From Prorocentrum cordatum (lineage: Eukaryota), in the NCBI GenBank assembly GCA_963575745.1, contig CAUYUJ010000200.1, positions 62,001-116,926 of the forward strand: 54,926 nt of DNA, written 5' to 3'. The notes beneath the pieces are model-generated. The model ran no database searches. It worked only from the letters and a program-made list of their open reading frames with translations, and was not told where the DNA came from. Below are positions 1-54,926 of this stretch, piece by piece. How positions within the stretch are numbered: position 1 is the first letter of the stretch; every line of letters starts with the position of its first letter. A program made the position numbers and the translations under genes.

Positions 1-309
1 CTCTTCCCACCCCCCTCTGGCCCACCTGTCCCCCCCGCCTGCAGAGGCGAGGAGGGCTTGCCCTCCTCGGAGGCGGCGCCCTCCCGCGGGAGTTCCTGGG
101 CGCAGCCGGGGGGGTCCTCCTCCTCCTCCTCCTTCCCTCTGCTACCTGCGGTAGTGGTGGTGGACAATCGGCCCACTACCGCCCCCCCCCTCCCCCCCCC
201 GCGGTGGCCATGGCGCGTGACGCGCTGGCCAAGAGGGACGACACGAAGCGGGACGATGAGGCGCCTCGCGCGTCGCCGCCACACGTCGTCATCGTCGGCG
301 TCCTTGCTA

Positions 310-1010
310 TTACGATGATGCTACTCATGATGCTGATGATGATGCTGCTGCTGATGATGATGATGCTGACGATGACGATGATGCTGATGATGATGCTGAT
401 GCTGATGCTGATGCTGATGCAGATGATGTTGCTGATGATGCTGATGCTCATGATGCTGATGCTGATGCTCATGATGATGATGCTCATGATGATGATAATT
501 CTGATGAGGGTGAGTGAGGGTGGTGGTGGTGATGGCGGTGGTTGTGGTGATGGTGGTGGTGGTGATGATGGTGATGATGGTGGTGGTGATGATCGTGATG
601 ATGATGATGATGCTGCGTGATGGTGATGCTGGTTACGATATGGATGCTGATGATAATGGTGATGATGCTGATGATGGTGATGATGCTGGTGACGATGATC
701 ATAAGCTTGATGGCGATGATAATGATGATGCTTGATGGTGATGCGGATGCTTGATGGTGATGATGACGATGGTGATGTTGATGATGATGCTGCTGATTAT
801 GAAGATGATGCTGATGATGATGAGCAGCAGTAGCAGTAGCAGCATCGTCAACATCATCATCAACATCATCATCATCACCATCCTCATTACCATCATCGAA
901 TCATCATCATCATCACCACCATCAGCATCGCCACCATCATCATAACATCTCCTATTCATCTCCAACATCATCGTCATCATCATCATCACTGTCAACGTCA
1001 GTATCGTCAC

Positions 1011-1041
<31 letters not shown>

Positions 1042-1260
1042 GTCATCACCGTCATCATTTACATTCTCATCGTCAGCGTTATCAATATCGTCACCACGCA
1101 GCAGAATCCCAATGATCATCATCAGCATCCTCATCATCGTCATGATCTTCGTCGTCATCCTCATCATCGTCATGATCTTCGTCATCATCATCATCAGCAT
1201 CATCATCACTGTCGTTTTAGTGCTCGCCGTCTTTGGTTTCTTCATCTTGCTCCTCATCGT
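310..1260. repeat. Degenerate (GAT)n tract that switches to its complement (ATC)n at ~840
   Basis: GAT/GCT/GGT triplets 310-830, then ATC/GTC triplets 840-1260; produces spurious poly-M/D/I/H ORFs. Confidence 0.9.
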
Positions 1261-1719
1261 CCTCATCCTCCTCGTCCTCATCCGTCTTCCTCCTCGCCAT
1301 CTTCCTCGATCTCCTTCTCGCCTTTCTTTCCTCGCCCGCCCTTCCCCCATCCTCGCCTCTCTCCTCCTCCTCGCCCTCCTCCTCTCTTCCTTCTCCTCAA
1401 TCTCTCTTCCTGACAGACTAATAGAATAATCCTCCCTGTCGCACCACCAGGCATGGCTTTAAAGTGAGTCGTACGTTGTTCGGCACCGTCTTGATTTCGA
1501 AGGTCTGGCGGCTGGTGCCGTCGACCTTTGTGCTGGGTGAAGGAGCTGGAGCAGGAGGAGAAAAGCATGTGGGGGACAAGAGGGGGTAGGGGGGAAGCGA
1601 AGAAAAGGAGAGGCTCCTTCTTCGTCTGGTTCCCTCCTCCCTCCTCCCCCCCTCTGAGGAGGAGGAGGAGGAGCAGGAGCAGGATGAGGAGGGGGAGGCA
1701 TTCCTCCCTCCTACCCCCT

Positions 1720-1747
1720 GTGATGATGATGCTGATGATGATGATGC

Positions 1748-1787
<40 letters not shown>

Positions 1788-2156
1788 AATGCTGGTGATG
1801 ATGATGAGGATGCAGATGATGATGATGATGACGATGATGATGATGATGCTGATGACGATATGGATGATGGATGATGGATGATGATGGTGATGATGATGAC
1901 GATGACGATGATGATGACGATGATGATGCTGATGATGATGATGGTGATGATGGTGATGATGCTGCTGATGATGATGAGTGATGATGGGTGGTGATGCATA
2001 AAGATGGATGATGGTTGATGGTGATGGTGATGTCGATGGTGATGATGGTGATGATGATGATGCTGCTGCTGCTGATGATGATGATGAGGATGTGAATGAT
2101 GCTGATGATGCTGAGGATGAAGAGAAGGAGGAGGAGGAGGAGGAGGAGGAGGAGGA
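1720..2156. repeat. Degenerate (GAT)n microsatellite ending in (GGA)n
   Basis: Read directly from the sequence. Confidence 0.9.
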
Positions 2157-2561
2157 TCCGGCGCCGATCTCTGAAATCCGCTCGGATTTCCGATAGTTCA
2201 TGCTCAGGCCGCTGTTTGTTTTCCGAACATTGGAGTCGGAGATTCTGATGTACCCCAACATTGATTTGTTTTGCAAAACCATATGTTTTTATATATGTTT
2301 TCGGGGTACTCGTTTTTGAGGCATGCGCGCGACGACGCACGCGTGTGCACATCGTCCCATTTGTTGCCAGGGGTTCTTGCGACAGCCCGCGCGCAAGGAC
2401 GTTCGAGCGATTTCGACATGCGCGCGCGAGAGGTCCGCTTGATAAAAATTGTATGTCAATTTTGGAAAACGTATGGTTTGCGAACGAATTCGCAAGAGCG
2501 CGGGCGCATGTTTTTTGACACCCTTCTTGCGACAAACATGTTTATATATACACATATATAC

Positions 2562-2592
<31 letters not shown>

Positions 2593-2676
2593 TGTATGTA
2601 TGTATGTATGTATGTATGTATGTATGTATGTATGTATGTATGTATGTATATGTACATATATCTATATATATATATA

Positions 2677-4571
2677 CCGGGCTACAGGGCCGGGGGCTCC
2701 CTGGCCGGGACCGCAACCACCAATGGCGGGATCGGGCCTCCAGGAGCGCCCCTTGTCCGGCTCAAGAAGCGCCGAAGACGGTCCAAGCGAGCCTCGAGAC
2801 GCTTACGATCGATCCAAGACGCCCAAGATGGCTCCCAGACGGCCGAAGAGGCCGCCAAGATGTCCCAAGAGAACCCCAAGAGCATTCCCAAGAGGGCTGC
2901 AAGAGGCCGAAATCATGGGATTCCGTTGTTTTTTTGCAGGTTGTTGGTTTTCTTGTTTTTTAGTCGTCCCGACCCTCCACGACAGCCCACGAAGTCCCTA
3001 AGACCGTCCCAAGATCGCCCAAGAGGCCCCCAAGAGCGCCCCAAGACGGCCCAAGAGGGCCTAAAAACAACCCAGTAGGCGCCTAAGACTGCCCAAGAGC
3101 TTGCAAACACGGCCCAAGAGGCGTCGAAGCCAGTCAAAGCGTGCCACGACGCGCCTAAGACCGCTCCAAGACGCCCAAGATGGTTCCAGATGGCCCAAGG
3201 GGCCTCCAAGATGTCCCAAGAGAGCCCCAAGAGCATTCCCAAGAGGGCTGCAAGAGGCCGAAATCATTGAATTCCGTTGTTTTTTTTACAGGTTTTTGGT
3301 GTTATTGTTTTTGTCGTCGTCCCGACCCTACAAGACAGCCCACGAAGTCCTCAAGACCGTCCCAAGATCGCCCAAGAGGTCCCCGCGCCCCAAGACGGCC
3401 CAAGAGGGCCTAAAAACAACCCAGTAGGCGCCTAAGACCGCCCAAGAGCTTGCAAACACGGCCCAAGAGGCGTCGAAGACGGTCAAAGCGTGCCTCGACG
3501 CGCCTACGACCGCTCCAAGACGCCCAAGATGGCTCCCAGATGGCCCAAGAAGCCTCCAAGACGTCCCAAGAGAGCCCCAAGAGCATCCCCAAGAGGGCTG
3601 CAAGAGGCCGAAATCATTGAATTCCGTTGGTTTTTTGCAGGTTTTTGGTGTTCTTGCTTTTGTCGTTGTCCCGACCCTCCAAGACAGACCACGAAGTCCC
3701 CAAGACCGTCCCAAGATCGCCCAAGAGCGCCCCAAGACGGCCCAAGAGGGTCTAAAAACAACCTTGTAGGCGCCCAAGACCGCCCAAGAGCTTGCAAACA
3801 CGGCCCAAGAGGCGTCGAAGACGGTCAAAGCGTGCCTCGACGCGCCTACGACCGCTCCAAGACGCCCAAGATGGTTCCCGGATGGCCCAAGTTGCGTCCA
3901 AGACGTCCCAAGACAGCCCCAAGAGCATTCCCAAGACGGACCCAAACAGCCCAAATCATTGCTTGCCGTCAGGCTTTTAAAGGTTTTTGGCTTCCTCAAT
4001 TTTTCGTCGTCCCGACGCTCCAAGACGGCCCAAGAGGCCCCCAGGACCGTCCCAAGCTGGTCCAAGAGGCTCCCAAGACGGTTGCACGAATGCTCATTTG
4101 CCTCTCAAGACCACCCCAAGACGGCCCCGGATGGTTTCCCGACGGCCCTCGAGGCTGCCCAGATGGTCCAATATCCCCAAGACGGACCCCAGAAACCCCA
4201 AGACGCTTCCACAACGGCCCACAGACGCTCCCAGAGGCCTCCAGGTACAGGATGAAGACGCTCCCAAGAGGGCTCCGAGTTTCCAAATTGCTCAAAATCT
4301 GTCCACAAGCAGTACGTTCGTAGCACGTCGCCTTTTCACTGCCGATGGGCCTCCGAGGCTGCTGGAAGGCGTCAAAACGCCCGACAGAGCCACCTCAGAA
4401 ACCCCCAGGACAGCTCCAAGAGCGCTTGGAGGTTTCCCGAGAGCGGCCCGAGACCGCCCCAGCTGGTCTGAAGATTGGGTTCGGGCCGTGAAGATTGCCC
4501 CAGAGGGCTTCAAGACAGCTCAAGAGGTGCCCAATAGGGCCCCACGGGAGCCTCAACAGTAGAGGGTCCCA

Positions 4572-4612
<41 letters not shown>

Positions 4613-4619
4613 AAGAGAC

Positions 4620-4654
<35 letters not shown>

Positions 4655-6082
4655 ACTCGAATTGAGATTTCGAGCCACCCGCCCCAAGGGGACCCCCGAG
4701 ATCGCCTTCAGGCTCCACGAGGCCCAAAAGAGGCCCCCAAACGACCCCCAATATGTTTCAAAACTGCATCCAGCAGGCTCTCCAGAGGCTTCCCAAGAAG
4801 CCCCAACAGGCATCCAAGAGACCTTGTCTGAGCTGGCTTGAGTTAGTCTGCACAATATCTAATCGGACTTCGCTCAGCGTAGCTTCGCTACGCTCGTGCA
4901 AGGGCCCCCCCCCCCCCTATGCCACTCATGTTCCTTTCATGCTGTTTCATTTTGTTTCACCGAATGGTTCCCCCAAGGGGTATGGACTGCCTGGATGGTC
5001 GCATGTTTGAACCATCCAGTATCCTTCAGCTTGGCTGTTGCCGACACTTCCATAAGCGCGAGTGCGCGAGTGTCCACCCATTTTCGCATTGCTTGTATGT
5101 GTACGCGTCTTGGTACTGTTTGTTTTCACGTGTTGTCAAACAAAAAGCCGGCATCCAAGAGACCTCTGCATCACAACCCAAACGCGGTGGCGGGATAGGC
5201 TGGATGCCAACAGGCCAGTATCGAGCTCTATATGGATTTTCGAGTTTGGTGCCACGCGTTTCGGTGGTTCGACGCCCAAAGGTCCTGCCTCGGCGCCCAA
5301 GTCCGTGTAGAGTGTTTCAAAAAAGGCCTGCATTTTACAGGAATTCAGAAGTCGTCTTCTTGGTCACCGCGAAGGCTGGCCGAAGGCCCGCGGAAGCTGG
5401 CGGATGTAAATCGAGGGCGATTTGGCTGGCGGAGGCCAGCGGAACCTCGTCTGAAGCCCGCGGAAGGAAATTGATTTTGTAAGAGGTCTACGTTGGCCAC
5501 CGTGCCGTCATCAGGCATGCAGAGCCAGCTGCATAAATGTCGCACGGTGTGCACAAAACGATCCATCGCCCAATGGAGGTCTCCACACCTTCCCCGGAAC
5601 AAGCATTCTGGGGCTCCAATTGAACCCCCACACACCCCAGGACAGCCCCGACTCAGCCACGATAGGGCCCCAAGAGAAGTTCCGGCCGACGCCGCGCAAC
5701 ACCCGAACAACGAACGTTTAGAGAAGCCCCAGAGTGGCACAATATGGATCAACGATCGCACGAGCCGACATCCCAATGGCCGCTCCAAATTTTTGATGTG
5801 CAGAGCGTTGCGTTGCATGTAAATTGTGCTCCATTTATCCTTGCAGTAGTTTGCGTTGAGTTGCAATACGTTGCATAGCCACTGCATGACATATGGATTC
5901 GCATTGCATGCGTCTGTGTGTATACTTGTCAGAATTCCGTCTCTGTTCGGTCCGCGCGATTGCTACCTCTTCACTTCATGTGCGAGCAATTTGTGTTTAC
6001 GTGCACGCGTGCATCTGTGAGCTTGTCAAGGTCTGGGGGGTGCTAGAACCTCAGCGCGCGCGAAGCGCGCGCGTGGTTCTAG
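2677..6082 (+). mobile_element. Non-autonomous Helitron-like element with CCAAGA-rich cargo (probably composite)
   Basis: 3' hairpin GCGCGCGC-GAA-GCGCGCGC (6054-6072) followed by CTAG (6079-6082), then T; flanked on both sides by TA-rich microsatellite. The 5' end does not read TC and is uncertain. Confidence 0.5.
2760..4560 (+). repeat. CCAAGA-based degenerate repeat with a ~350-bp higher-order unit
   Basis: CCAAGA recurs roughly every 11 nt; the block GAGGGCTGCAAGAGGCCGAAATCAT recurs at ~2893, ~3243 and ~3593, and degenerately near 3950. Confidence 0.85.
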
Positions 6083-6929
6083 TATATATATATACATATA
6101 TATATATATGTATAGTCGTGACTGTCGGTGTTGAAACCCTTGTGGGAACTTCTAGGGCTTTTGTACGGTTTCGGCATGCGCGCGCGACGACGCGCGCGTG
6201 TGCACTTCGTCCCTTTGTGTTTTTTGTTTTGTTTTTTGTTTTGCCAAGGGACTCTTGCGAACTGATGGTTTTTGGTAAACGAGAGTGCGCATAGTTTTTT
6301 GCAAAGGGTGAGGGGGGGGGGGCGAACTCCGGCCTGGCTGGGGTGGTCCGAGCCCGTAGGTAAAATGAACAATTAGGCCGAATCGTATGTAATTTGCAAG
6401 TCGCGAGGCCTGCCCGATAAGTCCAGGGGGTGATGGGGGTAGAATGTGTTTTTTTCCTGAAAGGAGAATAAGAGCTATGCGATCGACGTGGTGCAATGTA
6501 TACGTTTACTTCTGCAGTTGACTTTTAACAAACGAGCTGGCAAATTCCATGGTCGTGCAAACATCCCACTCAACCACCCACAACTTGGTTTGCGAAACCC
6601 ATGCAGCGGTAATTGCGGTGATTGCTTGGCGTTAGCTGGTGCATCTCTGCGGCCGCGCTAGCCCGCACATGCTTGCACGCACAGCGGGCAGCTAGTTTGA
6701 CGCGACCGACGCGGCCGCTGTGGCGCTGACCGCTGGGCATTTCCTGGCGGGCACTCCAGTGCGGGTCGGTGACTTAGACCGGCGCGGTATCATGGCGACG
6801 CCGGCAATGATAAACACGATTATGACAGTGGCGATGATGGTGACGATGGTGGCGATGACGACGGCAAGGCCAATGACGGCGCCGATGTGATCGCGCCCGC
6901 CGATAACGGTGACGATGTCCTCGCGTCGG

Positions 6930-7428
6930 CGAGGAAGGTTTTTAAAGAAGTTTAACACGCGCGCGCGGCCGACGTGCGCGGGTGGCCCGTGTGGTATGAT
7001 TTGACCCGAAACGTGCCCAAAACGAGCGCGCGCTCAAGGGCGTTCGAATGAATTTGCCACGCGGCGCGAACAATCCGCTTGGCAAAAATGGATGACCACT
7101 TTGGAATTCCGTTGAAAAAAACCGCAAGACCGCAAACGCAGTTTTTGTGTGAAAACTGTTTTTTTGCAAAGCCACGTGTCACTCGTTTTTGTAATTTTGA
7201 CGAAACCCAAGGTTTTTGAAAGTTTGCGGCATGCTCGCGCGACGACGCGCGGGTGTGCACGTCGTCCTTTTTGTTGCCAGGGACTCTTGCGACAGCACGC
7301 GCGCAAAAGGCGTTCGAGCGATTTCGACATGCGCGCGAGAGAAGCCCGTTTGGTAGCATGTAACATGTCCTGAACAGTTGAATCTTTCGCGGTTTTCCAT
7401 GATTTCGCAACCAACAAATACGCGGGCG

Positions 7429-7475
<47 letters not shown>

Positions 7476-9770
7476 CGTGCACGACGCCCGGGCGCCCAGG
7501 GCGGCTGCCCCGAGGGGGCATGGGAGTACCAGGGTTCATTCCGCATGTGTTTTTACAGGGTTTCCGCGTCCTGGGCCTCGGCGGCCTCCGCCTCCGACCC
7601 CCCCGTGGGAGGACGGGGCGGCCAGGGAGGTCCAAAATAGTCCAGGAGGGCCTCCAGAGGCTCCCAAGACGGCCCAAGCGGGCCCCGAGTCGCCGAAAGA
7701 CCGCTCCAGGGCGCCCAAGATAGGCCCAAGACGGCCCGAGAGGCCCCCCAAGGCACCCCACGACGCTTCAAGACGCCTCTCCAGAGCGCTTCAAGAGGAC
7801 AAAATCGTCAATTTTACGAAGGTTTTCGAACGATTTTGGCTTTCCAGCCTTTTCGGCTGTCCGACCGTCCAAGACGGCTCAATAGGCCCCCAAGGGCGCC
7901 CCAAGACGGCCCAAGAGGGCCCCAAGACGGCCCCAGAGTCGCCCAAGACAGCCCAACAGAGCCCCAAGACGGCCCCAAGATGCGCCCAAAAGGGGGACCA
8001 CGACTCCAAAATTCGACCCTCCCGCTTGAAGAGTGCCCCAGGAGGCCCCAAGGAGCCCCCAAGAGGCCCCAGGAGGCCCCCAAGAGACACCCAGGAGGCC
8101 CAAACGAAGCCTAAAGAGGCCACACAACAGCCCCGAGGAGGCCCCACAACGGTCCCAAAACGGCTACCGAGAAGCTGCGAAACTGCCTGCTCGACGTCCC
8201 CGACAGGCCAACCACGAGATCCAAACCAACACCCATGAGGCCTCTGACCCACCACCCAGGTCACTGTGGCGGGAGCAGTGACAGCACTTGTGCACAGCAT
8301 GTTCCGGCGGGAGCCTTCTGGAACACGCTGCAGGAGGAGGAGGAATATCAGGAGGAGAGAGAGCTGGAGTGGGAGGAGGAGGAGGGGGACGAGGAGGAGG
8401 AGGCCTCCAAGACAGCTCCAAGATAGCCGAAGAGGCTTCCAAGAGGGCCCTGGGCGGCCCACGAGGGCCCCAAGACGGTGCCTGAGGCGCCCAAGAAGGC
8501 CCGAGAGGGCCCCAAGACGGCCTCAAGAGAGGCCCAAGAAGGGAAACACGAACTGAGAATCCGAGCTTTCTACTCCGAGAGGTTCTCGGGAAGTCCCAAG
8601 AGGCCCCCAATCGGATCCAACAGGCCCCCAAGAAGCTCCCAAGAGGGCCGACGAGGTTCCAAGAGATCTCCCAAGGTGGCCCCAAGAGGCACAACTCATT
8701 GTTTTACGATTGGGCTTTGACGGGTTTTAATTTTTTCGGCCTTTTGGCATCCCGATGCTCCAAGACGGCCCAAGAGGCTTCCAATACCGCTCCAATATAG
8801 AGGAAGAGGCCTCCAAGAGGGCCCCAAGACGGCCCGCGAGGGCCCCAAGACGGTGCTTGAGGCGCCCAAGACGGCCCGAGAGGGCCCCAAGAGCCCCAAG
8901 AGAGGCCCAAGAAGGGGAACGCGACCCAACAGCAGAGCGTTCCCCCCAAAAGGCCCACAGGAGGCCGCAAGAGGACCCCAAAAGCTTCCCGAGGGCCCAA
9001 AGGCCCCTAGGAGACGTCCAAGAGGTTTTAAAATAGCCCAAGAGTGCCCTCGATGCGTCAAAACTGCTTCCAGGAGGCCCCCGGGAGGCTTCCGGATTGC
9101 CTAAATCTGGTCGCAGGTGGCTTCAAGTCGGGCCTCCACGCAGCCAAGACGGCCAATGACGGCTTCAGATTGCAGAACCGATGCCCCCAAGGGACCCTCA
9201 GACGCCCCCCCAAGAGGCACCCAAGAGGTGCCTCCAACAGCCAATTGACGAAGCATGCGGAACACCCCAGAAGCTCCTCAGATGCCGTCGCGCGTCTGTG
9301 CTTGATAGCGTTGTCCAAGATCGTCCAGCGCCTCCCCGTCCCCGTCCAGCGCGCGATGGTTCTAGTGTGTATATGTTTGTGTATATATATATGTATATAT
9401 AACGCTGTGCGAAACCATGCTTAAACAAATGTTAAAGCTATGTTTTCGTGATTAGATGTTGAAGTCCCTACGAAACCTTAGGTTTAGAAAGATCTCGGCA
9501 TGCGCGCGCGAAAACGCGCGCATATGCACTTTGTCTTTTTTGTGTTGGTTGATTTTTGGAAACAAGTCATTGTTGACAAACGCGTTCGCGTGCATAGTGT
9601 TAACGGATGAGGGGGGGACCGAATTGCGGCTTGTCTCGGATGGTATGAATTTAAATTTCGAATGGACGGTTGGGGCAGAATCACATGTACATCCCAATGC
9701 GAAAAAGGTGCACCGTCAAATCCAGGGGGGAGAAGTAATTCCTAATTCTTTCTTAGATGAGGAGAATATT
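6930..9770. mobile_element. Second split Family-C repeat (~6930-7430 and ~9366-9770)
   Basis: Same GCGCGCG core and TTTCGACATGCGCGCG motif; ends with GAGGAGAAT at ~9767. Confidence 0.5.
7472..9365 (+). mobile_element. Non-autonomous Helitron-like element with CCAAGA repeats
   Basis: Starts A|TC (7472) right after (AT)n and ends GCGCGCGATGGTTCTAG|T (9365); the 3' end matches the one at 6082; A|T target. Confidence 0.55.
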
Positions 9771-9895
9771 TGTGGTGTAATCTACGTGGTGCTCAACCTA
9801 TGAGATGCGCAGTCTATGTGGTGCGCACTATATGTGGTGCAACCGACGTGGTGCAATCTTTGTTGTGCAATCGATGTGGTGCAATAGATGTGGTA
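9770..9895. repeat. ~15-bp degenerate tandem repeat (TGTGGTGCAATCTA-like), resuming at ~10720
   Basis: GTGGTGCAA/GTGGTGTAA units at about 15-nt spacing on both sides of element D. Confidence 0.7.
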
Positions 9896-9901
9896 TGATA
9901 A

Positions 9902-10705
9902 TCCCACCAGCCCTCTGGGCGTAGGTGGTTTAGGGAGTTTCCTCTTCCACCATCCCTTTTCCCCTTCGGGGAGGGGTTCACCCCTCCCCCCTACCCCCCC
10001 TCCCCTGGACCTGGACGGGGCCGGTCGCGAGCGGTTAGGGCGTCCAAAACGACTTCGGCGAGGAAGCCAAAAATCATTGGTTTTATTATGGTTGTGGCTC
10101 TATTTTTGGCCTCTGTGGGGGGCAACGCTAATTTAAGGAACCCCCCTTTTTTGCTCGATGTCCTTCAAGATGGTCCCAAGAAGCGCCCAGGAGGCCCCAA
10201 AAGGCTCCAAGATGGCCCCAAGATGGCCCCAAGAGGCCCCCAAGAGGCCCCCAGGAGGCTCCCAAGATGACCTCAAGCGGCCCCACGAGGCCCTCCCGAG
10301 GCACCCAAGGCGCCCAAGAGCCCCCCAGGACCGCCAAGGGACCCTCAAGACGTCTCAAGAGGCCTCCAAGAACCGCCCAAGAGATATCCCAAGAGGCGCC
10401 GAGAGGCATCCAAGAGACCCCTGGCCCGTCTGCTTGCCCTCCTCCTGCTCCTCGTTCTTCCTCCTCCTGCTCCTTCTCTTCCACCTCCTCCTCCTCGTCC
10501 TCCTCCTCCTCCTCCTCCTCCTATTCATCTTCCTTCTCTCCACTCCCTCATCCATCCATCCAGCCTCCTCCTTCTCCTCCCTCTTCCTCCCTCCTTCGCA
10601 CGGGTCGGCCGTCCCCCCCCCCTGGCTCCCGCATGTCCCTGATCGCCTCAGCTCGCCTGGGCATCGTTTCTCGATGGGCTGTAGGGATGCGCGAAGCGTC
10701 CAGAA
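9902..10705 (+). mobile_element. Family-D Helentron/HINE-like non-autonomous element
   Basis: Head TCCCACCAGCCC (9902-9913) inside hairpin CCACCAGCCC-tct-GGGCgtaGGTGG; inverted copy GGGCTGTAGGGA (10676-10687, 10/12) followed by a CGC-GAA-GCG mini-hairpin; internal CCAAGA and (CCT)n cargo. Confidence 0.55.
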
Positions 10706-10784
10706 CTTCTGCCTTTTTTTGTGGTGTAACATTTGCGGTGCAATACGTTTTGAGTGTACATACACACATCTGTGTACGGATACG

Positions 10785-11022
10785 TGTGTATGTATGTATG
10801 TATGTATGCATGTATGCATGTATGCATGTATGCATGTATGCATGTATGCATGTATGTATGCATGTATGCATGCATGCATGTATGCATGCATGCATGCATG
10901 CAGGCAGGCAGGCATGTATGTATGTATGTATGTATGTATGCATGTATGCATGTATGCATGCATGCATGTATGCATGTATGCATGAATGCATGCATGCATG
11001 CATGCATGTATGTATGTATGTG

Positions 11023-11054
<32 letters not shown>

Positions 11055-11750
11055 TGTATGTATGTATGTATGTGTGTAAGTATGTATGAAGGGATGTATG
11101 GATGCATGTATGTATGTATGTATGCATGCATGCATGTATGTATGTATGCATGTGTGTATGTATGTATGTATGTATGTATGTATGTATGTATGTATGTATG
11201 TATGTAGGGATGTAGGGATGTAGAGATGTATGTAAGTATGTGTGTCTGTGTACATGTATGCATGCATGCATGCACTCATGCATGCATGTATGTATGTATG
11301 TATGTATGTATGTATGGTTGCATGTATGTATGTATGTATGTATGTATGTATGCATGTATGTATGTATGTATATGTATATACATGCATGTATGTATGTATG
11401 TATGTATGTGTGCATGTATGTAATGTGTGTATGTATGTATGTATGAATGAATGAATGTATGTATGTATGTATGTATGCATGCATGTATGTATGTATGTAT
11501 GTATGTGTGTATGTATGTATGTATGCAGGGATGTAGGGATGTATGTATGTATGTATGTATGCATGCATGCATGCATGCATGCATGCATGCATGTATGCAT
11601 GTTTGTATGTATGTATGTATGTCGGTGTGTTTGTATGTATGCATGTATGCATGCATGCATGCATGCATGCATGAATGTATGTATGTATGTATGCATGTAT
11701 GCATGTATGTATGTGTATTACATATATTTATGCATGTGTGTGTGTGTGAT
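10785..11750. repeat. (TATG)n/(CATG)n compound tetranucleotide microsatellite
   Basis: Read directly from the sequence. Confidence 0.95.
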
Positions 11751-12279
11751 GCAACCGATTGCGATCGATTGGATTGCAACTAGGGGGGGTAACGGGGCGT
11801 CGGCGACGGGACGGGGCCGCGACGGGACAACGTAGCTGCCAGACTGGCGGTCAGGCCCAGACGACTGGCGGCGACGGAGTGGCGACGGCGACGCGCCGTC
11901 AGGGGTTCCCCCAGCGCCGATCCAAGAAATCCGCGCGGAACTCCGCAACTTTCTGCCTATGCAGTGTCTTCTTATCCCAAAGATCCCCAGGAGGCGGCCA
12001 AGGAGGCGGCCAAGGAGGAGGAGGAGGAGGAGGAGGAGGTCGGTCCGCCGGCCAGGCGGAGGAGGACGGGGAGACCGGGAAGTTCGACCAGAACCCCGTG
12101 CGCGTCGTGTGCTCGCACTGCGGCGCCGCGCCCAGGGGGAGGGGGCGGGGAGTGTTCCTCTCTCCGGGGGCCTCCCTCGCCCCGTCAGGCACGAGGAGGG
12201 AGGAGCTTGGAAGAGGGACGGAGGAAGGGAGGGAGGGAGGAGGAGGAGGACGAAGAGGAGGAGGAGGAGGAGGAGGAGG

Positions 12280-12315
<36 letters not shown>

Positions 12316-12799
12316 AGGAAGAGGAGGAGGAGGACGGAGGAGGACGGAGGAGGACGGAGGAGGAAGGAGGGCGGAGGACGGAGGAGTGAGGACGGATGAG
12401 GAGCAGAAGCAGAGCAGGAGGACGAGGAGCGTAAGGGGTAGGGGCAGGAGGAAGGCTGCGTGTACTCTCTTCGCTCGGAGGGGACACCTCGAACGTGCGT
12501 CCCCTGAGGGGTAGGAGTCGCGGGAGGCGAAGGAGGAGCAGGTGGGGGAGGGGGAGAAAAGAAAAACAGGAGGGGAACTCAGATATGCTCGCGTTGTAAC
12601 AAAATTCACGACGAGAGGTTTTTGCAGTCTTCGGCCTCTGGGGGCCCTCGCCGGGCGCCGGGACCTGTTGAAACGGTCGGGATTTCATGGGACTACGTTT
12701 TGTAATCATCCGGACATCGCATGCCTGGGGATGAGGAGCAGCAGCAGGAGCAGGAGGGAGGAGGAGGGTCATGGAGAACCCAAGGACGACACAGACATG

Positions 12800-12811
12800 C
12801 ACACATGAACG

Positions 12812-12845
<34 letters not shown>

Positions 12846-13850
12846 CACGTACACGCAGGCACACGCGCAAACACACACACACACACACTTACACACACAC
12901 ACACACGCGTGCACATACGCACACACAGACACGCGCACACGCATACACACATACACACGCACACGTACACGCGCATACACACACCCACACACACACGCAC
13001 GCACGCACGCACAGACGCACGCACGCACGCACGCACGCGCGCACGCATGCACGCACACGCACATGCACACGCACGCACACGCACACGCACTCGCGCACGC
13101 GCACGCGCACGCGCACGCGCACGCGCACGCGCACGCGCACGCGCACGCGCACGCGCACGCGCACGCGCACGCGCACGCGCACGCGCACGCGCACGCGCAC
13201 GCGCACGCACGCACGCACACGCGCACACGCACACACGCACACGCACACGCACACGCACACACGCACACGCGCACACGCACACGCACACGCACACGCACAC
13301 GCACACGCACACGCACACGCACACGCACACGCACACGCACACGCACACGCACACGCACACGCACACGCACACGCACACGCACACGCACACGCACACGCAC
13401 ACGCACACGCACACGCACACGCACACGCACACGCACACGCACACGCACACGCACACGCACACGCACACGCACACGCACACGCACACGCACACGCACACGC
13501 ACACGCACACGCACACGCACACGCACACGCACACGCACACGCACACGCACACGCACACGCACACGCACACGCACACGCACACGCACACGCACACGCACAC
13601 GCACACGCACACGCACACGCACACGCACACGCACACGCACACGCACACGCACACGCACACGCACACGCACACGCACACGCACACGCACACGCACACGCAC
13701 ACGCACACGCACACGCACACGCACACGCACACGCACACGCACACGCACACGCACACGCACACGCACACGCACACGCACACGCACACGCACACGCACACGC
13801 ACACGCACACGCACACGCACACGCACACGCACACGCACACGCACACACAC
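12800..13850. repeat. Alternating purine-pyrimidine tract: (CA)n, then (CACGCG)n, then a perfect (CACACG)n of ~95 copies
   Basis: Perfect hexamer from ~13271 to ~13844. Confidence 0.95.
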
Positions 13851-14248
13851 GTAAACTTTGGCAGGTCCACGCGAACTTCTTGGGTCGGCGCTAGGCCCTC
13901 TTTCTCAATATCAATACATATCCACAGCCCCTGGCCAGGCCCATCTTGGGCTCAGGACCAGTGTGTATTATATATAGACATGTATGGGAACATAACTTCT
14001 AATTCCATCCTAATAAGATACTAAGCTGAACCAGCTAGATCTTGGATCTGCTCAATTCCATTTAGGTTCTAGTAGGTCCCAATAGGATTGTAAGTGTAAT
14101 CAGCTGTATGTATTAGGTTCTGCTCCACCCAGATGTGATGTCATTCGTGTTCCTATAGGAATCAAATCCTAATCGAGCGGATCTGGAATCTGCCCCCCTC
14201 TCTCTTTCTCTTTCTCCCTCTCTCTCTCTCTCAGACACACAAAACAAT

Positions 14249-14739
14249 CCCTGTGAACACAAGGTGTTTGCGATGTCAGGGGTGCGGAAACCATGTGTGT
14301 TCGTTTGGATGTTCGGGATTTCTGGGATGAGAAGTGAGAAACCATGTGTTTTCATTGGGAGCTGTAGGATGTGTGGGGTTTTCCTCCCTTCAGCGAAAAA
14401 ACAATCCAGGAGCTCTCACAGGAGCCGCGATCCCCAGAATCCCAGGGGTGCGGGAACCATGTGTTTTCATTTAGGTGTTTGGGACTCCTGGTATGAGAAG
14501 TGAGGAAACCATGTGCTTTCATTTTGATGTTTCGGATGTTTGGCGTTCTGTGGATCGAAGCTCCTAGGAGGGCTCCTGGGGTGAATTTTTTGCTGGAGGG
14601 AGGAAAATATTTCTAAATCCCAAAAGTCCATATGAAACCACATGGTTTCCTTATCTCTCATCCCAGAAGTCCCAAATATCTAAATGAAAACACATGGTTT
14701 CCGCACCCCTGACATTGCAAACCTTGTGTGTTCACAGGG
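14249..14739. mobile_element. Foldback/MITE-like element with ~190-bp inverted arms
   Basis: CCCTGTGAACACAAGG...GGGGTGCGGAAACCATGTG at left versus CACATGGTTTCCGCACCCC...GTGTTCACAGGG at right; inner blocks 14378-14440 and 14545-14608 are also reverse-complementary. Confidence 0.75.
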
Positions 14740-15187
14740 GTTACGTTGGGTGTCTCGGTTAGAGAGAGCAACAACAAAAAGATAGAGAGAGAGCAATAAA
14801 CAATAAAACTAAGAAATAACGAGAGAGATACGGAAAGAGAGCGAGAGAGAGGCACGAGGAGGAGGAGGAAAGGAAGAGCACCACCGTCGTAAGTGAATGC
14901 TGGTAAGAAGTGGTGCTGGGGGGGCTGTCTATCCATATTATATATATACACATATACACATGCCTGGCCAAGCCGGCCAGGCGTGCACACCGCTCCCGTG
15001 CCCGTGCCCAGAAGCGGGCCACGGGCAGTGGACACGTATACGGATCGCGTCGCCCTTCGATGTGGAGCCCGATCTGCTCCGCGCCGATGATCGGCGGCGC
15101 GCCCCGGGGGGGAATCGGGAGGGGGCGGGCCTTCACAGAAGGCTCCGGAGTCCTCCAGCCTTTGGGTAGCTTCCTGCAGTGGGGGCG

Positions 15188-15345
15188 CATGCCAAGAAAC
15201 ACTTTGCTTGCCTCCAGGGTGCCCTGGGTTTCTCGGGTTTCGATGGTTTCGCTACGGAAAGCGTGACGTTACCACACCAAAAATCGATGGACGTTCTGGG
15301 GTCTCAGGGTTGGGTCTCTTGTGGAAGGTTTCTTGTGGACTGGCC
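15188..15345 (+). repeat. ~150-bp dispersed repeat E, copy 1
   Basis: CAAGAAACAC..TGCTTGCCTCCAGGGTGCCCTGGGTTTC...GATGGACGT.CTGGGGTCTCAGGGTTG; five copies in the window. Confidence 0.8.
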
Positions 15346-15967
15346 TCCAGCGTATCTTCCTAAGCCTGCTCGGAAGACACGGAGGGCTCGTGAGAAGGCC
15401 AGAGGGCTTCCGAGAAGCTCCGCCGCCTTCTGTGAAGGCTTGCTCCCTCGAGGATCCTCGTCGTCTGCTCTTCGGGGCCTAACTCGTGTCTCCAGCGGCC
15501 GTTCGGGATGATCCTGGCACCCCCAGAACACTTTCGGCGAGGCGCAGCCCATGAAACGCATCCCAAGGCTGGGAAACTGCCAAGAGCCAATAGAAACGCC
15601 CGAAAACCTGGAACCCTTGAACCCGAAACTCCCAAACTCCCAACTTCCTCGAAGCCGAAAACTCGGAACCTCGAATCCGAAGCTCCGAAACCTGGAGCCT
15701 CGAACCCGAACCTCGAAACCGAAACTCCCAAACTTCGCACCCAAACGCGCCGCCAAGATGAACCGCCGGATGCACCGCCGATGCGGGGGCGACGGGGCGC
15801 GGCGGCGAAATCCGCACCCTACACTCGCCGACCTACGTTTCAGGCATCTCGATGTGCGGCGGGGGTACGATTCGCAACTCGTCGAGCACGTGGCGAAATC
15901 CGAACCCAGCCCCCCGCCTCCCATCGATGCAGGAGAGCCGATGGCTGGTGGGGGCATAGTGGGGGCC

Positions 15968-16130
15968 CATGGCCAAGAAACACCCTGCTTGCCTCCAGGG
16001 TGCCCTGGGTTTCCTGGATTTCGGCCGTTTTGCTGCGGAAAATGTGGCCTTCCCGAACCAGAAATCGATGGACGTCGCGGGGTCTCAGGGTTGGGTTTCT
16101 TGTGGAAGGCTTCTTGTGGACTGGCCTCCA
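15968..16130 (+). repeat. Dispersed repeat E, copy 2
   Basis: Same TGCTTGCCTCCAGGGTGCCCTGGGTTT core. Confidence 0.8.
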
Positions 16131-16243
16131 CCGTAGGGTTCGGATGTCGCCACCTGACGAGCCCACCCCCTGAGGTGGGGCTGGATGCCGCGCCGCGAAA
16201 AGCCGTGCGGAGAGACGGCACCCATCCCCGCCTCCAGGGTGAA

Positions 16244-16397
16244 GTCGAGCCTGTCCCCCCCCACAGACGGATCTTGGAGGAAAAATAACAAATCGTCAGA
16301 AAATAATCGAAAATGGTCAAAAGTGTTCAGAACATCGTCCCCAGACTGTTGTGGTTACTGTTTTCGAGTACTCCTCCTGCAGAGGGACAGGCCCGAC
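16244..16397 (-). mobile_element. ~155-bp MITE-like repeat F
   Basis: GTCGAGCCTGTCC...GGACAGGCCCGAC terminal inverted repeats around an AT-rich core containing CATCGTCCCCAGA. Confidence 0.6.
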
Positions 16398-17095
16398 CTG
16401 ACTCCCATGGGGGAGCAGGTCAGTCAGCGGGGCCACGGCCTTCCCAGTGGGGACGGCGCGCCGCGTCCCGAGCCACTGAGCTCAAGGAGGCGCGGTCCTC
16501 CGACCCCCGCCTGCTCGGGCCCCCTCGGCGGAGGCCTCCGGCCTAGAGGTTGGCACCAGCACCAACGTCGGCGGTGTGCCTCCACCGAGGGAGGAAGATC
16601 CCGATCTCGGTGATGGTGGTGAGATTCTGGCTTCCGAGGTGACCGAAATGTTGCCACCAACACCGGAACCTGGGATCATCTTCCCCCTGTGGAGGCACCC
16701 CCCTGTGTTGGTGTTGGTGCCCATTTCCAGGCCTCCAACCTCCGGCCGCGCGTGCGGCCGCTCCGAGGCCTCAACGTCACCACGTTCATCGAGCACGAAG
16801 CCAGCTGGGTCCGCCCGCCCCACACAGGATCGGCCACGCAGAGGGGGGTACAGTCGAAACCGATGGTAAGGATGGGCAGCCTTCCCAGTGGTACCCTCAC
16901 ATCCCTGCCTCTTCGGTCCGTCCTCAACCCCTCTCGATGGCCAGCCCCTCTCGAAGATCCAGAAAGCGCCTCGCCTTCGAGGATCGCTGGAGTGGCCATC
17001 TTTTCACTCGGCGGAAGGCGGCGGAAGGGCTGAGGAAGTCTGCGGAAGTAAATCGAGGCCGCTTCGCTGGGTGAAGCCGGCGGAAGTAAAATTAA

Positions 17096-17245
17096 GTCGG
17101 GCATGTCCCTCTTCAGGAGAAATTTTCAAAAGCAGTCAAAAATAGTCTGGGGACGATTTTTCTGTTCGTTTTGGAATGTCTTTGTATCTTGTCTACTATT
17201 TTCCATCTTTCTTCCAAAACCCGCCAGTAGGAGGACGTGCCCGAC
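17096..17245 (+). mobile_element. MITE-like repeat F
   Basis: GTCGGGCATGTCC...GGACGTGCCCGAC; core contains TCTGGGGACGAT. Confidence 0.7.
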
Positions 17246-17785
17246 CTGAAGGTAGCAGTCGGCCTCCCAGGGGATGACACCGTTTTCGGGATCCAGGGTT
17301 TCCGGAGCCCGCGCAGGCTCAGGGAGGGACGCATCGAACCCCAACCGCCTACCGATCGCCCAGAGAGGGGCCCGAGGGCCCATCCCGCCCAAGGATCAGG
17401 CGGTCGCAAGCACGGATGGAGGGGGCGTGGCTTCGCGGCGGGTCCCGCTTCCATGGGAAATCGCAGATTCCCGCCGCCGAAGAAGGCGGCACCAGCCGCA
17501 TTTGGGGAGGGCACCTCCAACGATCCATGTTTGCGCGCCCCCGACAGGAACGTGCTGTTTCGCCATCGCGGGCCCATCGCCGATCTATCGGCGATGTATC
17601 GCCGATTGCAGGTCGGTGCTTCCTCGCCTGGGCCAGGTCCGCCCCTCCACGTGCATCTTGCGCCATCTCGGTGTTCTCAGTTGCCTGCACGGGCAGTCTT
17701 GGAAGCTCGGGACGCATGTCCAAGGTTTTTTAACCAGGGATCGTGGCTTGGGAGGCCCTGGAGCGCCTGGGAGCAGCGCCTGGGA

Positions 17786-18130
17786 ATGCGAGAAGTGCAC
17801 AGTCCTCGAGCGGGTGCGCGTGGGATAAGGGGTCTAGGAGGTAGGAGACATGCGGGAAGTGCGCAATCTTCGAGCGGGCGCGCATGGAATAAGGGCTCAG
17901 GCATTAGTTGCAATGCGGGAAGTGCACCATCCTCGAGCGGGCACGCGGGGAGTGATGGCTCAGGCATTAGCTGCCATGCGGGAAGTGCATCATCCTCGAG
18001 CGGGCGTGCATGGAATGCAGGCTCAGGCATCAGGTGCCATGAGGGAAGTGCACCATCCTCGAATGGGCACGCGTGACATGGGAAATTGGGCATTAGTTGC
18101 CATGCTGGAAGTGCGCCATCTTCTAGCGCG
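17786..18130. repeat. 63-bp minisatellite, about 5.5 diverged copies
   Basis: ATGCGGGAAGTGC...CCTCGAGCGGGC units start at 17786, 17850, 17913, 17976, 18039 and 18102. Confidence 0.85.
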
Positions 18131-18419
18131 CACGAGGGAAGTGGCCTCGGAAAGAAGGAGCAGTGCACGCAAGAGTCTGCTAGTAGAGGGGGGGCGGTCC
18201 CTTCTTAGAATCCAGAAGTCCCTACCAGACAGATCTTGGCATTCTGCCACGCCTCAACGTGCCAGGGGGCACAGTGGCAGATATTTTTTACAACCCGCCC
18301 CCCCTCCAAAACGGGATCATCCAGATCCGTGGACCTGGCCCTCAGGCTTTCCCGGGCTCCTGGAAGCCCCTGCTGGGCCTAGGCAACGGGCCCACATCGG
18401 TCACGAGGGCAACCGAACG

Positions 18420-19660
18420 GTCTCGCGAGAGCACCAAGAGGCCCCAGACACCCACCATACGCCCGAAGACGACCCAAAGCAGACTTCCAAGAGGAAGCGC
18501 AAAAAACATTGATGTCCAGTGGTTTCTGTTTGATTTTGGGAGTGCTCTGCTCTTCGGTCTTCTTGGCGTCCGAGACCGCACAGGAGGCCAGACAAGAGCC
18601 CCCAAACTATCCAAACGGGGTTCGGGGCTGTCCAAGAAAGCCCCAAGACGGCCCAGCCGGGCCCCAGGATGGCCCGAGGAGAGCCCTAAGACAGCCCAAG
18701 ATGGCCTCTTGGGCCTTCTTGGGTTCTCGGAAGGCCGAAAAGAAGCAACTGCCACAATCCTCCAAAAACCTAAGGAACACATGATCTTGGCTTCGTCGGG
18801 CCCTCCTGGAGGACGTCTTGGCGGCGTATTGGGAGCCTCGTGGGCCGTCTTGGGCCATCTTGGAGGCTTCTCGGGCGGACTCGGAGTCATCTTGGCGCCG
18901 TCTTGAGCCGTCTTGATGGCTCCTTCGGCAAACTTGAACGCAAATTGGACCATATTGGGCCATCTTGGAGGCCATCTTGAGCAAACGTGAGGCCATCTTG
19001 ACCGTCTTGGAGATTTGATTGTGGACGTCTGGACCGAAGCCCCAGGGGGAGTTCTTTGGAACAAAACCAGAACCAAGAGCGTTCCAGCACGTCAGGCGCA
19101 CCTGTGGCAAGCCACCGGGGGGCGGCGGATCGAGTGGACTTCGGTCCATCCGCCACCGTGCTTGGTTCGTGGGCCAGAGGGCTAGTAGAGGCCGATTGGG
19201 CTCTCCAGGGGATCGTCTTGGGATCTGGAAGGCCTTATTAAGGGGTCTGTTGGGAGCTTTGGGGAAGTTGCTTGGGTCCTCTCGATCCGCCTCGGAACGT
19301 CTGGGAGCCTTACGGAGGCTCTTTGGGGCTATCTTGGCGTCGTTGTGGGCCGTGTTGGAGCCCTCTTGGGCTGCCTTGGGTTCCCCCAGTGGCTGTCTGA
19401 AGCCGTTCTTGGGGCTTCTTGGGCCACTTGGGGCCATGTCGAGTGGTCATTGAGGTCCTCTAGGCCAGGCCTGGAGCTCTCTGAAGCCATCTTGAAAACA
19501 TGCTGGGCAGCCAGGCCGAACAAGCGAGACAGCATTCAGCATGTGTGCTTTGTTGTCTCTTGGCTGTTCGGGGCTTCCCTTGGAGCGTGTTGGAGGCTTT
19601 CTTGGAGGCTCTTGCGGGCCTCCTGGGGTCCCCTCGGGCTTCTTGAAACCTCTCCAAGGC
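18420..19660. repeat. CCAAGA repeat (+ strand) switching to TCTTGG (- strand) near 18790
   Basis: Same repeat family as 2760-4560, present in both orientations; hairpin TGGAC-TTCG-GTCCA at ~19135-19148. Confidence 0.7.
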
Positions 19661-19673
19661 CTACATTGTGAGA

Positions 19674-19820
19674 CCATGCCAAGAAGAAACGCCTTGCTTG
19701 CTTCCAGGGTGCCCCGGGTTTCTTGGGTTTCGATGGCTTCGCTGCGGAAGGAGTGACGTTCCCACACCAAAAATCCATGGACGTCCTGGTGTCTCAGGGT
19801 TGTTTTTTTTGGTGGAAGAT
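19674..19820 (+). repeat. Dispersed repeat E, copy 3
   Basis: TGCTTGCTTCCAGGGTGCCCCGGGTTTC core. Confidence 0.8.
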
Positions 19821-19992
19821 GTCTTATGGTCGGGCCCCCATTGTACTGTGTCTTTTTGTAGGCTGCGAGGGCAGTATTGGGCGGGGACAGCTTCGGCAGA
19901 CCCGCGCGACACGCCCCAGGAGCGCACGGGAGTTGCTGGGACCCACAGCCCCCAGGGCCATCTACTACGTGCTGGAGGCACGGTGGCGGTCA

Positions 19993-20014
19993 TCCATGGC
20001 CACTTAGGCCCAAA
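19993..20014 (+). other. Possible relict dinoflagellate spliced leader upstream of the PITH-CCP gene
   Basis: TCCATGGCCACTTAGGCCCAAA versus DinoSL TCCGTAGCCATTTTGGCTCAAG, 16/22 ungapped, 75 nt before the ATG; it overlaps a GTGGC...GCCAC hairpin that may instead be a TE end. Confidence 0.35.
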
Positions 20015-20089
20015 ATCCTTTTCCTATTCATGAGTAGTACATGCCATGTTGAGGATTATGTTCGGTCGCCATTGTAGGGTTGTGTTGCC

Positions 20090-22549
20090 ATGGCGAAGCA
20101 AAGCGAAAGTTTGCACGCCTTCATCAATTCGAGGGCGTCCGTCTGCTTGAATGAGGCCTCCGAGTATCCATTTGCGAACTGCTTGTTGGACGATGAGGCA
20201 GAGTTGCGCAGCGACGCAGATCATCAGTTGCTTCTCACTCTGGAATTTACAGAGCCCGTGAACTTGACAAGCTTGCGTCTTTGTGCATCTGGTGAAGAGG
20301 CGCCTGGTTTGATCAAGCTGTTTGTAAACTCTCAAAACCTTGGCTTTGATGACGCCTCTTCTCAGAAGCCGGCGCAAATTGTAACTTTCGAGAGGAGGGA
20401 ATCCCTCGATTCAGTAGTCAAGTTGACGCCCGTCAAGTTCAACAACGTGCACTCGCTCACAGTGTTTGTAGAAGAGAATGGAGGGGCAGACGAGTCTTCT
20501 GTGCGCTACTTGGATGCGCAGGGAACGCGTGTGCGGGGAGGCGGCCGGCTTGATGCACGACCAGCCGTCAGCGCAAAGCGGCAGAGAGCATCGGCCAATG
20601 GCGTGATCGGAGAAGTTGCTGCAAGGCTCTGCGCCCAGAGCTCAGATGACGGCGTTGCGCGATGTCTGTTGGAAGCGGCATCCTCTGCGGCGCCCAGCCA
20701 GGCCAGGGACATCGTGCGCAAGGCCACCGAGGTGTTTCTCTTGGCGGCCAAGGACGCTGGCGAAAGGCGCCAGCGCGCGCTGCTGATGCTCAGCGCGTGC
20801 CGGTGCCAGGTGTTGTGCCTCGACAGGGGGCAGAGACGAGAGCCGCTGCCTGCCAGACTTCGTGCAGCCATGCGGTGTGGTGTGCAGGGCCTCATGCTTG
20901 GGCTGGAAGGCGCTGTAGATGCCGACTCTCTGAGGCAGCTGCTGAAGGGCCTGCTGACGAAGGACGGCAGGGGCGTCGGGGACCTCATGGCACTGCTCTG
21001 TCGAGTCCTGCCTCCGATCCGAGTGCCTGCGTGTGATCGTGGGAACGCTGCTAACGAAAGTGAAGACTCGGAGTCTGAAGCTTCAGAAATCGGAGAGGAC
21101 GAGGCGGGCGAGCCTCTCGATTCAAATTCGATTACTCATGGCACTTGTAATCCTGGGACCGTAAGTCCAGGTGTTGGACTTGAAATCCCAGGCAGTCGCA
21201 AATGCAGCGTTGCATCGTTGGTAGATGGAGGCGATCATGACTCTGTGTTTGGTGAAGACTGCCCTGTGGGACAAGATGGCCAGTTTTGTCAGTTGCAGTC
21301 GCCAGTCAGCGAGTTTTTGAAGAGTATTAGCATCGATGCAGAAGCTGTTGAACATTGGCCAGTGCTGTATCCTGGTCTCGGAAGTCACGGGTTGCAATTT
21401 TCTTCGAAGTTCGAAGGAGGGAATTTGCGACGAGTGAGACTTGAGGCCCCTGGAGTGGTCGAAATCCTTTTGTGTGGCGACACGAATCGCGCTTATCATT
21501 GCCAAGCTTTCTTCTTCGACGTGGTTGTCAGCGAGCTTATGAGCTTGCGAATGCACATCGTAAGTCTTGTGAAGCCTGGATCCACATTCGGGCAAGGCCA
21601 GCGAGTTGTCACCCAGTCTCCTGGCGAGTCTTGTTGGCGAAGAGACGGAGAGGACTACGCCTACATGCCGAACAGGTACATCGTTGGAGACAGGCGTGGG
21701 AACTACACCCTGTCCTTTGCTCTGCAGCTGAAGCCTGGACGCACTCGAGTGGCCCATTTCTATCCCTACTTGTTCGGCGACTTACTCTGCGACTTGCGAA
21801 GACTACGCCCCAGCGGGGACTGGCTCAGCGTGCAGGATCTGGGCCCTACCCCTGGCGGTCGCCCACTACTGATGCTCACGATCAACGATTTTGAAGCATG
21901 CTCCACTTCGGGCACTCACGACACGCGGCCATACGTTATCATTTCAGCACGAGTGCATCCGGGTGAGAGTCCAGCATCCTTCATAATGCGCGGTGTTTTG
22001 AAGTTATTGCTTTCTGACGCTGACGAGGCGTGTGCTTTGCGACGTCTTCTCAAGTTTGTGATCATGCCGATGCTCAATCCTGATGGCGTTGCTGCTGGAA
22101 ACGGTCGTGCTAATTCTGCTGGGTATGACTTGAACCGGTGTTGGTCAAAACCTCCAGTTGGTTCGGAAATCGTGGCTGTGCGTCAGGTTGTTTCTGGCCT
22201 TTGCGCATCGCAAAGTGGCGTTCTTGCATTTCTCGACTTTCATGCCCACTCACGCAGGCATGGTGCTTTCACGCTCAGCAACCCCAATAGTCAAACGTTG
22301 CCAGATCTGCTCGCAGGCACAAGCGATGGTACCTTTGATCGGGCACAGTGTGTTTTCAGCTACGACAAGGGTAAGCGCGGATCAGCTCGATGCGCTGTAT
22401 GGAAAGATCTGGGCGTTAAGCATTCCCATACGCTGGAAGCCAGTTATGCAGCGGTGCGTGGCAAAGGCCGACTGATCACACCTCACGACCTCGATGAGTT
22501 GGGGCGTAATTCTATTCGAGCGTGTGCGTCATTACTTTCAGAGTATTGA
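20090..22549 (+). CDS. PITH-domain / cytosolic carboxypeptidase (M14D, Nna1/AGBL-like) fusion protein, intronless, 819 aa
   Basis: PITH motifs LRSDADHQLLLTLEF, IKLFVN..LGFDDA, VKFNNVHSLTVFVEEN; CCP motifs FSSKFEGGNL, AHFYPY, ARVHPGESPAS (Zn HxxE), PMLNPDGVAAGNGR, DLNRCW, DFHAHS, HTLEAS (catalytic Glu); ATG context GCCATGG; high-complexity sequence. Confidence 0.92.
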   Translation: MAKQSESLHAFINSRASVCLNEASEYPFANCLLDDEAELRSDADHQLLLTLEFTEPVNLTSLRLCASGEEAPGLIKLFVNSQNLGFDDASSQKPAQIVTFERRESLDSVVKLTPVKFNNVHSLTVFVEENGGADESSVRYLDAQGTRVRGGGRLDARPAVSAKRQRASANGVIGEVAARLCAQSSDDGVARCLLEAASSAAPSQARDIVRKATEVFLLAAKDAGERRQRALLMLSACRCQVLCLDRGQRREPLPARLRAAMRCGVQGLMLGLEGAVDADSLRQLLKGLLTKDGRGVGDLMALLCRVLPPIRVPACDRGNAANESEDSESEASEIGEDEAGEPLDSNSITHGTCNPGTVSPGVGLEIPGSRKCSVASLVDGGDHDSVFGEDCPVGQDGQFCQLQSPVSEFLKSISIDAEAVEHWPVLYPGLGSHGLQFSSKFEGGNLRRVRLEAPGVVEILLCGDTNRAYHCQAFFFDVVVSELMSLRMHIVSLVKPGSTFGQGQRVVTQSPGESCWRRDGEDYAYMPNRYIVGDRRGNYTLSFALQLKPGRTRVAHFYPYLFGDLLCDLRRLRPSGDWLSVQDLGPTPGGRPLLMLTINDFEACSTSGTHDTRPYVIISARVHPGESPASFIMRGVLKLLLSDADEACALRRLLKFVIMPMLNPDGVAAGNGRANSAGYDLNRCWSKPPVGSEIVAVRQVVSGLCASQSGVLAFLDFHAHSRRHGAFTLSNPNSQTLPDLLAGTSDGTFDRAQCVFSYDKGKRGSARCAVWKDLGVKHSHTLEASYAAVRGKGRLITPHDLDELGRNSIRACASLLSEY

Positions 22550-23724
22550 ATATCTTGCTTCTTGCACGTTGGCCAGGAGGACTTCTTTTGTGGGGCTGCG
22601 CAAGTGGGGCCAAGTGATGCACAAGGAGGCTGACATAGGCTGATCGTTGTTTTTGTACTTCGAGGTGCAAGTTGCTGACGTGTGCAGCTTAGAGTTAGCT
22701 GTGCAACGCAGTCTCTATCTGGCTCCCGTGGCACCATCCTGGGCGAATTGGAACGTTGCCCTGCTTTTGTGTTTGCGCTTGAAGACGTTGTTCATGCTTT
22801 GGAGGAGTTTGTGATATGGCCCAAGACCTACCACAACGTTGTTTAGCCTGGTTGTTGGGCCTTCGTTATTTCTTCGTTTCGTTTTTAGTTGTTGTTGCAC
22901 GTCGTCATTCGCTTTTCATTTAACCGCCTCGTTTCTTTTTTCCGTCTCGCTATGAAAAGTGCAAATTCCCACCGACAAGAACGCGCAGCGTTAGATCCAG
23001 GCCCGAGTTGATGCACATCCGCCGCGTGGGGAAATGATGCCCTGGGGCCCCCAGCAGGCAGGCAATGTGGAAAAGGCCCCTCCCCAGGCGGTGTTCGGAC
23101 GGTGCTGGGACGAGGATGCATCCGTTCCAGAGCGTTCTGGAGCGCTCTCAGAGCGTTACGGAACGCTCTGAGAAAGCCGCGGCGCCCGAGACATCCTCCA
23201 GAGCCGCGGCATTCCAGAGATTGTGAAGGCCTGACGGCCGGTGCACCGACCCTGAAACACATCGACGACGACCAGGAGGGGGAGGAGGAGGAGGAGGAGG
23301 AGGAGGAGGAGGAGGAGGAGGTGGAGGAGGAGGAGGAGGAGGCAGTGATCAGGAGAAGGAGGAGGCAGTGATAAGGAAGAGGAGGAGGAGGCAGTGAGAT
23401 AAGGAAGAGGAGGAGGAGGAGGAGGAGGAGGAGAAGGAGGAGGAGGAGGAGGAGGAGGACCCCCCCTTCCTGGGACCCCCCCCCCTGGGGAGAAGGACCG
23501 GAGGAGGACCGGCGCGGGAGAGGGGATGGGAAGGGGAGGAGGACCCCCAGGGACGGATGCATATCTGTCCCCCCCCCTCCTCTGGGACTCCCCATCCACC
23601 TGGGGAGGAGGACCAGAGGAGGACTGGAGGAGGACTGGCGTGGGAGAGGATTCCCAGAGGCGATGCGAATCTGACCCGCCCCCCCCCCCCACCCCCTCCC
23701 CGGGACCGACCGCATGTCAGAGGT

Positions 23725-23890
23725 TCTCGATGTATCCTCACCCGATGTTATCCTCGCCCTGCCCTCGTCTTGCATGCACTGTGTTATCCTCACCCGATGT
23801 TATCCTCACCCGATGTATCCTCGCCCTGCCCTCGTCTTGCATGCATGTATCCGATGTATCCTCACCCGATGTTATCCTCGCACTGTGTCG
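23725..23890. repeat. Short compound tandem repeat (CCCGATGT(T)ATCCTCA units)
   Basis: Repeated CCCGATG..ATCCTC and a duplicated GCCCTGCCCTCGTCTTGCATGCA. Confidence 0.8.
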
Positions 23891-25190
23891 CATGCATTGA
23901 GCAGTCAGGGCGCCGAGATCAAGAGCACCGCTCGCTGTTCAGAAGGGGGGGGGTCCTGTTCATTCGGGCCGCTCCTCGGACCTCCAGGTCGGGGAGCCTC
24001 CTCGTGACCGAGGCTGGCCGTGGCCGGAAAGGTCGCGCCGTTGTTCGCTCCCAGACAGCCCACCCCCATTGCTTGTTCCAGTGCGCGGCCCCCCGAAGTC
24101 CCGACCCGCTCTCCAGCGCCGGCTTTTCATCCCGAGTCGTTGTTGACGGTCCTGGGGCTCAGCGAGGGCCCCTGGAGGCCGGAAATGACGAAAAGCAGCC
24201 GTCTTGATGTTTGTCAGAACGTTATGTTGGAGATATTTGTCGTTGCGTGATATCCGATCTTGAACCAACCCTTTAAGTCGGTTTCGGAGGTCGCCGCGGC
24301 GATCGCGGCGGCCACACATCGGGGCAAGTGTTTGTCAAAGAGTGGCATGTTCCTTCACAGCACCCCCCTGCGATGTAGACGTGGCCCAGCAGTAACACGA
24401 CAGCAACAGAGAGTTGCCACTTCATGTCCAATATGGGCAGTCATGTGTTTTTGGTTAGGTGCCGAGTCTCACGCAACCAGCCTGGGCATGACATTCGTCG
24501 AGGCCTCCTAGATGAGGTCGGATTAGATGGGGTCGGAGGATCGCGCCGCGGCGATGCATCGGCGATGCACCGGCGATGCATCCATCGTCGGCATGGGCGA
24601 TGAATCGGTGACGTCAACGTGAAGCAGATCGGGCCCAACATCGAGCCGCACTGGCGATGCATCGGCGATGCGGCGCGATCCTCCGAACCCATGCATTTGG
24701 ACACCATCTAAGAGGCCTAGACTGAGGAGGAGGAGGAGGAGGAGGAGGAGGAGGAGGAGGAGGAGGAGGAGGAGGAGGAGGGGGAGGGGAGGGGGGGGAG
24801 GGGGAGGAGGAGGAGGAGGAGGAGGAGGAGGAGGAGGAGGAGGAGGAGGAGGAGGAGGAGGAGGAGGAGGAGGAGGAGGAGGAGGAGGAGGGGGAGGAGA
24901 GGCACCACGCGCTCGAGCGGGCCCGCCTCCCAGGGAGGCCAGCCAGCGCGCGCGGGGCCCACGCGTGCCGCCATTGCCGCGAGGGGGGCCTTCGGTGCCT
25001 CCCTGCACCCCTCGCGGCCGACGGCCGCGTCTGCGGCGCCTGCCGCCCGCAGCCAGCTGGGACCACGCCCCGTGAGGGCGAAGGGGCCTGGCACCGCCGT
25101 GCCAGGCAACAGCGCACAGCGGCGCTGGTGCTTCTACGAGTGGCATCAGCAGGCCGAGTGCTTGACGAACACCATTCTGCTCAGCGTCAT

Positions 25191-26337
25191 ATGGGTGCAG
25201 ATGACGGTGAGAGCAATCCATTCCAGAAGTGCAGCTCCTGCGGATGCGCCAAGAACCTATCTTGGTGGAAGTGGTGCAAGCAATGCCGAGCGCCTCTTCG
25301 TCCCACGGTGCCGGCCAGGAAGACGGCCGCGCGGCGTGAGCGCAGCCGCGAGCCTCTTCGGGCTCGCTCTCCTGCGCCTGACAGTGCAGGATGAAGGCCC
25401 TGGCACACAGCGCCTGCACCACGGAGGCGAGCTCCATCAGTCACCTTCTCGGACGGATCGGCACCTGGGCTACACGACGGAGTTGACGAGTATGACGAAC
25501 CCACGGAGGAGCAGCGTCTGATGGCCATCACAGACTTGCTGGCCAAATCAGGAGATGAAGAAGGAGCTGCAAAGTGCGAAGCCCAGCTCAGTCGGCCAGG
25601 CACTGCAGAAGGTCAAGCAGACGGAGGCGAACCTCAAGCGCACCCAGGAGAGGTTCGAACGCGTCGAGAAGCAATACAATGAGCTCCAGGCCGACGTGGC
25701 TACTGCATCCACGGAGGTTGATGTCGCGAGAGGCTTCTACCAGGCTGCAGTCAAGCGGCTCGCCAGCACGGTCTCGGTGGAATCGGAGCAGCAGCAGTCA
25801 GACAGCAAGCCCCGACAGGCAGTCATCGACTTCAACGCTCTGTTGGACAGACAGGAGGTGCAGCTCGATGACGGTGGGCTCTTCGGACTGGAAGAATTGG
25901 ACGATGTCATCTCCCCCGAGGAGAGAGCCGAGGCCCGAAGGCGCAGAGAGGAGTTGCAGAAACAGTTCACAGAGGCAGCCAAGGCGTGCTTCAGCGAGGT
26001 CAATGCCAAGGCGGCGCTCATCAAAGAGGAACAGGCCAAGCAGCTGGCTCGCCTCAAAGCCAAGCGGGGCCGCACAGAGCCCGACAGCAAGGCATCTGTT
26101 GCCGCCACCAACGGCGCCGCCCACCCAGCCGAGCCCAAGGCGCCCTTGCCCAACGCAGCCGCCAAGGCTCAGACGTCTGGCCAGGCAACAGCGGCGGCCA
26201 AAACCCCGCCCACTGCGCCTCCGCCCGTGCATCCTGCCGCTTCCCCCAGCCCAGGAGGCAGACCAGTCCCCCCTTCGGTGGTTGACGAGGCCAGAGCTAA
26301 GCTCGAGGCAACGCAGAAGACACCGCAGCGTGGGTAG
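25191..26337 (+). pseudogene. LINE-A ORF1 (frameshifted): RanBP2-like C4 zinc finger, coiled coil and Ala/Pro-rich tail
   Basis: KCSSCGCAKNLSWWKWCKQC (C-x2-C-x4-N-x6-C-x2-C) at ~25227-25287; heptad-like ORF at 25555-26337. Confidence 0.65.
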
Positions 26338-27882
26338 CAGCAGGAGACAGACCGCGGCAAACCACCACCGTACCAGTCCAGATGTTCCGCCGCAAGCAGG
26401 TTTTGGTGTGACTCCGTCGAGTGCACGTTCTGCGCGCAGTGGTGCATTTCAGCAGCGACAGTGGCATGACGGGGCAGGTCACTGCAATTTTGAACCAGAT
26501 GATTGGTCAGACAGGGGAGCTATGACGAGAGTCTGGCTTCCAACGACGATGACTTCAGTGCAGAGTACGACGTACTGAGCGGCGATAACAGCAGCGACAT
26601 CAGTGACAACGGCGTCTGCAGCGAGGATTTCCACGAGAGGGTCGGTTTCCACCACGGCGGCGGGTGCTAAAACAATGGGGTCACTTGCCACGAGTGGAAC
26701 GCAGGTGGCACCAACTGCTTCTACGACGACGGGAGGAGCACATATTACATCTTCTGCATCCAAGGTCACACGCAGAGCTCGATGGACTTGTCAACGGAGC
26801 ACTACGGGCAGGACAGCGTCAACTGGCAGTCCGTGGCGTGTGGATATGGAGGTTGCTGTCAGCCAGTTGGGGTTAGAACGCACGTGGGCGATGTCAGAGC
26901 GCCTGGCGTTAGAGCAAATCCAGGAGGTGGCTGCCCTGGTTCAAGTCGTCCACGGTTGCACGGATGGAAACGGCGTGGCGCGAATTGGCAGCGAAGGGGC
27001 GAGGAACGGTCATGGGCGACGAGTCCTAGGCTCCCTCGGTCGGGCCAGGCCCGACACGCTGCTGATTTGCGGAGCGTCGAGGCGTTTAGAGCGCAAATCC
27101 CGTTGTCGTGTTCGGGCTCATGTAACCACGCTGCGGATTCGCCTTCAAGACCTGGACTCAGCCACCCAGGCATCAAGTCGCCACGCGTTTGCCATGCGTC
27201 GGCCAGCAATTACGACCAGCACCTCTCCACAGAAGAGGACGACCTGTTCAAGATGGTGGCGGAGCCTTCGAGGCCCGAGGACTTGCATCACGAGGCTCGG
27301 CTTCTCCTGCTCCTGCGCAGGTTGGCGGCCACCTGGATGGTACCTGAGCCTTTCAACCACGAAGAGGACATGGCCGCCCTGTCTTGGATGGAATGGTGCG
27401 TGCCCTATGTACTGCTTCGGCTGGCGGAGCCCCAGTTTGAGCGGCTGGTCGAACTGGCAGCAGAGTCATGCTCTCATGGGGGTATCCTGCAGGCTCGCGC
27501 GACCATGGCCAGGGACTACTGCAGTCGAGCGTTCCGTGACCGTGCCAGGGCTCGATGCCGCTATGCCGAATGGTCCGCGGAGCTCGCCGGGCAGGTACAC
27601 CCCGCGGACATCGACGCGGAGCTTGTCAATCACTTCGAGGACCACGCGGACGCGGTGCGATGGCTCCGAGGCCGCACACGCATTGCTGCGACACGGTGCT
27701 CGGGGGCGGCATCCAAGGCGCCGAGGCCTACTAGGGCCAGCAGGCCCGCTACGAGGGGGAGTTCGACCTCGCCTCCGACACGGGCGGCTTCGCCAGCGGC
27801 CGCTCCCTCCGCCTCTGAGCAGGGCTGGCTCGGCGAAGGGGGCGCTCCTTCCTCCCCAGGACGCCGCAGTGCCTCCAAAACG

Positions 27883-28580
27883 GACTGGCGTTTCATCAGT
27901 GTCAACCCCGACGCTTGGAGCAGCTTTCAAGATGTTTGCGGGTGGCAGGCGGCTATGGGGGCCTCCAAGGCCCACTTGGGGAATCCAGGGGACGCGGCTG
28001 GAGGCGCTCGGCATTGACAAGGCCCCTAAGTGGGCCCTTCAGAGAGGATATCGGACCTCTTTCTCGAAGGCCAGCAGGACGGGCGATCATGACTTGTCCA
28101 CGTCTGGGGGAACGGTGGCTGAGGTCGCCAGTCACGTTCGGTCGAGAGAGGTCCCTCACGGTGATATGGGGCTCCGTCAGTCAGCTGCTGGGAGAATCTC
28201 GGCCATGTTAATAGACGCCATCGTGCCCTCGGGGGTCATCTGGGTCACCATCTACGGCCGCGTGGGCATCGGCTGCGCCGGGGCCAGCGCGGAGCTCTTC
28301 CAAGACCTAGCTGTGCACCTCCAGAGGTCCCGTAAGCCTTGGGATTCTAGGTGGAGGCTTCAACATCCCGTCCAACGACCTGGGGGTCATGAAGTGGAGC
28401 CAGATGCTAGGTGCAACCTTTGCCGCTCCTTCAGGCGCAACTTTTTTTTCGGCGGGGTCGGGGGCAAGCTGATGCCTCGACTTCTGTGTGGTCTCGCGCG
28501 GCATGGCCAATTGCATCGCAGATCTCCGCGCTGCCCGCGGCGCCGTGTGGGCCGCGCGCACCTGTGCAGATCACCATCCG
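27883..28580 (+). pseudogene. LINE-A apurinic-like endonuclease domain (frameshifted)
   Basis: WRFISVN, WGIQGTRL (QE-like), TSGGT, GRISAM, VTIYG, PW/ILGGGFN (GDFN-like) and LDFCVVS in the canonical order. Confidence 0.75.
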
Positions 28581-29482
28581 TGGTTTCAGCCTCAGGATCC
28601 CCGTCGCTATCAGGACTACGTGGAAATCGTTTCGCACGCGGCCTCGGGTGGGCCCACTGCGGGAACCTATCGACCACCAGTGGTCATTGACGGTCGGCCA
28701 GGTTCCCCAGGGCAAGAGCCTCCAGGATCTTTGGGCAGAATGGCTGAAGCACGTGGAAGACGAATTGTGCCAGCAGTTTGATCTAGTCGAAGGACTGGAC
28801 GTACTTGTTCGAGGTCGGGCGCAAGGGCTCCAGAAGAAACAGGTGCAATTGCAAACGCCCATGGAGCGCAAGTGGGACGAGGGTACCTCCCCGAAGTCTA
28901 GAGCATGGTGATCCCTGCAGACGCTGATGCACAAGTTTGGAGGGCTCTGGGGGCATCCTGAGGCCACGCTCTTCTGGGGCTCCATGACAACCAGACCCTC
29001 GGGCCCGACCTGCAGACGGTAGGAGGCAAGGACTTCCTGCCCGCCGCGGTGTCCCAAGGCGGAGACGATTTAGTCCTGGCCTTGAGTGGCGTCGACACAG
29101 TTGCTGATCGGGTCCTAAAGGAGCAAGCCAAAGCCAGGTCGGCCAAGTGGAGGGCCTGGGCCAGGGGTGTCACCAGGGGTGGGGCCAAGGAGGCCCACGG
29201 GTACATCAAGAATGCGCCCCCAGTTCCGCAGCCTCAGGACCCCGCTGGGTTACCTCCCCAGGGGAACGCTGCGATCCAGTACCTGTTGGGGGATTGGGCC
29301 GCATACGGGCATGCTGCCAAGTCGAACATCACCGACGCGCAGGTTGCAGCAGCGGCCCAGTCCCAGCTCCCCACGCCCACACTAGACCAACTCAAGCAGG
29401 CCTTCAAGAGGTTCCTTCATGACGTTGGACCGGGGTATGTGGAGTCAACCCTCGATGTTGGCTGCTCTTCGGGGACCCCTTC

Positions 29483-30330
29483 TTGTTGGGGCTGATAGAC
29501 GTCCTCTTGGTTTGGGAGCAGCAGCCCGACCTCCCCGACCCATGGCCGACAATCATCGTGTTTGCTGGCAAGCTCGATGGGTCTGGGGTTTGTCCGATAG
29601 CCTTGATTTGCAGTCTGCTTCGGGCTTGGGCTCGTCTTAGGCAAGATCTGGAAGGCACTTGGGAAAGGGGGCGCTCTCTGGAGAGCTTCTGGGGCACCAA
29701 GGGCAAGACCTGTAAACAAGCAGGATGGGAGCACAACATCGTGACCTACGTTCCGAGGCCGTCCAACCTGGAGGCTGCCACGCGATTCACGGACCTATCT
29801 AAGTTCTACGAAATGGTGACCCATAGAGTTCTCATTCGTGAGGCAGTGGCCACCCAGATGCCCCTTCGGCTAGTGTATGCAGCGTGCAAGCACTACGCAG
29901 GCCCACGCGTCATAAGTTTTCAGACAGCGGTCAGCGACCTCTTCAAAGCGAACGGCACGATCCTGGCGGGCTGCACACTCGCCACCAACTTTGCCAACTT
30001 ATATATATATATATATATGTATATGTGTGTATATATGTATATATACACAGGTTCCTGCTAGGGACACATCAGCGCCATCCCCATGTACATTGCCGCAACG
30101 TGGTGGATGATGTCCACTCCCAATACTGCGGGACCATCGCCTTGATCTTGAAGGAACTGGGTGAAGTAGGCAAAGAGCTGTCGAGAGGTTACGCCCGTTT
30201 GGAGCTCATCTTGTCAGGGGGCAAATCCCACTTCCTGGCCTCCCATCCAGATCTGGCTTCGGGCCTAGCCAAGGCGTGGGCCCAGCAAGGGCTCAATCGC
30301 AAGATTGGCACCAAGAGTCTGGTATCAGGT
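29483..30330 (+). pseudogene. LINE-A reverse transcriptase domain (disrupted)
   Basis: KLDGSGVCPIAL..LLRAW, DLSKFYEMV (~29792), GTILAGCTLA, NVVDD (~30100), LSGGKS; interrupted by a TA/TG microsatellite at ~30000-30047. Confidence 0.88.
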
Positions 30331-31119
30331 GTTACACGTTCCAGGGCCAGGGGAAACAAAACAGTGGAAAACTGACTCAGGAAAAGGGGCCAAGAGGAGC
30401 TGGCGACCCAGGACACTTCGTCAAGCTGGGGGGCGCGTGCACAACATACAACGAGCAGGTCCACAAGCTTGTGCGCTGTGGGGCGCGGCGGTCACGGGGC
30501 TCACCAGTAGGCAGACCCGTGCGATTCGTGTTTCAGCGGTTCGGTCGCTCCACAAGGACACGTCGACGGCCTCTGTGGGGCGTAGGTTGTTTTCCTCGGC
30601 TGCGGGCCAACTCATCGACTCCCTGGCCGCGTACCACCGCCAAGTCATCCTCTTTTGGGCCCAGGCGATTTGGAGGGGGCGGCCGACCTTGGCCAACCTC
30701 CAGCAGGCCCTTGGCGGGGCCTTTGCCGAGCTTGAAGAGCGCAGGTTTACGTGGAGATGCGTTAGGTCCCCAGCTCATGTTTATAGCATGTCGCTTCGTG
30801 AATTAGGGTGGCACGCCCTCAATGCGCGCACTATCGGCTTGGACGATGGGCGAGAGCTGGACTTGCTCGCCCTTGCGCCCGTGCAGGTCGGCACCCCTGT
30901 GCTGCGGCGCGTCGCCGCCTGCTCGGATGTGCGCGCGCTGAGGGGGAGGTCTGCAGCGGCGAATTGGGCCCGACCCATCTTGTGGCACCCCCTGCGTGAT
31001 TTAATGCATGGAGCCACGTCGACTGCTTGGGGCCCCCACCAGCAAGAGGCCCTTCGCAGCGTGGTCTCCCAATGTCATTGGACCCATGAGCGCCAGTTTA
31101 GGTAGTCGCGTGCGTCGTC

Positions 31120-32400
31120 GCCGTCGCGTCGGTTGTGCATGGCCGCTCCTGGGACGTTATTTCACAGAAGGTATAAATGTGACGCCTGGAGGGCCCTACG
31201 ACAGTCAAGTTGCAGTGCCGAGCTGTTGAGGGCGGCAGCTAATGCTGAGAGATGGGGGCAATATTTAGAGAAGTTTGCCGCTGGAGTCTCTCCCCTCGCC
31301 CCCGAGCTTGCCCCGCCCCCTCCTCCTCCTCCATTCCCAAGCAGGTATTCACTGGATCAACGGGCCTCCCGAAGGCCGGTTTTCGGGCTTGGTTTTCACT
31401 GATGGGTCAGCCTTCAACCCGACAGACCTGAACCTGGCCAGAGCGGGGTGGGGGATTGTCCAGGTTGGCGAGGCTGGCAACTTTTTAGCTGGCTGCTACG
31501 GCGCAGTCTCGCTTGAGCTAGCCCCTCTCCAAACAGCCCGCGACGGAGAGGACTGCGCTGTTTACATGGCCTCGGCTGGGGGGTGCGTTCAGGCCTTCGG
31601 AACGACGTATCACATAGATTGCAAGGCCACCCTCGGCTGTTTGCGAGACCCTGGCCAGGCACAGTCTTGTTCCAGCAGTCGAGCTCACTTGTGGGCCCGC
31701 ATTTTCCATGTGTTTGATGATGAACCCCCTCCCGCGGTCAAGGTGAAGGCCCATGCTTCCTGGACAGACGTGCCAGCTGGAAGGACCACCCAGCTCCACA
31801 AACGAGGGTCTGACCATGTTGATAGGCTGGCAAAGCTAGGAGCAGCATGTCACCCAGACACCCAGCCTGCGTCCCGTCTTGCGCGTGCTCTCTGTTCCAT
31901 TGCTCGGCAGGCTGGGCGCTGGGCTGGAGAACAAGAGGCCCGCGTAGCTGCCAGTCAGGTCCGCGATGCGGACGAGCTCCCTGGGAAGGATCGGACCGTG
32001 CTGGCCCCTCAGTGCAGACTGCGTTCGCTGAGAGTCACTGGGGGCGCCCGCCCGTTCGTTGTCCCTGGGGAACCCGAGGAGCTCACCAGACTTGTGTCAC
32101 TTGCGGGCCATACCATTTCCAGAGCTGGTGTGGATGGGCCTGATGGCCGCCCACTCGTAGGCGGCAGCTCATTCCTTTTTTGCACCGCGCGCGGAGGATA
32201 CAGTTGGGGTGGTCTCAAGGCCTTGGGAGCGCTGTGCCCCCGCCGTCCGCCCACCAAGGACAGAAAGCAGCAGCTGTCTCGGGCCAGACGGGGGTCGTTC
32301 CCCTCGTGGTCCCCTCAGTACAGGGGGTGGACCCTCAGAAGGCCCCGTCCCGCTTCCCCCTTCGACCTCCAGGTCCTCGGCCTCTCCTCTGGTGCCTTCC
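31120..32400 (+). pseudogene. LINE-A C-terminus: CCHC knuckle, RNase H and a terminal His/Cys motif
   Basis: (C)RLCMAAPGTLFHRRYKC; FTDGSA..ARAGWG, QTARDGE, HIDC, KVKAH, GSDHVDRLAK (RNase HI pattern); GHTI...FC...GGYS...LGALC. Confidence 0.85.
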
Positions 32401-33124
32401 TCCTCCCGTCTTGGGCCGGAGTGGGGGGGGTCGTCGCCGTCGGAGTCGTCGGGCGGGGTGGGGTGGGAACGGTGGAGCGCGGCCGAAGCGGCCGCCCGTT
32501 TCGGGCTCACGCCAGAGATGGCGGAGGCCGCAGCTGCCTCCCTGGAGAGACGAGGAGGAGCGCCAAGCGCGGCGCCCCCTTGCATGTGTGTAATTTGTGT
32601 GCGTGTGTGTATATCAACCGTATATCCACTGATACACGTTGCCTCGCCTCGTAATCTGTCGCTCGGCGTTGATTTCGAGAGTGCTGTGTTTTCTTCGGAG
32701 GACACCTGTTTTCTGCTGCTGCTTTTTGTCATCGACATTTGTCGCACGGGGAAATAGAAATAGGAGGAGGGGGAGGAGGAGGAGGAGGAGGAGGAGGAGG
32801 AGGAGGAGGAGGAGGAGGAGGAGCAGGAGGAGGAGGAGGAGGAGGAGGAGGAGGAGGAGGAGGAGGAGAGGAGCGAGGAGCGAGGAACGAGGAGCGAGGA
32901 AGAGGAGGAGGAGGAGGAGGAGGAGGAGGAGGAGGAGGAGGAGCGAGGAGCGAGGAGGAGGAGCGAGGAGGAGGAGGAGGCCTCGTGGCAGCACAACGAC
33001 TGCATGTCGATCCGCGCCGGCCCTGGCCTCGAGCACGTGGGAAGGGCCAGGGGCTGGCCGGCGGCCGCACGGGCCCCCACGGGGGCCGGGGTTCCACCCA
33101 ATCACGACGGTGCGTCAGCGTGAG

Positions 33125-33278
33125 GTCGGGCCTTTTTTCTTTCTACAGAAGGAATATTCAAAATAACCAAAAATCGTCAGGGGACGATTCTTTCGATCAT
33201 TTTTGATGATTGTTTGAGCATTTTGGGGCTATGTTTTATCTTTCGCCCAAAATCCGCCCGTAGGAGGACATGTCCGAC
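33125..33278 (+). mobile_element. MITE-like repeat F (degenerate)
   Basis: GTCGGGCC...GGACATGTCCGAC with a GGGGACGATT core. Confidence 0.55.
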
Positions 33279-33328
33279 CGAACGTCAGCGCGATCGGTTC
33301 CTTGCGCTGGAAAAGGGTACGGTGGGGG

Positions 33329-33440
33329 CCCATGTCAAGAAACACCCTGCTTGCCTCCAGGGTGCCCTGGGTTTCTTCGGCTTTGCCGTGGAAGGCCCGA
33401 CCTTCCCACACCCAGAATGGATGGACGTCCTGGGGTATTC
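33329..33440 (+). repeat. Dispersed repeat E, copy 4 (cut off by a TA microsatellite)
   Basis: CAAGAAACACCCTGCTTGCCTCCAGGGTGCCCTGGGTTTC. Confidence 0.8.
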
Positions 33441-33448
33441 TAAATGTG

Positions 33449-33493
<45 letters not shown>

Positions 33494-34032
33494 GTGTATA
33501 TATATATATACACACACACCGTGAGTATTTATAATGCGTGGGAACGACTGTATGTTTGTATATATATACATATGTATATATAATAGGTCTATATGTATAC
33601 TAAGATTATGTAGGGGAGAGCATACCGACATCGTTTCCCTTTCCTCGGCGCCCATGGCGGATGCGCCTCGACGTGTTGGTCGGAATGCGCCACAGGAGAG
33701 GTCCTGGGAGTAGCATGCTCGGTTCGGTGCGATCGAAAGTCGGCAAGGAAAAACTGCATTAATGAACAGTCGGAGCTCCTTGGATCTGCGCTGGACCCTC
33801 CTGACGGCGCCTGTTGCGCCGCCCCTGGCGCCGTCCCCAGCGCGCTCGGCACGCCATGGAGGAGGTCCAGCGAGGCTCTCAGAAAGCCGCGCGTACCTTC
33901 AAAAACTTCAGTTTATGCCGGTTCTCGTTCCTCTTGAAATGGTCACGGAAAGGATGGTGACGATGATGGACAGCAGTTCGTGCTTATTGTGACCAGGACT
34001 CGCTATCGTTGTCGCCGCGGACGCTGTCAAGC

Positions 34033-34201
34033 CTAGACTTACGTCGGGCGTGTCCCTTTATAGGAGGAGCAGTCAAAAATAGCAAAAAATAATCTGGGGA
34101 CGTATATTTTATGCTTATTTTCGACTATTTGCGGATATTTCTATTTTTAATTTTTCACCCAAAATACGCCTGTAGGCGGGACATGCCCGACCTAAGCCTA
34201 G
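34033..34201 (+). mobile_element. MITE-like repeat F with extended inverted repeats
   Basis: CTAGACTTACGTCGGGCGTGTCCC versus GGGACATGCCCGACCTAAGCCTAG. Confidence 0.7.
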
Positions 34202-34449
34202 ACGGACGGTCGCCCGCCCAGCAGCAGCCACCGTGGGCGTTGGACAGGTGTCGCTGTTTGGCCTCGTGCCAGTGTTCCCGCACGGCAGGTTCGTCTCGTG
34301 CCGACGTGGCGGCGACCCCAGCGCGGGCGTGCCAGGTTGAGCACCGCCGGTGGCCAGGAGTCGGCCTGCACGGGACGGCCTGGCGATCGAAGACCCGCCC
34401 CGCCGATTGCTCTGCCCCGGGTGGAACGATCCTCGCGGAAGGTTTCTAC

Positions 34450-34880
34450 CATGACGTGCCACCGTAGGGGTATGAACTTGCCAGTCGCCTTGGGACAGGC
34501 GGCCCCCGACGGCGAAAAAGTTGATCTTAGACAGTTTTCCGCCCGCTAAATGTTGGGCGCGCCAACTGGTCGGGACAACCTGGCGAATGAAAACCCGCCT
34601 GAAGCCAGAAGCCAGAAGCCAACGCCGTGTCGTCGCGGCGTCAGAAGCCAACGCCGTGTCGTCACGACACGAACCCGTCATGCCCATGGTTTAGCGGGCG
34701 ACGAGCGGTATAGCATGAACTTTTCCTTCGCCGGGGGCGCCTGTCCCAGGGTGGCTGGAGAGTATACCCCGACGTGCCACCGCAGGGGTATAAGCTTTCC
34801 GGCCGCCCTGGGACAGGCGCCCCCGACGGCGAAGCAGCTTATTTCAAAGAGCTCTCCGCCTGCCACGCGTCAGGCGTGCC
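34450..34880. repeat. Three related ~100-bp units in +/-/+ orientation, forming a long palindrome at 34726-34834
   Basis: GGGACAGGCG(G)CCCCCGACGGCGAA at ~34491 and ~34810; reverse complement TTCGCCGGGGGCGCCTGTCCC at ~34727. Confidence 0.7.
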
Positions 34881-35299
34881 AGCCGGTCGGGCGCACCTGA
34901 CCCGCCCGGAGACGCTGTGGAGTGCAGCCCTGGCCTCTGCCGTCTCCGGCAGCCGTGTGTGGTCAGGGGCCGCCTACCGCCCGTCTGGGCCACAGAGGCG
35001 GCCCCCGCCGCCAAGCTTCCCGCCTCCTCCGCCGCTTCCCTCCTTACTGTCGCTCTGACTTTCACAGGGGGAGGCGGGAGGCTAGATTCGGGGGAGCGTA
35101 AGACCCGGGTTTGCCAGGACTCGGGTTCGCCATCGTTTTTTGACGACCGCGCCTCGGATTTTGACGAGGAGGAGTTTCGTGGGATGTCTGCAGCGGGAGG
35201 CCTCGTCAAAATGCAGGCTCGGCCTCGTCATTTTTTTGACGACCTCGTCGGGGATTTCCGAGTCCCCTGCACCCAGGTCTTACGTCCCCCTGATAGATG

Positions 35300-35850
35300 A
35301 GAGTGATGATGCTAAGGTTGTTTACGCTGATGCTGATGGTGGTGGTTATGATGATGGTGGTGGTGATGGTGATGGTGATGGTGATGATGATGGTGATGGT
35401 GACGGTGATGGTGATTGTCATGGTGATGATCGCGATGGTGATGGCGGCATTAACGATAACGGCGACGGTGACGGTGATGAAAATGAAGATGGTGATGAAG
35501 ATGAACATGAAGAAGATGTCGATCATGCAGATGATGGTGATAATGATGGTGACGGTGATGGTGACAGTGATCGTGATCGTGATGGTTTATGGTGGTGGTG
35601 GTGATGGTGGTGATGATGAGGATGGTGGTGATGATGATAAAGCTGATGGCGATGACGATGATGATGCTGATGCTGATGATTATGGTGGTGATGATGATGA
35701 TGGTGATGGGGATGGCGATGGCGATGATGATGCTGATGACGATGGTGGTGGTGGTGGTGGTGGTGGTAACGATGATGATATGATGATCATGGTGATGATA
35801 CTGATGATGATGCTGATGATGATGATGATGTTGATGATGGTATTGTATGA
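35300..35850. repeat. Degenerate (GAT/GGT)n microsatellite
   Basis: Read directly from the sequence. Confidence 0.9.
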
Positions 35851-36432
35851 TATGATAACACATAATATGAAATGATACGATTTGATATGTTCATGGTGGT
35901 GGTGATGTTGATGAGTTCATCGTCAGCATCGGGGGATCGGGAAGCGGGGTGGTATGTATTGAAAATTGCTGCACGCAGCCAGCTTGAGCCCCGCCGTTTC
36001 CTTGATATATTTGGCGCCCCCCAGCACCGACAGGAAACCCGGCTCCGCGAGCTGATTTGCCGATCCGCATGGGCGAAGAAGAGACAACCACAACCGTTGG
36101 GATGCGGGGCGGTTCCTTCATCCCAGCAGTTGTGGTTGTTTCTTCGTCGCTCCTGAAATCCACCAATTTCTATCCCCCCAGATGTCGCGCCGTGTTGGAA
36201 CCCCTGGGCTCCTACGGACCTCGTGAGGGGTGCTCTAGAGACCGTGGGGGCCTCCCTGGAAATCCTTGGGGCACTGTGACACCTTTGGCAACACCCGATG
36301 TTCGTCCGACCCGACCCTCCTCCCTCCTCTCGGGGGAACGTAAGAAGGTTTGAGTTTGTTGGAATTCGGGTTTACCACCGCCATTGGCAGCGAGAGCTCG
36401 CGCCAAACTTCAGACGAGGTCTCATCATTTTT

Positions 36433-38612
36433 CCCCACATGCTTAGTGGGGTTCTGGTGTTCTTCCCTGCCGTGTCGCACCCGCGGCCCACCTCACCCAC
36501 CTCATCCCACCCCACCCTTCTCACACAGCAGAGCACAGCACAGCTCAGCTCAGCACAGCTCAGCACACAGCACAGCACAGCTCAGCACAGCACACAGCTC
36601 AGCACAGCACACAGCTCAGCACAGCACACAGCTCAGCACAGCACAGCACACCACAACACAAGCGCACACACACACACACACACAACGCACACAACGCGGC
36701 GTCTATGCGGGCCATGGCGCCAGCCGTGGCATTTCCTCGACACCATAGGGGGTGCGCAGGGGATGGTCCCTGAGCGCGGCCGCTATCCGTGCCAGTCGTC
36801 CAGGCATAGCAGGCGTGGCACTTTCTCGACACCATAGGGGGTGCGCAGGGGGTGGTCCCTGAGCGCGGCCGCTATCCGTGCCAGTCGTCCAGGCATAGCA
36901 GGCGTGGCACTTTCTCGACACCATAGGGGGTGCGCAGGGGGTGGTCCCTGAGCGCGGCCGCTATCCGTGCCAGTCGTCCAGGCATAGCAGGCGTGGCACT
37001 TTCTCGACACCATAGGGGGTGCGCAGGGGGTGGTCCCTGAGCGCGGCCCCTATCCGTGCCAGTCGTCCAGGCATAGCAGGCGTGGCACTTTCTCGACACC
37101 ATAGGGGGTGCGCAGGGGGTGGTCCCTGAGCGCGGCCGCTATCCGTGCCAGTCGTCCAGGCATAGCAGGCGTGGCACTTTCTCGACACCATAGGGGGTGC
37201 GCAGGGGGTGGTCCCTGAGCGCGGCCGCTATCCGTGCCAGTCGTCCAGGCATAGCAGGCGTGGCACTTTCTCGACACCATAGGGGGTGCGCAGGGGGTGG
37301 TCCCTGAGCGCGGCCGCTATCCGTGCCAGTCGTCCAGGCATAGCAGGCGTGGCACTTTCTCGACACCATAGGGGGTGCGCAGGGGGTGGTCCCTGAGCGC
37401 GGCCGCTATCCGTGCCAGTCGGCAGGAGCGCTGTGTCGTTTACACCATAGGGGGTGCGCAGGGGGTGGTCCCTGAGCGCGGCCGCTATCCGTGCCAGTCG
37501 TCCAGGCATAGCAGGCGTGGCACTTTCTCGACACCATAGGGGGTGCGCAGGGGGTGGTCCCTGAGCGCGGCCGCTATCCGTGCCAGTCGTCCAGGCATAG
37601 CAGGCGTGGCACTTTCTAGACACCACAGGGGGTGCGCAGGGGGTGGTCCCTGAGCGCGGCCGCTATCCGTGCCAGTCGTCCAGGCATAGCAGGTGTGGCA
37701 CTTTCTCGACACCATAGGGGGTGCGCAGGAGGAGGAGGAGGAAAGAGGAGGATGAGCAGAAGGAGGAGAAGGAGGAGGAGGAGGAGGAGTGAGGAGGGAG
37801 TGGGAGGAGGAGGAGGAGGATGAGGAGGAAGAGGAGGAGGAGGAGGAGGAGGAGGAGGAGGAGGTGAGAGGCGGAGGGAGGAGGAGGAGGAGGAGAGAGG
37901 AGGAGGAGGAGGAGGAGGAGGAGGAGGAGGAGGAGGAGGAGGAGGCGGAGCAGCAGGTGGAGGAGGAGGAGGAATAGGAGGAGGAGTGAGGAGGAGGGAG
38001 ATGAGGAGAAGAGTGCTTCTCTGTGTGGAGGGCGGGGTGAGACACGGGTAGTTTTTTTTTGCCATTTTGGTTTCCAGGGCAGCTCCTCGTCGCGTGGCTG
38101 GACGCAGCGTGAAACACCAGTGGGTCTGGATCCCGGGAGGGGTCCATGGACTGATTTTGAGCCGATTTGGCCACCATCGTCTTACGGTAGGTTCGTGCTG
38201 CGTTGGCGCGGCGGCGACCCCGCCGCTGGCGTTCAAGGTTGATTTCCACCGTGGTCCTGGATGCTACTTTGCCTTGCCCCCCCCGGGTATAGATCCTCCT
38301 CTCCGTGATTTTCCCCTCCTGTCCCCCTCCCTGCTTTTCCCCCTCCTTCCCGCCTCCATGTTGTTCCCCCTCCGTATCCCGAGGATTGGCCGCGCGGTTG
38401 CCGCGTCTTCTCTCTCTCTCTCTCTTTCTCCTTCCCTTCTTCGTTTCTCCCAACTCCTTTCTTGTGGCCCTCCTTCTCTCCCCCTCCCCCTAGCATGGAT
38501 GCGGTTGTCAGCTAGTGCGAGGGAGCGCGGGGGACGTCGAAACACGACGTGACATGGCATGCGAATACGAATGGCATAAAATAAGTATGTGGGGTTCCTC
38601 GGTAGCGTAATT
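36433..38612 (+). mobile_element. Family-B Helentron/HINE-like element carrying an 89-bp satellite
   Basis: T-run, then head CCCCACAT-gctta-GTGGGG (36433-36451); (CAGCA)n/(CA)n; 89-bp array; (GGA)n; tail ATGTGGGG (38587-38594) + 13 nt + TAATT; flanks rejoin into a paralog of 35191-35268. Confidence 0.7.
36736..37727. repeat. 89-bp tandem array, 11 units plus a partial, near-identical
   Basis: Unit CTCGACACCATAGGGGGTGCGCAGGGGGTGGTCCCTGAGCGCGGCCGCTATCCGTGCCAGTCGTCCAGGCATAGCAGGCGTGGCACTTT; the 8th unit is shorter with a substituted 3' part. Confidence 0.95.
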
Positions 38613-38734
38613 GTTGACGGTCCCGCCAGCCAAGTCCGAGTCCCCCAATCTAGAGTATAGTTTGTCATCTTACGCCTCCACGACCCTCGTCCCTCCGTTT
38701 AGCATGCCTTCCCTTCAAATATACAGTGAAGACC

Positions 38735-38885
38735 CATGACAAGAAACACTCTGCTTGCCTCCAGGGTGCCCTAGGTTTCTTGGGTTTCGATGGCTTTGCT
38801 ATGGGAAGCGTGACGTTCCCACACCAAACATCGGTGGATGCCCTGGGGTCTCAGCGTTGGATTTCTTGTGGACGGGTCTCCACTG
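38735..38885 (+). repeat. Dispersed repeat E, copy 5
   Basis: CAAGAAACACTCTGCTTGCCTCCAGGGTGCCCTAGGTTTC. Confidence 0.8.
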
Positions 38886-39294
38886 TATCTTACGTCATCT
38901 TACGTTTCCACGACCCTCGTCTTTCCATTTAGCATGCCCTCCCCTCTAAGATCAGTTTTTTGGGCCCATCCAGCAGTTCGCTCGGACGAGGGAAACCCAG
39001 CCGCGGCGACGCCAGCCCCTCCCCCCCCCCCCGAGACGTCTAACAAGGTAACAAGAACAACCCGAACATCTCGGCCCTCAGAGTTCGAAGCTCGACCCTC
39101 GAAGTTTGATCCTCCTCCTCCTCCTCCCTCCTTCCTCCTCCTCCTCTTCGCCTCCCTCCTCATCCTCGTCCTTCTTCTCCCTCCTCCTCCTCCTGCTCCT
39201 CTTTCTCCTCTCTTTCCTCCTCTTCTTCTTCTTCCTCCTCCTCCTCTTTCTCCTCCTCCTGTTCCTTTTCCTTCTCCTCTTCCTTCTCCTCGTT

Positions 39295-39316
39295 TCCGTC
39301 GCCATGTTGGCTCAAC
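39295..39316 (+). other. Dinoflagellate spliced-leader (DinoSL) relic at the 5' end of LINE-B
   Basis: TCCGTCGCCATGTTGGCTCAAC versus TCCGTAGCCATTTTGGCTCAAG, 19/22 ungapped, directly after a (CCT)n tract. Confidence 0.75.
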
Positions 39317-42300
39317 ATGTCCGCTGGCCCGTGGCAGAGCACGGATACCGCTAGTCCGCGGCAGGCAAGGCTGTTCAGCTTGGTGTTTTTTTGTCGGCCG
39401 CTACTGTGGGAATGGGCCCCCCGCATTATCCCGATCCCCGTCCGTTTCGCGTCATTGTGTCTGCGGTGGGACGTCCACGGGAAATGGTGGTAAGGTCATC
39501 AAGCTGAGCGCGACAGGAGAGACAGTTTCACGTTCACGTCCTCGTTCGAATGGTGTGTTTCGTGCTGGCTCTTGACGCTGCTGCCGCCTCGGGAGGCCTT
39601 GACTATCACGACGTGTCCGATTCGGATGACGACATGTCTCTCGAGCACAGCCGTACCATCTGCTCCTCCTTGCTCGAAGGCGAGCTCGCTGCGTTGCAGA
39701 AGCAGTTCGGCTCGGTGGTGGCTGCGATAGTCGTCCAAGGTCAAATATGAGGTGGCCTCGATCACGGCTGCTTTCATTCAGAACTTCCAATGCTTACCTC
39801 AAGAAGTGCCAGTCTGACTTCGCGTCTACTGGCACCAAGCTCGACGAGCACATCACCGCTGCGGCGGCTCCAACGGTGGATTGGGTTCCAACGTGAACTG
39901 GTCGCCCGCTTCGACGAGATCGATGTTCAGCGTCGTGAGAGCGCAGACCGCATGGGTGCCCAAGATGCACTATTTCGTCAGATGGTCGATCAGGTCAAGG
40001 CTCTGTGAGATGCTTTGGTCGTCGCCAACACTGAAGCCGCGAAGTCGACCCAGATCTCCAACTTTCAGTTCGACAGGGTCACAGATCAGGACGATCATCC
40101 GTGTCAGTGCTGGTCAGTTGGTTTCAGAAGCAGCAGCGTTGGTGGTAGTCTGAATTGCAATCAGAGCTCAACCTGGGCAGTGACAAGTGCGAGCCCACGT
40201 CCGCCGACCCTCTCACCAAGCAGTTTGTTCATATGTTCGCGGGCGCAGCTGGTCTGGCTGCGCGGCGCGCGGGCAAAGCCCTATCCAGTCTTCGTGGCCA
40301 CGACGGACTGCGGCGTCAGCTCAGCGCGGCAGCGCGCGCTGGTGGCGGCGAAGTTGGTTTGCGCCTCTCCGCCGACGAGAACCCTCGTCAAGTCAAGTTC
40401 GAGACCCTCGGCCACCGGGCAAGTTCGCCCTGCGCGAGAACTTGCAGGGGCACGCGGTCTTCTTTGACCGCGATCGTGGCCCGGTCTCTGCGGGGCGGGG
40501 TGCCCCGCGCAAGATCGAGCCGAGGCGCGGCCGTGACAAGGCAGATCTCTTGTGGAACCAGGAGACGATCAGTAAGCTCAGCCTGTCCACGGATGGCCTC
40601 ATCGCCCATCGCGCTCGATTGTCGAGCCCGACGCTGAGCCGGAATGGTGTCTTTGACCGACTCGTTCGACTCCTTCCGAGGTCGCCGTTGCAGAGACTCC
40701 GTGGTATATGGCGGGGGAGGTGGAAATGCATGCGCGGCCACTTCTGCCTTCAACGCGCCGGAATTTCTTTCCTTTTCCGCGGGTGGGCCGGGGCAGGTCG
40801 GCCCGTGTAATCGGCGGCGCTGCGAACGCGAGGTCCGCCGCCTCTTGCGCCGGCCGTCGCTGGACATGGTCGCGCGATGCTGCGAAGCCCTGCTGGCTGA
40901 TGAGGTGCGAGTTGCTGCAAAAAAGAGACTCTGTGGTATATGTCTGGTTGTGGGCGTCAATATCACTGCGTGGAATGCGCGGGTGACCCCTGAGTATTGG
41001 CGGGCCCGCGCATCTGAGGAGCTCGGGCACCTGCAGGGGCTTCGCCCTGGATCCGCGCGTTCTTCCAGGGGCTCAGATTTTTGGGATTCTGCGGGGGTGA
41101 TTGCGAGGGGCGCGTCCGTGGGGATGTCGCCGCAGTCGTTCCTGGAATCCCGGGGGGCCCCCCTCCCCCTCCTTCCCGCCCGGAGCGTTCCCCGCTTGTT
41201 CTCATCCAATCCCAGGGCGCGTCTTGCGCTTTTGAGTTTGCTGGCGGGAGTGCCGTGCTGATTCGTTGGGGCATCTGCTATCGCGATTTAACTGCTAGCC
41301 CCAAGTTCGGGACGCGTGCAAATTAATCACCAGGGATTGGGCCGAATCAGAAGCCAATCCTGAGGGCCGTTTAACTGCAGTTTCTTTGCCAGCGAGGAAA
41401 GATCGAGCTTTGCGCGGCCATCGCAGGCCCGAAGAAACGCCCGCCCCTTGCGCGCGCTGGCGCCGCGATGGACAGACGCCCTTGACAGTTTCATTGAAAT
41501 CTCTCCGGCTGCCGCCGCTCACTTTGCCCAGTGCGCGGGCGCAGTAGCAGCCGTCGATCGTTTTGTTAGTTGCTCGCGGCCTGCTTGGACGATCGCCTGG
41601 ATTTATTCGCGCGCCAGCGTCGCCGGCAATCCTGGGGAGCGCGCGCGCCCGATCCATGGGCGCGTTGCGAAATCATTGGTTTACAAGAATGTGTTTGGGT
41701 AGCGCGCGGCAGCTGAAGAGTCTCGCCTCGCGAAGACGCGCCCCCCCCCCCCCCCGCGCGCAGGGGCGCTGCAGGATATTGATACCAGAAGCAAGTCGCG
41801 TTGCCCGTGCCCCCTGACCTTCAGGCGCCCGAGAGATCCGCGTGCTCTCTCGCTCCTGGCGCGTGTCCTGGCTCGGGCCGCGCGGCGCCGAGACTGCTCG
41901 CGCGCTGAACTTTTGCCGGACTCGCTCGAGATGGCCCCCGATGTTATTGAGATGCGCGGCAGCCGAGCGCGCTTGCTCCGCCCGGCCTCGTGCCAGCGCT
42001 GGCCCGACGAAGTGCAATTGCGAGCTGCTGATCTCGATCGTGATTCGGTCCAAGTTCGCCTCGAACAGGTTCAGTGCACTGGGTCGCGTGCGCGGCGTCG
42101 TCGGCAACTTCGTGCCATTGATCGACCGCGCTCGCTTATGGGCCCCGTTCGTGCGTCAGTTGATATTCGGTGGATGGGGCGAGGACTGAGGGCGCTGCCG
42201 GTCGCGCTTCTGGTCTGGCGCCCCAGGGGGAGTCGGGTTTTGCTCGCCACCCGTGGCCTGCCCAGACTGCCGTTGCCAGCGTCTGCCGCGACGTCGAACC

Positions 42301-43307
42301 CGCCATTTACACTTCCGAGTGCTGCCCTCCCACGTCGTTCGCTGCCATGCGCAGGGTTGCACTTCCAGTGAGTGATTTAGCTCCTGGGCGTGGTCGACTG
42401 TGCTACGCTGCTTGCCTGGCGCGCCCGTCTGGCCCAGTTCTGTTGCGCGACGCCCTCCTGCGGATGCCAGCGGGCAGCGGGCTCTTCCCGTCAGGGAATG
42501 ACGCCCTTCCTGCGCGCTTCCGCTGAAGAGCGGGCTGGTCTCCAACTCGGCCGATGGCGAGCGCGAGCGGGGGCCGACTTTGGCGGGGGTCCTGGGGGCC
42601 CAAAATGCACGCTTCGAGCTTTTGACCGCTGCCTTTTTTATCATTCTATCCGTCGCCCTCTGGATCGGCCCGCCCCCGGGGGTCAGCGCGGCTTCGTGCG
42701 AGGCCGAAGCCGTTGCCAACGTGCACTGGAAGCTAATGATGTATCCAGCTTTCTCTCAGCCCGCCGCGTCGCTGGCAATGATCGCCCGCTGCTGTGCGCC
42801 TCCGATTCCGGGCGCGCCTTCCCTGGCGCGCCCCAGGGGTGTGTAATGTTAGTGCTCTAGAAGATGATCTGCCCGACAGCGCTCGTTGGTTCTGTCAGCG
42901 CGCTGCATGACGTCGTCCAAGGGGCGATTTCTGTCCGCGGGGTATACGTTGCATGCGCATTGGGCCCGTTCTGGAATTATCCATGGGGGCGCGTTGTCGG
43001 GCCCCCGTTTTGCCGCCGACCTGTCTCCTGGCCCCCGTGGATCTCCGCTACTGTTTCGAGTGCAAGATGCTCGGCATCATCCGCGCCTGCGCAGACGACC
43101 TCGGGCGGGCCTCGAGGGCGATGGGAAGGGGGTCTCACGCGGTTCTACCGGGTAACGCAAAAAGCGGAGAAGATAGCTCGTCTAGAGTTAAAACCGGCGA
43201 AATGCGTAATGTTGTTGGGTGCGCATGCCCTATCCTGGAGCTCTTTCCAAATCGAAGACGAGCTTTTCCATTCTGGAATGCAGGTTGGTCTTGGAGAATC
43301 TGGGGGA

Positions 43308-44672
43308 GATTATGGGGGCAACTGATTCTTATTTATGATTTGACACATCCCACGCTCTTGCAAACATCCCACCCACCCACCCGCAACTAGGTTTGCAAAA
43401 CCTTTTAAGACCGACTACGACCACACCGACGACAGTGACTACGACGACACCGGCGATTCCGACGACTTCGACGACGACGACGACAACGACGACGACGAAG
43501 AAGGAAGACGGACGACGACGACGACGCCGACGCCGACGACGACGAAGACGACCACGACGTCGCCAACGAAGACGACGACGAGGGAGGAGGGAGGACGACG
43601 ACGGCGACAACGACGACAACGACGACAACGACGAGGGAGGAGGGAGGACGGCGGCGACGCGAACGACGAAGAAGGAGGAAGGACGGCGACGCCGACGACG
43701 ACAACGACGAGGGAGGAGGGAAGACGACGACGAAGACAACGACGACGACGACGACGAGGACGGCGACAAAATAGAAGGGACGACGGCGAGACGCCGACGA
43801 CGGACGACGACGACGACGAGTGAGGAGGAGGAAAGACGACCACGGCGACAACGACGACGGAAACGACCACGACGCCAAAGAGGACGACGACGACGAACAC
43901 GAGGAAAGACAGAGGACGACGTAGGCGACGACGACGACGACGCGGGAGGAAGGAGGACGGCGACGACGACGACGACGACGCAAGAGCGCGCGCGCACGCT
44001 TTTGTTGAAAATCCGTGTTGTGAAAGCTTGTGTTTTTGTTTGTTTTTGAACACGATTTTGAAATCCTTCCGAAACCGATGGGTTTGAAAGGATTTCGGCA
44101 TACGCGCGCGACGACGCGCGCGTCTGCACTTCGTCCCTTTTTTTGCACAGGATTCTCGCGACGGCACACGCGCAAGGGCGTGCGACAGATTTCGACATGC
44201 GCGCGCGGAACCCGTTTGGTAGCATGTTGTGAAGTTCTTGAAACACCTATGGTTTTCGTAAGTTTTCGCAAAAGCTCGCGCGTAAGTTTTTTTAGCATAC
44301 CAGTGTTGCGAGCCCATGTGTTTTTGTATGTGTTTTTTTTTGAAACTCGATCGCGAAATTCCTCCGACACCTAAGGTTTTTGAAGGATTTCGGCATGCGC
44401 GCGCGACGACGCGCGCGTGCGCACTTCGTCCCATTTTTCGCAAGGGAGTCGTGACAAAACAATTGTTATGTTAGAACAAAAATGTCCCCGCGTTCCCTTA
44501 CAAAAAAAATCAAGGGAGCCTAAGGGGGGGCCGATCCCGGCCACATTGGGATAGTGCAACTTCATATTTAGGATGGACATGTGGTCATAATCATATATGA
44601 TTTACAAAACCCGAAAGGGGAGGGATAACGGCGGGGGGGGGTAGAATCTATTCTGTTTTTAGAAAGGAGAAT
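43308..44672 (-). mobile_element. Family-C element (complete copy) inserted into the LINE-B RT region
   Basis: LINE coding motifs stop before it and resume after it; right-end hairpin ATTCT...GAAAGGAGAAT (44650-44672); left end GATTA-N12-ATTCTT; internal (GAC)n and two GCGCGCG core units. Confidence 0.65.
43410..43985. repeat. Degenerate (GAC)n microsatellite
   Basis: Read directly from the sequence. Confidence 0.9.
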
Positions 44673-46854
44673 CGATTCCCGGATATCGCTCGCGATGTGC
44701 CACCGCGGTTGAAGGGCCGACGCCTGCCCCTTCCTCCGCCGTGCCGCGCAGTTCGCGGTGCGTGTCAGTCCTGAGTTATGTGATGTAGTTTTTACCTACG
44801 CTACCTTCGCCGAGTTGAGCACAGGTGTCCCTCGCAGGTGTCCCGACTCCCCCTGGACAACTCAGCTGCAGCTGATTTGGCTTCGTCTCCAGGAATTCCA
44901 TGGGCCAGAGGCGTTTCCTATGGAGAATATCAGCGCAGCGACGATGGCAATATTCACGATTCGCATTCTTCCAAGGCGTGCCCGATTCTTCCGCCGGTTG
45001 TGCTGTCGGAGCGATAGCCTGGAGTGTTTGGGCGAGCTGCGCTTGGCGATGCTCCCTGCAGGTCAGCGCTCGCCGGGGCAGTGGAGATCTCAATCGGGCG
45101 CCGAGCACCTGGCTGGCGCCCGCCGCGGAACCCGTTCTGAACTCACCTCTGAGGCCGCCAGAGTTTGCAGGCTCCCGAGGTTCCCGCTCGAAGGCTTCGA
45201 GCCGCAGAGGGCCGCGAAGATTGCTTGTGCCGAGTGCTGGAGCTCTCGACCCCTTGCCGCCCTTCGCGGGAGGCGCCTGTGCAAGCTTTTCCCGTTTCGG
45301 GCCTCTGCGCTCGCTCGCTTGTTTGTGCGTGAGGTACCCCTCCTCGGCCTGGCCCTGGCTTCGTGCAGTGTCGGGTGGCCGGTTGGCCATCCAAGGAACG
45401 TTGTATTGGCGTGGTAAACTGAATTGCCTGCTCGGCTGCGCGCGTGAGCCTGATTCTTTTAGACATTATTTATGTTGCCCCATGTTAGCCTGGTCCGTCT
45501 CTTTCGGTCACCGTTCGGGGCCCGTCTGCCTTGGCCCCCTTGATCGTCTTGGAATCCCTGGTTATTGCACCGTCCCCATAGTGGAACATATTTATGTTGC
45601 ATGTCACACCTACCACCAGCTCCGCCCCCTGCCTCCCGAGATCCTTCCTCCAGCTCCCCTCCACCGCCCATGATGCTGCGCGATCAGCCGCTGGCGATAT
45701 TCGGCCACCCGCACAGGCTGGCCGCGCTGCTGGGTAGCGCGGGGCGTCGTCGTCGTCGTCGTCGCACGTTTGCCTCCTCCTCCTCCTCCTCCTCCTCCTC
45801 CTCCTCGTCTTCCTTCTCCTCCTCCTCCTCCTTTTCCTCCTCCCCTTCCTCTTCCCCCTTCTCCTCCGCCTCCTCCTCGTCCTTCCCCCCCGTCTTTCCC
45901 ATCCTGCTCCTCCCTTTCCTCCTCCCTTTTCTCCTCCCCCCCTTACTCCTCCATTCCTCACTCCTCGTCCCCTCGCTCCTCCGCCTCCTCCTCCTCCCCT
46001 CAGTTGTTCGGCTCCTCCCCCGTATCCGCGGCCCGGGCACCAGGCCCGTTTTGCGTTTGGTGCCCACCAGGGCGAGGCGCGCGGGCGGGAGGTCCAAAAC
46101 CTCATCGCCACGGGCGTGTCCATCGAGGGTGTTTGCGAATGCCCGGAAGGGGGGCGACAGCCCGCCCGGGTGCTGGCGACGCGCCGTGCACCATATCGGA
46201 CGCCTTGTTTCGCGCCTCCGTGTCGGCGCCGAGCGAAAGCCGCCCCTCCCCGCGCCGAGGTCACCTGGCTCGTGTCCCTGGGGCTCGTGGTGGTGTTGCA
46301 GTGGGCGGGCCCCGCTCGCGGCGCGGTTTGGGCCTCCTGCCTCCTGGCGTTTCTTCGCCTCTCGGTCGCATCCGTTTCACTCCTTTTGTTGGAATCCACA
46401 GCGGCAGGAACGAGACATCATACACGCAGCGCAATACCGAGTTTTATGTTCCTTGCTACTTTGTGTGGTTATCATTCATCGTCTTTCTCTTATTATTATT
46501 GTTTATGCTTCATATTGTCAGTTTTATTCTCTATGTACCAGTAGTAATACCAATAAGTATACTAGTCATAGTAATAACGGTACTCATACGGATCATAATG
46601 CCAATAATAATATGAATACTAACATTACTATTAATAATGAAAGTCACAATAATAACACGAATAAGAATAATGGTATGACTAATTGCTATTACTGGTCGTA
46701 TGATTATGTTTCTTCGTAGCTGTTTGTTTTCTGTCCCATTTTTTCCCCCTCAGAGTTTGCCCTTGTAGGGGTCCCAGCGAATTCATATGGTCAGGTGAGG
46801 TTTGGCGCCGACTTCGGTGGCACGCCCAGGTGCCCGGGTGCCCCGGGTGCCCAG

Positions 46855-47045
46855 TAGCCCTATAACCTTATAGCCCTATAGCCTTAAAACCTATAGCCCG
46901 ATAACCTGTAGCCCTAGAGCCTCATAGCTTCATAGCCTTATCGCCCTACAGTCCGATAGCCCAATAGCTCTATAGCTCTATAGCACTATAGCTCTTCATG
47001 CCTATAGCCCTGCATCCCTACAGCCCCATAGCCTTATAGTCCTAA
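46855..47045. repeat. Degenerate 8-bp repeat (CCTATAGC)n
   Basis: TATAGCCC/TATAGCTC units. Confidence 0.8.
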
Positions 47046-47069
47046 TATATTATAATTTTGGTGTTTTTT

Positions 47070-47176
47070 CCCAACCATCCTGTGGTGTTGGGTCCTCGTT
47101 TTGAAGAGACGGTGCCCCGCGTTCCCTCCTCCTCCTCCCGCTGCCCCCTCCCTCCTGCCATCATCATCATCACCAA

Positions 47177-47272
<96 letters not shown>

Positions 47273-48701
47273 TATCACCATCATTCCTCTCCTCTCCTCT
47301 CCTCTCCTGTTCTCCTCTCCTCTTCACCCGCCCAGTACACTGTTTCGTGGCTCCATAGGGAGCTCCACCGAAGGCCCCAGTGCCCGCGCCCGCATGCGTC
47401 ACCCACACCCATTTCGGCACACCCCTCACACGTTTCGTGGCTCCATAGGGAGCTCCACCGAAGGCCCCAGTGCCCGCGCCCGCATGCGTCACCCACACCC
47501 ATTTCGGCACACCCCTCACACGTTTCGTGGCTCCATAGGGAGCTCCACCGAAGGCCCCAGTGCCCGCGCCCGCATGCGTCACCCACACCCATTTCGGCAC
47601 ACCCCTCACACGTTTCGTGGCTGCATAGGGAGCTCCACCGAAGGCCCCAGTGCCCGCGCCCGCATGCGTCACCCACACCCATTTCGGCACACCCCTCACA
47701 CGTTTCGTGGCTCCATAGGGAGCTCCACCGAAGGCCCCAGTGCCCGCGCCCACATGCGTCACCCACACCCACACCCATTTCGGCACACCCCTCACACGTT
47801 TCGTGGCCCCATAGGGAGCTCCACCGAAGGCCCCAGTGCCCGCGCCCGCATGCGTCACCCACACCCATTTCGGCACACCCCTCACACGTTTCGTGGCCCC
47901 ATAGGGAGCTCCACCGAAGGCCCCAGTGGCGGCGCTCACATGCGCATGCGTCCCGCACACCCATTTCGGCACATCCCTGACAGGTTTCGTGGCCCCATCA
48001 TCCACCGGAGGCCCCAGTGGCGGCGCTCACATGCGTCACCCACACCCACCCAATTCGGCACACCCCTCACACGTTTCGTGGCCCCATAGGGAGCTCCACC
48101 GAAGGCCCCAGCGGCCGCGCTCACATGCGTCCCCGCCACCCATCCCGGCACGCCCCTCACAACAACAGGTTTCGTGGCCCCATAGGGAGCTCCACCGAAG
48201 GCCCCAGTGCTGCCGCCCGCATGCGTCACCACCCGCACCCAATTCGGCACACCCCTCACACGTTTCGTGGCCCCATAGAGAGCTGCACCGAAGGCCCCAG
48301 TGGCGGCGCTCACATGCGTCCCCGCCACACATCCCAGTGCACCCCTCACGCGCTTCGTGGCCCCATAGGGAGCTCCACCGAAGGCCCCAGTAGCGGCGCT
48401 TACATGCGTCTCCGCCACCCATCCCGCCCCCCCCCCCGCAGCAGCATCATGTTTCGGGGACCCATAGGGAGCTCCACTGGAGGCCCCAGTGGCGGCCCGC
48501 ACATGCGTTTCCGCCACCCATGTCGGCACGCCCCGCGCGTGTTTCATGTCCCCATAGGGAGCTTCGCCGAATGCCCCAGTGGCACCCATCTCGGCACACC
48601 CCTCACACGTTCCGTAATCCTATGGGGAGTTCCATTGAAGATGAAACCCGCAGCTGCGGTACTGACAACTGCATATGGTTGGGTTCTTCGCCAGGCTAAT
48701 T
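47070..48701 (+). mobile_element. Family-A Helentron/HINE-like element, copy 1, with (ATC)n and a 90-bp array
   Basis: Head CCCAACCATCCTGTGGTGTTGGG; tail ATGGTTGGG (48675-48683) + 13 nt + TAATT; array from 47341 with period 90, diverging toward the 3' end. Confidence 0.75.
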
Positions 48702-48829
48702 GTTGTCCGCAATATTTTTGTTGTTTTCATGTGTTGTTCGTATTGTGATCCAATGATCAGTAGTCATCTGAGGAGCATTATTCGTATTCATATCATCATC
48801 GTGACCCGCACCATTAACAACAGCAGCAA

Positions 48830-48884
48830 TACATACCACTACTACTACTACTACTACTACTGCCAGTATTGCTACTACTACCAG

Positions 48885-48919
<35 letters not shown>

Positions 48920-48976
48920 TTACTATTACTATTACTATTACTACTACTATGACTACTACGACTACTTCTACCACTA

Positions 48977-49012
<36 letters not shown>

Positions 49013-49465
49013 TTACTGGTACCACGGCTGCTATTACTACAACTACTACTACTACTACTACTACTGCTACTACTATTATTCCTACCACCACCACTGCTAT
49101 TACTTTTTTGCTAAAACAACTACTACTACAACAACTACTACCACTACGACAACGACGACGACTACTACTACTACTACTACTCCTACTACTACTACTACCA
49201 TTATTACTACTACGACTACGACTACGACTACTACTACTACTACTACTACGACTAAGACAACTATTACTATTTCTACTAGTACTACTTCTACGACCACCAC
49301 TGCTACGATGACTGCTACAACTACGACTACTACTACTACTACTACTACTACTACGACTACTATCATTTTTCCTTCTTCTTCTACTACTACTATTGCCACC
49401 ACCACTACTATTGCGACGACTACGAACACCATTATATCTAGCATTACTACTACTACTACTACTAT

Positions 49466-49496
<31 letters not shown>

Positions 49497-49497
49497 G

Positions 49498-49540
<43 letters not shown>

Positions 49541-49769
49541 CACTACTACTGCGACTACTACTACTACTGTTATTACTGCGACTATTATTATTTTTTGAAC
49601 ACCAAGTACTACTATCATTAATATTATTACATTTGCTGCCACCAGTACTACTATTACTACTACTACTACTACCACTACGACGACGACGACGACTACTACT
49701 ACTACTACTACTACTGCTAGTACTACTACTAGTACTACTACCACTACAACGGCTACTACAACTGCTGTG

Positions 49770-49800
<31 letters not shown>

Positions 49801-50014
49801 ACTTACTACCATTACTATTGCTACAAGTATTATTACTATCACCGTTACTACGACTGCTAGTAGTCGTATCTTTCTCAGTATTAAGTTTACTGCTACGACT
49901 ACGGCTACACCTACTACTACTATTATTGAAATTGCTACTGTCACTACTACTACTACTACTACTACTACTACGAATACTAATACTAGTACCACTACTACTA
50001 CTACTACTACTACG

Positions 50015-50048
<34 letters not shown>

Positions 50049-50241
50049 GTGCTAGTGCTACTACTACTAGTACTACCAGGGCTACTGTTAGCAGTCCTTC
50101 TACGACGGCCAGTACAACTACTACGACTACTGCTACTACTATGTTTCGTATTTCAAGTAGTGTCACTACCACCACTATGAATACTACTACGACTAGTTTT
50201 ATTTTTTTCGTTGCTTGATATTGCGTCTACTACTACTACCA

Positions 50242-50274
<33 letters not shown>

Positions 50275-50704
50275 TTACTACTACTACCACTACTACTACT
50301 ACTACCACTACTACGGCTACTACTACCACGACTACTACCACTACTACTGCTACTACTACTACTACTACTGCTATTACTACCACTACCACCTATACTACTA
50401 CTACTACTAATAATAATAATACTACTACGACCACTTCTACTATTACTGCTACTACGACTGCTACTTTTACTACTACTACTACTATTACTATTACTACCAC
50501 TGCTATTGCTACTGGTACGACTACCAGTGCCACTACCACTACCACTACTACTACCTAGTATTACCAGTACTACTACTACTACGACTACTACTACTACTAC
50601 TACTATTACTACTACTACCATTACTATTACTAGAATCGTTACTACTTTTACGTTTGCTATTTCGACTACTACGAGTTAGACTAAACATACTTTTACTACG
50701 AGTG

Positions 50705-50752
<48 letters not shown>

Positions 50753-51015
50753 ATACTAATACTAATACTACTATTAATACTACTACTACTATTACTATTA
50801 CTGCTACTACGACGGCTACTACTACCACTACTACCACTATTTTTCTTTATTTTTCTTACTACGATCACTAGTTCTGTTATTACTAAATCTGTTACTACTG
50901 ACCTACCTACTTACGTACGTACGTACGTGCGAACGTACGTACTTACCGAATTGGTTAAGTATTGCCTTGCGTACTCACTACTACTATTACTGCTACTGCT
51001 ATTGCTACTACTACT

Positions 51016-51055
<40 letters not shown>

Positions 51056-51056
51056 T

Positions 51057-51104
<48 letters not shown>

Positions 51105-51213
51105 AAGCACCACTGCTACGACTTCTACTATCATTGCTACTACTACTTCTACTACTCTTATTTCTACTACTACTACTACTACTACGACTACTACTACTAC
51201 TATTACTACTACG

Positions 51214-51247
<34 letters not shown>

Positions 51248-51271
51248 TTACTATTACTACTACTCCTACCA

Positions 51272-51325
<54 letters not shown>

Positions 51326-51542
51326 ATACGACTATTATTACTACGACTACTAATATTATGTTTCTATTTATTGCTACTACTACGACTACCAGAAATACAA
51401 CTACTACTACGACTACTACTATTATCACTACCACTATTACTACTACTACTACTACTACTACTATTACTACGACTACTACTTGTAGTAGTAGTAGTAGTAC
51501 TACTACTACTACTACTACTACTACTGCTAGCACTACTACTCG

Positions 51543-51581
<39 letters not shown>

Positions 51582-51629
51582 ATCTACTACTACTACTACG
51601 ACGACGACTACTACTACTACTACTACTAT

Positions 51630-51681
<52 letters not shown>
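48830..51681. repeat. ~2.85-kb degenerate (TAC)n microsatellite
   Basis: Read directly from the sequence; produces poly-T/Y/L/V ORFs. Confidence 0.95.
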
Positions 51682-51682
<1 letters not shown>

Positions 51683-51710
51683 GGGTCACGCCTGACCTAT
51701 GGCCAGTGAG

Positions 51711-51774
51711 GTTTGGGCTTGGGTTTGGGTTTGGGTTTGGGTTTGGGTTTGGGTTTGGGTTTGGGTTTGGGTTT
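51711..51774 (+). repeat. (TTTGGG)n telomere-like hexamer, about 10 copies
   Basis: Read directly from the sequence. Confidence 0.9.
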
Positions 51775-51808
51775 CTTTGTTTTCTATTGGAACTCAATTG
51801 TTGTAGTT

Positions 51809-53765
51809 CCCAACCATCCTGTGGTGTTGGGTCTTCGTTTTGAAGAGACGGTGCCCCGCGTTCCTCTCCTTCCTCCTCTCCTCCCTCCTCCCCCTCCTTG
51901 CCTCTGCTCTCGGCACACCTCTCACGCGTTTCGTAGCCCCATGGGAGGTCCACCGAAGGCCCCAGTGGGGGTGTTCGCATGCGGTTCCCCCACCCAGGGC
52001 AGCGTTTCGTGGCCCCATAGGGAGCTCCACCGAAGGCCCCAGTGGGGGTGTTCGCATGCGGTTCCCCCACCCAGGGCAGCGTTTCGTGGCCCCATAGGGA
52101 GCTCCACCGAAGGCCCCAGTGGGGGTGTTCGCATGCGGTTCCCCCACCCAGGGCAGCGTTTCGTGGCCCCATAGGGAGCTCCACCGAAGGCCCCAGTGGG
52201 GGTGCCCGCATGCGGTTCCCCCACCCAGGGCAGCGTTTCGTAGCCCCATAGGGAGCTCCACCGAAGGCCCCAGTGGGGGTGTTCGCATGCGGTTCCCCCA
52301 CCCAGGGCAGCGTTTCGTGGCCCCATAGGGAGCTCCACCGAAGGCCCCAGTGGGGGTGTTCGCCCCCATGCGGCCCCATAGGGAGCTCCACCCCCCAGTG
52401 GGGGTGTTCGCCACCCAGGGCAGCGTTTCGTAGCCCCATAGGGAGCTCCACCGAAGGCCCCAGTGGGGGTGTTCGCATGCGGTTCCCCCACCCAGGGCAG
52501 CGTTTCGTGGCCCCATAGGGAGCTCCACCGAAGGCCCCAGTGGGGGTGTTCGCATGCGGTTCCCCCACCCAGGGCAGCGTTTCGTGGCCCCATAGGGAGC
52601 TCCACCGAAGGCCCCAGTGGGGGTGTTCGCATGCGGTTCCCCCACCCAGGGCAGCGTTTCGTGGCCCCATAGGGAGCTCCACCGAAGGCCCCAGTGGGGG
52701 TGTTCGCATGCGGTTCCCCCACCCAGGGCAGCGTTTCTTTGCGTTTTTCGTGGCCCCAGCTAGGGAGCTCCACCGAAGGCCCCAGTGGGGGTGTTCGCAT
52801 GCGGTTCCCCCACCCAGGGCAGCGTTTCGTGGCCCCATAGGGAGCTCCACCGAAGGCCCCAGTGGGGGGGTTCGCATGCGGTTCCCCCACCCAGGGCAGC
52901 GTTTCGTAGCCCCATAGGGAGCTCCACCGAAGGCCCCAGTGGGGGTGTTCGCATGCGGTTCCCCCCCCCAGGGCAGCGTTTCGTGGCCCCATAGGGAGCT
53001 CCACCGAAGGCCCCAGTGGGGGTGTTCGCATGCGGTTCCCCCACCCAGGGCAGCGTTTCGTAGCCCCATAGGGAGCTCCACCGAAGGCCCCAGTGGGGGT
53101 GTTCGCATGCGGTTCCCCCACCCAGGGCAGCGTTTCGTGGCCCCATAGGGAGCTCCACCGAAGGCCCCAGTGGGGGTGTTCGCATGCGGTTCCCCCACCC
53201 AGGGCAGCGTTTCGTGGCCCCATAGGGAGCTCCACCGAAGGCCCCAGTGGGGGTGTTCGCATGCGGTTTCCCCACCCAGGGCAGCGTTTCGTAGCCCCAT
53301 AGGGAGCTCCACCGAAGGCCCCAGTGGGGGTGTTCGCATGCGGTTCCCCCACCCAGGGCAGCGTTTCGTGGCCCCATAGGGAGCTCCACCGGAGGCCCCA
53401 GTGGCTGCTCTCGCATGCGGTTCCCCCACCCAGGGCAGCGCTTCGTGGCCCCATGGGGAGCTCCACCGAAAGCCCCCGTGGCGCAGTTCGCATGCGCTTC
53501 CCCCACCCAGGGCAGCGTTTCGTGGCACCATAGGGAGCTCCACCGAAGGCCCCAGTGGCGCAGTTCGCATGCGGTTCCCCCACCCAGGGCAGCGTTTCGT
53601 AGCCCCATAGGGAGCTCCACCGAAGCCCGCCCCGGTGGCGCAGTCCGCATGCGGTTCCCCCATCCAAGGCAGCGCTTCGTGGCCCCATATGGAGCCCCAC
53701 CGAAAGCGGCACCCACAACGCGTTACCAACAATTGCTTATGGTTGGGTCTTTCGCCAGGATAATT
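51809..53765 (+). mobile_element. Family-A element, copy 2, with a 77-bp array (~23 units)
   Basis: Same ~55-bp head; tail ATGGTTGGG (53739-53747) + 13 nt + TAATT; sits within an AT-rich ~30-bp repeat. Confidence 0.78.
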
Positions 53766-53965
53766 AGTTTTTTATTGAAAATCCATGGTTTGACTTTGTT
53801 TTCTATTGAACACCTATGGTTTTCATTAGTTTTCTATTTGGAACCAATGGTTTTAATGAGTTTTGTATTGGAAACCAATGGTTTTTGCTGGTAACCAATG
53901 ATTGTATTCGATTTCTAATGGAAATCAATGGTTCTAATTCTTTTTCGATTGGAAAAACGTTTGTT

Positions 53966-54926
53966 CCCAACCATCCTGTGGTGTTGGGTCCTCGTTTTGA
54001 AGAGACGGTGCCCCGCGTCTCCTCTCCTTCCTTCCTTCCCCCTCCTCCCCCTCCCCCTCCGCGTCAGCCACACCCACTTCGGCACACCCCTCACACGCTT
54101 CGTGGCCCCATAGGGAGCTCCACCGAGGGCTCCAGTGGCTGCGTTCGCATGGCGGCACCGCGCCCATTTCGGCACACCCCTCACACGTTTCGTGGCCCCA
54201 TAGGGAGGTCCACCGAGGGCCCCACTGGCTGCGTTCGCATGGCGGCACCGCACCCATTTCGGCACACCCCTCACACGCTTCGTGGCCCCATGGGGAGCTC
54301 CACGGAAGGCCCCAGTGGCTGCGTTCGCATGGCGGCACCGCACACATTTCGGCACACCCCTCACACGTTTCGTTGCCCCTGAGGGAGCTCCACCGAAGGC
54401 GCCAGTGGCTGCGTTCGCATGGCGGCACCGCGCCCATTTCGGCACACCTCTCATACGCTTCGTGGTCCCATAGGGAGCTCCACCGAAGGCCCCAGTGGCT
54501 GCGTTCGCATGGCGGCACCGCACCCATTTCGGCATACCCCTCACACGCTTCGTGGCCCCATAGGGAGCTCCACCGAGGGCCCCAGTGGCTGCGTTCGCAT
54601 GGCGGCACCGCACCCATTTCGGCACATCCCTCACACGTTTCGTGGGCCCATAGGAAGCTCTACCGAAGGCCCCAGTGGCTGCGTTCGCATGGCGGCACCG
54701 CACCCATTTCGGCACACCCTTCACACGCTTCGTGGCCTCATAGGGAGCTCCACGGAAGGCCCCAGTGGCTGCGTTCGCATGGCGGCACCGCACACATTTC
54801 GGCACACCCCTCACACGTTTCTTGGCCCCATAGGAAGCTCTACCGAAGGCCCCAGTGGCTGCGTTCGCATGGCGGCACCGCGCCCATGTCGGCACACCCC
54901 TCACACGTTTCGTGGCCCTTGAAGGA
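53966..54926 (+). mobile_element. Family-A element, copy 3, with a different 90-bp array (runs off the window)
   Basis: Same head; units at 54096, 54186 ... 54906. Confidence 0.75.

What the first reader, a model, noticed from the sequence alone, without database searches (positions are those of the whole stretch)
36433..54926. Several unrelated element families share one Helentron/HINE-like end design and each carries its own satellite
Seen: Family A (47070, 51809, 53966) starts TT|CCCAACCAT within a hairpin (CCCAAC...GTTGGG) and, in both complete copies, ends ATGGTTGGG-N13-TAATT. Family B starts TT|CCCCACAT within a hairpin (CCCCAC...GTGGGG) and ends ATGTGGGG-N13-TAATT. Families C (43308-44672, minus strand) and D (9902-10705) show looser versions. 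Between the ends lie microsatellites and tandem repeats. The terminal sequence differs between A and B, but head/tail complementarity and the 13-nt offset are kept. Known: asymmetric sub-terminal inverted repeats, terminal hairpins, TT targets without TSD and internal tandem repeats characterise Helentron/Helitron2 and their non-autonomous HINE/DINE-1 derivatives. Inference: a rolling-circle element system that builds and spreads satellites, explaining much of the apparently structureless DNA here. I do not know of a description in dinoflagellates.
Basis: partly seen in the sequence, partly recalled or inferred. Interest (0 to 1): 0.82.

Follow-up and report, generated by a model that had tools for sequence, protein, structure and literature searches.

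The report
Helitron-like satellite carriers in a dinoflagellate
Two related families of non-coding repeats in this dinoflagellate DNA are built like the satellite-carrying, rolling-circle "HINE/DINE-1" transposon derivatives known from insects and oysters, but neither their movement nor their enzyme could be shown here.

Summary
Partly confirmed. Family A has 3 heads and 2 tails. Family B has 1 head and 1 tail. Both show the described design: a T-run, then a 9-13 nt inverted repeat that also forms a local 5' hairpin, then microsatellite, then a 77-90 bp satellite, then the inverted-repeat partner, then 13 nt and TAATT. The full design gives 4 head/tail pairs in the window and none in 100 shuffles.

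A and B are not unrelated. Their tails are 26/32 identical, and the three motif copies change in step between the families. Families C and D do not hold up.

The layout meets four HINE/DINE-1 (Helentron, "HLE2") criteria in full and a fifth only in part. No 3' stem-loop follows the right repeat. No RepHel gene was found (0 of 142 ORFs). No empty site could be tested, because no genome is held. Two of three independent metagenome heads lack a tail. The window copies share upstream flanks, so local duplication is a live rival.

The host is a dinoflagellate (spliced-leader relics). A Helitron2-like RepHel is already published for Symbiodinium microadriaticum; HINE-like carriers are not. Best reading: an HLE2-like non-autonomous variant, confidence 0.55, interest 0.5.

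The parts
36431..38612 (+). Family B element, complete single copy: TT, head, microsatellites, 89-bp satellite, (AGG)n, about 580 nt unique, tail
36433..36445 (+). B left subterminal inverted repeat (13 nt). Its first 6 nt pair with 36446-36451 to form the 5' hairpin.
   Evidence: (z -2.3)
36721..37729 (+). B 89-bp satellite, 11.4 units. Low depth in the public runs (about 36 against 2-3.5 for unique DNA in X1), so it is nearly private to this locus.
38534..38550 (+). B hairpin (6-bp stem, 5-nt loop) upstream of the right repeat
   Evidence: (z -3.15 for 38530-38616)
38582..38612 (+). B tail: right inverted repeat 38582-38594 (12/13 complementary to the head), 13 nt, then TAATT at 38608-38612
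47068..48701 (+). Family A copy 1, complete. TT; inverted repeat 47070-47078; hairpin partner 47087-47092; CT-rich tract; (CAT)n 47159-47284; 90-bp satellite 47337-48581; palindrome 48648-48659; right inverted repeat 48675-48683; 13 nt; TAATT 48697-48701.
51807..53765 (+). Family A copy 2, complete. Inverted repeat 51809-51817; hairpin partner 51826-51831; 77-bp satellite 51926-53704; right inverted repeat 53739-53747; TAATT 53761-53765.
53766..53965 (+). T-rich spacer of about six 31-bp units between the A2 tail and the A3 head. A related unit precedes the A2 head, and the spacer resembles the 5' flank of the L002 head.
   Evidence: z 8.0 and z 5.0
53964..54926 (+). Family A copy 3, cut by the window end. 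Inverted repeat 53966-53974; hairpin partner 53983-53988; 90-bp satellite 54071-54918.

Best explanation
A and B are two related families of non-autonomous DNA elements built like HINE/DINE-1, the non-coding derivatives of Helentron/Helitron2 ('HLE2') rolling-circle transposons.

Inferred mechanism, none of it shown here. A RepHel transposase supplied in trans recognises the left end: the T-run plus the 9-13 nt repeat, which can fold back on its nested partner. It nicks there and peels off one strand 5' to 3'. It stops at the right end, which is the inverted copy of the same repeat followed by about 18-22 conserved nt ending in TAATT(GTTG). The strand is then re-inserted in T-rich DNA without a target duplication.

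If the two ends are joined in a circle or a tandem copy, the two repeats pair into a 9-13 bp stem with the joint in the loop. That is a Rep-origin-like shape.

The internal 77-90 bp arrays ride along. They grow and homogenise within each copy by unequal exchange or slippage. In this way the element seeds satellites at new places.

The ends differ from canonical HLE2 in having no stem-loop after the right repeat, so I read this as a variant, not a proven member.
For: SHOWN
1. Sharp, shared boundaries. In six family-A heads (3 in the window; L001, L002 and L003 from metagenome contigs; L004 dropped as the same locus as L001) similarity starts at the T-run before CCCAAC. A1 and A2 similarity ends at TAATT.
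2. The complete design gives 4 pairs against 0 in 100 shuffles.
3. Co-variation. A has CCCAACCAT / GTTGGG / ATGGTTGGG, and B has CCCCACAT.. / GTGGGG / ..ATGTGGGG. One substitution and one 1-nt indel are mirrored in all three motif copies, while the rest of the tail stays homologous at 26/32.
4. Cognate tail+head joins fold into 9-13 bp junction-spanning stems (dG -10 to -11.5). Non-cognate A/B joins do not. This follows from the complementarity and is not independent proof.
5. Seven of 7 heads are preceded by at least TT. Three of 3 complete copies have no direct repeat longer than TT at their flanks.
6. Point-by-point match to the published HINE layout. This covers a 5' subTIR 2-4 nt from the terminus, a nested IR, a microsatellite, central repeats, a subterminal 3' subTIR, and TT/T-rich targets without TSD (PMC4067079 passages and Table S2; PMC7492417 passages).
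7. The head and satellite keep one orientation in 5 of 5 family-A copies that carry arrays.
8. HLE2 enzymes exist in the group. A Helitron2-like RepHel is reported in Symbiodinium microadriaticum (PMC8788227).
9. The family-A satellite is extremely abundant. Summed word depth is about 245,000-273,000 in bins 47365-48354, against depth 2-3.5 for exact unique contigs of the same run X1. This is order of magnitude only; the tool warns that it is no copy number.
Against: - No stem-loop follows the right repeat. Folds of the 3 tails with 30-40 nt of flank score z +0.2, -0.15 and -0.18. Canonical HLE2 ends have one there (PMC11417382).
- The right repeat lies 18-22 nt from the last shared base, not the 38-60 nt described for mite HINEs.
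- The family-A repeat is 9 nt, shorter than the published 11-15 nt.
- No Helitron_like_N/PIF1 hit in 0 of 142 ORF translations (6, 131 of the 192 ORFs, 5).
- No empty site exists for any complete copy.
- Heads without tails. L002 has none within 4.3 kb and L001 none within 1.7 kb. L003 is cut by the contig end. So 0 of 3 independent metagenome loci show a tail.
- The three window copies sit in one orientation within 8 kb and share upstream flank modules. A1/A2 share a 20-nt module (z 3.8), and A2/A3 share the spacer unit (z 8.0). L001 and L002 share their 5' flank. Independent insertions are therefore few.
- B is a single copy.
Confidence: 0.55

Rival explanations
1. The 'elements' are not mobile. 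They are units of a complex, locally duplicated satellite region: AT-rich tract, upstream module, simple repeat, head, array, tail, spacer. The conserved array borders are spread by tandem or segmental duplication and recombination, and each array is later homogenised on its own.
For: - A1, A2 and A3 lie in one orientation within 8 kb.
- A1 and A2 share an upstream 20-nt module (z 3.8, 2 of 300 shuffles), and each follows a TAC/AT-rich tract.
- A2 and A3 share the upstream spacer unit (z 8.0).
- The 9-mer AATTGTTGT occurs only at the A1 3' junction and 5 nt upstream of the A2 head.
- L001 and L002 share about 40 nt of 5' flank.
- Heads occur without tails in L001 and L002.
Against: - The L003 head has an unrelated 5' flank (z about 0 against the window flanks).
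- Family B lies 8.5 kb away in unrelated flanks, yet keeps the same end design with co-varying repeats.
- The boundary is sharp to the nucleotide in six family-A heads.
- Plain duplication does not explain why a head repeat, its hairpin partner and a distant tail repeat change together.
Confidence: 0.2
2. They are mobile but belong to another transposon class. One option is a different HUH-type element (Replitron-like, or an undescribed dinoflagellate group). Another is a cut-and-paste element that duplicates TT.
For: - The 3' stem-loop of HLE2 is missing.
- A direct repeat GTTGGGTYCTYCG (in B: GTGGGGTTC..) lies near both ends. Direct repeats at or near the ends are the hallmark of Replitrons (PMC10288648 passages).
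- If the element ends at TAA, TT on both sides could be read as a 2-bp TSD.
- No RepHel was found.
Against: - Replitron repeats are terminal and direct. Here the terminal letters differ (TTCCCAAC... against ...TAATT), and the prominent signal is inverted.
- The word 'dinoflagellate' occurs 0 times in that paper.
- The ends are asymmetric: 18-22 nt follow the right repeat but 0-2 precede the left one. That does not fit TIR transposons.
- The microsatellite plus central-repeat layout is the HINE signature.
Confidence: 0.2

Closest known systems
HINE / DINE-1 and oyster Cg_HINE: non-autonomous Helentrons that carry tandem repeats (PMC4067079, PMC7492417)
   Same: The module order is the same. It runs: T-run; left subterminal repeat at the terminus; short IR nested in that repeat (the 5' hairpin); microsatellite; variable segment; tandem-repeat array; short right flank with the inverted repeat. 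T-rich flanks and no TSD of 3 bp or more. Families differ by matched changes in subTIR and IR.
   Different: - No palindrome or stem-loop after the right repeat.
- The right flank is only 18-22 nt beyond the repeat, against 38-60.
- The family-A repeat is 9 nt, against 11-15.
- Palindromes lie upstream of the right repeat instead.
- The host is a dinoflagellate.
- No partner Helentron is known.
HLE2 (Helitron2/Helentron) and 'HLE2-reverse'/proto-Helentron ends as summarised in the HELIANO paper (PMC11417382)
   Same: Short inverted repeats at the ends and T-T insertion sites. In the 'reverse' variants the stem-loop sits at the 5' end, as it does here.
   Different: In HLE2-reverse the 5' stem-loop lies upstream of the left repeat. 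Here the left repeat is itself one arm of the stem. Membership rests on RepHel phylogeny, which I could not test.
Helitron2-like RepHel element of Symbiodinium microadriaticum (PMC8788227)
   Same: It shows that HLE2-type rolling-circle transposases exist in dinoflagellates, so a partner enzyme is plausible.
   Different: That report concerns a protein-coding element. I saw no terminal sequences for it and could not compare ends. It mentions no satellite-carrying derivatives.
Replitrons (PMC10288648)
   Same: HUH-type copy-and-paste elements of algae and protists, with short repeats near the ends and a hairpin at one end.
   Different: Their repeats are direct and terminal. Here the defining repeats are inverted and asymmetric.

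Membership tests
HINE/DINE-1 (non-autonomous Helentron/HLE2) | Left subterminal inverted repeat of 11-15 nt within a few nt of the 5' terminus, matched by an inverted copy near the 3' end | tested here: met
   B: 13 nt, 12/13 matching, starting right after TT. A: 9 nt perfect in 3 heads and 2 tails, which is shorter than the published range.
HINE/DINE-1 (non-autonomous Helentron/HLE2) | Short IR complementary to, and nested in, the 5' subTIR (DINE-1, Cg_HINE) | tested here: met
   CCCAAC(11 nt)GTTGGG in A and CCCCAC(7 nt)GTGGGG in B. Fold z is -1.2 for A and -2.3 for B.
HINE/DINE-1 (non-autonomous Helentron/HLE2) | Microsatellite after the left module, then a central tandem-repeat array | tested here: met
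   TRF finds (CAT)n and CT-rich tracts, then 90- or 77-bp arrays in A. In B it finds (CACAG)n and (CA)n, then an 89-bp array. The same holds in L002 and L003.
HINE/DINE-1 (non-autonomous Helentron/HLE2) | Palindrome or stem-loop downstream of the 3' subTIR, with the 3' subTIR about 38-60 nt from the terminus | tested here: not met
   Only 18-22 conserved nt follow the right repeat. Folds of the 3 tails with flank are no better than shuffles, at z +0.19, -0.15 and -0.18.
HINE/DINE-1 (non-autonomous Helentron/HLE2) | Insertion between T and T (T-rich target) without target-site duplication, confirmed by empty sites | tested here: inconclusive
   Seven of 7 heads follow at least TT, and all tails end in TAATT. 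There is no flank repeat longer than TT in 3 of 3 complete copies. Only a one-sided comparison exists: three copies of another repeat in L001/L002 lack the head that two copies carry after a T-run. No complete empty site was found and no genome is held.
HINE/DINE-1 (non-autonomous Helentron/HLE2) | Autonomous partner with the same ends that encodes a Rep (HUH, Y2) + PIF1-like helicase | not testable with these tools
   No genome is held. Zero of 142 ORFs of the window and L001/L002 hit Helitron_like_N or PIF1. The scans of genome contigs and viral contigs were empty.
Replitron | Short direct repeats at (or within a few nt of) both termini | tested here: not met
   The termini are TTCCCAAC... 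and ...TAATT(GTTG). The shared direct motif lies 17 nt inside the 5' end and 21 nt inside the 3' end.
TIR (cut-and-paste) transposon / MITE | Symmetric terminal inverted repeats at both termini and a fixed-length TSD | tested here: not met
   The ends are asymmetric, with conserved nt beyond the right repeat in A1, A2 and B. There is no TSD of 3 bp or more in 3 of 3 copies. A 2-bp TT duplication cannot be excluded.

The most novel reading that the evidence does not exclude
A dinoflagellate-specific lineage of rolling-circle (HUH) elements has ends that carry no 3' terminator hairpin. Instead, the ends pair with each other across the circle or tandem junction into an origin-like stem-loop. This lineage would be the main generator and spreader of the genome's major satellites: the family-A monomer reaches about 10^5-fold the depth of unique DNA. 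If so, much 'structureless' dinoflagellate DNA would be the debris of one transposon system, and the family-specific, co-varying stems would give a readable recognition code.
Probability: 0.2. Interest if true: 0.75.

Novelty: new variant of a known kind. Interest (0 to 1): 0.5.

Why it matters
Dinoflagellate genomes are huge, repeat-rich and poorly annotated, and most of their repeats are unclassified. If these carriers are rolling-circle derivatives, a known mechanism (HINE-borne satellite seeding, shown in Drosophila and oysters) would explain the origin and spread of at least one very abundant dinoflagellate satellite. It would also give annotators a simple end signature to search for. And it would link to the single Helitron2-like transposase reported in the group. 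The co-varying head, hairpin and tail motif also offers a natural experiment on how HLE2 ends are recognised.

Tried and rejected
- Own-genome search: no genome is held.
- Earlier scan notes: nothing for this genome, this sequence or these words. 65 'dinoflagellate' notes exist; the 8 shown concern plastid minicircles and are irrelevant.
- Public runs: only small shares, 0.19 at most.
- Laying four runs: contigs of about 90-260 nt, too short to bridge an element, so there was no filled/empty test. The joints listed lie inside arrays and microsatellites. Parts without cover are not evidence.
- Metagenome scan with the family-A head: only 4 contigs, 3 distinct loci.
- The satellite core in genome contigs and viral contigs: 0 hits.
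- Rfam on the whole window: 0 families.
- Protein atlas on the PITH-carboxypeptidase gene: no taxon-specific lead.
- Satellite A against satellite B: not significantly alike (z 0.46 forward, -0.37 reverse), despite a shared CCATAGGG.
- Heads of A against B: local alignment at chance level (z 0.65), although the multiple alignment shows a shared CCCGCG block.
- Tail-like site at 8706 (2 mismatches): no convincing head. The candidates at 6378 and 8606 are not preceded by TT.
- The repeat in L001/L002 that holds the family-A head: it shares CCAGGCAATTAA and a spacer-like piece with the tails, but shows no head/tail inverted repeat (by eye).
- A stem-loop plus T-run just beyond TAATT, suggested by A1 and by the L001/L002 flanks: not supported by folding.
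Full report
WHAT IS THERE

I read 36000-54926. Family A is real. The 9-mer CCCAACCAT occurs three times on the + strand (47070, 51809, 53966) and twice as its complement (48675, 53739). Chance expects 0.57, and 0 of 100 shuffles reach 5. Both complements sit in ATGGTTGGG-N13-TAATT. The three heads agree in 53-55 of their first 56 nt.

Family B is one head (36433) and one tail (38587). Its short motifs alone are at chance level. But the B inverted repeat extends to 13 nt with 12/13 matching, 36433-36445 against 38582-38594.

I then scored the whole design as one object: TT, an 8-mer with a local 6-nt hairpin partner, and the reverse-complement 8-mer followed by exactly 13 nt and TAATT within 8 kb. 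It occurs 4 times, once for B and three times for A combinations. Block shuffles give 0 in 100; without the hairpin term their mean is 0.23.

Tandem Repeats Finder confirms what lies between the ends:
- A1: a CT-rich tract, (CAT)n, then a 90-bp array of 13.5 units.
- A2: a 77-bp array.
- A3: a 90-bp array, cut by the window end.
- B: (CACAG)n and (CA)n, an 89-bp array of 11.4 units, (AGG)n, then about 580 nt of unique sequence.

BOUNDARIES

A scan of the metagenome collection with the 23-nt family-A head gave four contigs. L001 and L004 are the same locus, so there are three independent loci.

In an alignment of the six family-A heads plus B, similarity begins at the T-run before CCCAAC. All 7 heads follow at least TT. 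BLAST of the window against itself and the contigs shows A1/A2 similarity ending at TAATT. A1 and B, however, share four more letters, TAATTGTTG. The 3' end is therefore fixed only to about 4 nt.

The flanks of the three complete copies share no direct repeat longer than TT.

A AND B ARE RELATIVES

The A1 and B tails align 26/32, with z 7.2 and 1 of 500 shuffles as good. The heads share a CCCGCG block followed by a C-rich tract.

Between the families, one substitution and one single-base indel in the left repeat are mirrored in the hairpin partner and in the tail repeat. This three-way co-variation is the best internal sign that the repeats are functional. It rests on only two families.

The satellites of A and B are not significantly alike, so 'each carries its own satellite' stands. 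The family-A copies carry variants of one satellite, and L003 holds both the 90-bp and the 77-bp type.

FAMILIES C AND D

Three copies of C (44540-44720, 6330-6510, 9620-9800) stay alignable beyond the claimed C head at 44672, so that position is not a terminus. The claimed complementarity is about 5 nt with a 12-nt offset.

The only other copy of D (L002 4361-4471) ends at 9942, 40 nt inside the claimed head. No TAATT-type tail exists there.

A relaxed search for tails in the window and contigs found only the three known ones. A weak look-alike at 8706 has no matching head.

HOST

A 21-nt dinoflagellate spliced-leader motif, recalled from memory, matches at 39296 with 3 mismatches. With up to 5 mismatches allowed, it is found 5 times in the window plus contigs, against 0.14 per shuffle set. 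Such relics are typical of dinoflagellate retrogenes. The contigs that carry the family-A head are thus from a related or identical dinoflagellate. The window also holds a PITH + M14 carboxypeptidase gene. No whole genome is held.

ABUNDANCE

I laid four coded public runs (at least 90% likeness). Run X1 has exact 150-259-nt contigs on unique parts at depth 2-3.5. The family-A satellite bins (47365-48354) sum to about 245,000-273,000. The pure family-B satellite bin (36970-37464) reaches about 36, roughly what the 11 units of this one array would give.

The tool warns that these sums are not copy numbers. As an order of magnitude, the family-A satellite is very abundant and the family-B satellite is almost private to this locus. 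The contigs were too short to bridge any element.

COMPARISON WITH KNOWN SYSTEMS

- PMC4067079 (passages; Table S2). HINE/DINE-1 elements have 12-15 nt subterminal inverted repeats, 2-4 nt from the 5' end and 38-60 nt from the 3' end. In DINE-1 a short IR has its 5' side nested in the 5' repeat. There is a microsatellite, central tandem repeats, and a 5-10 bp palindrome 8-35 nt from the 3' end. Targets are TT/T-rich, with variable terminal Ts and no target modification.
- PMC7492417 (passages). Oyster Cg_HINEs show the same layout and carry satellite-like arrays.
- PMC11417382 (passages). Canonical HLE2 ends are short inverted repeats plus a stem-loop after the right repeat. A 'reverse' variant has the stem-loop at the 5' end.

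A and B match on module order, the position of the left repeat, the nested IR, the microsatellite, the central array, the subterminal right repeat, the T-rich flanks and the lack of a TSD.

They do not match in three ways:
- No stem-loop follows the right repeat. Folds of three tails with flank give z +0.19, -0.15 and -0.18.
- Only 18-22 nt follow the right repeat.
- The family-A repeat is 9 nt.

Palindromes do lie upstream of the right repeat: 48648-48659, 53717-53724 and a 6-bp-stem hairpin at 38534-38550, with z -3.15 for its segment. Their meaning is open.

ENZYME

None of 142 ORF translations hit Helitron_like_N or PIF1. That total is 6, 131 of the 192 ORFs listed, and 5 from L001/L002. 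The 61 ORFs I left out lie in satellite or microsatellite arrays, or in the carboxypeptidase gene and its antisense frames.

A Helitron2-like RepHel element is reported for Symbiodinium microadriaticum (PMC8788227, passages). Helitrons are listed among Symbiodinium repeats (PMC9087856, one passage). Searches for Helentron + dinoflagellate, Helitron + dinoflagellate + genome + repeat and Helitron + Symbiodinium found no description of satellite-carrying non-autonomous derivatives in dinoflagellates. Subscription papers and supplements were not covered.

EVIDENCE AGAINST SIMPLE TRANSPOSITION

- The three window copies lie in one orientation within 8 kb.
- A1 and A2 share a 20-nt upstream module (z 3.8).
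- A2 and A3 share an upstream 31-bp spacer unit (z 8.0).
- The spacer that follows the A2 tail resembles the 5' flank of the L002 head (z 5.0).
- AATTGTTGT occurs only at the A1 3' junction and 5 nt upstream of the A2 head.
- L001 and L002 share about 40 nt of 5' flank.

This pattern fits head-to-tail tandem formation or insertion next to resident tails, both known for Helitron-type elements. It fits plain local duplication equally well. L003 has an unrelated flank, and B sits in unrelated DNA.

Two of the three metagenome heads have no tail downstream (4.3 kb in L002, 1.7 kb in L001). The third contig ends in the pre-tail region.

One one-sided filled/empty comparison exists. In L001/L002 a different repeat is present three times without the family-A head, and twice with it, inserted after a T-run. 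The two filled copies may descend from a single event, and the 3' junction is not available.

MECHANISM

The mechanism is inferred. The most likely reading is trans-mobilisation by an HLE2-type RepHel, which nicks at the T-run of the left end and terminates at the right end.

Joining cognate tail and head by coordinates and folding them gives a 9-13 bp stem that spans the joint (dG -10 to -11.5). Non-cognate joins do not give one. A circle or tandem junction would therefore look like a Rep origin, with the joint in the loop. This follows from the complementarity and is a hypothesis, not a finding.

Array growth by unequal exchange within each copy would explain why arrays are homogeneous within copies and divergent between them: A1 and A2 are 68% alike over the arrays, while their heads agree in 55 of 56 nt.

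VERDICT

I therefore class this as a new variant of a known kind in a host group where such carriers seem undescribed. Rivals are local duplication of a complex satellite unit (0.2) and another transposon class (0.2).

Noticed in passing
window 39296-39316 (+); L001 and L002, several places: Relics of the dinoflagellate spliced leader: 5 hits with up to 5 mismatches, against 0.14 by chance. Those in L001 and L002 lie just upstream of ORFs. This suggests retroposed genes, and in L001 one relic follows the family-A head after about 160 nt.
   Followed up: partly
window 20090-22549 (+): An uninterrupted 819-aa ORF with a PITH domain (E 5e-35) and an M14 zinc carboxypeptidase domain (E 8e-14). It resembles a cytosolic carboxypeptidase.
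   Followed up: partly
window 8706-8732 (+): A third tail-like site, ACGATTGGG-N13-TAATT, lies between two arrays of the CCAAGAGGCCCC-type satellite. It is preceded by CACAAC, as the family-A pre-tails are. No matching head was found.
   Followed up: partly
window 53766-53965; also 51775-51806; L002 1100-1148: A T-rich 31-bp unit with the near-palindrome AAACCAATGGTTT follows the A2 tail. In one copy or a diverged form it precedes 4 of 6 family-A heads (A2, A3, L001, L002). It may be a 3' extension of some subfamilies or a preferred target.
   Followed up: partly
window 46786-46805 and 51698-51716: A shared 20-nt module, TATGGYCAG(G)TGAGGTTTGG, lies upstream of A1 and A2. In each case it is followed by a different simple repeat, (TAGCCCTA)n or (GGTTTG)n, before the head.
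   Followed up: partly
window 15177-15349, 15958-16130, 19675-19840, 33318-33436, 38722-38875: A dispersed repeat of about 150 bp with five copies at 76-86% identity. It has high depth in the public runs: the bin 38455-38949 reaches about 7,000-8,600.
   Followed up: no
It is often followed by 14-bp ATGTGGTGCAATCG repeats, and it is very abundant in the runs (10^4-10^5 summed depth).
   Followed up: partly
window 48834-51682: A degenerate (TAC)n tract of 2.85 kb lies between A1 and A2. A similar AT-rich tract lies at 46440-46740, upstream of A1.
   Followed up: no
L003 about 500-900: Some family-A satellite units contain CCATTTTGGC, identical to 10 nt of the recalled spliced-leader core. The full 21-mer does not match within 5 mismatches, so this may be chance.
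   Followed up: no
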